Under the pieces are notes generated by a model, which was not told the DNA's origin, searched no databases, and saw nothing but the letters and a program-made list of their open reading frames with translations. Source: Dendrobates tinctorius (lineage: Eukaryota). Taken from it: a DNA stretch of 64,000 nt. The translations under genes were made by a program, and so were the position numbers. The DNA lies in NCBI RefSeq assembly GCF_039654945.1, contig NW_027361878.1, positions 31,000,001 to 31,064,000 of the forward strand, given 5' to 3'. Positions 1 to 64,000 of this stretch are shown piece by piece; position 1 is the first letter of the stretch, and each line of letters starts with the position of its first letter.

Positions 1-345
1 ATTCTTTACTGTAAGAGCAGTGAGACTATGGAGCTCTCTGCCATATGTTGTAATGAGTGATTCCCTACTAAAATTTAAGAAGGGACTGGATGCCTTTCTT
101 GAAAAGTATAATATTACAGAGTATATACACTAGTTTCTTTAATATTGCGTTGATCCAGGGAGCTAGTCTGATTGCCGTATGTGGAGTTGGGAAGGAATTT
201 TTTTTCCACAATGTGAAGCTTTCTGTTTGCCACATGGGGGTTTTTGCCTTCCTCTGGATCAACATGTTAGGGCAGGTTAGGACAGGATATGGGTTGAACT
301 AGATGGACTTAAAGTCTCCCTTCAACCTTAATAACTATGTTAGAG
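1..345 (+). mobile_element. 3' end of a CR1-like LINE (truncated)
   Basis: Ends in ggttgaactagatggactt...ttcaaccttaataactatgtta, resembling the CR1 3' terminus; recognised by pattern only, no intact ORF. Confidence 0.5.
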
Positions 346-1499
346 CACACCAAAGACACTCAGCACCTGAGCATGCTCAGATAACACCTTATCACAGCAC
401 GTTCACTCATCACTACTGTCTAGTTTTCCTTCATTGCGCTCCAAGAACTGTCTGAGTAAGTGATGTTATTGTTGTTAATATTATAAATATGCTCAGCAAT
501 TCTTTTTTTTTAATTTTCAGCTAGTACAGCCTATATACACTGCTCAAAAAACTAAAGGGAACACTTAACAATGTAACTCCAAGTCAATCACACTTCTGTG
601 AAATCAACCTGTCCAGTTATGAGCAACACTAATTGTGGATCAATTTCTCCTGCTGCTGCGCAAATGAAACAGATAACAGGTAGAAATGATAGGCAAATAG
701 CAAGACAACCGTATAATGGAGTGGTTCTCCATGTGGTGACCACACACCATCTCTTTGTTCTCATCCTTTGTGGCTGCTGTTTTGATCACTTTTACATTTT
801 GTTATTGCTCTCACCCCTAGAGGTACAGTACAGTAGCATGAGGCGGTGTCTACAACCCACAGAAGTTGATCCGGTAGTGCAGCTCATCCTGGATGGCACA
901 TCAATGCAAGTTGTGGCAAGAATGGTAGTTGTGTCTGTCAGCACAGTGTCCAGAGCATGGACAAATACCAGGAAACGTAGAACGGGGCCGTAGGAGGGCA
1001 TCAACCCCGCAGCAGGACCGCTACCTCCTTTCTGCAACGAGGAAAAAGCAGTGCCAGAGACCTGCAAAATGACCTCCAGCAGGTCACAAACAGACTCCAT
1101 GAGGTTGGTATGAGGGCACGACGTCTACATCTAGGTGTAGTGGTTACAGCCCAACACTGTGCAGGATGCTTGGCATTTGTCACAGAACACCAGGATTGGC
1201 AAATTCGCCACTGGCGCCCTTTGCTCTTCACAGATGAAAGCAGGTTCACACTGAGCACATGTGACAGACGTGACAGAGTCTGGAGATGCATTGGAGAGCG
1301 ATTGCTGCCTGCAACATCCTTCAGCATGACCGGTTTGGCAGTGGGTCAGTAATGGTGTGGGGTGGCATTTCTTTGGAGAGCCGCACAGCCCTCCATGTGC
1401 TCGCCAGAGGTAGCCTGACTGCCATTAGGTACCGAGATGAGATCCTCAGACCCCTTGTGAGACCATATGCTGGTGCGGTTGGCCCTGGGTTCCTCCTAA

Positions 1500-1799
1500 G
1501 GGTATGTGCACACACTGCAGATTCACCTGCGGGTTTTTTCCCACGGAACCGCAGGTAAAGTGACCTGCGGTTTTGCCCTGCGGTTTCACACCTCTACTAT
1601 GTGAAAGGTGTGAAACCACAGCAGAATCCGCAGAAACAATTGACATGCTGCGGAAAAAAAAACGCAGCTTTTCCGCAGGTAAAAAACCTCAGCGTGAGCA
1701 CTGCGGTTTTGAAAACCCATAGGCTAACATGGTACTGTACCATGTCTGCGGAACTGCTGCAGTTCTGCAGGGCCAAAACTGCAGCGTGTGCACATGGCC
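1500..1799. mobile_element. PIF/Harbinger-type MITE inserted in the Tc1 transposase
   Basis: TIRs gggtatgtgcacac / gtgtgcacatggcc, TAA duplicated at 1497-1499 and 1800-1802; removal restores ...FLL-MQDNARPH. Confidence 0.85.
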
Positions 1800-1996
1800 T
1801 AATGCAGGACAATGCCAGACCTCATGTGGCTGGAGTGTGTCAGCAGTTCCTGCAAGATGAAGGCATTGAAGCTATGGACTGGCCTGCCCGTTCCCCAGAC
1901 CTGAATCCGATTGAGCACATCTGGGACAACATGTCTCGCTCCATCCACCAAGGTCACATTGCACCACAGACTGTCCAGGAGTTGGTGGATGCTTTA

Positions 1997-2392
1997 AGGG
2001 CCTGTCACACTAAGAGATATCGCTAGCAATATCGCTATAACTAGTGACGTTATAGCGATATTGCTAGCGATATCGCTGTGTCTGATACTTACCTCCGACC
2101 GGCTCCCCTGCTGGTTATCGCTGATCGCGCGAGAACAGGCTGGACTGTTTCTTGTAGTCAGCTTCCTGCGGCGCTTCCTGCTGTAACGACGAGCGACGCG
2201 TGGAGCCGGGCGGGAGGACGCAGGATCGCCTGGTCTGACAGGTAAGTAGCGACCCCCGTCCCCAGCGATGTCGCTGGTGAGATCTGCCTGTGTGGCAGCT
2301 CACTAGCGACCACTTAGCGATGCACCAGCGATCCTGACCGCGTCATATCGCTGGTCGGGATCGCTGGTACATCGCTAAGTGTGACAGTACCT
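1997..2392. mobile_element. Harbinger-type MITE (atcgct-rich family) in the Tc1 transposase
   Basis: TIRs agggcctgtcacac / gtgtgacagtacct, TTA TSD; removal restores DAL-VQVWE. A related copy in opposite orientation lies at ~61324-61690. Confidence 0.85.
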
Positions 2393-5236
2393 TTAGTCCA
2401 GGTCTGGGAGGAGATCCCTCATGACAACATCCGCCAACTCATCAGGAGCATGCCCAGGCGTTGTACAGTAGGGAGGTCATACAGGCACATGATGGCCACA
2501 CACAATACTGAGCATCATTTCCTTGTCTTGAGGCATTTTCACTGAAGTTGGATCAGCCTGTGGATTTTCCACTTTGATTTTGAGTTATCATTCCAAATCC
2601 AGACCTCCATGGGATATTAATTTTGATTTACATTGATCATTTTTATGATTTATTGTTCTCAACGCATTCCACTATGTAATGAATAAAGATTTGCAACTGG
2701 AATATTTCACTCAGTGATATCTAGGATGTGGTGTTCGTTATATTTTTGGACAGTGTATTTAACTTGTCATTTACTGTATCCAGTGTACCATTTGTCAAGT
2801 TTCACAGTTAATAAAAGAGTTAATATTAAAAATATTAAAATGCTATTACTCTCAAGTTTTGTTGTTTTTTTTTTGCATAGCAGCAAACATTGCAATTACT
2901 GCCAAAACATTTGTGAAATCCCTTTGTCATTAGCCAGGATGCGTTATTGGTGCGTTTTTTATATAAACTTGCAGAGCGCAAATTACGAATAGATTTACCC
3001 ATTTTAGCAACACATCTATTTCCCTTATTGAGAATATCATGTACTGTATAACGTCATCTTGATGTAAATCCGGAGTGTATTTTCTGATATTTCTTATTTT
3101 ATTAAATTGGATACTATAGGGTGTGCTGAAGGTTATAATTTCATCACCATCATTAGGATGTTTTTTTTTTATTTGATTTTACAGGTAACATTTCTTTTCT
3201 CTCTATTCCCAATGATTTTTGATAGGTCATATCAATAATTTCATCTGTACAGCCTTTTCCCCCAAGTCTCATTTTTACGATAGAAGATTCCTTCTGATAA
3301 AGCAGCGTTGTCGGAACTTGGCATTTTTGCCCTGAGAAATTCACCGTAAGGGATAGCCGCAATGTTGAGGCATGGATGGCCACTGTCCGCAAGCATTGTG
3401 GTATTACTACAAACGGTTTTCAGAATAACGAACACATTATTTTTTTTTAGATGTCATAACACTGGTAAGGGCAATATCTAAAAAATATATGCTGTTATTT
3501 GGACCATTGAAAGTTAATTGAAGATTAATATAATTATGATTAAGGTAGTGGATTAAGTCTGGTATGGTGGAGATGTCATTAGACTACACAAGGATATCGT
3601 CTACATATTGACCATGCAAGACTAAATTAGCAAAAAAAAAAGGATTATTGTGAGAAAAAAATGTAATGTGCTTTCCACCAGGCAACAAACAGTATAGCCA
3701 ATGAAGGTAAGAAGCGGCACCCTATTGGGGCATCTTTAATTTGAAGCTCTCTATTGAATATAAAAAATAGGGATTTTTGTGTTCTCACCGTAAAATCCTT
3801 TTCTCCAAGATGCTCATTGGGGGTCACAGACCATGGGTGTTATGCTGTTTGCCACTAGGAGGCTGACACTAAGTTGAGACAAAAAAGAGTTAGCTCCTCC
3901 GCAGTATACACCCACCTGCTGGCTCCCAGTGAACCAGTTTGGTGCAAAAGCAGTAGGAGATAATTAACATCATATCAGAGTACGATCGTTCACATAGTAT
4001 TAGCGAGCACCACATCGAGTGAAGGGGACAAGCAAAAGTCGATAGACCAATCAGGGTGGGTGCTGTGACCTCCAATGAGTGTCTTGGAGAAAAGGATTTT
4101 ACGGTGAGTACACAAAAACACCTATTTCTCCTTCGCCTCATTGGGGAACATAGACCATGGGACGTCCCAAAGCAGTCCATGGATGGGGAACAATATAACA
4201 GAATCCCATATACTGACTGTGTAAAGATGTTCTACCGTCTCTTGCAGAGTACATCTGCGAAGGCCCGTGCTCACGGAAGTCAGAGTGTGACTATTGGTTC
4301 GAAGATGCATACAGGTGGAACTAAATCACAGCCTTGCAGCCCTGTGAACATGTTCTGTCCGCATCCGAAACCGGATGACTCAGAAGGCAGACATCAAACT
4401 ATGTAGAATCTGTCCCAATATGCCCCATTCCCTGCTGGGATGGGCACACTTTTGATGTGGTAAAACTTTGGAATAGCCGAGCAAATTTCCCTAGTTATTG
4501 TGGCCCTGAAGTGGTCTTCAGGAGACAGTCGACCTCAGGACATTCTGAGAGCCGTTGGTGCATGCAGAGCGGGTCTCTCAGACCACGCACTGAAAAACCA
4601 TAAACCCTACTGGGATGGACACGCTTCTGGCATGAATTACTCCTGAGTAGCCGATAGGATTTCCCTAGCTATTGTGGCTCCGAAGTGGCCTACAGGAGGG
4701 AGCCAACTACAGAACGTACGTATTGAGAGCCCTTAGGCATGCAGGGCGTGCATAGGTTTATGCATCCGATGTACGAGTGACGAGCCCAAAAGAGGCAAAG
4801 ATGAATTCCTCGCCAAAATATGAAGATGAAACGGAGGTCTGGTGACCGTTGTGTTCTGGCAGAAAGGTTGAAAAGGAGAACAACCAAAAAAGTTCACCAG
4901 CGTGGAGCTGTCAGTTCCGACAAGAAGGACGGCCTTCTTAGACAGAACTCCCAACTAGGCGTCCTGTGACAACTCAAAAGTCGTCTGATAAAGCGCACCC
5001 AGGCCCAATTTAACATTCTGGGCGTCTAACATACATCTTAGGAGCAATTTTCTGCTGGAATAGAGACAAATAGAGCCAAACTCTGTCCTTTGAAGGAGCG
5101 GAGTTCCAAAAACTAAATTCCAAGACTGTGGGGACAACCTAAAAGGAGGAAAAAAGGACGGGAAAGACACAAGAAGATGTCCGTGATCCCTGCACTGTGC
5201 GCAAGAAAGAGTTCAGGTGCGGTGATGGGTGCAACC

Positions 5237-5522
5237 CAGGCTCGGACTGGCCCACGGGTGAACAGGGGAATCGCCCGGTGGGCCCCTGTGCAAATCTAGG
5301 CCCCCAATGCTTACTGTAATTCTGTAATGCTTACAATTCATTTGATTGTCTCTGTACAGGAAAGACAGCGTCTCATCCATTAACCAAACTACCCAGTTTC
5401 TTATTATATAGATATCTAGGTACATTTGTGAATGAGGGTAATGTAATATTTGTATGCAGGTGACAAGTGGGCCCCCAAAGTCAATGTTACTGGTGGGCCC
5501 TTGGCACCTCAGTCCGACACTG
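5237..5522. mobile_element. hAT-type non-autonomous element inside DIRS
   Basis: Perfect 8-bp TSD gtgcaacc (5229-5236, 5523-5530); imperfect TIRs caggctcggactg / cagtccgacactg. Confidence 0.85.
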
Positions 5523-5571
5523 GTGCAACCTAAGGCCTCGAAGCACCATCATGTGGAGGAAACACCGGAGA

Positions 5572-8016
5572 CAGGGTCGGTTTTAGGCAAAGTGGGGCCC
5601 TAGGCAAAGTTTAAAATGGGTCCCTAAATGCTAACATATTGCACATCACACAGAAGCATTTTGATTGTATTTACATGCGCTGAGTTCTGGCCGCTAAATG
5701 AGTGTGATCGACAATATTGAAGTCATTCAACACTTGTTTCCCGGCCTCTTTCCACCGTCTGAGAAAGAATGATGGGGACAGAACCATCACTAATAGATCA
5801 CTAACAGATCACTATACAGTATCATGTTATCAGCAGCACATCTACAGTTTACATCCCATAGTCCTCCGTATAATATAATGTGCCCCATAGTCCTCCATAT
5901 AGTATAATACATTCCTCATAGTCCTCCATATAATATAATACACTCCCCATAGCCCTCCATATAGTATAATTCACTCCTCATAGTGCTCCATATAGTATAA
6001 TACACTCCTCATAGTGCTCCATATAGTATAATGCACCGCCATAGTCATCCATGTAGTACAATTCACTTCTCATAGTATAATGCACCCCATAGTTCTTCAT
6101 ATAATGTATTCCCCATAGTCATTGATACAGTATAATGCAGCCCACATATAGTATAATGCAGCCACCCCATAGAGCATAATGCAGCCACCTCACAGAGTAT
6201 AATGCAGCCCCGCCATACAATATAATGTAACCCCCCCATAGAATATAATGCAGCCCCCCATACAATATAATGTAACCCCCCATAGAATATAATGCTGCCA
6301 CCCCTTAGAGCATAATGCAGCTACCCCACAGAGTATAATGCAGCCACTCCACAGAATATAATGTAACCCCCCATAGAACATAATGCAGCCCCCCTCATAT
6401 AGTATAATGCAGCCCCTCCATAGAATATATTGCAGCCCCCATAGAATATAATGCAGATCCTTATATAGTATAATGTAGTCCCTCCATAGAATACAATGTA
6501 GCCCTCCTCATACAGTATAATGCAGCCCCCATAGAATATAATGTAGCCCCCTCATAAAGTATAATGAAGCCCCCATACAATATAATCTAGTCCCCCATAG
6601 AATACAATGTAGCCTCCTCATATTGTATAATGTAGCTCCCTCTTAGAGTATGATGCAATCACCCCCCCATAGAATATAATAAATACAGCCCCCATAGATT
6701 ATAATGCAGCCCCAAATAGAATATAATACAGCCCACCTCCCCATAGAATATAATGTAGCCCCCCCATATTATATAACACAGCTTCCCCATAGAATATAAT
6801 GTAAAATATATCCCGCCATGGTGTATAACACAGCCGCATAGTATATAGCCCAGCACCACATCGTATAGAGCCCAGCACCACATGGTATATAGCCCAGCCC
6901 CACATGGTATATAGCACAGGGTATATAGCACAGCCACACATGGTATATAGCCCAGCACAACATGGTATATAGCACAGCCCCACATGGTATATAGCACAGA
7001 GTATATAGCACAGCCACACATGGTATATAGCCCAGCACCACATGGTATATAGCCAAGCACCACATGGTATATAGCACAGTAGCACAGGGTATATAGCACA
7101 GCCACACATGGTATATAGCCCAGCACCACATGGTATATAGCCCTGCACCACATGGTATATAGCACAGTACCACATGGTATATAGCACAGCACCATATGGT
7201 ATACAGCACAGCCCCACATGGTATATAGCCCAGCACCACATGGTATACAGCCCAGCACCATGGTATATTGTCCAGCCACACAAGGTATATAGCCCAGGCC
7301 CAGCCACACATGGTATATAGCACAGCCACATATGGTATACAGCCCAGCACCATGGTATACAGCCCAGCACCATGGGATATTGCCCAGCCACACATGGTAT
7401 ATAGCCCAGTCACACATGGTTTATAGCTCAGCACCATGGTATATAGCCCAGCACCACATGGTATACAGCCCAGCACTATGATATATAGCCCAGCCACACA
7501 TGGTATATAGCTCAGCACCACATGGTATATAGCCCAGCACCAAAGTATATAGCCCAGCACCACATAGTATATAGCCCATGCCACATTGCATATAACTCCC
7601 CCTCCCTCTCGAGAATCACCCCACAGTCCAGCAAACACAACGATCTATTTAAAAAAAAACACTCCTCACCTTCTCCTTGTGCCCACGCTGCTCCCGGCTC
7701 CTGTCTCCTGCTCTGCCTAGCACACAGTGAGAGCGCATTGACATCATCGCGCACCTGCTGTGTCAGAGGCAGAGCGGGGAATGATGGGAGAGGGAGCTGA
7801 CGCTCTCTCCTCCAACATTGCTGTGAACTGTACCGGCGTCTATGACGCTAGTATAGTTCAATGCAGCGGCGGGGGAGTCTGCGCTGAGGGCAGGCGGGCC
7901 CCCCTGCCTCTCGGGGGTCTCATAGCGGCGGCATAATGTGCCGCTAGCTGGGGGCCCCTGGGAGAACGGGGGCCCTAGGCAGCTGCCTGGTCTGCCTGCC
8001 CCTAACGTCGGCCCTG
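5572..8016. mobile_element. hAT-type non-autonomous element carrying minisatellites, inside DIRS
   Basis: TIRs cagggtcgg / tcggccctg with subterminal ggggccctagg; degenerate 8-bp TSD accggaga / gccagaga. Confidence 0.75.
5855..7580. repeat. Two adjacent minisatellite arrays (~25-30 bp units: catagaatataatgcagcccc; agcacagccacacatggtatat)
   Basis: Directly visible tandem repeats; they explain the long Cys/Tyr-rich spurious ORFs at 6659-7638. Confidence 0.9.
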
Positions 8017-11000
8017 GCCAGAGAAAAGCAAAGATAGAGCTCAGGTTACCAGAGATGAACGAGATAAACACCAGACCCGTGTGTTCCGGTGACAATTCAG
8101 AGAATAATGAAACATATCTGATAGACGCCTGAAGATGGTGGCAACGACCAGTAGAAGACTTCATGCACCACGTTCTCGAGGTAAGTGAGTGCAACTAGGA
8201 TTACTGGAGAGAAACAACCCCCTTTTCCTATGTTCTTCTGATGACCGATGGAAATGAAGAAAGACAAAAAACTAAAGGCACGGAATAACCAAGAAATACG
8301 TCTGCCCATTGTAGGATGCAGGGGACTACGTCGCACAAGGCCGTTCCGCTGCAGGTACCTGTCTAAAGCATGTCTTACGCCGTAACTTTGGTGTAATACT
8401 ATGAATTCTGATGGGGAGACCCGGAAGAAGATTATGGAATTGCTGCTGGGTTAACAGGAATGCTCGGATTACTAGAAAACCACCTAAAGACTTGACTCCC
8501 AGGCTGACCTGCGTCTCTGAAGAAAAGAGAGATGGCAAGAGAGACTGTTGCCCCGCCAGGGAGGCTGGTGTCAGCAGTCAGCCACTAGTCATTGGCTAGG
8601 GAGAAAGATTTTTCTTTTCTTGGAGAGAGGAATCTAAATGATCTCTCCTGAGGATTATCAGACCTGCGGGAACAGGCAGCACCGGCGCCCGACAGAGAAG
8701 GATTTCTAGCCCAAACTGCTTGACCAGCTTATAGAAAACGGACCAACTTTGTCATCTTGGCGGTGGGTCAATGAGTCGGAAAGAAGGCTTTGGCCTGGCG
8801 CCTAAATTTTGAAGGACGTAAGGGCAAACAAACAATCCTGTATCCAGAAGACGCCCGGTCTCATGCCCGCTCGATGCGAACAGCTGAAAAGCAGTCTGAG
8901 GGCCCCGACCTAGGCGGCCGTCTATATTGGCGGTACCAGAGGATAACACTAAGAATCACTGAGTGGAAAATGTGAGAGACCTAGGTCCCACAGATCCGAA
9001 ACTTCTATAGGAGGGTCCTTACATTACTGCTTGGGCCTATGGTAAGGAAAAAGGTCAGGGACCCTGTTGGGCGCAGTCCGCTTTCCCATTGTCTGAACCC
9101 TAATGCCCTACTGATGGTGATGGTATGGCTGATAGCGCAACACAGCTAGCCATATTCAAAGAGGGAAGAGCGCTGTTCCGAGGTCTACAGGCCGGAGCCA
9201 CAGTTACTCCATCTGATGGACCGATGGCTGATAATCGATGATCTATCCGGCCAGGATAAAAGGGTTCTAGATGCCAGTCGAAGTGCTGGTGGGCTACGAC
9301 GGGAGCTTCAGCTCAAGGGGGAGGCCTCACTTCTAGAGGCCTTTCACAGTGAGCTATGTGACCCATCGTTTCCTGAGCCAGTTGGCTATAACACGAATCT
9401 CCGGATGAATGATAAACGCCCTTTCAGGGCATAATAGAATGCTGAGCGATCCGGTACAGGACCGGAGTCCTTGTCAACCACCAGTGTCTGGTTGACTTCC
9501 TTAGGAAACAAATTCGGTATCTTCCGGAAAGCAAACCTGTGGAGCGAGAAATCAAACTCACTGGAGTGAAAAAACACTTGCATGATCGGGTAACTACTAC
9601 GAATCCGATATCTAGACACCTGTATGTTTCTCGACAGCTTGCGGCCCCTGCTAGCCGACAGCTCCTGTGTAGGAAAGAATCTTTCTTTGCCAATCTTGCA
9701 AACGCTAGGATCTGCAGAGGCATCCTAGAAGTAAATCTCTTTGGCCAGAGAAGTCATGGATTGCACCAGTAACGAAGCCCACTTAGGGGGCTAGGTATGC
9801 TGGACTCAGTGGTGGCTGAGTCACAGGGTTCATGAGAGGCCTGAACCGAGAGCTTTAACTGAAGTATTATTTTCCATAAACCAGTAACTTAACCACACAG
9901 CCAACAGCTCTACTGCCTAGAGTAACAGTGCGTGCCATCCCTGTGCAGGGTATCATACCATTTCTAGTGTATGTGCTGCCAAGGCAAGCACTCTATCCCA
10001 GAGGGCACTCTCCATTCTGAATGCTTTAGGGATAGGCATGTATGGGTCAGTAACAGAGCCCATGTAGGGAAGGACTAATATATTTATATATATTTATATA
10101 TATATAGGGTGCCGTCCAGGCTTTACCCCAGTGCAGTAGCTCCATGACAGCGGTTCTCCGCTGAGTCAGTACAGTAGCGGTGGAGGGCCCTAGACTGCGT
10201 TGGGGATTTTGCGGAATTAATAATTCTGCGCTCGATGGTAACACAGACTGGCCGATCGCAATAGCCCGCGATGAGGTGCGGCTGCACTCTGGTCAGCAGA
10301 ACAGTCGCTGGATAAGGGAAGGGCAGGGAGGGAGTAAGGAAGACAGCCATCCTTGCCATGGGAAAAAGGCAGAAACTCCTTTACCTAGGTCCTCTGTGCT
10401 GTACTGGATCAGTTGTTGCAGTTTAATAGAGACGACCGTGGCGGGGGAAGAGGATCGCAGTCAGGACGGCAGATGTGGGCGGTCGCGGCCAGCTGTGAAG
10501 ACAACAGCAGCGGCGGCCAGGTTGAGAAGGCAGGGGGAGCTTGAGAGGCAGTCAGGCGCTCAGTAATAAAACCTTGCGGAGTAGACCGGGTGCCTATCCC
10601 CCCGGGGCCCGGTTTCCAGGGCAGGTGCTGCATCCGGAGTCCCCCGACAAGTTCAGAGGCGGCGAGAGTCTCCAGAAATATGGCCGCCAAGAACTTGATG
10701 AGCACTTCTCGTTACAAACGAGAAGCGCAGAATACGAGGTGTGGACTGGCGACGCATGGGGGCGGATCCTGTGAGGATGCGGCCTATAGAGGAAAATGGC
10801 AGCAGACAACTTGATGAGCGCTTCTCATTCCCATTGAGAGGCGCCTACATGGGCGGAGCCGACGAAGGGCGAGCGGAGCAGAGTTTTCCGGAATGCGGCA
10901 TACACTGTTGAAAAGCTGGGGGCTAAATTTTTGGCTTAGGCCGGCGTGCACCCCGAGGTGCATCTGAGGAAATAAATTTTTGCCGTGGAGCCTTTGTAAT

Positions 11001-14000
11001 CCTCTACGATCCCCGCTGGTATCGCGACCTACCAATCGCCGCTACCGGGCCATCCTGCCACAAAATAACCCCCGAATCTTACCAGATCCTGCAGGTGTTA
11101 CCAGAACCGGGGTGTCGGGTCCTATGGAATTCCAGAGCCCGGCGCTGTTGGTAGGGGGAAAGGCATGGGTTTCGGACTCCTTACACAGTCGCCAGTTGCT
11201 GAAGTGAGCTGCGGCATTGCTTGGACGGTGCAGGGCACTCTCTATCCACGATTCCTTTGACAGGGAGGTGGAGAGGAACCGTCCGCCTCCTTGCATCATC
11301 CGCTTTAACAGTGGTGGTGCATTGGGGGCTGATCGGACGCCATAGATGGAGCTTCTGAGGTCAATCCTTTAGGATGGTAACAGGCTGGTTGTTCGGCATA
11401 GGCCTGGCTGTGACAGGGGATATATGAAAGCGACACTCCATGTGTTCGTCCATCTGTTGGTGCGGGGAGATCGGTGCCCTTCGAAGGACCCGTTGCCCTT
11501 GAATCAGCTCAGGCATCCCACGTTGCAGGAAAGGATACGTGGAGGGACACTCGCACGTGCTCGCCTGTTGTTGGTTTTGGGGAAATCGGAGCCTTGAAAG
11601 GTTCCGTTGCCCCTGTCATCCATGTGAAAAAATGAAAAATGGAAAAAAATGGCAAAAAAAGTAAAATAATAAATGGTCTGAAGACCAGACCAGTGTGCCT
11701 CCTACAGACACTAAGCAAGAACTGGTTCACTGGGAGCCAGCAGGAGGGTGTATACTGCGGAGGAGCTAACTCTTTTCTGTCTCAACTTAGTGTCAGCCTC
11801 CTAGTGGCAAGCAGCATGGCACCCATGGTCTGTGTCCCACAATGAGGCGAAGGAGAAAATTACGTTTGAGTAAAAAAAACTATGGATATTAAAATAATCT
11901 CTTTTAATTCTAGAGTAAGCACTGTAACGATCAAGATGAAAACAAATTGCCTGTAGCGCCAGATCGTGTGGAATACATGAATAGAAGTTCACTGTATTAG
12001 AAGAAACTGTAATCATTAGTGATGAGCGAACGTGCTGGGATAAGGTGTTATCTGAGCATGCTCAGGTGCTAACAGTGTCTTTGGCGTGCTCAAATAATCT
12101 GTTTGAGTCCCCCCAGCTGCACGTCTCGCGGCTGTTCGACAGCTACAACACATGCAGGCACCGTCCCGTAAAAAAAACCTGGTGTGCGTAGCACTGAAGG
12201 TGCTGATCAACCCATGTGCTTAAACCTCAGAAATGAATGCCTGAAATAATAGGATGGAGTGGGGGGTGGAAATATGTTTGTGTAATTTGGTCAATCCATG
12301 AAAGATGGTGATGGTAGAATGACCCCCGATGACATTTCTGACTTTCTTAATTACCCCACGATTTTCTCCCTCCTGAATTAGATGCAACAATTTGTCAATA
12401 CAGATATTAGTTGGATGTGAAGGTACTCTTTTGTAAGGCCCCTTTCACACATCATTTTTTTGCCATCAGTCACAATCCGTTGGCTCGACAGATCCATCGC
12501 AGATTGTGAAAAACTGATCCATCGCATCCGTTTTTTCATCCGTCCCTTCCGTTTTTTGACAGATCCATTTTTAAAAACACCCACAGACAGACAGATCTAT
12601 AGATAGATATGGGATAGATAGAATACATAGATATATCTATAGATATATAGTTATATATATTAAAAAAAAAACGGGAAAAAAATGGTGTGGGCTCCCGCGC
12701 AATTTTCAGCGCCAGAGGGGGAAAGCCGACGACCAATATTTGTAGCCTAGGAAGGGGGTAATACCTATGGCCACTTCCCAGGCTATGAATATCAGCCTGC
12801 AGCTGTCTGCATAGACTTTACCGGCTACTAAAATAGGGGGACCCCCCCCAAAAAAAAATGACATGGGGTCCCCCTATATTTTATAGCCAGAATGGCTACA
12901 CAGACAGCTGCAGGCTAATATTCATAGCCTAGGAAGGGGCCATTGATATTGCCCCCCCCTGGCTACAATTACCAGCCCGCAGCTGCCCCAGAAATGGCGC
13001 ATCTATAAGATGTGCCAATTCTGGCACTTATCCCCTACTTTCCCTCTGCCGTGTAGCAGGTGGCATATGAGGTAATAAAGGGTTAATGTCACCTTGCTAT
13101 TGGAAAGTGACATTAAGCCCGGTTAATAATGGAGAGTCGTCAATAAGACGCCTATCCATTATTAATCTTATATTATTAAAGGGTTAAAAAAACACACACA
13201 TAGGAATAAAGTATTTTAATGAAATAAAACACAACACATCACAGATGTGACCTCTCTATAGGTCTCCGATGACACACTGACTGGAGATAACCCTCTGGCA
13301 GTGTGTCATCGGAGATAGGCCTCTCTCTTTAATGCTCTACAGTGAGAAAATTCTCACGATGTAGTGCCACAAAGTGACAGGTGAACTCCAGTGACCTGTC
13401 AGCGGCGGAGTGATACAATGATGGAGACAATCCTCCGCATTGTATCACCGGAGCCCCTGGAGAGCGGTCGCATCAGCTGATGTGACAGCTCTCCATGGGA
13501 CAATCGTATTAATTGGATTATGTCAGACAGAGTGTTGGTTTATTTTAATTTTTTTTACAGGTGAGCGAGGGCTTCAGGGATTAGGTGTAGATGGTAAGTA
13601 TGAACTATATGTGTTTGTTTTTACATTCAACACTTTAGCCGGATGATGGGACTACTACTGTCCAATCATTGGCTAATGTGTCAATCACTGTCACTATAGC
13701 AGCCATAGCCGGATGGGACTGTAGTCCCATAGGACGATGCCTGCATACACACACACAAACAGGCCGCACAAACCCGCAGACCCCCCACACACACACGCAC
13801 ATAGCCCAGCACACGCCATACACGCACACAGGGTTGGAGCATGCTCAGTTTGCTTATTAGGTGTGTCTGGAGTGATGAGGATTACTGGAACTCACCCTAT
13901 GCTTTGACTTTCTTGAGATCTTCTTCACTGTTCTTCTCTCATCTTGATTGTTCCACCCAGTTTTCAAAACTTGAAAGTGAGAGGTAAAAAATGAAGATGT

Positions 14001-14881
14001 ACCGGACGATCAGGTAGGTCTGCTTCTCGCAGACACTAAACTAAAGTCCATTTGATAAATGCCTGTTGGTGGAAGAAGGAAACACTTGAACACTTATTGT
14101 CCACCAGCTATAACACAAAAGGTCTCATGGTCCGCAAACGAGATGACTAAGAAACAGAACTTTGTCCTACTGCACATAAGTGTTGTTCCATTTACATAAT
14201 TATGATATTCATGTAATTATTCATTCTGAAAATATGTATAGGAGGTCACCATTGTTTTTTGGTAATTACTATGCAGGAATCTTTGGCAGGTTAAAGAAGT
14301 TATCACGTACAAAGATCAGTTCTTCATCCAGCAAAACGAGACGACTGTGTGTGGAAGCAGACATCTAATGATGAAAAAGTTTTAAAACTTATTTTAATTT
14401 TTTATTTTATTCCAGCTGAAATTCAAAAGTAGCTGTTCTAGTATAGAGATGGCCGATGGTCTTTTACTCAGCCGGGGAATGCAAAAAGACACAATGTCCA
14501 AAATGTCATCAATGGAGAAAACATACGGTATGTACAAAGTGTGAAGATTCGAAAATGAACAGAAAATATACACATTGTATCACATACATTTATGTATATA
14601 CAGTTAGGTCCATATATATTTGGAGAGACATTTTTCTAATTTTGGTTCTAGACATTACCACAATGAATTTTAAACAAAACAATTCAGATGCAGTTGAAGT
14701 TCAGACTTTCAGCTTTCATTTGAGGGTATCCACATTAAAATTGGATGAAGGGTTTAGGAGGTTCAGCTCCTTAACATGTGCCACCTTGTTTTTAAAGGGA
14801 CCAAAAGTAATTGGACAATTGACTCCAAGGCTATTACATGGACAGGTGTGGGCAATCCCTTCGTTATGTCATTCTCAATTA

Positions 14882-15396
14882 GGCTACTTTCACACATCAG
14901 TTTTTTGCCGTCAGGCATGATCCGGCTTTTTTTAGAAAAAACGGATCCGGCATAAATTTTGGAGAACTGTAGAAACGGATCCGTTTTTTTGCTGGATCCG
15001 TCTCTGTTCCTGGAGGCTGGCCAATTGGATCTGAGCATGCGCAGACTTAAAAAAACCGGATCCGGTTGCTGGATCCGTCTTTTTCTGGATCCGGCGCATT
15101 CCGGCGCCCATAGACTTTCATTGTAGCAAAAAGCTGGAAGCACCGGATCCGGCGCTTCCGGCTTTTTCGCCGGAGACAAAAAACGTTACAGTAGACGTTT
15201 TTTCAAGACGCCGGAATGAGACAAGTTGCCGGATCCGGCAAAAAACGGATGAAACGCAATGCCATCCGGCACGATCCGGCGCTAATGCAAGTCAATGGGG
15301 AAAAAACGGATCCGGCATTGCATTTTGCCGGATCCGTTTTTTCCAAAAAAAGCCGGATCGCGCCTGAAGGCAAAAAACTGATGTGTGAAAGAGGCC
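14882..15396. mobile_element. Harbinger-type MITE (ggatccgg-rich family)
   Basis: TIRs ggctactttcacacatcag / ctgatgtgtgaaagaggcc, TTA TSD; a second copy lies at 47044-47552. Confidence 0.85.
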
Positions 15397-15400
15397 TTAA

Positions 15401-17830
15401 AGGGAAGGTGCCATCCAAAAAAATTTTTTCAGCAATTGAAAAAATGTAAAGAATTAATGTTTACATGTTCTTAAAATATATTATCATTTGTTTTTAATTT
15501 TGCAAAATGTAAAAAATAATTTTAAAAAGTTTGGCAATTCCACTTCTTAACACTAGGGGGAGTTGCTACTGAAATTTGGCACAAAAACCTAGTGTACAAC
15601 TAGCTCACATTACTGCACTGGAGTAATTATGGGCAGAATCTGCTGACATGGGTGTGGTGTCACTCCTCTCCTCCCCTTCTGGGTGTTTGCTAAGGGAAAA
15701 GAGAGGATGACATCTAGGAACACAGTGAGTAGCCATTTTGATGGGGCCTGCAAAGTTACTGACTGTCTTTGCACGTAAAGTCTGGATCAGAACAGGCCAT
15801 CAATCAGCAGACATGTTTCCTGGATTTCTGTGGAGCAGACAAGAAGACGGTCCATCCATGTGTATAAAACACAGCGTTCTATGTACAATCCCTGGCACCG
15901 AACAGGGCGCCCCCGCATAGACCAGCACACTGCTCTCCTAAAATACTTTGTGCTGCTGTCGCCCTGCTCCTTCCACCATACATTAGGCCCCTGTCGCCTC
16001 GCTTTCACACATTGCCAGGACGGGATCTGAGGAGAGGAATGGGGTCTTTGGTCACCAAGGATGGCAGGCAGCAAGGATTCTGGGAGCAGGGTGACAGCAG
16101 CACAGAGTATTTCAGGAGAGCATTGTGCTGGTCTATGGGGGCACAGAGGGAGATATATGGGGAGGAGCAGGGTGACAGCACCACAGAAATCCAGGAAACA
16201 TTTCTGCTGATTGATGGCCTGTTCTGATCCAGACTTTGCATGCAAAGACCCCATTCCCCTCCTCAGATCCTGTCCTGGCGATGTGTGAAAGCGAGGCGAC
16301 AGGCTCAGTCCGGGGTGACGCTGGGAAGCAGGCTGGGGGGAAATGGAGCCATTCAGTAACGATAAAAATGAGACCTCTCTCTTCAGCTGCCTCACCAGCC
16401 CTCCCCTGACTGCACCTATTACCCCTGACCCGTGTGCAGGTGCTCAGCCAGAACCACCCTAGAATGGGTCCCCTTTTAGCAGATAATACTGCCATAGTGT
16501 TCTCACATAATACCGCCATATACTTCACACAATACCACAATGTAGATCACACATAAAACCAGCAGGGTGACAGCAGCACAGCGTATTTCAGGAGAGCAGT
16601 ATCACACGGGATAGGATTAGATACACAGTTCAGCAGACTATCACACAGGATAGGCTTAGATACACAGCTCAGCAGTTAGTATCACACAGGATAGGATTAG
16701 ATACACAGCTCAGCAGACAGTATCACACAGGATAGGATTAGATACACGGCTCAGCAGTCAATATCACACAGGATAGGATTAGATACACGGCTCAGCAGAC
16801 AGTATCACATGGGATAGGATTAGATACACGGCTCAGCAGACAGTATCACACGGGATAGGATTAGATACACGGCTCAGCACAGTATCACATGGGATAGGAT
16901 TAGATACACAGCTCAGCAGTCAGTATCACACAGGAGAGGATTAGATACACGGCTCAGCAGTCAGTATTACACAGGATAGGATTAGATACACGGCTCAGCA
17001 CACAGTATCACACAGGAGAGGATTAGATACAGGGCTCAGCAGTCAGTATCACACAGGAGAGGATTAGATACATGGCTCAGCAGTCAGTATCACACAGGAT
17101 AGGATTAAATACACGGCTCAGCAGTCAGTATCACACAGGAGAGGATTAGATACAGGGCTCAGCAGTCAGTATCACACAGGAGAGGATTAGATACAGGGCT
17201 CAGCAGTATCACACAGGAGAGGATTAGATACAGGGCTCAGCAGTCAGTATCACACAGGAGAGGTTTAGATGTCCAGCAGATTGCCAAGTGTTTTGAAACA
17301 GCAGGGAGCAGCTCCTCCTATGTTTTGCAAGAGCAGGGGCAGCAGCTGGCCGTGTTTTGGAAAGAGCAGCTTGGTCTCCAGCAGCTTGTCCTGGTTCCTC
17401 TCCTGCAGCTGGTATGTGCAGAGTGAACATCCAAGCTGTTATGCTGGACCAGTACAGCATCCAGGGCTTGCAATAGAGTGTAAATGAAGCTAAGAGAAAA
17501 GCACTGGGCTCTAATAAGATGGCACCTGGCCACACCTACAGCTGTGAATTAAGCTGCCCACAGAGGCGTGGCCAGTTCACTCCTGATGCAGCTGCAATGA
17601 AAGAGATAGGGTCGGCAGCCGACTATTGTCTCTTATGCCCAGGGACTGCCGTAAATGAGCATGGAAAGTGTCGTTCAGCAGCCAGAGAGGTAAGATGGCA
17701 GCCCCCAGTGGCTGCATTACTACAGAAAAAAAAAATCCATACACACCACTGAGTCAAGCTTAGGGGACAATATCTTTTTATACTATTTTCTTTTTTACAT
17801 TAAATTATGAAAAAACACGGCACCTTCCCT
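15401..17830. mobile_element. Kolobok/T2-type non-autonomous element (TTAA TSD) containing a 41-bp minisatellite
   Basis: TTAA|agggaaggtgcc ... ggcaccttccct|TTAA. Confidence 0.85.
16600..17270. repeat. ~41-bp minisatellite (ggataggattagatacacggctcagcagtcagtatcacaca)
   Basis: Visible tandem array. Confidence 0.9.
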
Positions 17831-17904
17831 TTAAGCAACTAAAAGGCCTGAAGTTGATTTGAGGTGTGGTGCTTGCATTTGGAAGGTGTTACTGTGAAGG
17901 AAAC

Positions 17905-18939
17905 ATGCGGTCAAAGGAGCTCTCCATGCAGGTGAAACAAGCCATCCTTAAGCTGCAAAAACAGAAAAAACCCGTCCGAGAAATTGCTACAACATTAGGA
18001 GTGGCAAAATCTACAGTTTGTTACATCCTGAGAAAGAAAGCACTGGTGAACTCATCAATGCAAAAAGACCTGGGCGCCCACGGAAGACAACAGTGGTGGA
18101 GGATCGCAGAATAGTCTCCATGGTGAAGAGAAACCCCTTCACAACAGCCAACCAAGTGAACAACACTCTCCAGGAGGTAGGCGTATCAATATCCAAATCT
18201 ACCATAAAGAGAAGACTGCATGAAAGTAAATACAGAGGGTTCACTGCACGCTGCAAGCCACTCATAAGCATCAAGAATCAAAAGGCTAGACTGGACTTTG
18301 CTAAAAAAACATCTAAAAAAGCCAGCACAGTTCTGGAAGAACATTCTTTGAACAGATGAAACCAAGATCAACCTCTACCAGAATGATGGAAAGAGAAAAG
18401 TATGGCGAAGGCGTGGTACAGCTCATGATCCAAAGCATACCACATCATCTGTAAAACACGGCGGAGGCAGTGTGATGGCTTGGGCATGCATGGCTGCCAG
18501 TGGCACTGGGTCACTAGTGTTTATTGATGATGTGACACAGGACAGAAGCAGACGAATGAATTCTGAGGTATTCAGAGCCATACTGTGTGCTCAGATCCAG
18601 CCAAATGCAGCCAAACTGATTGGTCGTCGTTTCATACTACAGATGGACAATGACCCAAAACATAAAGCCAAAGCAACCCAGGAGTTTATTAAAGCAAAGA
18701 AGTGGAATATTCTTGAATGGCCAAATCAGTCACCTGATCTCAACCCAATTGAGCATGCATTTTACTTGTTAAAGACTAAACTTCAGACAGAAAGGCCCAC
18801 AAACAAACAGCAACTGAAAACCACCGCAGTGAAGGCCTGGCAGAGCATCAAAAAGGAGGAAACACAGCGTCTGGTGATGTCCATGAGTTCAAGACTTCAG
18901 GCAGTCATTGCCAACAAAGGGTTTTCAACCAAGTACTAG
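17905..18939 (+). pseudogene. Tc1 DD34E transposase, two frameshifts (~18040, ~18310)
   Basis: MRSKELSMQVKQAI... HTH region, RPGRPRKT, TDETKINL, MDNDPKH...WPNQSPDLNPIEH, C-terminal NKGFSTKY*; spread over three reading frames. Confidence 0.9.
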
Positions 18940-20559
18940 AAATGAACATTTTATTTACAATTATTTAATCTGTCCAATTACTTTTGGTCCCTTTAAAAAC
19001 CAGGTGACATGTTAAGGAGCTGAAACTCCTAAACCCTTCATCCAATTTTAATGTAGATACCCTCAAATGAAAGCTGAAAGTCTGAACTTCAACTGCATCT
19101 GAATTTTGTTTAAAATTCATTGTGGTAATGTCTAGAACCAAAATTATAAAAATGTTGTCTCTGTCCAAATATATATGGACCTAACTGTATATATACACAT
19201 GCTACAAAAAGGCCATCCAACCACATGATGTATATCAGTGTTTCCTAAATTCCAGTCCTCAGGGCCCCCAACAGATCATGTTTTCAGGATTTCTTTAATA
19301 TTGCACAGGTGACAGAATTACTAAGGCATCAGAAACTGCAATACTAGGGAAATCCTAAAAACAGGATCTATGGGGAATCGTGAGGACATGAATTTGGGAA
19401 TCCTTGATGTATATCATATCTATGTGTAAATAGAATCTAGAAACGGCACAAATTAAAATGAAATAAAATCACAATATTCAATACTACATCACAAATAAAC
19501 TAAAAATGAGTAAGTGATAATGCGACATCGGGAGGGTAAAAGATAGCTGGTTTATTATATCACACCTAAGTATGAAAGTATAAGAAAAACAAGAATGAGT
19601 GCGCTTTTGTTTTACCTTTCATTTGCACCTTATTCTTTTAATTTGTGTCTTTTGTAATATGTTGCTTTTTTTTTTTATCTTTTACATATATGCGTTCGCA
19701 GTTTTGTTTACACTCATCATTGTGGATATTTCCAGACGTTTTCAGCCAATTAATCAATTGTGACTTTGTTTATTTATTTTTTTAAGTCGCTAAAGTTTTA
19801 TAACAATTCATTCCAGTCCCCCGCTGGAGAGATTTTATGTTCATCTAAATTTGTTGCACAATTTGAAACGTTTTAATCGAGACATTTGACTTTATGCCCT
19901 AAAAAAAAAAAAAAAAAATTTTTTACAAAAAGAGCATTTTTTTTTAATTTTGTGCAAAGATTCATGAACCGCATGCGGAATTTTGAATCATTTAGCACGA
20001 GCAGGAAACATCAATGAATACGACCAGACAAACTAAACACAAAATGATGACATGGACCCAAACTGTAAGAAAGGTACAGAATAGTGACGAGCGAAGGTGC
20101 TGGGATAAGGTGTTATCTGAGCATGCTCAGGTGATAACCGAGTATCTTCGGCGTGCTCGAACAATATGTTTGAGTCCCCGTGGCTGCATGTCTCATGGCT
20201 GTTCAACAGCAGCAACACATGCAGGGATTGCCTACTAAAAGAGTGGAGTGATGCACTTTAATCTTGTTTGGTCCATACTCTGATTCGTGGTGGATTTATT
20301 GTTACGTCGGCCCTATGTCACATCCCTTATATGAGTTATCTTTTGTTTATTTGGGATGTAGCAATTAGTTCAAATTGTGATTTCTTTTTATTTCTGCCAT
20401 TAATGCCTTATGCATTCTCACAGGTGTGTAACATGCCCTACAACTCAGTTGTAGATGTGTCCATCACAGATGATCCTGCCGCAGTGGCAGCATCAGGTCT
20501 CTTTATCAGGCACTCAAGTCTGCTCTCTGGAAATATTACAACATATTAATCCCAGATCT

Positions 20560-20740
20560 TCACTCTTTCTCTTCCTCTTCGTCCTCGCTTTCTTCTTCGC
20601 TCTCGGATTCCTCTTCGCTGTCTTCATAGTAGACTCGGTTCGTGTTGACAAACAGGTCACTGTCATCTTCTGTGTCGTCATCCTCATCTACCACCCCTGT
20701 CTTCTTGCTTTGGGTGTTCTGCGATTCTGCTCCTTTGTTG
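20560..20740 (-). CDS. EIF1AD: EIF1AD last coding exon (acidic tail, SDLFVNTNR motif)
   Basis: ag acceptor at 20741-20742, phase 2; (S)NKGAESQ...DDSDLFVNTNRVYYEDSEEESE...KE*. Confidence 0.92.
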
Positions 20741-21467
20741 CTACAGTGAAAATGAGAAATAAAATAAAAGTACACCCAATTTGCTTAATGATGAGCGAGC
20801 GTACTGGGATAAGGTGTTATCCGAGCATGCCCATATCGAGTATTTTTGGAGTGCTCGAATACTATGTTCGAGTCCCCGCGGCTGCATGTCTCACAGCTGT
20901 TTGTCATGACATGAAGCATTTTTTTGATCATGTCGAAAATACTCGATTAGGACAGGAGCATGCTCAGATAACACCTTATCCAAGTACGCTCGCTCATGAC
21001 TACATCACTGTTAAGCCACCACTCCACTGGCGCACCAATGAATGATACGATCATTTAAAGGGCACTACACTGCAAGATATAGTCAGCCTTCAAGATGATC
21101 CCGCGGCACATCCACATATATAACCAGACTGATATGCTGGATAAACAAAGACATATCTGCTGCATCCCAATTTTTACATACAAGAAAAAACAGACCGATC
21201 ATCTAGAATACATCATCAGAAAAACATCAGATGACACGCTCTTCTAGTCTACTGACCGCTGCAGTCAATCACAGGTTGCAGCGTTGTTATGACTTCTGAA
21301 CGGAGCAAGATTCACCTCCTGAGTCAGCGCAGAACTCTGGAGTGATCTACGCTAGATCGGCCAGGGCATTGGAGGATGAGCATGCCATCTTTTTTACTAT
21401 TATTATTTTAAGCCATACAAAATGTTAGTTTCATATGCTGGACAAATCCTTTGAATTTTCTTTTTAA

Positions 21468-22072
21468 AGGGAGTCTGTCACCCCATTTTTCGAGTATCAG
21501 CTGCGGGCAACGCCATCAGGGGCTTATCTACAGCATTCTGTAGTGCTGTAGATAAGCTCCCGATGTAACCTGAAAGATAAGAAAAATGAGTTATATTATA
21601 CTCACCCGGGGGCGGTCCGGCCTTGGTCCGATGGGTGTTGCGGTCCGGCGCCTCCCATCTTCTAACGGTGACGTCCTCTTCTTTGCTGCCTATCATGGCT
21701 CCTGCGCAGGTGCACTGCTCTGCCCGATTGAGGGCATAGCAGAAAACTGCAGTGCGCAGGTGCCGGACCTCTCCCGGCGCCTGCAGGACTCTGCTCTGCC
21801 TTCAACAGAGCAGAGCAGTGCACCTGCGCAGGAGCCACGATAGGCAGCAAAGAAGAGGACGTCACCGTTAGAAGATGGGAGGTGCCGGACCGCAACACCC
21901 ATCGGACCAAGGCCGGACCGCCCCTGGGTGAGTATAATACAACTCATTTTTTTTTTTTCTTATTTTTCTGGTTACATCGGGGGCTTATCTACAGAATTAC
22001 AGAATGCTGGAGATAAGCCCCTGATGTCGGTGCCGGCAGCTGATACTCGAAAAATGGGGTGACAGATTCCCT
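21468..22072. mobile_element. Kolobok/T2-type palindromic MITE in EIF1AD intron
   Basis: TTAA|agggagtctgtcacccc ... ggggtgacagattccct|TTAA; near-perfect ~300-bp arms. Confidence 0.9.
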
Positions 22073-22122
22073 TTAAATAACCAAGAAAATATCACACAAA
22101 GTGAATGAAACGAAAAACATAC

Positions 22123-22176
22123 CTATCTTTTTCCTTTGCAGAATTTTCTGCATCTTCTTTATTAAAACCTAAAGGC
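22123..22176 (-). CDS. EIF1AD: EIF1AD coding exon 4
   Basis: ag/gt flanked, 54 bp, phase 2 to 2: (W)PLGFNKEDAENSAKEKD(S). Confidence 0.82.
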
Positions 22177-22819
22177 CTTAAAAATAATAAAGAAAAAAAA
22201 ATTGTTATATTAATATTTACTATAAATAATGAATCTCGGCCGCCCTGCTGATATTGCTGCACATACACGGAGAAGAAGAAAACTTTGTATAACAGTACAA
22301 GAGAAGGATCTGGGTATTCTGGTGACTCAACGCCAAGCAGCAGCAGCAAAAGCAAATTAATGTCCTGATTGACGCGTTTCAAAGTGATACTTATTCATAA
22401 CCTGATGTGAAAATGCAGCTGCATCACTTCGAAACGCGTCAACCACGACATTAATTTTCTCTTGGGACTTTCTCCTCGGATGACACACTTATCCATTTCA
22501 GAAAGTGGATTTTATCTTGAATCATGTTTTTACTGATAAAACATTTTTAAATAAAGTTTTGCAATTTATTTTTTAAGTGCTGGACCAACTTTCTCTTCTT
22601 TATGGGGTACTTTAATAATTACCTGCAAGGGTAAATAAAATCCCTTGAATTAATGGCATATGTTAGTTTCTACGAGTTCATGGATTATACACGGAGGATC
22701 TGTAATTGGGTTTGTGCTCGCCGGGGCACCAACGCTGGGAATTTGCACTATTTTGGTGATACTCCATGGTGAAGATATGAGTAGATAACAGGTCTAGCAC
22801 TGTCCAGGAAGCATCTTAC

Positions 22820-22928
22820 CACAGGCCTTCTTTCTGTAGGAGGCGTTGGTGATCCTTATAGATGATAAAAGTGATCTCTGCCTTCACTTTTTCCCCTTCG
22901 GCGATAGGATCGACAATGATAAAATCAC
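22820..22928 (-). CDS. EIF1AD: EIF1AD coding exon 3
   Basis: (G)[35 protein letters not shown](W); ag/gtaag sites; matches the EIF1AD S1-like domain. Confidence 0.95.
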
Positions 22929-23201
22929 CTAGGCAGAAGAATACTCGTTGTGAGGACACAGCACATGGCAGACAGGTGAGCGGTCGTCACTGATCTCAAT
23001 GAGTCACATATAGACGACTCCCTGAGGCCTTAGGAAAATATATTGTGCCAGTTTTCGCAGCATGAAGGCATTCTTAACAGTGCTTCCCGGTGAAAACAGC
23101 AGCGTCTCACTGAGACATACAGCAGAGGTGACCACAAAGCTGTGTGATTTTCAAAGGGGATATCTGGGACTTTGCAAGAAAAAAAAAAAAATGTACCTAA
23201 G

Positions 23202-23477
23202 TAGTGATGAGCGAGTATGCTCAGGTTCTCCGAGTATTTGGATGTGCTCGGAGATTTAGTTTCTATTGCAGCAGCTGCATGATTTGCGGCTACTTGACAG
23301 CCTGAATACATGTGGGAATTCCCTAACAGGCACTCCTCACATGTATTCAGGCTGTCAAGTAGCCGCACATCATGCAGCTGCTGCAATAGAAACCATCTCC
23401 GAGCGCATGCAAATACTTGGAGATCACCTGAGCATGCTCGGGGAAACCCGAGCAACGAGTATACTCGCTCATCACTA
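23202..23477. mobile_element. hAT-type palindromic MITE (tagtgatgagcga family)
   Basis: TIR tagtgatgagcga / tcgctcatcacta with perfect 8-bp TSD tacctaag. Confidence 0.9.
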
Positions 23478-24429
23478 TACCTAAGCACTAACTTGCAGGT
23501 AGTTGCTGCTTACCTGCTTGCTGTGTCCAGCGCCGTTCTTCGCCTGCACAGACCGGTCCCGCAGGTAATTCAGCTTACGTCATGTTGACAGAACGGGAGA
23601 TTCTTTTTTACCCTGCTCTGTTGACGTGTGACTGCCGCTTCCTGCTGATTGACAGCCGGACTCCTCAGGTAGAGGGGATTCAGCTGTCAATCAGCATGAC
23701 GTTGTCAGTCACGGCCTGTCAATAGAGCAGAGAGGGAGAAAAGCCGCCGTTCTGTAGACATGACGTCAGCAGAGGCAGCTGAATCACCGGCAAGAGCGGT
23801 CTGTACCGGCGAAGAACAGCGCTGAGCAGAACAGGCAGATAGACAGCAACTACCTGCGTATTATTATTTTTTTTTTTTTTTACAAGGCCGGGATCAGATG
23901 AGCAAATGAAAAAATGTCCAGATTCAGCCAGAAAACTTGCATGAGTTTCATCCATATTGTCATCTGTGGGTCTGATTTTTCTTACATCCATATAACTATT
24001 CAGTTGAATAGGGGCAGATGTGCAGTAACTGGCAGCGACCACTATACAATTGGCGGAGCTGTGCTGTTCTGCTCCACAACTGATGATCTCCACAAGCACC
24101 AGGAATGAATAGGTAATTGTTGGGGGTGCCAGTTGTCGCAACTCCACCATTCAATATTGATAGGTCATCAATATAAAAGTACTGGACAACCCCTTTAATA
24201 ATGGCAATGTATCTATAAAAATTGGATGCTAACCAGATGAACCATATGGAGCCCAATTTTTATTGGACCTACATAGTCTTGTATATGTGAGGCTCAACCA
24301 ATACTCTGAAGAGAACAATGCATGGCTACCTATTTTTTCAAATGGACACCCAAACCGAAAATCCACAAAAAAAAAATATGTAGGAAAAAAAGGAAACACA
24401 TTATGTACCGAAGTCATGTAGGAGTGTAA

Positions 24430-25586
24430 GGCTGTGTGCCAACGTTGCGTTTTTAAGCATTTTTGCCGCTTTTTTTCCGCAGTGGAAAAGCTTAAACGCT
24501 ATTAAAATGCATCCCATGCAATCTTATGGGATTCCGCAGTTGCTGTGCCCATGCTGTGGATTTTACCTCTGCGGAATCGCATAGCGGTAAAATCCGCAGC
24601 ATGTTCATTATTTCTGCGGAATCGCGATTCAGCACCCATAGGATTGCATTGAAAAGCTCACTTTACGCACGTGGCTATGCCCACCATGTGTAAAGTGAGC
24701 GCTTCATGTGCTGATGGTACCCAGAGTCTGGAGGAGAGGAGACTGTCCTCCAGGCCCTGGGTACCATAATCCTGGAAAAAATAGAATTAAAATAAAAAGT
24801 AGTGATATACTCACCTTCTGATGGCCCCCGGAGTCTTTCCCGCCCTCAGCCACGCTGCCGGCATCTTCTGGTCCCAGGGATGCACTGTGCGAATTTATCT
24901 GAGAATGACGTCACAGTCTTGCAAGCGTGACATCATCTGGGGTAAAATTCTCACAATGCATCTCTGGGACCGGAAGGTATCGGGAGCGTCGCTGAGGAGA
25001 TCGGGGGCCGTCAGAAGGTGAGAATAACCATATTTTTTTTTTTTTTACATTCTATCTTTTACAATTGATGCTGCATAGGCGGCCTCAATAGTAAAAAGTT
25101 GGTCACACTCGTCAAGCACTATGTTTGACGAGTGTGACCAACCTGTCATTCACCATTCCAAGCCATGCTTCAGATCGCTTGGAAAGCGAAAGCATTCCGC
25201 AAGCTAAAAACGCTTGTGTCTTGCGGAAAAACGCATGCAAATTTCGTATGCGTTTTTCCCGCGGCAGGGAGTTGCGGAAGTGCTGCTGACATTTCCGCAG
25301 CATTTCTGCAACGTGGGCACATAGCCAAAGGCTATGTTCACAAAAATGTTTGCTGTGTTTTGTTTTCTCATTACTTTTTATGAGTGGAAAAAAAAAAAAA
25401 AAAACGCTGAAAGAATTGACAGATATCAAATCAAAAACGCTGCAGTGCTCAAACTGAGTCAGGATAAAAAATTTGCTCAAGCCGATGCCAGAAATTTCTG
25501 AAATCTCATAGCTTTCTTGGTACAGTAAAAAGCAGTTTCTTTTGTGCAGGAAAAAAAAAAAAAAAACACCATGTGTGAACATAGCC
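24430..25586. mobile_element. Two tandem Harbinger-type MITEs (24430-25326 and ~25330-25586)
   Basis: Termini ggctgtgtgcc...gggcacatagcc and ggctatgttcaca...tgtgaacatagcc|taa; the first is related, in inverted orientation, to 30087-30892. Confidence 0.7.
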
Positions 25587-25622
25587 TAATACTCCATGAA
25601 AAGTTTCCTGAGGTCCTGTTAC

Positions 25623-25731
25623 CTCTCTTGATCCAGATGTTCTTTCGGAATTTTGTGGGCATACTGGCTAAAAAGCGGTCACCTTCCGCAGTCTCGACCT
25701 CATGGAGATTATTGCCAGGGCTCCCTAAAAC
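25623..25731 (-). CDS. EIF1AD: EIF1AD coding exon 2
   Basis: [36 protein letters not shown](G); ag/gt flanked, 109 bp. Confidence 0.96.
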
Positions 25732-25922
25732 CTAAAAACACAAGAAATGTAAAATAATTGTGGCACAACATGTAAGACACTTATTCACATTTATTCTTTA
25801 TACCTCCTCATTGAGGCTGATGCACATATAGACTATATTTAGTTTTAAGACATTTGCACCTTTTTTCAAAACTATTCACATAGGTGCAAAACATGTAAGG
25901 GCTACAGCTCACACCTTGTCAT

Positions 25923-26233
25923 TAGTGATGAGCGAACGTGCTGGGATAAGGTGTTATCTGAGCATGCTCGGGTGCTAAACGAGTGATTTCGACGTGCTCG
26001 AATAATATGTTCGAGTCCCCGCGGCTGCATGTCTCGTGGCTGTTCGACAGCAGCAACACATGTTGGGATTCCCTAACAAACCAGATATCCCTGCATGTGT
26101 TGCAGCTGTCTAACAGCAACGAGACATGCAGCCGCGGGGACTCGAACATATTATTCCAGCACGGTGAAGACACTTGATTAGCACGTGAGCATGCTCAGAT
26201 AACACCTTATCCCAGCACGCTTGCTCATGACTA
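25923..26233. mobile_element. hAT-type palindromic MITE (tagtgatgagcga family)
   Basis: 8-bp TSD cttgtcat on both sides. Partial or diverged copies also at ~355-415, 12017-12160, 20082-20235, 20787-21002 and 32340-32585. Confidence 0.88.
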
Positions 26234-27166
26234 CTTGTCATCTATGTTCATTGAAATCTTATTAAGATGGCCATACATATTAATTAGCGTTCATTCAAAA
26301 GACACAGAAGGGAAAAAGCGGCTGCCGATCACTGCTGACTTCCAGTGGTAACAACGGATCTGCATTTAGGGGAGAGTTGGGTGGCCCTGATTCACATTAG
26401 ATTTCTGATCTTCATTCTTATATCATGAGCAGAATCAGTTTTCACTGAAGAATGATGTTCCCATTACTGAGATAGGAGCTGGCAGTTGGTGCTTATAAAA
26501 TTCTACAGAAGGAGGAGGAGCTCGATGCCAACACAGATGCTGCTACAATTTCTGCAAAAATAACAGTTAGGGTATGTTCACACATTGCATTTTTGCTGTG
26601 TTTTTTTATTTTTCTGCAGGCAAAACCTGCTCTCTTGGCAGTAAAGACGCTGCTTATAAAAAGCTGCATTTTTGTCTTTGTTTTTGCAGTGCATGTTTAA
26701 TAAAGCCCAAAACTCAGCAAATGCGCACAGTTGTGTTTTTGTGCTGATTTATGCATGTTCTCATTGCTTAAGAGAGGTCAATGGGTCATATCCGATTTTG
26801 GATGGCCGATCACATTGATCTCCTGCAGTAGGCCGAGGTGTCAGAATGGGGCACTTCTATCCTAGTTGGAATGGAGTGGAAATACGCAGGCTCCACCATT
26901 CACTCTCTATGGGACTGTTGCAGCGCTGTACTCCCGCTTTCTCTGACAAGCCTTTAGTGAATTAAAGGAGCGGTGGTCGAGCATGTAGCACACCGCCGCT
27001 CCCTTCTGACTGGGATGAAAGTGTCCCGTGCTGTTGATTAGTGCGGGTCCCAGCAGTTCGACCACCACCCATCTAAAAGTTATTGAATGTCATGTAGACA
27101 GAACCGTCATAGGCATTAAAGGTGAACCCACATTAAAGAGGTTTCCCAGCACCACTATCCCATTTA

Positions 27167-27612
27167 AAGGGTTTTTCCCCCCATTTTCATCAATGCATAT
27201 TTTTGGATAGAACTTGTAAATACAAACAATTTTGCAATTCACTGCTTGTTAAGATTTTCAGCCGTTCTCAAAATATTGAGACTTTTCTTTGGTTTACACC
27301 TTGGAGACCGACCACTGCTGCTATATAGCTGAACTTGTGCCGAGCTTACAATCTCTCTTCTAAGAGCTTGCAAGCACTGTTTTGAGGCTGGCCAGGATGG
27401 CTGAAGCGCACAGTTACCTCCTCATCCCACCGCAATGCTTACAAGCCAGGCAGCAGCGGTGGTCGGTCTCCTAGGCAACCAGCTGCAGACAAAAGTGCTA
27501 ATTTCTCAAGAACGGCTGAAAATTTTAATAAGCAGTAAATTGCAAAACTTCTTGTACTTACTGTACCAACGCGATCGGACTACATCCATCTAAGAAGATG
27601 GAAGTAACCCCT
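27167..27612. mobile_element. Kolobok/T2-type MITE
   Basis: ttaa|aggggtttttccc ... gaagtaacccct|ttaa with internal inverted arms. Confidence 0.65.
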
Positions 27613-27684
27613 TTAAGTCTGGAGAACACGTGGCCACTGATGTGTGGCTGAACAGGGCGAACGGCGGCATGCACAGTCACCATG

Positions 27685-28380
27685 CACTCGCTCTCCGTCG
27701 CGCACACTCACCCTCACTATGCGCCCGTTCTCCGTCGCGCACGCTCGCCCTCACTATGCGCCGGTTCTCCGTCGCGCACGCTCGCCCTCACTATGCGCCG
27801 GTTCTCCGTCGCGCACGCTCGCCCTCACTATGCGCCGGTTCTCCGTCGCGCACGCTCGCCCTCACTATGCGCCGGTTCTCCGTCGCGCACGCTCGCCATC
27901 ACTATGCGCCGGTTCTCCGTCGCGCACGCTCGCCATCACTATGCGCCGGTTCTCCGTCGCGCACGCTCGCCATCACTATGCGCCGGTTCTCCGTCGCGCA
28001 CACTCACCCTATGCGCCGGTTCTCCGTCGCGCACACTCACCCTATGCGCCGGTTCTCCGTCGCGCACACTCACCCTATGCGCCGGTTCTCCGTCGCGCAC
28101 ACTCACCCTATGCGCCGGTTCTCCGTCGCGCACACTCACCCTATGCGCCGGTTCTCCGTCGCGCACACTCACCCTATGCGCCGGTTCTCCGTCGCGCACA
28201 CTCACCCTATGCGCTGGTTCTCCGTCGCGCACACTCACCCTCACACTATGCGCTGGTTCTCCGTCGCGCACACTCACCCTCACACTATGCGCTCGTTCTG
28301 CTTCGCGCACACTCACCCTCACACTATGCGCTCGTTCTGCTTCGCGCACACTCACCCTCACTATGCTCTGGTTCTCCGTT
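27685..28380. repeat. 33/37/39-bp GC-rich minisatellite derived from the EIF1AD exon-intron junction
   Basis: Minus-strand unit gagaaccagcgcatag(tgtgag)ggtgagtgtgcgcgacg repeats the last codons of the exon plus its donor site. Confidence 0.92.
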
Positions 28381-28442
28381 GGCTGCACGTAATCCAGCAG
28401 AACCTCTTGCACCACGTGTTTCCTTTTGGTCGCCTTCGACAT
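28356..28442 (-). CDS. EIF1AD: EIF1AD first coding exon (probable RNA-binding protein EIF1AD)
   Basis: MSKATKRKHVVQEVLLDYVQPTENQSIVR|gtgagt, the recognisable EIF1AD N-terminus. Acceptor at 28498-28499, with an upstream non-coding exon donor at 28710-28711. Joined CDS is 540 nt = 179 aa. Confidence 0.95.
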
Positions 28443-28699
28443 GGCGTGGGGTGTAAATAATGGAGGTTATTACACAGCTTCAGGGTTTTTCTGCTTCCTA
28501 GAAACATTCAGGGCCTGAAACACACAAGATGTCTACGTGATACACAGAGTTCCCCTGCAGCAAGGTGGTCACAACACAGCAACGCTGAAAACTACAACAC
28601 CCAGCATGCCGTGACAGCCGTACAAAGTATGTATAAACGAGACCCCGGGAGTGAACTTTGCACGTATTGCTGCATCATACACAATGGTTCACTAAGCAT

Positions 28700-28980
28700 G
28701 GGCTTCATTACCTGCCACTTCCGGGGTGTTATAGGAGTACAAACATGGCGGCGGATGCATTTCCGGTGACGTCACGAGCGGGCGTTCCCATTGTTCCCGA
28801 GTGGGGGGGGGGGTATACAGAGAACTCTCCCGCGCATGCCCCTCGGGTCTGCAGTGAGTGGTGCGTTTCCATATCCTGTAATCGCAGAAAGTTGTGTGCC
28901 TGCCGTCTTCTGTCTGCAAGTGCGAGCTGAGCAGCGGCCGCTTGGCGGGAAACGAAACACGCGTGTGTACAGGTGAGTGG
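28700..28980. promoter_or_regulatory. Bidirectional CpG-rich promoter for EIF1AD (-) and BANF1 (+)
   Basis: Divergent donors at 28710 (minus) and 28973 (plus). ETS-like ttccgg (~28719, 28761), YY1-like aaacatggcggc (28741-28752), CRE palindrome tgacgtca (28767-28774), E2F-like ggcgggaaa (28944-28952); no TATA. Confidence 0.8.
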
Positions 28981-29255
28981 TGGCCGGAGCCCGGGCCCTG
29001 TGTGTATGGGGTGAGGCGCTCTCTGTGGCGGCGCTGAGCTGTATGGGCGGCTGCTGTGTCCACTCACACGGCAATTAGCGGCCGACCAATCGAGTCACAC
29101 GATCTGTCTCCAGGCCAGGTACTGACGAATGAGTGAGGGTCCCCAGTGCAGGGGGCTGCACACCTGGCCCATCAGATCCTGACCGACACATGTGCCTCAC
29201 GGCAGGAGAACACAGAGCAGGCCCGAGAGATCAGGAGCCTGGTGGTCGGCACCGA

Positions 29256-29603
29256 GGAAGAACGCCGGGCCAGGAGGAGGAGGAAGAACGCCGGGCCAGG
29301 AGGAGGAGGAAGAACGCCGGGCCAGGAGGAGGAGGAAGAACGCCGGGCCAGGAGGAGGAGGAAGAACGCCGGGCCAGGAGGAGGAGGAAGAACGCCGGGC
29401 CAGGAGGAGGAGGAAGAACGCCGGGCCAGGAGGAGGAGGAAGAACGCCGGGCCAGGAGGCGGAGGAAGAACGCCGGGCCAGGAGGCGGAGGAGGCAGCAG
29501 ACCGCCGGGCCAGGAGGCGGAGGAGGCAGCAGACCGCCGGGCCAGGAGGCGGAGGAGGCAGCAGACCGCCGGGCCAGGAGGCGGAGGAGGCAGCAGACCG
29601 CCG
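29256..29603. repeat. Purine-rich 25-31 bp minisatellite (gaagaacgccgggccaggaggaggag) in BANF1 intron 1
   Basis: Visible tandem array; source of the overlapping repetitive ORFs at 29133-29809. Confidence 0.9.
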
Positions 29604-29612
29604 AGGCGGAAC

Positions 29613-29907
29613 GCTATGTGCACAAGCTGCGGGTCCGCATGTGGATTGACCTGTGGATTGGCCAGCGGTTTTCCCCTGCGGTCTGACACCTGGACAATGG
29701 AATAGCTGGCAAACCGCAGCGGAATCCGTAGAAAGAATTGACATGTCAATACTTTCTGCGGATTCAAAACCGCAGCTTTTCCGCAGTTAAAAATCCGCAG
29801 CATGTGCACAGCAGAAGGTAAATCACATAGACTTACATGCTACTGTACACTGTCTGCAGAAGTGCTGCAGATCCGCAGAGGTTAAATCCGCAGCGTGTGC
29901 ACATAGC
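29613..29907. mobile_element. Harbinger-type MITE, same family as 1500-1799
   Basis: gctatgtgcaca ... gtgtgcacatagcc|taa; shared internal aaaaccgcagcttttccgcag. Confidence 0.7.
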
Positions 29908-29933
29908 CTAATTTGGGAATGTTAGTTCTGTAT

Positions 29934-30990
29934 ATGGTGGCTCGGTGGTTAGGGCTGCAGCCCTGGTGTCCTGGGTTCAAATCCCAGCAAGGACAGCGTC
30001 TGCTAGGAGTTTGTATGTTCTCCCCGTGTTCCCGTGGGATTTTTCCAGGTTCTCTTGTTTCCTCCCACACTCCAAAGCCATACTGAGGGTATGTGCACAC
30101 GTAGCGGAACTCGCGGAAGTTACCGCAAGAGTTCCGGAATTCCATTCCGCAGGAAAGTCGAATTTTAAATTCCCGCTATTTTCCCACGGAAAAACTAGCG
30201 ATTTGCAAGTGTAATTAGCTTGCGGAATGCTCGCGTTTTCCAAGCGATCTGATGGACAGGTTGGTCACACTCGTCAAACAGTGTTTGACAAGTGTGACCA
30301 ACTTTTTACTACTGAGGCCGCCTATGCAACATCAGTAGTAAAAGATAAAATGTAAAAAAAAAAATATATAGTTATTCTCACCTTCCGGCGTCCCGCGCAG
30401 CATTCCCGCCTCTCTCCACACTCCCAGCCGCAGTAATCCTTTGCGCGAAATGACCGCTAGTAGTCATTGCGGTCATTCTCGCAAAGGATTACTGGGAGCG
30501 TGGAGAGAGGCGGGAATGCTGCGCGGGACGCCGGAAGGTGAGAATAACTATATTTTTTACAGGGATATGGTACCCGGAGGACAGTCTCCTCTCCTCCGGA
30601 CCGTGGGTACCATCCGCAAATGTTCTGCTTACTTTTCGCATGGTGTGCACAGCCACATGCGGGAAGTAAGCGGAACAATGCATTCCTATGGGTGCAGGAT
30701 CGCCGCGATTTCACTAAATTAATGAGCATGCTGCGTTTTTTACCGCGAAGCGATTCCGCCGCGGTAAAAACAGCAGCATTAGCACAGCATTGCGGAATCC
30801 CATAGGATTGCATGGGATGCTTATTTTTCGCATTTTCACGGCAAAATTGCGCATTTAAAACAGACGCAAAACCGCACCGTGTGAACTCAGCCTGATAGGG
30901 AATCTTGATTGCGAGCCCCATTGGGGACAGAGATGATGATGATGATGTCTGTAAAGCGCTGTGGGGTTAATGGCGCTATATCATCAATCA
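29934..30990 (+). mobile_element. tRNA-derived V-SINE interrupted by a MITE
   Basis: A box tggctcggtgg, B box ggttcaaatcc, V-domain gagtttgtatgttctccccgtg...gtttcctcccacactccaaa; resumes after 30895 with the tail tgtaaagcgctg...ggcgctatat. Confidence 0.75.
30087..30892. mobile_element. Harbinger-type MITE inside the V-SINE
   Basis: TGA TSD; TIRs gggtatgtgcacacg / cgtgtgaactcagcc. Confidence 0.8.
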
Positions 30991-31232
30991 TAATTTCACA
31001 GAACATGAATGGAAGAAACCGCATGCAGCTCCCTAGACAATGAGTGGAGGCTGTACAGGGATAGCCGCTCCTAGCTCTTCCTGTCCCTACACACGCATGT
31101 TGCAGACATGTTCCGGTAGGGTGTCTTGCAGATGATTGCTGCCGTGGACGGGCTCTTCCCTTCTCTGGTATGTGGACCTTTTGTAGACATGTCAGCCCCG
31201 GCCTCACTGGAATCTAGTAGCTAGTTTTGTTA

Positions 31233-31730
31233 GGCCGGTTTCACATTAGCGCTTTTTCAGCGCGCGCATGGCCGGGGGTAGCTCCGCCCCCGAGCCGGCT
31301 CTCTGCCCGGCGTGCCCGCCCCTTGCTTGTAGCGCCGCCTACTAGCGGACAGCGGCGCCTGCGATCGGCGCACCCTATCTTTAGCATAGGGTGCGCAGAT
31401 CGTGCGCAGGCCGTGCGCTAGTTGCGCTTTGACCTGCGCTGCGCACTTTTGACGGTGCGCCGTGCGCGCCAAAATCCGAAAAGTTTGATTTTGGCGCGCA
31501 CGGCGCACCGTCAAAAGTGCGCAGCGCAGGTCAAAGCGCAACTAGCGCACGGCCTGCGCACGATCTGCGCACCCTATGCTAAAGATAGGGTGCGCCGCTC
31601 GCAGGCGCCGCTGTCCGCTAGTAGGCGGCGCTACAAGCAAGGGGCGGGCACGCCGGGCAGAGAGCCGGCTCGGGGGCGGAGCTACCCCCGGCCGTGCGTG
31701 CGCTTAAAAAGCGCTAATGTGAAACCAGCC
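31233..31730. mobile_element. Near-perfect ~500-bp GC-rich palindromic MITE
   Basis: TTA|ggccggtttcacattagcgc ... gcgctaatgtgaaaccagcc|TTA; arms of ~240 bp around a ~12-nt spacer near 31481. Confidence 0.9.
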
Positions 31731-32711
31731 TTAGATTTCTCCGTGCGGCCCACGATGGGACGTGTTCTCGTACCATAGAGCCCCGAGGTCATGTGTGCAT
31801 CGGCCTTCACAAGTCTGGCAGTGTAGAATGCGGCCACGTTTCTTGGTTACTTTGGAGATTTATCTGCATTCCCCCATGTACTCACTGTGGACCACCTGCT
31901 GTAGATATTGGTGCAGGGGGCAGCACATTTCCTCCTCTGTATTTGCACTGATGTCATCAGCAGAAATATGACTTAATGCTTATTGAAACCAAGCACAGCC
32001 GCTCTTGGCTTCTTCACTAATTTCCATCCTTTGTGTATACTGTAAAGTCAGAGCTGTCAATCAAAGATGAGGAGGGCAGAAATGGATGGGAAAATGGCAA
32101 GTACTTAGGAAAGTGCTCTTACTACCAGGTGCATTATCTGTACATCTGATGGTGCATTATTGTTTTAAGTAAAATCTAAATGCAAGTTTTTGGAGTGTAA
32201 GGGGATAAAAAATGCATTTTTTTGAATCTGACTTAAATTTTAAGACCATCTTCCATTGTGTCTGTGAAAGCTGCAAAACTCGAATTCGAGGGCTTCCACG
32301 TGACTGCATTTTACAGCTCATGTTTGGGTCACGGTTCGCAGAGGTGTTATCAGAGCATACGCTTGTCCTAAGCGAGTATATTAGGCATGCTCGAAAAATA
32401 TATTCAAGCCCCCGCAGCTGCATGTCTCACGGCTGTTCGAGAGCTGCAACACATGCAGGGATTCCCTGTTTGTTAGGAAATCCCTACATGTGTTGCGCTT
32501 GTCAAGCAGCCGTGAGGACTCGAACATGCTGAAGATACTCGGATAACACCTGAGCATGCTTAGATAACACTATCCGAGCATGCACGCCCAGTAAAGACCC
32601 GTCCAGCAAACTAATAGCCATCATGATTCCTGTGTGCGAGTTTCTATATATGCCATGCACGTGTGATGACACTTCTCTCGACATCGTCTTCTTCAGGTGT
32701 AGCCAGCAAAG

Positions 32712-32837
32712 ATGTCTTCCACGTCACAGAAGCACAAAGACTTCGTGGCAGAGCCCATGGGAGAGAAGGAGGTGCAGTGTCTCGCTGGCATTGGTGATGT
32801 GCTGGGAGGGAAGCTTGTGGATAAGGGCTTTGACAAG
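32712..32837 (+). CDS. BANF1: Barrier-to-autointegration factor, coding exon 1
   Basis: [42 protein letters not shown]|gtaag; acceptor ttcag at 32696. Confidence 0.97.
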
Positions 32838-32990
32838 GTAAGATTTGTGCCAGCAGTTTGATATGTGGAATCTTTATAGATTGTAGCTCATGGCCCAAGT
32901 TACCGGCCACCTCTGCAGTCTATCAGAAGTAGCCAGCCTCCGAGGCAAAAATTGCAAACTGTGTTCTATATTCTCTGAAGTTGCTAGATA

Positions 32991-33643
32991 CCGTATTTTT
33001 CGGACTATAAGACGCACCGGACCATAAGACGCACCCCAATTTTCAGAAGGAAAATAGGGAAAAAAATAATAATGTGTCAAATGGGGGTCCGTCTTACAGT
33101 CCGAATTCAGCTTACCTGGGAAGGGATCCGGCACAGGTGGAGGAGTAGTCACGGGTCATTCAGTGGTCCAGGCTCATGTGGTGGCGGCTCTGTCCTGGGG
33201 CAGCTGGGCTGGGGCAGGTGGGCTCTGCGGGGTGAGGGTGGCGGCGGGCTGTGCTCCGGTGCAGGGGCGGCGGCTCCGCTGGCATTTCCTCGCTGCCCGG
33301 AGTCCCCCGCACATCCCTTGCTAGCCGCCGCCATGTTGCGGTGACCTCCGGGAGCATGGACGCCGGGAAGATGGCTGCCGGTCCGGGGACGGCGCATGCG
33401 CAGGTTCAGATCTCGTCCCGAGATCCATGTTCCCGGAGGTCACCGCAACATGGCGAGGAAATGCCGGCGGAGCCGCCACCTCTGCACCGGAGCACAGCCC
33501 GCCACCCTCACACCGCAGAGCCCCGCCCGCTGCCACCACCGCAGAGCCCCGCCCGTTAGTATATTGTGCCCATAAGACGCACCCCCTACTTTCCCCCAAA
33601 ATTTTGGGGGGAAAAAGTGCGTCTTATGGTCGGAAAAATACGG
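32991..33643. mobile_element. pogo/Tc2-type MITE in BANF1 intron 2
   Basis: TA|ccgtatttttcggactataagacgcac ... gtgcgtcttatggtcggaaaaatacgg|TA. Confidence 0.85.
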
Positions 33644-33929
33644 TATATCCAGCTTTAGTGTCCCGCGTGCTCCTGTGATGCTGCAAATGCAAAGTCTCTC
33701 ATAGTGGGCAGCTTGTCCAAACTGTCAGTCAATTGGGAGAGCACCCATCCCTCGACGGCAAAAGGAGGCAGAGGAGCGGTGTGCTGCTGAAGAGAGATAA
33801 TGAGAGCAATCCTTTAACACTTTTGCAACATTTTACACCATTTTTTATTTTTTTTCTATTACTCTTCGAGTGACCCCCGTAATAACATGAGCTGTGGTTT
33901 CTCATAATGCCCTGTTTTTTTTTTTCTAG

Positions 33930-34076
33930 GCCTATGTAGTCTTGGGTCAATTTCTTGTGCTAAGGAAAGATGAAGAGCTTTTCAAAGATTGGTTGCGGGA
34001 CACCTGCGGAGCGAACTCGAAGCAGACGCGCGATTGTTATACCTGTCTGAAAGAATGGTGTGATGCCTTCTTGTAA
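33930..34076 (+). CDS. BANF1: Barrier-to-autointegration factor, coding exon 2
   Basis: ttctag|[48 protein letters not shown]; total 90 aa. Confidence 0.97.
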
Positions 34077-37000
34077 GACTCTTACCTTCCCAAATCCAGT
34101 CTCCGAAGACCATCACCGGATCAACGTCCAGGAGTGCACAGCAAGGAGAACGTCCGCCTGGTCCCAGCATCTCCATATATACCTTTTTTAAGCCTTTCCT
34201 TGATATTTCAGAATTTGAATGTATATCCAGATTTCAGAGTTTATATATTTTTTTTGTCACTTAGTTTTTTTTTCCCAAAAAAAAATAATGTTGCCAAAGC
34301 TGAATGTGATATTGCCTGCTGATATACAGCAATCTTGGAAGGGGCCTCACAAATGCACCAGACTCTTAACTGCTCCTATTAACCAGTTGTTAGAAACAAC
34401 TGTGTGCCGTTTTGGCTACTAGGACTACTGTAGAGCCTTGCATCTGGAATATGGTGGCCAAATATAACTGGCTTGTCCACTCACAAGAAACTGCATAGGG
34501 TTCCCCTTCATAGGGCAGCATAAAACCCTGTGCCTAAGGGAAGAGCCATACAGCCTCATTACTCGGAAGGGGATCGCAACGCAATTCTCGGACTGGTCGG
34601 TGGTCTTCTGACCTGAGTGTGACAGCTGCATAGAAATGCATGCTCTCATATTCGGGTCGGGAGCGCCAACATTCAGTCTGTGAATTGGGTTGCAACCCCT
34701 GTCCGAGTTATACTGCCATCTGGCTCTTCCATTCGGCAGACTATGGGCTGTGATCTTTAGACAGGGCCGCAGGTCTCTGGGCATGAACTCATTAGCCTCA
34801 TATGTGGCCGGTGTGTTTAGGTCAGGAGACCCATGTTTGGTCCAAGCATCAAAGTTTGTAGCCAGACAGTGTTTCACTGACGTCTGAATTGGGTCACTTA
34901 ATGGGCTTCTTGCTGTAATTTTGATCAGATCGCTACTTTTCGTCCTGCATTTCATCTAGTCCTGTCAGTAATTGGCTCCTGCTATATAGTACTCTATTGA
35001 TTAGCAGTTTTCTGCCTATGCACAGTGTCAGCTGTCAATGAGTGGTGTGGACTGGGTTATACAGAGTTCATCATTGAGAGGGCTAGAAGAACTAGTTAAA
35101 ACAGGAATTGCATCCAAACTACAGCAAGCAGCCTAGTAAATGACCTGGCACTGGAATCGTTGAATGTGCTTTAATTTTGAGCCTGTTTTCACAAGCGGCC
35201 CCATGAGGCTGGAAGTGCTGCAGTTCATAGAAAATCTGTGCTGTTCGGAACCAACCATGTTCACCCTTCCATAGTGAGTCTTTCTTTCCAAAGACCCCCC
35301 TCTCTTAGTTTAGAAGCCTCTAGTTACGTCCACTCCTTCAGATCCATGTGCCCACAAGTGGGCAGCCTCTATAGCCTGAGACTCATGACACACAGCTGCT
35401 TTGTCTGACCAGACAGTGGAAAAAGGACATTCATAAGGCTTCGTTCACACGGTGCCGTTTTCTCACTGCTTTTGCATGCTGAATGAACAAACTAAAGCTG
35501 CCCCGTGTGAGCCTGTCCTTAGCAGATCGGCAAATTATTGCAGCACGTGCATGGGGTTTGTAAACCCCACTCACCTGCTTCTTCCAGAGTCGCAGAATTG
35601 TGGCTGCACGGCCTTATGTAGAGCGATACACGGCACGTTCTGCAGGAGCGGAGCCCTCTTGTTAGGTCTGATGCTGCTTTAGATTGTTACAATGGCGTGC
35701 TGCTAGAATTAGTCGCCTTGGGCTATGTTCACACTGACATGCGGGACGTTCCATATTTTGAGAAATTCATGTCCTAAAAGGATCCGGTGCAGAGGGTCCT
35801 CGTTGATAACAATAGGGGTCTGTCTGGCTTCCGTCATGTATCTTAAGTTTTGTAGATTGGAAAAAGTTTGACATGGTGCTTTTTTTCTTTTTTTTTTTTT
35901 TTCTTCCATGCTGAAAACGGACATGACAGAACCCAGCCGGACCCCATAATAATCAGCACGGCCCCTCTTGCTTCCATTTGTCAATTCTACAATGGATCAG
36001 GTTTTTTTTTTTTTTTACATTTTATTTCTGTTCCTCCAACAATTGGAATATCCAAACGAATAGTGTGAACGTAGCCTTAGCCTGACATAAAGTTTTTAAA
36101 CATTTTAAGCACTTTCTTTTTTTCATTACACCCGTCTGTGTCATTTCAGATGTTGTAATCTTTACACGTGACGTTAATGGGACTTCGCTGTAGAATTGGG
36201 AATGTAATTCAGCAAATTTATCAACAGGTGAAAATGGTCATTAAACTGGGGCAAAAAGTCGGCTGTTCAATTCTCGTTGAAACTCTGCCGGCGAACGCTT
36301 TGAATATTAAAGTTATGTTAAGATTCGTCAGCGGTTTCTAAGCGCTCGCCGGCGAGGAATCAAAAAGTGGGAACACGACTTTTAATGATTGGAACATTTG
36401 CCTGCTGTTCTTATCAAATGTTACCTCCGATTGTTTTCTGGTTTTAAAATTAAAATATTAAATTCTTATTTGTTTTTTTTCTCTTTTGTCTCAATGTTTG
36501 TTTTCCTGCATTTATCATGCACTGAATGAAGTCTGACTACGTCTTACGTGGGTTTTCTTATCTGTCCTGTACTCTCTTTACACACATTGTTTTGTTTTTT
36601 TGTTTTTTTCCCGGCTGAGTAGTTCTGCGTCGTCTTCCCACCCTGATATCCCCCTGGACTGATCGGTCTCTCCTTGTACACTCGCATATGAGAGCAATTT
36701 CAGTCTATAGGGGCTTCGGTTAGGAAAAAGCCACCCGGGACTAGCCTAGGACTAGTCAAGCGAGACACAGACTGGTCTTTGAAGTAGGTTTTCTGTGATA
36801 GGCCACATCCTGTGTCTGATTTATGACGCCCAAAGTTTGGGCAGCGTGACTCTCACCATTGGTTCCCTTTAATCCCTTCACCACTTATGACGTAAATGTA
36901 CGTCATTCCTTGATGGAGGCTTTCAGTCTGCCCTGCCTCTTTCCCTGCCTACAATGACTGTAATTTAGGCAAAATGGAAATCTGCGAAATTTAAAAAAAA

Positions 37001-37271
37001 AATTCCGGAAAGCCTTCAATAACATAGGGATGGTGGTTTGATGCCCCCACTAATCAGCTGTTTGCAGTTATACATCGCAGGGCACAAAGCTCCATACGCC
37101 TTTTAGTGGCCATTCGCAGGAATTGCAGCTCAGCTCTTTTTCACTTCCATAGGAGTAGAGCTGCAGAATGGCCACTGCACAGTACAGGGTTCTGGCTGGA
37201 AACAGCTGAGCAGTGGGGATGCCGGGTGTTGGACCACCACTGATCTCTGATATTCGTTAGTTTCCTTTTAA

Positions 37272-37826
37272 CCCCTTAACGTCAACAGTCAGTCATTGGA
37301 CGCCTCCCCCCTGTTTGGTGCGGGCTCTGGCGATGAGCCTGCACCTTTTCCAGGACATGACCCCTGTGGTTGTCATTGCTGGATCGCTATGAGCGCCGCC
37401 TGGTACATACAGCCCTGCTGTATGTATCCGAGGCAATCGGACAAGTGCAGCTTCTATTCTCCCGTGGAGACTATTGAGGCATGCAAAAAGTGAAAATGAA
37501 AGATTTTAAAATATTAAAATAAATATAAGTTCAAACTTTCGCCCCATTCAAAAAAGTCACAAATTTCCCAGATCCGTAGCGTCTCCATTTTTTGTGATCT
37601 CGGGTCGGGTGAGGGCTTATTTTTTGTGCGCCGAGCTGACGTTTTTATTGATACCACTTTTGCGTAGATATGATCTTTTGATCGCCTGTTGTTGCATTTT
37701 ATTGTAACGTTGCAGCGACCCAAAAAAATGTATTTCTGGCGTTTCGATTTTTTTCTCGCTACGCCGTTTAAGGATTTAATTCTTTATATTGATGGGGTGA
37801 TGCTGAACGCGGCGATACCAAATGTG

Positions 37827-37868
<42 letters not shown>

Positions 37869-38274
37869 GGTTTTATTTTTTTTAACAAAGTTTGGAGGTT
37901 TTTTTCACCACTTAGATAAAAAAAGAACCTAGACTTGTTTGGTGTCTATGAACTCGTGATGACCTAGGGAATCATAATGGCAGGTCAGTTTAAGCATTTA
38001 GTGAACTTAGTAAAAAAGCCAAACAAAACAAGTGTGGGATTGCACTTTTTTTTTTTTTTTTTTTTTCAGTTTCAATGCAGTTGGAATTTTACCCGTTTTC
38101 TGCTACAGAACCTGGTAAAACCAATGGTGTCGTTCAAAAGTACAACTCGTCCCACAAAAAATAAATCCTCATATGGCCATATTGATGGAAAAATAAAAAA
38201 AATATTATGGCCCTGGGAAGAAGGGGAGCAAAAAATGAAAATGCAAAACCAAAAATACCCCAGTCGTTAAGGGG
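37272..38274. mobile_element. piggyBac-type non-autonomous element
   Basis: TTAA|ccccttaacg ... cgttaagggg|TTAA. Confidence 0.8.
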
Positions 38275-38503
38275 TTAATGGCATTGGTATAGCCTGAATG
38301 TTACCTATGGTTTGTTTTTTGTTCTGCACCCCCATCACCTTACCAGCATTAAGTTCCCTGATCCTTTATCTGCAGGATCTGACTGCCATCTGTTAGTGGA
38401 AAGGGGAACTGATGTCAAATTCTATGCACCATCATGGCTGATAGAGGGTCCTGTTACCTTAGGTGGTTGGGGGGAAGCTCTAAGCATTGATCATCACATT
38501 TAA

Positions 38504-38733
38504 AGGGACTTTTTCAGCACAGAATAACTTCAAACCAAGCACAGGTGCTTGGTGCACCCTTGATGTGGCCAAACATACTTGTTTTCCTTCGAGCTCTATG
38601 AAATCAGTGCTGTCACTCGAAGAGGGGGTGGGGGATAAATTAAGAAACCGGTGTGAAGTTGAGCAATATTTGACCACACCATGGGTGCACTGAGTACCTG
38701 GTTTGAACAGTCATTCTGCGCTGAAAGTCCCTT
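38504..38733. mobile_element. Kolobok/T2-type MITE
   Basis: ttaa|agggactttttcagcacagaataact ... agtcattctgcgctgaaagtccct(t)|ttaa. Confidence 0.7.
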
Positions 38734-39494
38734 TTAATATATTATGGTTAGAAGATGCTATGATTTCAGTTTAATGGAAGCTTAGGGGACGACCCATTGT
38801 GTCCCAGATGCAAAATGCAGTCAGCGGATTTGATGGACATTCTGGGCCTGTTCAAAATTAGAACGTCTTTGAAGACGTGTGACGAATATTCTAAATCTTG
38901 GCCCCAATCCATTGATTTTTGACATAATTCTTTTGGAAAACTGTTGTAAAATTATGCAAAATTTTTGCACAAAAAATGATGTCACTTTTAGTGTTTTTTT
39001 TGTTTTTTTTACACCAGTCCTGGCCAAGGCCGACAACTTTTTGAAAGATGGGCAGAGCTTCTTGGCAAGGAGCAAGTGTGGCCGACAAATGTAATTTACG
39101 CTAAATTACTACAGAAATGTCCTCCAGTCCCTGACTATAGGACCTTTGCGGCACTGGAGCTGAATTATTGGCAAAATGAATTTTACTCATCTTGCTCCAC
39201 GTTATGTGTTGTGTATTCGGTTAATGTCACCCCTTTGCCACTTGTATAGATATAGGTTGATGTCGAAGAATTGAGGACTAATGACCTAGGACAACGTCTT
39301 ACTGAATTAAGTAACCCAGATCAGCTGGCAGGACGCTGCCTGAGTATTCAAGTAGTTGGCATTCTGACACCGGGTGAAAACTTTCTGTTTAATGCAACAT
39401 TGCTATTTTGGTCATAGTGTTCCAGCACTGCTACCTCAGCCACAAATGCAAACACTCCTACTACTCCAGACATCTCTATTCCAAGCTCATCTAC

Positions 39495-41855
39495 ATCAGT
39501 CACCTCCGATCCAGCGCTGCTTTGCCAGTCACCTCCGATCCAGCGCTGCTTTGCCAGTCACCTCCGATCCAGCGCTGCTTTGCCAGTCACCTCCGATCCA
39601 GCGCTGCTTTGCCAGTCACAGGTGATCCAGCGCTGCTTTGCCAGTCACAGGTGATCCAGCGCTGCTTTGCCAGTCACAGGTGATCCAGCGCTGCTTTGCC
39701 AGTCACAGGTGATCCAGCGCTGCTTCGCCAGTCACAGGTGATCCAGCGCTGCTTCGCCAGTCACAGGTGATCCAGCGCTGCTTCGCCAGTCACCTCCGAT
39801 CCAGCTCTGCTTCGCCAGTCACCGGTGATCCAGCTCTACTTCGCCAGTCACCTCCGATCCAGCGCTGCTTTGCCAGTCACCTCCGATCCAGCGCTGCTTT
39901 GCCAGTCACAGGTGATCCAGCGCTGCTTTGCCAGTCACAGGTGATCCAGCGCTGCTTTGCCAGTCACAGGTGATCCAGCGCTGCTTTGCCAGTCACAGGT
40001 GATCCAGCGCTGCTTTGCCAGTCACAGGTGATCCAGCGCTGCTTTGCCAGTCACAGGTGATCCAGCGCTGCTTCGCCAGTCACAGGTGATCCAGCGCTGC
40101 TTCGCCAGTCACAGGTGATCCAGCGCTGCTTCGCCAGTCACAGGTGATCCAGCGCTGCTTCGCCAGTCACCTCCGATCCAGCTCTGCTTCGCCAGTCACC
40201 GGTGATCCAGCTCTACTTCGCCAGTCACAGGTGATCCAGCGCTGCTTCGCCAGTGACCTCCGATCCAGCTCTGCTTCGCCAGTCACAGGTGATCCAGCTC
40301 TGCTGCCCCAGTCACAGGTGATCCAGTGCTGCTTCACCAGTCACAGGTGATCCAGCTCTGCTTCGCCATTCACAAGTGATCCAGCGCTGCTTCATTAGTC
40401 ACAGATGATCCAGCTCTGCTTTGCCAGTCACAGGTGATCCAGCTCTGCTTCGCCAGTCACAGGTGATCCAGCTCTGCTTCGCCAGTCACAGGTGATCCAG
40501 TGCTGCTTCGCCAGTCACAGGTGATCCAGCTCTGCTTCATTAGTCACATGATCCAGCTCTGCTTTGCCAGTCACAGGTGATCTAGTGCTGCTTCGCCAGT
40601 CACAGGTGATCTAGTGCTGCTTCGCCAGTCACAGATGATCCAGCTCTGCTTCACCAGTCACAGTTGATCCAGCTCTGCTTCGCCAGTCACAGGTGATCCA
40701 GCGCTGCTTCGCCAGTCACCGGTGATCCAGCTCTGCTTCGTCAGTCACAGATGATCCAGCTCTGCTTCGCCAGTCACAGGTGATCCAGCGCTGCTTCACC
40801 AGTCACAGGTGATCCAGCTCTGCTTCGCCAGTCACAGGTGATCCAACTCTGCTTCACCAGTCACAGATGATCCAACTCTGCTTCACCAGTCACAGGTGGA
40901 TCCAGCTCTGCTTCGCCATTCACAGGTGATCCAGCGCTGCTTCGCCAGTCACAGGTGATCCAGCGCTGCTTTGCCAGTCACAGGTGATCCAGCTCTGCTT
41001 CGCCAGTCACAGGTGATCCAGCGCTGCTTCGCCAGTTACAGGTGATCCAGCTCTGCTTCGCCAGTCACAGGTGATCCAGCTCTGCTTCGCCAGTCACAGG
41101 TGATCCAGCTCTGCTTCGCCAGTCACAGTTGATCCAGCGCTGCTTCGCCAGTCACCTCCGATCCAGCTCTGCTTCGCCAGTCACAGGTGATCCAGCTCTG
41201 CTGCCCCAGTCACAGGTGATCCAGTGCTGCTTCACCAGTCACAGGTGATCCAGCTCTGCTTCGCCATTCACAAGTGATCCAGCGCTGCTTCATTAGTCAC
41301 AGATGATCCAGCTCTGCTTTGTCAGTCACAGGTGATCCAGCTCTGCTTCGCCAGTCACAGGTGATCCAGTGCTGCTTCGCCTGTCACAGGTGATCCAGCT
41401 CTGCTTCATTAGTCACAGATGATCCAGCTCTGCTTTGCCAGTCACAGGTGATCTAGTGCTGCTTCGCCAGTCACAGGTGATCTAGTGCTGCTTCGCCAGT
41501 CACAGATGATCCAGCTCTGCTTCACCAGTCACAGTTGATCCAGCTCTGCTTCGCCAGTCACAGGTGATCCAGTGCTGCTTCGCCAGTCACAGGTGATCCA
41601 GCTCTGCTTCGTCAGTCACAGATGATCCAGCTCTGCTTCGCCAGTCACAGGTGATCCAGCGCTGCTTCACCAGTCACAGGTGGATCCAGCTCTGCTTCGC
41701 CATTCACAAGTGATCCAGCGCTGCTTCGCCAGTCACAGGTGATCCAGCGCTGCTTTGCCAGTCACAGGTGATCCAGCGCTGCTTTGCCAGTCACAGGTGA
41801 TCCAGCGCTGCTTTGCCAGTCACAGGTGATCCAGCGCTGCTTCACCAGTCACCGC
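39495..41855. repeat. 29-bp satellite array (ccagtcacaggtgatccagcgctgcttcg), ~2.4 kb
   Basis: Roughly 80 visible tandem units with recurring variant units. Confidence 0.95.
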
Positions 41856-42378
41856 CGTATTCCAAGCTCATCTACACCAGTCACTGTCGACCCAGCTCCA
41901 TTGACATGGCATCTCCTCCACAGCCCTGTCCCCTGTTCTGCTGCACCAGCGCCTCCTGTCCATGCTGCTCCAGGACTGCTCTTCCAGACTTGGGGCTTGA
42001 ACGATTCACCTCCCCAGGTCAGACGTAACATAATACATGATGTATATTTGACACAATTGTGCACAAAAATTAATTTTTTTATTTTTTTTCCCCATGAAGG
42101 TTTTGAGGAGGTAAGTTACTGTTTGTTCATTGTACTTTTTCTAACGTGCACATTTTCAATAGACCACTTTTTTTTTTTTTTTAAAGAAAAGGAAATTCTA
42201 TGGTGATTTTATTAGCGAGAAAATCTGCACAATGGAATAAACAAAAATAAAAAATGAAGACATAAGATATTTCTGTTATTATTGCATATTTAGCGGTTTT
42301 ACTTCATTTTTCTGGCCGGCAGGATCTTCTTGCTGAGGAGTCCGGCTGGGTGACCGCTACATGACTGCTGGTGGCCGA

Positions 42379-42462
42379 TCACACTTCTTCACATGTTTTG
42401 CCGATAATAGTTAATTTGAATTTCGAAGGATTTTGCCTTATAAAGTAATGACACTTTTCCAC
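42379..42462 (-). CDS. Divergent type-2 cystatin, exon 3
   Basis: ccacag|VEKCHYFIRQNPSKFKLTIIGKTCEEV*; second disulfide pair (C-x19-C); AATAAA on the minus strand at 42208-42213. Confidence 0.8.
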   Translation of the reverse strand: MEKCHYFIRQNPSKFKLTIIGKTCEEV

Positions 42463-42920
42463 CTGTGGAGCATAAAAGACAAAGAATCTAAAATACCGTT
42501 ATATTTACATAAATAACCACATTTGCCCCATTCTGGACACCAAATTATGGGTCGTGCCACTCAATAGCCTCCCTACAACCTTTACAAAAGAGATGGCTCT
42601 AGGCACAATAACGTACGCAGTATAGAAGTCCCGAGTGAGGCAGACCCCATCGATAACTTCCGGCCACTCAATGCCACGTAGTGGCACAACCTCCCAGGTT
42701 CTGGTGCTTTAGACAAGTCGGAGAGGGATATGTAGCAAAGGCAGAGGAGACCCCAAATTATGAGAAGAGACCTCCCCAAATACTAGGCTATTCTCTTTTT
42801 CTAGGAGTTTCCCAAACTTTTTTTTTGCATAAGCGGCTACTACAATACATCAAATTTACATTTGGTAACTCGGCCTTTCCAAGTACAGCAAAGTATACTG
42901 AGAATAAAGACTAGTAGTAC

Positions 42921-43028
42921 CATCATGTGCTCAAATCCAGGGGTCTTGCAGGTCTCTAAATTTTCTTCTTTGAGGCACCCGGTTGGCTCTATAATGACTG
43001 TAAATTGGTAATTTATCCAATTGGCGAC
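42921..43028 (-). CDS. Divergent type-2 cystatin, exon 2
   Basis: tttaag|VANWINYQFTVIIEPTGCLKEENLETCKTPGFEHMM|gt; NY-x-F...T-x-C-x-K...C pattern; phase 0 to 0. Confidence 0.8.
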
Positions 43029-44794
43029 CTTAAATGAGGAAAACATAAGAAGAAACAAATGGTAAAAACTTTAGACTTTACTATACGTAGCATACATGAT
43101 ATTAAATAGTTCTTAGACTTTATGAGACCGATGTAGTTACTTTGAAAATCCTTGTCACGATCTCTATAATTCTTTCTGAAAGTCCCCCCCGTCTCATTAA
43201 TGTAAAAAAAATGTTGACTACAGATTTTCAAAATAAGTACACTAGGCTCATCAGGTCAACGAGATCTATTTACTAATGGATGCAGTTTTGGTGAAATCTG
43301 GTGACCGATCCACATTAAATAGGTTGACCTGTACAACATATTCCCAGATGAATTTCTTCTATAAATATGTATGTACTTACTTTACTATAATATACTTGTA
43401 TTAAGAAAGCTCCACTGATGACTCGGCTTCACCATCGATCTCGGGTCCTAGAAGAAGAACTTCCACTTTGTGCTCAACAGAGTCAGCAATCACTATGGGG
43501 ATGGAGACTTTAAGGAGTATCTCAACGCCAGACCCCCCCCCACTCCAAAAAAAAAAAAACCCTGGGGGCATGAGCGTTATATTACTCCCATCCACTCTGC
43601 TGGAACTGTAAGATGCTGCATTTTGGGGGGTAAATTCTAAAGTTTGCTATGGGGCCCTGGATTTCTTGCCATTTTATCTATGTCTTGCCCTTTGTAAATG
43701 TTTAGGCCGTATAATAGTAATCCACTAGGGAGTGGTTTTTCGAGGTATTAAGAGGGTAAACATCGAAGCTGAGAAGTTTAATCAAAGCATTAGAAATTGA
43801 AATTGTGTAAATGTTTGGAGTGAAATTCAAGAGTTGAATTGGCTCTGGTGCAGGATTAGCAAATGCAATTGGTGCAATGTGCAAAACCCTGCTCTACGTC
43901 ACATTATCTTGTCATGCCATGTGCGCACGAGACATTTGCAGATGTTTATTTTGCATTAAAAGCTTTTTCTTTTTAATAATTGTATGGTATTGGGGGTCAT
44001 GGTCCAACCTCAGGGTCCCGTACTGAACGTGAGAGGCACTTAGGTCTAGGTAAGACTTTGCACTACAGTGTTGATGTAGGGTGGCCTGGAATAAGGTGCT
44101 CCAAATTCATTAAAGAGGACCTGTCGCTAGATCAAGAGTGTCCTGTTTGGGCTCTTAGTTTATTCCTTCTACTTCACTGAGTAATACACAGTTTGTTTTT
44201 TTGGAATCCACCATATCTCCACCAGAGATATGGGCCTTTTAATTTTGTGATAATTTTAAGAATTCTTACTAAGGGGGCGTGGTTCACAGGGTAATTATGC
44301 AGAACAACCTAAAGACACGCCCCAGAGGATCTTGTGAGCGCATATACTACCATATCTCTGCAACTGTATGGGAGATAAAAAAAAAACTCAACTCAGGGGA
44401 ACAATGGGAAAAAAAGTAAGAGCCCAACAGGCAATTTTCGACATGGTGACAGATTCGCTTTAAATCTGGATGTGTTTGGATTGGGCATAACGCTTGAGTT
44501 GCTGAGGTCTTAGCCTGTAAGCAGAACCAGATTTTTATCAGAAGACTCCTTGACAGCTCTTCTCGAATGCTATACCAAGAAAAACAGAACAAGCTTTCTA
44601 AAACTTCACATTATATACATAGGGGCATAATTATAGGACCATCTTCCACATAAAGGCACCCCAGTATGTGTTGTATGTTAAAAACCTAAAGAGATGAACT
44701 AGAATATAAGTTTGTGTGCATGCAAAGTGTAGGTGCATGTTCACATTGACTATTAAACAGACAAAACCTAAGATAAAAGAAAAAAAAAAAAATG

Positions 44795-45045
44795 AGCAAA
44801 TACCCTGCAGTAAATAAATAGCATTACTGCATGAAAATAACATTGGGTACTTAGTTAACATAATAATGTTAATTAAAAAAAAGCCATTCCACCACATCAA
44901 GGTGACCCTATTTAGTCCCCAATAGGGTCACTTTGATGTGGTGGGATGGCTTTTACATTTTTTGATAATAATTATGTTAACTAAGTACCATATATTATTT
45001 TTATGCACTATTGCTATTTCTTTTTTAGTGCAGAGTATTTGCTTG
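44795..45045. repeat. AT-rich inverted repeat (foldback) in cystatin intron 1
   Basis: Arms agcaaatac...gtacttagttaacataat...ccaccacatcaaggtgaccctatt / aatagggtcactttgatgtggtgg...attatgttaactaagtac...gtatttgct. Confidence 0.8.
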
Positions 45046-46537
45046 TGTATTATATGTTGTGTTGTACATAGTAGGTAAAGAGATGTGCTACAGATATTGC
45101 ACATATTACAGCAGCTCAGGGCTTATGCTCAGAAACAAGAAGTGGTTAAATGGAATCTGTCAGTGATCTAGGGTATTTGTTGGCAAATCCATCAATTATA
45201 GTGGCCAGGTGGCAATCAAATGCTTTGCTATGGCTGCCGCTGGTGCAATAGGCAGCAGTTGTATCCCAGGACTTTATGTCTTAGGTTGCTCAGAAGATCT
45301 CTTGCCAATTAAGACAGCTGTATTATCGATGGAACCTGGCAGGAGTCTGAATCTTAGTCTGGACCACAGAGACTAAAATGTACACCATTTTCAGCAATCA
45401 AATGTCTAGATGATACCTGTTAAACTGTTGTAGGGGCAATGGGACCCCCACTAATTGCCAGAACAGGGGTCTTATGTATGTCCCCTTCTTATTCCCTGGA
45501 TCTTCACTGGTCACAAGATCATGCTCAGGAGGAGCTGAGTGGAGCGTCTGTTCATGCACGGGCGCTTCTGCCCTGCTCTAAGCTTATGACGCAGCACAGG
45601 GGTCCTTGTCAGTATTTAAAGGTTTATTCTGATCTACATATATTATCACTTGTCTCCTAGATAGGTGATAAGGATTAGATTGGTGTTGGTTCTATCAATG
45701 GGACCCCACTGATAGACAGGTCCCCAATCTGGAAATCTTTGTATCGTCAACGCCATACATATTAGGCAGCGGTCGGCAAATTGGACAGCTATCTCTGCCA
45801 ACTTCTCCATAAATAGGAAAGCTCCTCTATGAGAAAGCAGCCTAAAGACACACCCCATAGGATCCTGGGAGCACCACCCACTTAGTAAAAACCATAAAAA
45901 GTAGCACTAACCAAATCGGAGCCATATGGCATATCTAAAAAAAAAAAAATTTGGCTACGGCTATATACATATTTATTCTTTATGCGCGAGCCACTGCCAG
46001 CTTCTAATGGTGGTGGCTTGTCTCCCAGTGAAGAAAAGGATCGGCCATTGGTTGGAAATCCAACGGCTGGTTCCTTCTATATCCCGACACCATTTGTGGG
46101 GGAAGAGTCAGGAGACTCTCGTAAATATTAGACTGTTGGCTGATTTTGCCAATATTGTTGCATTTGGTCAGTTTTGGTCTAATAATGTTAATAGAGGTTG
46201 CGTTGTGTTGTGAATGAATGCCATCTTCCTCATGTTCTCAGCTGCAATTATAGAGAACAACCATGATCAGTATAACCAGGGCACTTGGTGCTCAAATGGT
46301 CATTTCAGGAGAAGAGAGGGAAAAAAAAGAGAGAGAATTTTGTTGTTCTCCAACCATGATCAGTGCTACATCAGTGCTCATCCGACACGTTCCCCATTGT
46401 CGATTCTTCTGTGTTTTTACAGGACATTGGGTTTTAGTTTTTCAGTCTCGTAATTATTAAAATGTAAGCTAAAATCTATGAAAAGTGAAAAAAAACGGAT
46501 CACATTTCTCCTGTACTGTAAGAAATGGTTTCTTTAC

Positions 46538-46768
46538 CTGCATCAGTGCCTCCTCCACTTCAGTGATCTTGCTCCAGTACCGACTGGAATTTTTCTTATT
46601 GTACGAGTTCTGTAGAAGCTTTGCCATTTGCATTACTTTTTTGGAGTCCAGGGGCAAAGTGTTCCATCCTCCGAGAACAGGAGCAACCTCCGCTTTAATC
46701 AATTCCTCCATAGGGGCGCAGTAGCCAAAAGAGACAAACGAAATGAGGAGGAGTATGATAGAATTCAT
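46538..46768 (-). CDS. Divergent type-2 cystatin, exon 1 (signal peptide); positional counterpart of CST6
   Basis: MNSIILLLISFVSFGYCA (signal peptide)...VLGGW...YNKKNSSRY...EEALMQ|gtaaag; intron falls right after the loop-1 Gln as in type-2 cystatins; joined product 140 aa. Confidence 0.85.
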
Positions 46769-46821
46769 ATTTCCATCTGATACATGCAACAAATAAGGCA
46801 CAAGACGTCCTGCGATGCACC

Positions 46822-46837
46822 TTATATATATGCAAAT
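46822..46837 (-). promoter_or_regulatory. TATA box (TATATAA) with adjacent octamer, cystatin-like gene
   Basis: Minus strand atttgcatatatataagg, ~55-60 bp upstream of the ATG at 46768. Confidence 0.6.
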
Positions 46838-47043
46838 GGAATCTAGTGTATCCCCTTAAGTAAAGTACACGTGTGAGGAGTCAAGTCATGTAACTTTACT
46901 AACAGCAAATATTAGGACTTGTCAACAAAGGACGGTGTGGTTAGTTTACAGGTGTAGGTCTTGTAAAGGCTCTTCTTAAATAGGTATCTCATGTTTGTTG
47001 TTTGGGTGCACACATCTTCCCAGCCTCAACGCCTCCCTCCTTA

Positions 47044-47552
47044 GGCTACTTTCACACATCAGGTTTTTGCCGTCAGGCAGGATCCGGCTATTTTTTAGAA
47101 AAACCGGATCCGGAGTAAATTTTGAAGAACTGTAGAAACGGATCTGTTTTTCTGCCAGATCCATCTAGCAGGTTATATCTGTTTCCTGGGGGCTGGCCAA
47201 TTGGATCTGAGCATGCGCAGACTTAAAAAAAAGGATCCGGTGGCCGGATCTGTCTTTTTCCAGATCCGGCGCCCATAGACTTTCATTGTGGCAAAAAGCT
47301 GGATCCGGCGCTGTCCGGTTTTTCGCCGCAGACAAAAAACGTTACTAGAGACGTTTTTTCCAGATGCCGGAATCAAAATTTTTCCCGGATCCAGCAAAAA
47401 CCGGAAGAAACGGAAGGCCATGCGGCACGATCAGGCGCTAATACAATTCAATGAGAGAAAAACTGATCCGGCGCCTGATTTCGCCAGATCCGGTTTTTCT
47501 ACAAATAGCCGGATCCTGCCTGACGGCAAAAAACTGATGTGTGAAAGTAGCC
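47044..47552. mobile_element. Harbinger-type MITE (same family as 14882-15396)
   Basis: TTA|ggctactttcacacatcag ... ctgatgtgtgaaagtagcc|TTA. Confidence 0.88.
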
Positions 47553-49175
47553 TTACTGGGGAACATTGTGTTCCTGAAGAACGACAGTTCGGGCCTGTGA
47601 AGTAGCTTCACCACTGCTCTGTACCATCTCAAACTATGTAGTAAGACCCAGCTAAGTGTATAGGTGCTGCCCAGTCGGGTGCAGGATATTCCTGCTGACC
47701 AACCTATTGTTTATGTGATTAGTATATTGTTCTTTGGCCACCATGTACTATTTAAGAGTTACCAGTTATTGGTAATAATCCTGATGCGCTGTTCTTACTG
47801 TTGAAACCTGACCCAGCTTGTAACGTTCACATCATCCAAGTCTGTGATTGCTTCAGACGTTTGCCTTTGGGTTGTTGACGGATACCGAAAATCGGAGACC
47901 CCTCTCCTATAGACCGTGAATGAAGCGGTGTTCACATCGCTCCCATGACTGGAAGGGTTGGACTCCTAACAATCATATATTTATCACCTATCTTGGACAA
48001 ACCCTTTAAATGAGTGAAAAGGTATCAATATTGACAACAACGCTTAATATTTACTTCCTGTAAGATCTGACCGCTCTCTAATATCCCCATGATCCATGAC
48101 AGCACAATTTTATTAACTAAAAGTAAACAATCAAGTTTCAGTCTGTAATCTTCATTCCTTCATTAATTTTAGACCTCCTGATTTGCAGTTTGTAGCCTGA
48201 TCCAAGTCTCAAATTGTTCTCTTACAGGAGTGTCCCTCTCAGTAATACAGTCTGTGTGTATCCAGGACGCTTCATTAATTAATATCAGCACATCTTCTAT
48301 GCTGCACTTATTTCCTCTTCATGAATGGTATTTTACATTAGACCTTAATGGGTTATTGTAATGATCTTCTCTTCAGGACTACACAGCTCTCTTGGCTCCC
48401 GGATACCAGTTTGTAGGGGGGGAGGGGGGACACCATCCACTCCTAGTGATAGATATCTTGGACCAGTGGCTTGGTTGAGCCGCTAGTTCGAACTATGCGC
48501 TGCGGGCGGCGGAGGCAACTTTTCCACTGCAGCATTGGAGGAGCGCAGGGATACTGACGCTGGGCAGATTCAGAGGAGCACTATGCTCCTTGCCTAAGAG
48601 ACCGGCCACCACTGATAAGACTACAGAGGTGGTCGGTAAATGCAGTAATCTCTGAGAACGTAGAGGATTTTTAACAAGCTGAAAATTGCAAAGTTGTTAG
48701 CTTTTAATGTCACTTTACAATTTCACCCATTCAGGAGAAAACACCGTTAAGATGGATTGAACCTTTAGGAGTTAATAACTTTGTAGACCAGTTCTTGTTC
48801 AACAGCAAGAAAGTTACAAAATAAATAATAATGCAATTATTACACTTTCATGATATAAGGACATAGATTTTATTAAAAATGATCTGTGCAAATTAGAAAC
48901 AGAAAGCAAGGCAGAAGATTCATCAAGATGTACGCTGTTTAATTAGTCTGGCACGTCTTCAGGCTGCTACTGCAAATAATGTCCATATCTGTAGTCATTT
49001 AAGTAACACTTTTGGGGAGTAAATTATTAATTTCTGTTTGGCAATTGCACTCACTTCTAAAAAAAAACCTTGTGTGGCGTAAAAGATCGCAAAGATTTTC
49101 TGCACACACAAAAAAGAAAAAAAATAACACAGTATAAACAACAGTCTCTACACCAAGTGGGCACATGGTCTAAAG

Positions 49176-50825
49176 CACATATGTCAAACTCTGGCCCATG
49201 GGCCAAATCTGGCCCTCAGGGTGAGTATATTTGGCCCGCCATGCCGAGCAGATCCCCCGAGTATATTTGGCCTGCAATCCCTTGGGGGTCCCCCGGCCCG
49301 ACATAGCATTTTAAATTATATTGGCATCCTAGATGCTGATACAGTTGAAAGCAACAATGGAGGGAGGAGAGTCAGATTACGCTCCCTCTCCCATTATTAC
49401 CCCTCTGCGTCTGACGTCTCAGCGCAGTGGGTGCGATGACGTCATTACAACGTGCCCACAGTACCGAGGTGTGCAGAAGAGACCGAAGCAGTGGGGGAAT
49501 GGGCAGAGCAGAGGTTTTTTGTAATGTAGGTCCTATTATACTGTATGGAGTACTACATGAGCCCATTATACTATATGGAACACTATATGGGGCCATTATA
49601 CTGTATGGGGCACTTTTTGTTGCCATTATACTGTATGGAGCATGTTATGGGGCCATTATACTGTATGATATGAAGCACTATGTGGGGCCATTATATTCTA
49701 TGGAGCAGTATGTGGGGCCATTATACTGTATGGAGCACTATGTGAGGCCATTATACTGTATGGAGCACTATGGGAGGTCATTATACTGTATAGAGCATTA
49801 AGTGAGATCAATTAAACTATATAGAGCACTATGTGGCCATTATACTGCATAGAGCACTGTATGAGGCCATAATACTGTATGAAGCAGCACTTTTTGTGGC
49901 CATTATACTGTATGGAGCAGTGTGTGGTGCACATTATACTGTATGAAGCACTATGTGAGTCCATTATACTGTATAGAGCACTATATGGGGCTGTTATACT
50001 GTATGGAAGGCAATGCAGGGCCTTGTTATACTGTATAGAGGACTATGTAGAGCTGATTAAATTGTATAGAGCACTGTGGGGCCCTTATACTGTATGGAAG
50101 ACTATGTGGGGCCATTATACTGTATGAAGGACTAAGTGGAACCATTATACTGTATGGAGCACTATGTGGGGCCATTATACTGTATGGAGGACAATGTGGA
50201 GCCATTATACTTTATGGAGGACTAAGTGGGGCCATTATACTGTATGGAGGACTATGTGGGGTTTATTATACTGTATAGAGCACTATGTGGAACCATTATA
50301 CTGTATGGAGGACAATGTGGGGTCCATTAAACTGTATGGAGAAGTTCTTTTTGTGGCCATTATACTTTATGGAGGGCTGCCTGGGGATCACAATTGAGGC
50401 ATTATACTGTGATGGGTCATCATACTGTGCATATGGAGGGTACTATTGAGGAACACACTGTGGGGGTATCATAGTGTGTTTGGGGGACACATGATTTTGC
50501 ATCATACTTTATTATCTGTATTATTCAAGATTTTTTATTCTTTGTTATTACATATTTAAAGTAGTCCATTGGGTCATATGCTTTTTTTTACTGCTTTTAC
50601 ATATATATTATTCCAATATTTTATTTTAAGATGTATTCATTAACATGTGCTTTGTTCGTGTGACAACCCCTTTAAGTTTGTTTCCATATGAAAATGTTCA
50701 TAGTTATTTTTGATAAGGTAAAGCTTCCTCAATTGTAGACATTTTTTAAATAAATCAAGGCTGGCCTGAGACTTTCTCCAAGCTTTTAATTTTGTCCCTC
50801 TGGATATTTGAGTTTGTGATCCCTG
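49176..50825. mobile_element. hAT (Charlie-like) non-autonomous element with a ~30-bp minisatellite (49530-50420)
   Basis: 8-bp TSD gtctaaag on both sides; degenerate TIRs ca...tcaaactc / gagtttg...tg; internal repeats of ccattatactgtatggagcactatgtggg. Confidence 0.75.
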
Positions 50826-51687
50826 GTCTAAAGCGACACTATCTGCTGCCTATGCAACAGATGCAAAAAGCTGAGGAAAAAAAGTCACTGGCTAAGTGCA
50901 TTTGACATCTTTTTAAGGCGGATTCCAACATAGAAACCGCATGAAAAAACTGTAAAAAAAAAAAAAAAAAAAACAATGATGAGAAATAATGAACCCATGC
51001 AATCCTATGTAAAGATGACTCACTGTTCATGCATTCAGGCTTTTGAATGTCTTAACAATTTTAGGATCTAAAAACGCTAAGAAATGACTGATCTATTCTT
51101 CCAGCGTTTTACTTTACAATACAAGACAATGGAAAAGCTCAAAAGATGATCGGAAGCCAACAAAAAAAACACCAAAAAAGTTGGTCTCCAGAAATTGTCA
51201 GTGTTTGCATTAGATTATTTCACAAAAAGGCACGTCATGGTAAATACAATCTGGTCATATAAATGAAAGCACTCCAATAATGGTGACCACCATGGGAATT
51301 ACATGGCTTTGTGTTTTCTAAGAGGGTCATTGGACACTACAGTACCATGAAACTGCATGGACTGAGCCACAAAACAGTTCTCTGCAGGAAATGACAGAAA
51401 CTTCTATAACAGTTATTGATGATGATTAGACAGCTCCTCTCATATAGTTATATTGTAGAAGATCATACTGCAGCTCAATAATTGTATACATTAAATGTTG
51501 TCATATAGGCGTGGAAGAATTAATACACAGTCACATAAGCAAGCAAGAGGTGGTGCTTTCCTTTGGAAATGATTGCACCAGTGCTAATGGAAGGGTATAT
51601 CATCTACATGTCCCTTCATTATAAAGGTGCAGATATAAGGCAACCTCGCAATATGCATATGGAACGGATTTATTCTGGTCCATCAGT

Positions 51688-51713
51688 TTATTCCATGACT
51701 TCAGGGGTTGTAC
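51688..51713 (-). CDS. Candidate terminal exon of the C1-domain gene
   Basis: Strong acceptor tgtttttttag; in phase 1 gives (G)TTPEVME* with two AATAAA at and just after the stop. Alternative exons (51901-51972, ~48988) cannot be excluded. Confidence 0.35.
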
Positions 51714-53343
51714 CTAAAAAAACAGAGGAAAACATATATATGTTTGTAATGCAGTATCCTTCTCACCTGGAAGCTGAAGCTGCTTGTTGCCACATTTTAT
51801 GATAAAAGTCAAATTATTAAACATACTTCTACTATTATAAATGGGTTTTCTACACTTTCACTGGGTTTTCTACACTTTCACACTGGTGACCTGAACTTAC
51901 CAGCTGGAGATGTTTACATCCGGCTTCTGCTGGAGTTGATAACCTCACCAATTTTATATTGATGACATACCCTATAAGCAGGTTAATATCAAGGTGGTGC
52001 AAATCCCCTTTAACCAAGCATAAAAACAGAGGGTGAAAATATTGGCAAAACAGCACAATCTTAAAGAGGTTGTCCAGGTTTTGGTCCAAGTCTTCAGTCA
52101 CTCTATCTGACTGCAGACTTGTGAATCTGCACAACGCACGCTGTCAGAATTCTCCGGTGCCGGAAGAGTAAGCGGACATATGAGTGCAAGTATGCGATTT
52201 GTATACATGCAATCACGTGCCGACTAGAAGGCGCAGCCTCACTCAATACAAGTGACTTGAGCGCTGTTGGACACATGTAGTTGGATTGTGACTGGTAGAA
52301 TGCTGATCACATACTTCAGGGCATGTGCCCACCGCTCCTGGAGCCAGCACCGGAGAATCCATACATTGCATCCTTTCTTCCTTTTCTTGGAGTCATTATA
52401 CGTCCTGGCAGAGACGTGTCCGCGCTCAGAGCTTTTCAATAGTTCTTACGAACCTACAAGAGGTGAGCTGAAATTTATCTTTTTCAGTATCCTGTAAGGA
52501 TGCACAAGTCTGCAGTCATATAGAGTTGGGGGGTGTTTTTTTTTAAATTAAAGTATTTGTGTATGTGTTTCTTTTTCTTTTTTTTTTCCCCTGATAGACC
52601 CCTCTCCACTACTAACACTAGGGCTTGATGCCAGCTGTGTTTTTGGACAATTCACATCTGACATCAACCCTAACTACCATTACCCCAATTGCCAACGCAA
52701 CAGGGCAAATGGGACGAGACCACGGCAAAGTGCCATAATTGGCGCCTCTAATGCGATGCGCCACTTCTGGGGCGGCCGTGGACTGGTATTTTTAGGGTGG
52801 GAAGGTCCCAATAACCAAGGACTTTCCCAGTCTGGTAATATAAGCTCACAGATTTCTGTTTTACCCTTACTGGTTCCAAAAAATAAGGGGTATGTATTGT
52901 CATTTGTGCTGCTGGAAAAAAAATGGACATGTCTACGTGTGGGTCACACGGTCCGTGTGAAAACAGGGACATGTGCGCAGCCCCATAGATTCTAATGGGG
53001 GTTGCATATGTGCTTGTCTCCAGTACGTGTGAAAAATGACGTCACATGTAGTGGAAATGCTGACTTGTCAAAGGGGTCTTCTTAAATAGATAAATTATGT
53101 CAACTCTGATCAAACATCAGCTAGAAGCTGTGTAACTTCAGAACTAGCAAGTATGTCAGAACTAGCATCACAGCCAGCTATGTGCAGCGGTAGCACAGAC
53201 TTTACCGCAACAAAATGGAAACAAGTAGTTATTGAAGTATAGTTAGAAAGTTGGTTCATTTTGCATTTAGGAAGCAATAACATGAAAAAACTGTGTGTAA
53301 AAAAGGTGTAAAGGTGAAAGAATATTTTATGTATCAAATCTAC

Positions 53344-53427
53344 CTTTTTCATCAGCATTAGTTATCTCTCTCAGGCATTCATCTGGTACATCTGCTACAC
53401 ATCGTCTGTGGACATTAAATTGGCAGT
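53344..53427 (-). CDS. C1-domain gene, coding exon 2
   Basis: ctacag|(D)CQFNVHRRCVADVPDECLREITNADEK|gtag; phase 1 to 1; completes the C1 zinc finger. Confidence 0.88.
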
Positions 53428-54123
53428 CTGTAGAGAATGGATTAATACATTACATTTAGGCCTATATAGCGCACTCCTTGATGCAAATATGGAAGACAAT
53501 TATTCATGCCATCATCTTTTTATGTCTTATTTGCAGAAATAATCATAAGGGATGTGGATCGCAACTTATGGAAACTGAGATGTCTGAACTTTGCATGATA
53601 TATCGATTCTTTTTACAATTCTAAAAATATCACTTGGCTACTAAACATCACATAAAAACTGAATTATATCTGTGTTTTGTTACTATATATTTTGTTGATT
53701 TTGTTTAGCTTCCAGATTTATTTTTAGACGTATAGGGTTGACAGGGCATATATCACAGGTGCTAACGGAGGGACCAAAGAGCTGGTCTGTCCTGGCAAAA
53801 TATGAAGATAATTGAGCTAGGCAACTAACTGAATTATTGACCCTAGTGAAGGAAGCCTACCTATAATACTTGTGAATTCCAACAAGCACCAAAGGGAACT
53901 GCCAGAAACAAGATTACTAAATATTCTGGTTTCTCAAAATCTCACTTGTACTATGGGAGAACCTTTAGGTTATGTGCAGATGTGCATTTTTCTCACGTGG
54001 GTTCTTTCCGAAACCCATCTAAATAGTGCAAATTGAGTGATTAAAAGAATGACTATATGCATTTCTCTGTAAAAACAACTCCCTGTTCATATGTTCAGTG
54101 TTTTGAGCATATTTTGACCACTT

Positions 54124-54572
54124 TAGGTTTCTTGACTGGCCCAGCCAGAGCCCTGACCTAAACCCAATTGAGCATCTCAGGAGAGACCTGAAAATGGCTG
54201 TCCACCAACGTTCACCGTCCAACCTGACGGAACTGGAGGGAATCTGCGAGGAAGAATGGCAGAGGAACCCCAAATCCAGGTGTGAAAAACTTGTTGCATC
54301 ATTCCCAAAAAGACTCATGGCTGTACTAGCTCAAAAGGTGCTTCCACTCAATACTGAGCAAAGGGTCTGAATACTTATGGCCATGTGAGATTACAGTTTT
54401 TCTTTTTTAATAAATTTGCAAAAATTTCTACATTTCTTTTTTTTTCAGTCAAGATGGGGTGCAGAGTGTACATTAATGAGAAAAAATGAACTTTTTTTAA
54501 TTTACCAAATGGCTGCAATTAAACAAAGAGTGAAAAATTTAAAGGGGTCTGAATGCTTTCCGTACTCACAGT
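54124..54572 (+). mobile_element. Tc1 3' fragment in the C1-gene intron
   Basis: DWPSQSPDLNPIEHL...NLTELEGICEEEW followed by the right TIR region ggggtctgaatgctttcc. Confidence 0.8.
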
Positions 54573-55097
54573 AACTAATTAACGTTTTTTTCCTGAACTA
54601 CATCTCTTCAATCTTTATCTGAACTTAGGGCATGCCAATTTTTAGTTATAGCAGAACGTATAGCTTTGTCCAGGGACCAAATTTAAAACTAAAGATGAAT
54701 CTCTTGGGTTTTGCACAGTTGTTATTAACGCGAGGTGTCCTAAGTGCTTTAGGACCTGTCAAAGTGTCTGATCCCCTGCATCCATGTACTACTTGTATTG
54801 AATGAAGAAAGGATTGTTTTACTGCATCACAGAGTGCCACCTATTTTTTTCCTTTTTGACCTGGACTTTGTACAACGCTGATTGTTTTCAGACCTGGATT
54901 TAGTTCAAGAAGGGGTTTTCCTAGTAGTGGACAACCCCATTAAACCACAGCCGTCAAAGAAACATATAGCAGTCTGTGGTCGGCTTCATAAAAAAAAGTC
55001 ACTGATCGTCCATTATGACTTCTCAGGTGTTTGCAAAAAATAATGACAAATAAACCGTTGGAGGTGATCAATAAAAAGTAGAATAATACACATTTAC

Positions 55098-55215
55098 CTT
55101 TGCACTGCATGCCCTGTTTGAACATCCCCCAAAGAAGACCTTGGCAGTGCTGACAAAATGTGGGACGTGTGTATGTGCGGTCTTCAAAAGTATGGGAGAC
55201 CTTCACTCTGTCCAT
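55098..55215 (-). CDS. C1 (DAG/phorbol-ester-binding) domain gene, first coding exon; PKD C1b-like
   Basis: [39 protein letters not shown]|gtaaat; acceptor ttctttccttcaag near 55250; in-frame TGA six codons upstream of the ATG. Confidence 0.88.
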
Positions 55216-55754
55216 GTTCCAGCCAATCTTTCAATATAGGTCCGACCCCTTGAAGGAAAGAACACGAGATTTCTTTGTATTACGAAACGATATAAGAGAA
55301 AAAAAAGAATTCTTCTAAGTAAATGTATCATGGCAATAAACCTTTATATGTGCCTGTTTATAGAATGGTAGCTTTAAGGCACAATGTAGAAGGGCATCTT
55401 TCTTTTTTGAAGAAACCATTTTCTCTTCTAAAACAGAAAGGGCCTGTGCACACGTTAAGTATATACCGCATTTTTGGTACATTTTTTTCCATGCAGTTTT
55501 TCCACAAAAACGGCAGCATTTCCTAGTACCCGCAAAGTGAATGAGATTCCTCAAGATTCATGCACACGTTGCCTATTTTTGTCTTGTAGATTTGATGTAG
55601 CTTCAAATGTGCAGAAAGTCAATTTTTTCAGTGTTTTTGCTAAGTTTTCCCCTGTTCCAATGCATGTAAAAAACCACATAAAAAAAATGCAAGTCAAAAA
55701 ATGCTGTGTTTTTCCCTTTTTGGTGCAGAAATGTTCACTGCATAAGTCCTCTGC

Positions 55755-57050
55755 ACATACCATTACTGTAGTATTTGGGTTACCTCCCCCCCGTACTGTA
55801 GTGTGGGCCTTTCTCTCTTTTTCAGGTAACCTAATATTAAAAGTTAAAAGGATTGATGCCTTTGATCAAGTGCGTAGGAACGGGCTGCTCACACCCTGTC
55901 TAAATGCTCAGCAGCTGCTGTGACCTAGAGACAATCTATACCATGTACTGAGCACTACAATGCACGAAAGCTCGGTACTCGAATCGAGCAGGTCGGACGC
56001 TCAGACGGGCTCAACTCGAGTCACGAGTTAAATGAAAGTTAATGGGAAACTCGCCTCCATGATGAAGCATTGCGAAACGCGCGTCGGGGCATGAGGGATG
56101 CTCTAGGAAGCACCATCAGTTTGCGGTATATCACAGTGGCATTTTCATATGCGCCCATTATGTTCTATACATTGAATCTAGGGCAATTATAGGAGTTTTT
56201 TGCTGGGTACATATTTTAGTGGACTGACCCATAATATATCTGCGGAGGGGGAGCCTAATTGGCCTAATAGGGGACAGAGTGTTTACTACCACCTTAAGTA
56301 TTATTGTGCCCTATTATTTCTTTTGCTCCTTAATAAACTATAGGGATCACCTAACAGTTTAGGCTATATGTGTTAAGGGATATTAGTGGGTTAGCCGTTC
56401 TCAAACTTGTCGGACATATCTGAGGATAGTCGGTTCATGATTGTAGATGAAGTAAATTACGTTGGTCTTTCCCTGTGGTATACTTTATACTATGCCCTAT
56501 TTTTTGCCTTTAGAAGAAATGCTGTTATGTTGTGCTTCCATGGCATATGGTCCTCTCTTACACTGGTCTAGCACCTTCTTTTTAATGGTTGTAATTTGTA
56601 CTGTTCATAAATAAAATTATCTTTTAAATATACCATTGTGTGGCACCTTCTTATAAATAAGAAATCAAGGTTACCACAAAAGGTGATAATAGTTGTTTTG
56701 TGGTATATTTCCCAGTATGGGGTGTTGAAAAATTGAATTGGGCAATTTTGGTGAACATACCATTACTGTAGTATTTGGGTTACCTCCCCCCCTACTGTAG
56801 TGTGGGCCTTTCTATCTTTTTTAGGTAACCTAATATTAAAAGTTAAAAGGATGGATGCCTTTGATCAAGTGCGTAGGAGCGGGATGCTCACACCCTGTCT
56901 AAATGCTTAGCGACTGCTGTGACCTAGAGACAATCTATACCATGTACTGAGCACTACAATGCACGAAAGCTCGGTACTCGAATCGAGCAGGTCGGACGTT
57001 CAGACGGGCTCAACTCGAGTCATGAGTTAAATGAAAGTCAATGGGAAACT
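55755..57050. repeat. ~297-bp direct duplication (55755-56052 and 56755-57050) enclosing a Penelope-like segment that begins at a minimal hammerhead motif
   Basis: Near-identical copies of cataccattactgtagtatttggg...atgggaaactc; the intervening sequence starts gcctccatgatgaagcattgcgaaacgcgcgtcggggc. Confidence 0.7.
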
Positions 57051-60000
57051 CAAGAATTTTTGCGAAAAACCCTAACAGGAAAGTTGGGAGGAGGAGGGGG
57101 CAAGAAAATAGATGAAAAGGATGGAAATAGCGCTCGAATGGAATAGGAACAGCATGGGGAAGACGCCTGGATGCATCTCTGACTCTCAGGTCGCTGCTGG
57201 GAACAATGTTGTCAGAGTATTACTCCACTTTTACGGACCGACAATAAAACATACAAAACCAAAGATAAAACGGATTTTACAGGAAAAATTATAGGAAACA
57301 TTATTTCCTGTATAATGACTTGTATATAAGGCAAAATGAATCCCTTAAGGACCAGGCCACTTTGTAGGTTAATCACTGGGCCTCCTTTTTTTTAAATCTG
57401 ACCACTGTCACTTTATGAGGTTATAACTCTGGAACGCTTCAACAGATCCCACTGATTCTGAGAAAGTTTTCTTTGTGACATATTGTACTTCATGATGGTG
57501 GTAAAATTTATTTAACATGACTTGCGTTTTTTTGTGAAAAAAATCGGAAATGTGGCAAAAATGTAGAAAATGTCACAATTTTCAAACTTTGAATTTTTAT
57601 GCCCTTAAATCAGAGAGTGATATCGCCCAAAATAGTTAAGAAAAATCATCTCCCACATGTCTCTTTTATATCAGCACAATTCTTGAAATATAATTTTGTT
57701 TTGTTAGGAAGTTATAAGGGTTAAAAGGTGACCATCGGTTTCTCATTTTTCGAACAAAATTTACCAAACCATTTTTTTTAGGGACCACATCACATTTGAA
57801 GTCACTTTGAGGGGTGTACAAGACAGAAAATACCCAAAAGTGACACCATTCTAAAAAGTGCACCCCTCAAACAACGTTCAAGAATTTTATTAACCCTTCA
57901 TGTGCTTCACATGAACTGGAGAAATATGGAAGAAAAAAATGAACATTTAACTTTTTTTCACAAAAATTTAACGTAAAACCCAATTTTTTTTTATTTCCAG
58001 TAGGTTCAGGAGAAAATGAACCCCAATATTTGTTCTGTCATTTCTTCTGAGTATGCTGATGCTCCGCATATGGGGACAAACCACTGTGTGGGCACATGGC
58101 AGGGCTCCAAAGGATAGGAGCGCTGTTTGACTTTTTGAACACAAAATTGACTGGAATGGAGAGCGGACACCATGTTGCGTTTGGAAAGCCCCTGATGTGC
58201 CTAAAGAATGGAAATCCCCCAAATGTGACCCCATTTTGTAAACTAGATCCCTCAAGGAACTTATCTAGATGAACCCGCAGGTGCTTCACAGACTTTTATA
58301 ACATAGAGCTGTGAAAATAAAAAAATATTTTTTCCACAAAAATTATCTTTTAGCCTCAAATTTTTTTATTTTCACAAGGGTAACAGGAGAAAATGGACTG
58401 CAAAATGTGTTGTGCAATTTCTCCTGAATGTGCCAATACCCCATATGTGGAGGAAAACTACTTTTGAGGTACAGTGTAAAGCTCAGAAGGGAAGAAGGGA
58501 CATATTGAAGTTCAGATTTTGCTGGAATGGTTTGAGGGTGTCATGTCACATTGGCAGAGCCCCCGAGATGTCAGACCAGCAGAATCCCCCATAAGTGATG
58601 TCATTTTGCAAACTACACCTCTCAATAAATTAATCTAGGGGTGTAGTGACCATATTGACACCATATGTGCTTCACAGAAATTTATACCATTGGGCAGTGA
58701 AGAAAGAATAATTACATTTCTTCCACTGAAACGTTGTTTTAGCCCAATATTTCTAATTTTTATAATGGCAAATAGGAAAAAAAATGACGTCTCAGTTTGT
58801 TGTGCACTTTCTCCTACGTGTAATCAGGAACTACCTTTGAGTCACAGTACAAAGCTCAGAAGGGAAGGAGCACTATATTACAGTGCAGATGTTAGTGTTA
58901 TGGTTTGAGGGTGCCATGACCCACTGGGAGAGCCCCTGAGGTGGCAGAACCCCCATAAATGACCCCATTTTACAAACTACACCTTCAGGCTGTGTGCCCA
59001 CAATGCGTTTTGCTAAGCATTTCCGCAGCGTTTGTGCCGGCTCAGACGCTGCAGAAAAGCTTAAAAGATGCATCAAATTAATTTGCATGCGTTTTTGGCT
59101 TTTTGTGCCAATGCATGCGTTTTTAACCGCTCAGGAATCGCTTAGCGGCTAAAAACGCAGCATGCTCATTAATTCCCGCATTGCTGAGCGTTTTTAGCCA
59201 TCCCCAATGTTCCCAGAAATCGCGTGTCACAAAACGTGTCAAAAACGCGTGGCTTTTTGACAAAAACTGCGCAAGAAACGCACGGAAAAAGACACACGGT
59301 TTCTGGGAAGGGGATCAGTTTCCTGAGCGTTTAAAAAAGCTAGTGTGGGCACATAGCCTCAATTAATTCTTCTAGGGGTGCAGTGATCATATTGACACCA
59401 CAGGTGTGTCACAGAATTTTATACCATTGGGCAGTAAGGAAAAAATAACTACATTTTCACCACCAACATTTTGTTTTAGCCCCAGATTTTACATTTTCAA
59501 AAGGGTAACGTGTTACACCAGCCTGCTATCCTGTCTTATAAATGCAGGAGTGACAGTCTTAGGTATCTGGTGGCTGCAAACAAGTGTCCCTTAATCCTTC
59601 TTACCAGAAATGTTATCACGAAGGGGAATAAAATGGTGGATGTCTTCTGCACAGCAGTCTGTGAGGTAATGAGCTTCTTCTTCCTACAATGCAGCACTAC
59701 AGAGCAAGAGACGGGAAGTCCAAAGGGACAGAAAGCTTCTTCCGTAAATTCAGCCACCAGATGGGAGTCTGTGCTAACAAATACTCACTAATGAAACGGA
59801 AATGGAACGTGTCCCCAAGACTTAACGCTGATAACCTGCAGATATGGAGTTAATCTGCAGGTTAACGTGTTATTATGCTGCCCGGCGCCTGCACATCGCC
59901 GAATGCATCGGGGAGAAAATTAACTTTATACTCCCCACCAGCATTCGGTTTCAGTGACAGGGACGGCGCCTGTCCTGTCACCGCTCTGAGTGCGACGGCT

Positions 60001-60570
60001 GTAACCGCGTCCTCGGCCCTGACCGACACTCGCTCTGCATTGGGGCTCAGCTGTCAGTCAGAGCCGATGACGCGGTTACAGCCGTCGCTTTGTATTCTCA
60101 GAGCAGTGAATGAACCGGCGACTTTCCAAATGCTTGGCGGCTGCTGTGACCTAGAGACGATCTGTACCATGTACTGAGCACTACAATGCTCGAGTGCTCG
60201 GTACTCAAATGGAGCAGGCCGGACGCTCAGACGGGCTCAGCTCAGGTGACGAGTAAAATGAAAGTCAATGGGAAACTCGAGCATTTTTGCAAAAGTCCCT
60301 AACAGGAGGGCTGGGGAGGAGGAGGGGGCATAAAAAAAGCTGAAATGGATGGAAATACAGCTAAAATGGAATGGGAACAGCATGGAGAAGACGCCTCTCT
60401 GACTCTCAGGTCACTGATGGGAACAATGTTGGCAGAGTATTACTCCAATTTTATGGACTGACAATAAAACACAAAAATGAAGATAAAAATGGATTTTACA
60501 GGAAAAATGTTAGGAAACATTATTTCCTGTATAATGACTTGTATATTATGCCAAAATTCACCTAAGGACC
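56900..60570. repeat. Dispersed ~450-bp repeat in two copies (56900-57350 and 60128-60570) within a large composite non-autonomous transposon region
   Basis: Shared aaatgct...gctgctgtgacctagagac...tttcctgtataatgacttgtatat. Confidence 0.7.
58988..59358. mobile_element. Harbinger-type MITE
   Basis: TCA|ggctgtgtgcccaca ... tgtgggcacatagcc|TCA. Confidence 0.8.
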
Positions 60571-61323
60571 AAGCCACTTCATAGAGGAGGGACGGAGCGT
60601 TATTTTCCTCCTGGAGAGACTTTTCTAGAATAGTTTGCAGACTCCATATCATATCATTTGGAAATTATACCCCTGCCAAACACGTGGATGCTAAATGTGG
60701 TTTAGGCAAACTCTGAGGCTGAGAAGGAAGGGGGGAGGGGGACATTTGGATTTGGGAGCACAGAATTTGCTGAATTTCTTGTGGGAGGTGAGGAGCCATT
60801 CCGCTTTTCCACAGCCTTTGTGCTACTAGTAACGTGAAGCCCCCTTTATTTCCATTAACAGATTATGGACCTGAGTGGGGACTTGCTTTTTTGTGGACTT
60901 AGTTGAAGCTTTTATTGGGAAAATTTTACATAACAGTCGGGATCACATTTATCCAACGCTTTACGCTGAGCACTTACTTTGGGGTTTCCATCTAAATCTG
61001 TGAGTGAAGTGATTCAGAAGAAACCCCTGATGGATCCATTCACTATAAAGAGGCAGCAGAGTTACTCTGGACTCCAGCTGGCCTCTGTTCAGTGGTGTTC
61101 TTTTCAGAAGTGCACAAAACTGTGGCTGACGGCGCTTTTACACCTAAAAAGATGGACACCGCCGGATCACAGGCCAGAAAGCATGCACAGTGCCTCTATC
61201 TGCCTCATTATAGGGAATCTTCCACCAAAGATTCCATCTTAATCACGTATTTCAGAGATTTAGGTGGAAACCCCGGTGCAAACGCTCAGCATAGAGCGCA
61301 AGATAAATGTGCACAGAGCCTTA

Positions 61324-61690
61324 AGGGCCGTTTACATTTAGCGATGCACCAGCGATCCGACCTGGTCAGGATCGCTGGTGCATCGCTAAATGATTGCTAG
61401 TGAGCTGTCACACAGGCAGACCTCACAGCGATGCAGCAGCGATGCAGCGCACAATACTCACCATTCACACACAGCGATCCTGACGTCCTCCCGCCTGCCT
61501 CCACGCGTCGCTTGTCGTCACAGCAGGAAGCTGACGAGAAATGGAGCCGGACATTCTCGCATGATCAGCGATGGACAGTGGGGGAGCCGGTCGGAGGTAA
61601 GTATTACACATAGCGATATCGCTAGCGATATCGCTATAACGTCACAAAATCGGTGACGTTATAGCGATATCGCTATGTGTAAAACCCCCT
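61324..61690. mobile_element. Harbinger-type MITE, inverted relative of 1997-2392
   Basis: tta|agggccgtttaca ... tgtaaaaccccct|tta; shared atcgctggt / agcgatatcgct repeats. Confidence 0.75.
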
Positions 61691-63069
61691 TTACTGCGAT
61701 CTTTGGGAGGCAAAATGAACAAACGAACAGCAGGTGAAGAATTGGTGTTATTTATATTTTTATGTTGTTCCTTGTGCGGTATAAGTGATTACACGACTTT
61801 ATTCTTCGGGTCGGTGCAATTAGAGCGATACTAGATAAATATCCTTTTTTATGTTTGGCTGCTGTCACACATTAAAAGATGATTTTTATTGCAAAAACTC
61901 ATCGCCATATTTTGAGAGCTACAATTTTTCCATATTTCACTCAGCAAAGTCATATCATGGCTTGTTTTTTGTGCAATGTGTTAACATTTTTATTGGCACC
62001 ATTTACAAGCACATGACACTTTTTGATCTCTTTCTATTCCTATTTTTAGGGAGGTAGAATGAACAAAAACCATCAATTCAGGAATCGTTTTTTTTTTTTT
62101 TCCGTTTCGCATGTGGTAAACTTGGTAAGGCAGCTTTATTCCTTGGGTCAATACGATTACAGCGATACCACATTTATATCTTTTTTTATGTTTTGACACT
62201 TTTACACAATAAAAACCTTTACAGAAAAAAAAGAATTATTTTTGCATCACTTTATTCTGAGAGCACTTTATTCTGAGAGCCATAACTTTTTTAGTTTTCG
62301 GCTGATGGAGCTGTATGGCGGCTTGTTTTTTGCAAGAAAAGATGACGCTTTCCAACTATACCATTTTTATTTATATCCTTTAATTATCGTGTTTTATTCC
62401 ACTTTTCTTCCATTGGTATGATGATAAAGCATAGTTTGCTAGGTTTTTGGTGGAGAGGTTTTACAGCGTTCACTGAAGGGGTTAACTAGTGTGCCACTTT
62501 TAGAGAGTTGTTCAGGGCGCGGCAATACCAAATATGTGCATTGCAATGCATTAGTCCTAAATTGAAAACTTCTGACACTATACTGAGAGCATGGTGTCAG
62601 AAGCTTTCTGTAGCTTGGTGAGTCAGGGGTTGTCATGAATATCCCGAGTCACCATGGCAACGATTGTGCCCCTGGGATGGCTGCAAGGGAACCGATCTGA
62701 AGGCACAGGGAGCTCCCATCTCTCTGCCTGCCTCTTGAATGTTGCGATCGTGCTTGATCACAGCATTTAGGGGGTTAACAGCTAGGGGCGGCGCTGACAC
62801 CACTCCTGGTTGTTTAGTGCAGGAGTTCAACCACTAGCAGCACTGAGCTAATGCTCTGATTGGGCAGGAGGTGCTGATATTTCAGCATCATCTGCGCGAT
62901 CATGCTGTGACCGGTCGGTTAGATTTGGAGTGAGGGCCGCATGATGACCCTCTAAAAATTATGATCACTTCCCCATCTATTACTGCACACCTTGCATATT
63001 TTAAATAAGGTATACAGTATAATATATGCTGGCAAACTTTCTGGTATTGATAAGGAAAAGTAAATACGT

Positions 63070-63435
63070 AGCCCTGAAAAGTACTTCTGGTTTTTGGTTG
63101 CAGCAGTATACCTATAGAAAGACTGTATGGTAATAAACCCTGCCTATATGCCTCTAATTCAAAACTATCTCTCCTCCACCAGCTATCCCTGCACTGAATG
63201 CAGGTAACAGTGGTTTTAACTAGAGAAAGGACACTGCAGCCCTGAAAAGGACTTTTGTTTTTGTGGCTACAGCAGTAGTATACCTACAGAAGGACTGTAA
63301 GGCAATAAACCCTGCCTATAAGCCTCTAATCCAAAACTATCCATCCTCCACCAGCTATCCGAACACTGAATGTGGGTAACAGCGGTTTTACTAGACAAAG
63401 TACAGCATGCCGCCCTGAAACGGACTCTTGTTTTA
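63070..63435. repeat. ~170-bp tandem repeat (2+ copies)
   Basis: gccctgaaa...aataaaccctgcctata...aaaactatc...ccaccagctatcc recurs at ~63071, 63239 and 63412 (partial). Confidence 0.75.
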
Positions 63436-64000
63436 AAGGAAATCTGTCACGCATTTTTTGAGATATCATGTAAAGATATCATTGAATTGTGTGTTACCTA
63501 AGTATCCTAGTCATACTTTTAATCCCCCCTGTCCCGCACCTTTGATGCATAAATACCTTTTTTATAACTCTTCCGATTTATGGAAATCGCTGTGGTCAGG
63601 TCTGATGGGCATAGCTTATTTTCCTCCCCCCTTGGCTTGCTGGACATAATTTCTTCTGTGAATATCACAGATGCCGGTTTATTTGTGTCTGCGCATCGAT
63701 AAGGCTGTTCGCAGTTGCGCAGTAAGCTCTGCCCAACTGTGGGCAAAGCATATAATCGCTACTGTGCATGCGCCGGTATTTTTCCCTGCGTCTATGACCT
63801 AGAGATCTTCATATGTCAGTGGCAGCTACTGCCCCTCCTGTGATGTATGTGTTCCCCCAGCCCCTCCTGTGATGTATGCGCCCCCAGCGGCTCCCTTGAT
63901 GTATATGCCGCAGTGTCTCCTATTTGATGTACATTCTGCAACCCCAGTGTTTCCTATGTGATGTATATACTGCAGAACCCCCACTGCTTGCGTTCTATAA

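What the first reader, a model, noticed from the sequence alone, without database searches (positions are those of the whole stretch)
51688..55250. Stand-alone 'typical' C1 microprotein, apparently derived from protein kinase D C1b, with a high-affinity Trp22
Seen: two spliced minus-strand exons give [67 protein letters not shown], a perfect H-x12-C-x2-C-x13-C-x2-C-x4-H-x2-C-x7-C finger. Pro11, Trp22, Gly23 and Gln27 are intact. An in-frame TGA just before the ATG rules out N-terminal extension through this exon, and I found no PH or kinase exons in the ~6.5 kb before the cystatin promoter. The simplest product is ~76 aa. Known: the flanks (RVKV-x-HTF, QGMQCKDC, CLxEIT) resemble PKD-family C1b, especially PRKD3 as I recall it. 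PKD C1b carries Lys at C1 position 22 and binds DAG poorly, whereas Trp22 is the high-DAG-affinity residue of novel PKCs. Inference: a relocated partial PRKD duplicate retained as a kinase-less DAG sensor, sink or dominant-negative regulator, or a binder of phorbol-like compounds. All ligand residues are conserved despite divergence elsewhere, which suggests selection rather than decay. C1-only proteins are not a family I recognise in vertebrates.
Basis: partly seen in the sequence, partly recalled or inferred. Interest (0 to 1): 0.8.

Follow-up and report, generated by a model that had tools for sequence, protein, structure and literature searches.

The report
Stand-alone C1 microprotein gene in poison frogs
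Three small exons really do make an expressed 75-residue protein that is only a diacylglycerol/phorbol-type C1 zinc finger, probably the last surviving piece of a protein kinase D gene that land vertebrates otherwise lost.

Summary
Minus-strand exons 55215-55098, 53427-53344 and 51713-51688 have GT/AG borders and encode a 75-aa protein. It is one complete C1 domain (Pfam E 1.3e-19) with Pro11, Trp22, Gly23, Gln27 and Gly28.

Spliced contigs with exactly these two junctions occur in two public RNA-like runs. NCBI models of 77 and 75 aa sit at colinear loci in Ranitomeya imitator and Phyllobates terribilis. No PKD C1a, PH or kinase exon lies anywhere in the window or those loci.

The C1 core is under purifying selection; the tails drift.

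The parent is a PKD C1b. Decayed PKD coding sequence continues upstream of the ATG, and the 84-nt middle exon has the same borders as in shark and ray PKD genes.

Several signatures point to the fourth PKD paralogue ("PKD3-like" in elasmobranchs), not PRKD3. That paralogue lies beside FKBP2 in a manta ray. By my recollection FKBP2 shares human 11q13 with the window's EIF1AD and BANF1. An in-place relic is therefore slightly more likely than a relocated duplicate.

The binding loop has shifted from the PKD to the PKC pattern, and the core has lost its positive charge.

Translation, lipid binding and cellular role are untested.

The parts
55098..55215 (-). Coding exon 1: ATG with A at -3 and G at +4. 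It encodes residues 1-39, the first half of the C1 domain through QCK, plus the first base of the split Asp codon.
   Evidence: The junction 55098/53427 is seen in contigs of runs X1 and X7. The same exon is present in L001 and L002.
55216..55278 (-). 5' untranslated stretch that is decayed parental PKD coding sequence (remnant of the ..SFSGRPIW.D..EM.RVKV linker). It holds the in-frame TGA at 55233-55231, caused by a 1-nt insertion relative to the other two frogs. The X1 contig starts at 55249.
   Evidence: tblastn alignments. Conceptual translations. Shuffle test of the Phyllobates vestige against shark sequences: 30 of 5000 shuffles reach the observed score. No ATG lies between 55249 and the start codon.
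55289..55296 (-). Candidate TATA-like element (CTTATATC), conserved in the three frogs about 40-45 nt upstream of the first base of the X1 contig. This is an inference only.
   Evidence: Sequence. The transcription start was not determined.
53428..55097 (-). Intron 1 (GT..AG), at the ancestral position inside the QCK|DC codon, phase 1. It carries a Tc1-like transposon remnant at about 54129-54600.
   Evidence: Joint 53427->55098 with CT..AC ends in X1 and X7. Same position and phase in the PKD genes of L003 and L005 (the exon that ends there was not recovered for L004). Transposase-tail ORF.
53344..53427 (-). Coding exon 2, 84 nt: second half of the C1 domain and 10 residues beyond the last Cys.
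   Evidence: The exon has the same length and the same borders in the PKD genes L004 and L005.
51714..53343 (-). Intron 2 (GT..AG).
   Evidence: Joint 51710->53341 (cut +3) with CT..AC ends in X1 and X7.
51645..51713 (-). Terminal exon: last 8 codons (G-TTPEVME), TAA at 51690-51688, and AATAAA at 51692-51687 and 51674-51669. The spliced contigs end at about 51666 (X1) and 51644-51647 (X7).
   Evidence: The tail aligns with the start of the next PKD exon (G..PE) in shark and ray sequences.
51200..51687 (-). Non-coding region after the stop that is as conserved as the exons. It is either a longer 3' UTR isoform or a separate element. Unexplained.
   Evidence: Identity profile and alignment. An X1 contig with no mismatch covers 51201-51678 and runs on. 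No Rfam match.

Best explanation
This is a real, transcribed, three-exon gene of dendrobatid poison frogs. Its only product is a 75-residue protein made of one typical C1 zinc finger and a short acidic tail.

It is what remains of a protein kinase D gene: the two exons encoding C1b and the first codons of the next exon. The start codon is an internal Met of the parent, and the old upstream coding sequence has decayed into 5' UTR.

The parent was most likely the fourth vertebrate PKD paralogue. None of its other exons (ubiquitin-like domain, C1a, PH, kinase) survives nearby.

Since truncation, the ligand loop has changed from the PKD C1b pattern (PTV/IC ... CKKLLKGLF) to the pattern of diacylglycerol-sensitive PKC C1B domains (PTFC ... 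CQGLLWGMF, Trp22). The core has lost its net positive charge.

Shown: gene structure, splicing, orthologues, selection on the core, PKD origin and fold.

Inferred: the protein is translated and inserts into membranes that carry diacylglycerol (or binds phorbol-type ligands). Having no catalytic or adaptor domain, it would act as a competitor or buffer for diacylglycerol effectors such as PKC and PKD.
For: Structure and domain.

Splicing: both junctions sit in one 284-nt contig of run X1 (depth 99, no mismatch) and in one 264-nt contig of run X7. Intron bins in X1 have zero depth.

Orthologues: P0001 (77 aa) and P0002 (75 aa) are the only small relatives found. Their loci are colinear and have the same three exons.

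No N-terminal extension: in all three species the reading frame upstream reaches a stop before any ATG.

No other PKD exons in the window, L001 or L002.

Selection:
- dN/dS is 0.05-0.45 in the core and about 1 in the tails.
- Of 36 substitutions, none hits the 12 zinc or ligand residues (P 0.0097).
- Core non-synonymous changes number 11 or fewer (P 0.013).

Fold: the AlphaFold model superposes on PKC-delta C1B at 0.7-0.8 A over 50-52 residues.

Consensus residues: Pro11, Gly23, Gln27, Gly28, Phe13, Leu20, Trp22 and position 24, as defined in PMC9110374, are present.

PKD origin:
- The nearest domains are PKD C1b, at 31-33 of 50 identical against 27 for PKC.
- The best-likelihood tree joins it to PKD C1b.
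- The upstream vestige matches the PKD linker.
- The 84-nt exon borders are identical to those of PKD genes, and the second border is absent from a PKC-delta-like gene.
Against: - No evidence of translation: no ribosome profiling or peptides.
- Tissue and expression level are unknown. Two of the four runs laid showed no spliced contig, and the runs are only guessed to be RNA.
- Overall dN/dS is 0.3-0.7, and the excess of synonymous change is weak (P 0.09).
- The C1 core has net charge 0 to +1, against +6 to +9 in PKD C1b and +4 to +6 in novel-PKC C1B. This could weaken binding to anionic membranes.
- Position 24 is Met, and position 20 is Phe in two species.
- The AU test does not formally reject a grouping with PKC C1B (p 0.155).
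- The gene was found only in three dendrobatids.
Confidence: 0.6

Rival explanations
1. Origin rival: a small genomic fragment of PRKD3, PRKD1 or PRKD2 was copied to this unrelated place in a frog ancestor and kept. It is not an in-place remnant of the fourth paralogue.
For: AU tests do not reject a clade with PRKD3 (p 0.44) or with PRKD1/2 (p 0.25). NCBI named the orthologues 'D3-like' and 'D1-like'. Only about 3.6 kb with three exons is present, as a small segmental copy would give. The immediate neighbours of the fourth paralogue in ray, manta and toothfish are not the window's neighbours.
Against: The ML tree puts it with the elasmobranch fourth paralogue at 88/96.

Shared signatures with that paralogue, absent from PRKD1-3:
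- SF instead of SW in the decayed linker.
- Met two residues before RVKV.
- Val or Ile after RC.
- The G..PE tail.
- CQHC is also shared, but invertebrate PKDs have it too, so it may be ancestral.

Flank scores are 30-33 (best shark members) against 25-27 upstream, and 22-27 (two members) against 10-18 downstream.

That paralogue lies next to FKBP2 in Mobula. The window carries EIF1AD and BANF1. From my own knowledge, all three map to human 11q13.1.
Confidence: 0.35
2. Transcribed relic without protein function: the exons are spliced and polyadenylated out of habit or as a non-coding RNA, and the open frame survives by chance or by constraint on the RNA.
For: The tails evolve neutrally. The chance of no stop in 36 neutral substitutions is 0.23. 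The 3' non-coding region is as conserved as the exons, which could mean the RNA rather than the protein is what matters. There is no translation evidence.
Against: - Key residues are untouched (P 0.0097) and the core is depleted in non-synonymous change (P 0.013).
- About 17 of 50 core residues changed since the PKD parent, yet all 12 zinc or ligand residues are kept. Several changes move toward the diacylglycerol-binding consensus.
- There is no frameshift in 225 nt, while the flanks carry many small indels.
- The first AUG of the contig is the start codon, in a conserved strong context. The stop lies in the last exon.
Confidence: 0.2
3. The protein works mainly through protein contacts rather than lipid. 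One version is a free copy of the C1b module that takes part in PKD autoinhibition. Another is a binder of some other partner through its acidic tail.
For: PKD C1 domains contribute to the autoinhibited state, and their deletion activates PKD (PMC6768651 and PMC5258689). The loss of positive charge argues against strong membrane affinity.
Against: The residues kept and gained are precisely those of the lipid or ligand groove and membrane-inserting loops. The tail is the least conserved part. The surface that PKD C1b would use for intramolecular contacts is not known and has diverged.
Confidence: 0.12
4. These are exons of a larger multidomain gene whose other exons lie outside the window.
For: The transcription start is not mapped. 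The X1 contig begins abruptly at 55249.
Against: Upstream in-frame stops occur before any ATG in all three species, and one species has a frame-shifting indel. The stop codon and poly(A) signals are conserved in the third exon. NCBI models have 75-77 aa. No joint links these exons to anything else. No PKD-like exon lies within 8.7-10 kb upstream or in the 51 kb of window downstream.
Confidence: 0.03

Closest known systems
C1b domain of protein kinase D, especially the fourth vertebrate paralogue (NCBI 'serine/threonine-protein kinase D3-like' of sharks and rays; the name prkd4 occurs in teleost papers)
   Same: It has the RVKV-x-HTF lead-in, the QGMQCKDC-FN-H-RC core and the L-x-E exit. It has the same intron inside QCK|DC and the same 84-nt exon. 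A decayed SFSGRPIW-type linker lies upstream.
   Different: No ubiquitin-like domain, C1a, PH or kinase is present. Position 22 is Trp, not Lys or Arg. Position 13 is Phe, not Val or Ile. Positions 18-19 are Gln-Gly, not Lys-Lys or Lys-His. Net core charge is 0 to +1 instead of +6 to +9.
C1B domains of novel protein kinase C (delta, epsilon, eta, theta)
   Same: It shares the PTFC...LLWG loop pattern with Trp22, Pro11, Gly23, Gln27 and Gly28. The predicted fold lies within 0.7-0.8 A.
   Different: It is not derived from PKC: 27 of 50 residues are identical against 31-33 for PKD C1b, the flanks and the second exon border are PKD-specific, and the resemblance in the loop looks convergent. It also lacks the positive charge of these domains.
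microProteins in the sense of small single-domain relatives of multidomain regulators (ID proteins, plant LITTLE ZIPPER); from my own knowledge
   Same: It is small, has one domain, descends from a multidomain protein, and lacks the output domain, so a competitive or dominant-negative action is the natural expectation.
   Different: Classical examples titrate protein partners through dimerisation domains. Here the competed resource would be a membrane lipid. No activity has been tested.
Engineered isolated C1 domains used as diacylglycerol reporters (C1-GFP probes); from my own knowledge
   Same: They have the same architecture as this natural protein: a bare C1 domain that follows diacylglycerol.
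   Different: Those are laboratory constructs from PKC or PKD. This one is encoded by a genome and kept by selection.

Membership tests
Typical (ligand-binding) C1 domain, Pfam PF00130 | Zinc motif H-x12-C-x2-C-x13-C-x2-C-x4-H-x2-C-x7-C | tested here: met
   Translation. All eight ligands are invariant in the three frogs.
Typical (ligand-binding) C1 domain, Pfam PF00130 | Profile score above Pfam's gathering cut-off | tested here: met
   70.2 bits against 26.5, E 1.3e-19, profile positions 1-50 of 53.
Typical (ligand-binding) C1 domain, Pfam PF00130 | Strictly conserved non-zinc residues Pro11, Gly23, Gln27, Gly28, and the hydrophobic cage Phe13, Leu20, Trp22, Leu24 (PMC9110374) | tested here: met
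   All are present. Position 24 is Met (Leu in Phyllobates). Position 20 is Leu here and Phe in the other two species.
Typical (ligand-binding) C1 domain, Pfam PF00130 | C1 fold | tested here: met
   AlphaFold2 model of the 91%-identical orthologue P0001: core pLDDT 73-86, rmsd 0.7-0.8 A to 1PTQ, 7KND and 7L92. The tail is disordered.
Typical (ligand-binding) C1 domain, Pfam PF00130 | Binding of diacylglycerol or phorbol ester and membrane translocation | not testable with these tools
   This needs binding or imaging assays. The neutral core charge leaves the affinity open.
Protein kinase D family (PRKD) | Architecture: ubiquitin-like domain, C1a, C1b, PH, CAMK-type kinase | tested here: not met
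   Only C1b-derived exons are present. tblastn with seven PKD proteins finds nothing else in the window, L001 or L002. It descends from the family but is not a member kinase.
Protein kinase D family (PRKD) | C1b sequence type: RVKVPHTF lead-in and Lys or Arg at position 22 | tested here: inconclusive
   The lead-in and core are of PKD type. Position 22 and the neighbouring loop residues are of PKC type.
Fourth PKD paralogue (elasmobranch 'PKD3-like', teleost prkd4) | Groups with that clade and shares its derived residues | tested here: inconclusive
   ML tree 88/96, and four signatures absent from PRKD1-3 and invertebrate PKDs, plus CQHC, which may be ancestral. AU tests do not reject PRKD3 or PRKD1/2.
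Processed (retro-copied) pseudogene | Intronless copy of an mRNA | tested here: not met
   Two introns lie at ancestral positions and phases.
microProtein (small single-domain competitor of multidomain relatives) | Small, single domain, derived from a multidomain gene | tested here: met
   75 aa, one C1 domain, PKD-derived.
microProtein (small single-domain competitor of multidomain relatives) | Dominant-negative or titrating activity | not testable with these tools
   This needs cell or in vivo assays.

The most novel reading that the evidence does not exclude
Tetrapods did not lose the fourth PKD ohnologue completely. In poison frogs its C1b exons survived in place, beside EIF1AD-BANF1-cystatin. 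They were remodelled (Lys22 to Trp, Val/Ile13 to Phe, loss of charge) into a natural free-standing diacylglycerol-binding microprotein. It would tune PKC/PKD signalling as a lipid sponge, a class of regulator not described in vertebrates.
Probability: 0.3. Interest if true: 0.75.

Novelty: new variant of a known kind. Interest (0 to 1): 0.6.

Why it matters
C1 domains are known as modules inside kinases, exchange factors and other large proteins. A genome-encoded protein that is only a ligand-competent C1 domain would be a natural counterpart of the laboratory C1 probes. It would also be a candidate endogenous damper of diacylglycerol signalling.

The case is also a clean example of gene death turning into gene birth. 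A multidomain kinase gene decayed to three exons, an internal Met became the start, and the binding loop then evolved toward a different specificity class.

It gives a simple experimental handle (Trp22 versus Lys) on how C1 domains set diacylglycerol affinity. It also draws attention to a little-noticed fourth PKD paralogue.

The gene models exist in NCBI under misleading 'kinase D-like' names. I found no paper on them.

Tried and rejected
- **Polypyrimidine-AG at 55250 as an acceptor for an upstream exon.** I first read it this way. It is better explained as old coding sequence (Ser-Phe-Lys of the PKD linker). Whether 55249 is a start site or a graph break stays open.
- **Read depth at 55801-56000 as a 5' exon.** That stretch is one copy of a repeat also present at about 56760-57070.
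- **Intron position inside the C1 domain as proof of PKD origin.** A fish PKC-delta-like gene has the same first intron. Only the second border discriminates.
- **AU tests to name the parental paralogue.** 65 columns are too few.
- **Direct synteny.**
  - tblastx of elasmobranch flanks against the window gave only transposon and low-complexity hits.
  - The ion-channel neighbour in the stingray could not be named from PDB searches.
  - Two proteins were not on record, and two loci had no neighbour within 10 kb.
- **The large protein search for more distant small relatives.** It could not show them, because two-domain proteins fill its top 150.
- **Rfam.** No match in 50000-56000.
- **The claim that PKD C1b binds diacylglycerol poorly because of Lys22.** I could not verify it in the open papers searched. 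It rests on my recollection of Chen et al. 2008.
Full report
**1. What is in the sequence**

Three coding exons lie on the minus strand: 55215-55098, 53427-53344 and 51713-51688. They have GT/AG borders and join in phase to a 225-nt frame of 75 residues. Residues 8-57 form a complete C1 zinc finger; Pfam C1_1 scores 70.2 bits, E 1.3e-19.

The start codon has A at -3 and G at +4. An in-frame TGA lies at 55233-55231. The stop is followed at once by two AATAAA signals.

The best solved-structure matches by sequence are C1B domains of PKC beta, gamma, alpha and delta.

**2. Is it a gene?**

Of four public runs laid on 51201-57200, two carry one contig each that joins the three exons exactly as predicted. 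The joints are 53427->55098 and 51713->53344, both with CT..AC ends on the plus strand.

- In X1 the contig has 284 nt, depth 99 and no mismatch. It runs from 55249 to about 51666.
- In X7 it has 264 nt, depth 12 and three mismatches.
- Intron bins in X1 are empty, so the material behaves as RNA, although the record only guesses so.
- X5 and X9 show no such contig.

The word search found two small relatives only: a 77-aa model in Ranitomeya imitator (91% identical) and a 75-aa model in Phyllobates terribilis (77%). Both loci are colinear with the window and have the same three exons, borders, stop and poly(A) signals.

In all three species the frame upstream of the ATG meets a stop before any ATG. 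The window also carries a 1-nt insertion there.

No joint links these exons to others. tblastn with seven PKD proteins finds no further PKD exon in the window or in either locus. A larger protein is therefore very unlikely.

**3. Selection**

Non-coding identity is about 0.80-0.87 to R. imitator and 0.72-0.80 to P. terribilis. The exons reach 0.92-0.95 and 0.87-0.89.

Pairwise dN/dS is 0.27-0.59 overall, 0.05-0.45 in the C1 core and about 1 in the tails.

On the three-species tree there are 36 substitutions, 13 synonymous and 23 not. In 200,000 neutral simulations with the same number and kind of changes:

- Keeping all 12 zinc and ligand residues has P 0.0097.
- Having 11 or fewer non-synonymous changes in the core has P 0.013.
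- The overall excess of synonymous change is weak, P 0.09.

The core is constrained; the ends are not.

**4. Where it came from**

Domain by domain, the nearest sequences outside the family are PKD C1b domains, at 31-33 of 50 identical. PKC C1B domains reach 27.

In a tree with PKD C1a, PKD C1b, PKC C1A and PKC C1B:

- The PKD C1b group is supported at 99/95.
- The best-likelihood tree joins the microprotein to PKD C1b.
- Forcing it to PKC C1B costs 6.9 log-likelihood units, which the AU test does not reject (p 0.155).

Evidence outside the domain is clearer.

- Upstream of the ATG, the Phyllobates sequence still reads in frame as a recognisable copy of the PKD linker before C1b (..SFSGRPIW.D..EM.RVKV). 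The window and R. imitator carry the same stretch with a stop. A shuffle test gives 30 of 5000.
- The intron inside QCK|DC has the same position and phase in the ray and manta PKD genes. The 84-nt exon has the same length and borders in the shark and manta genes.
- A fish PKC-delta-like gene shares the first intron but not the second border.
- The eight tail codons align with the start of the next PKD exon.

So three consecutive PKD exons survive, and the start codon is an inherited internal Met.

**5. Which PKD?**

Sharks and rays have, besides PRKD3, a second gene that NCBI calls 'PKD3-like'. It is 62-78% identical within that group and 56-58% identical to any PRKD3. The name prkd4 occurs in two teleost papers.

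The ML tree of the C1b region puts the microprotein with this group at 88/96.

It shares several features with that group:

- SF rather than SW in the linker.
- Met two residues before RVKV.
- CQHC, although invertebrate PKDs also have it, so it may be ancestral.
- Val or Ile after RC.
- A G..PE tail.

AU tests cannot exclude PRKD3 or PRKD1/2. I put the fourth paralogue at about 0.75.

**6. In place or moved?**

The window holds EIF1AD (minus strand, about 25.7 kb) and BANF1 (plus strand, 32.7-34.1 kb).

The fourth paralogue's neighbours in other species are:

- In Mobula, 3.4 kb upstream of FKBP2, identified by two exons that match FKBP2 best in the PDB.
- In a stingray, beside an ion-transport gene.
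- In the toothfish, the gene I take for its teleost counterpart lies beside an alpha-actinin gene.

From my own knowledge, EIF1AD, BANF1, CST6, CATSPER1, FKBP2 and ACTN3 all map to human 11q13.1-13.2. PRKD1, PRKD2 and PRKD3 lie in the three sister regions (14q, 19q13, 2p22) together with ACTN1, ACTN4, MAP4K5, MAP4K1 and MAP4K3, while MAP4K2 lies at 11q13.

That is where a fourth PRKD would be expected. I therefore favour an in-place remnant, at about 0.55-0.6. Adjacency to the same neighbours was not shown, and I could not search frog genomes.

**7. What changed, and how it may work**

Compared with every PKD C1b examined, the changes are:

- The loop is Gln-Gly-Leu-Leu-Trp-Gly-Met-Phe instead of Lys-Lys/His-Leu-Leu-Lys/Arg-Gly-Leu-Phe.
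- Position 13 is Phe instead of Val or Ile.
- The core net charge is 0 to +1 instead of +6 to +9.

The first two changes reproduce the consensus of diacylglycerol-sensitive C1 domains, in which Trp22 raises the apparent affinity (PMC9110374).

The model of the orthologue has the C1 fold, at 0.7-0.8 A from PKC-delta C1B. Its tail is disordered.

The most likely mechanism is ligand-dependent insertion into diacylglycerol-bearing membranes with no output. That amounts to competition with PKC, PKD and other C1 effectors. The lost charge may make binding weaker, or more strictly dependent on the ligand. All of this is inference.

**8. Left unexplained**

- The 490 nt after the stop are as conserved as the exons but clearly non-coding.
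- An X1 contig runs from 51678 for about 1.4 kb downstream.
- The stretch 51554-51686 matches, at about 91%, internal parts of 1-2 kb contigs in all four runs. This points to an expressed paralogous sequence that I could not identify.

**9. Verdict**

It is probably wrong in detail about the parent and the relocation.

It is a new variant of a known kind. It has been annotated automatically, but I found no paper that studies it.

Noticed in passing
window 51200-51690: The non-coding stretch after the stop codon is as conserved among three dendrobatids as the coding exons. It has 1-, 2- and 4-nt indels and no Rfam match.
   Followed up: partly
window 51554-51686: This stretch matches, at about 91%, the inside of 1-2 kb contigs in all four runs laid. 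That suggests an expressed paralogous copy elsewhere in the genome. No second copy exists in the window or in the two orthologous loci.
   Followed up: partly
window 39300-47900 (includes the cystatin-like gene at 42379-46837): Homology of both the R. imitator and P. terribilis loci to the window stops at 47901. Neither the cystatin-like gene nor BANF1 is found in their 10-kb downstream flanks. The region may be an insertion or duplication specific to the window's species, or those species may have larger spacers.
   Followed up: partly
window 49535-50374: A minisatellite of 27.5 copies of a 30-nt unit, also present at the orthologous place in R. imitator (L001 about 17258-18226).
   Followed up: partly
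window 54129-54600: A Tc1-like transposon remnant in intron 1. Its family is very abundant in all four runs, with depths in the thousands.
   Followed up: no
window 55760-56060 and 56760-57070: Two copies of the same roughly 300-nt element lie 1 kb apart upstream of the gene. They account for read depth that might be mistaken for a 5' exon.
   Followed up: partly
L003, L004, L005, L007 (elasmobranch loci) and L006 (toothfish): Sharks and rays carry a full-length fourth PKD gene, annotated 'PKD3-like', in addition to PRKD3. In the toothfish assembly the corresponding gene is split into two models (309 aa and 729 aa).
   Followed up: partly
window 25716 (minus) and 32715-34073 (plus): EIF1AD and BANF1 exons lie in divergent orientation. 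As I recall it, this is the arrangement at human 11q13.1.
   Followed up: partly
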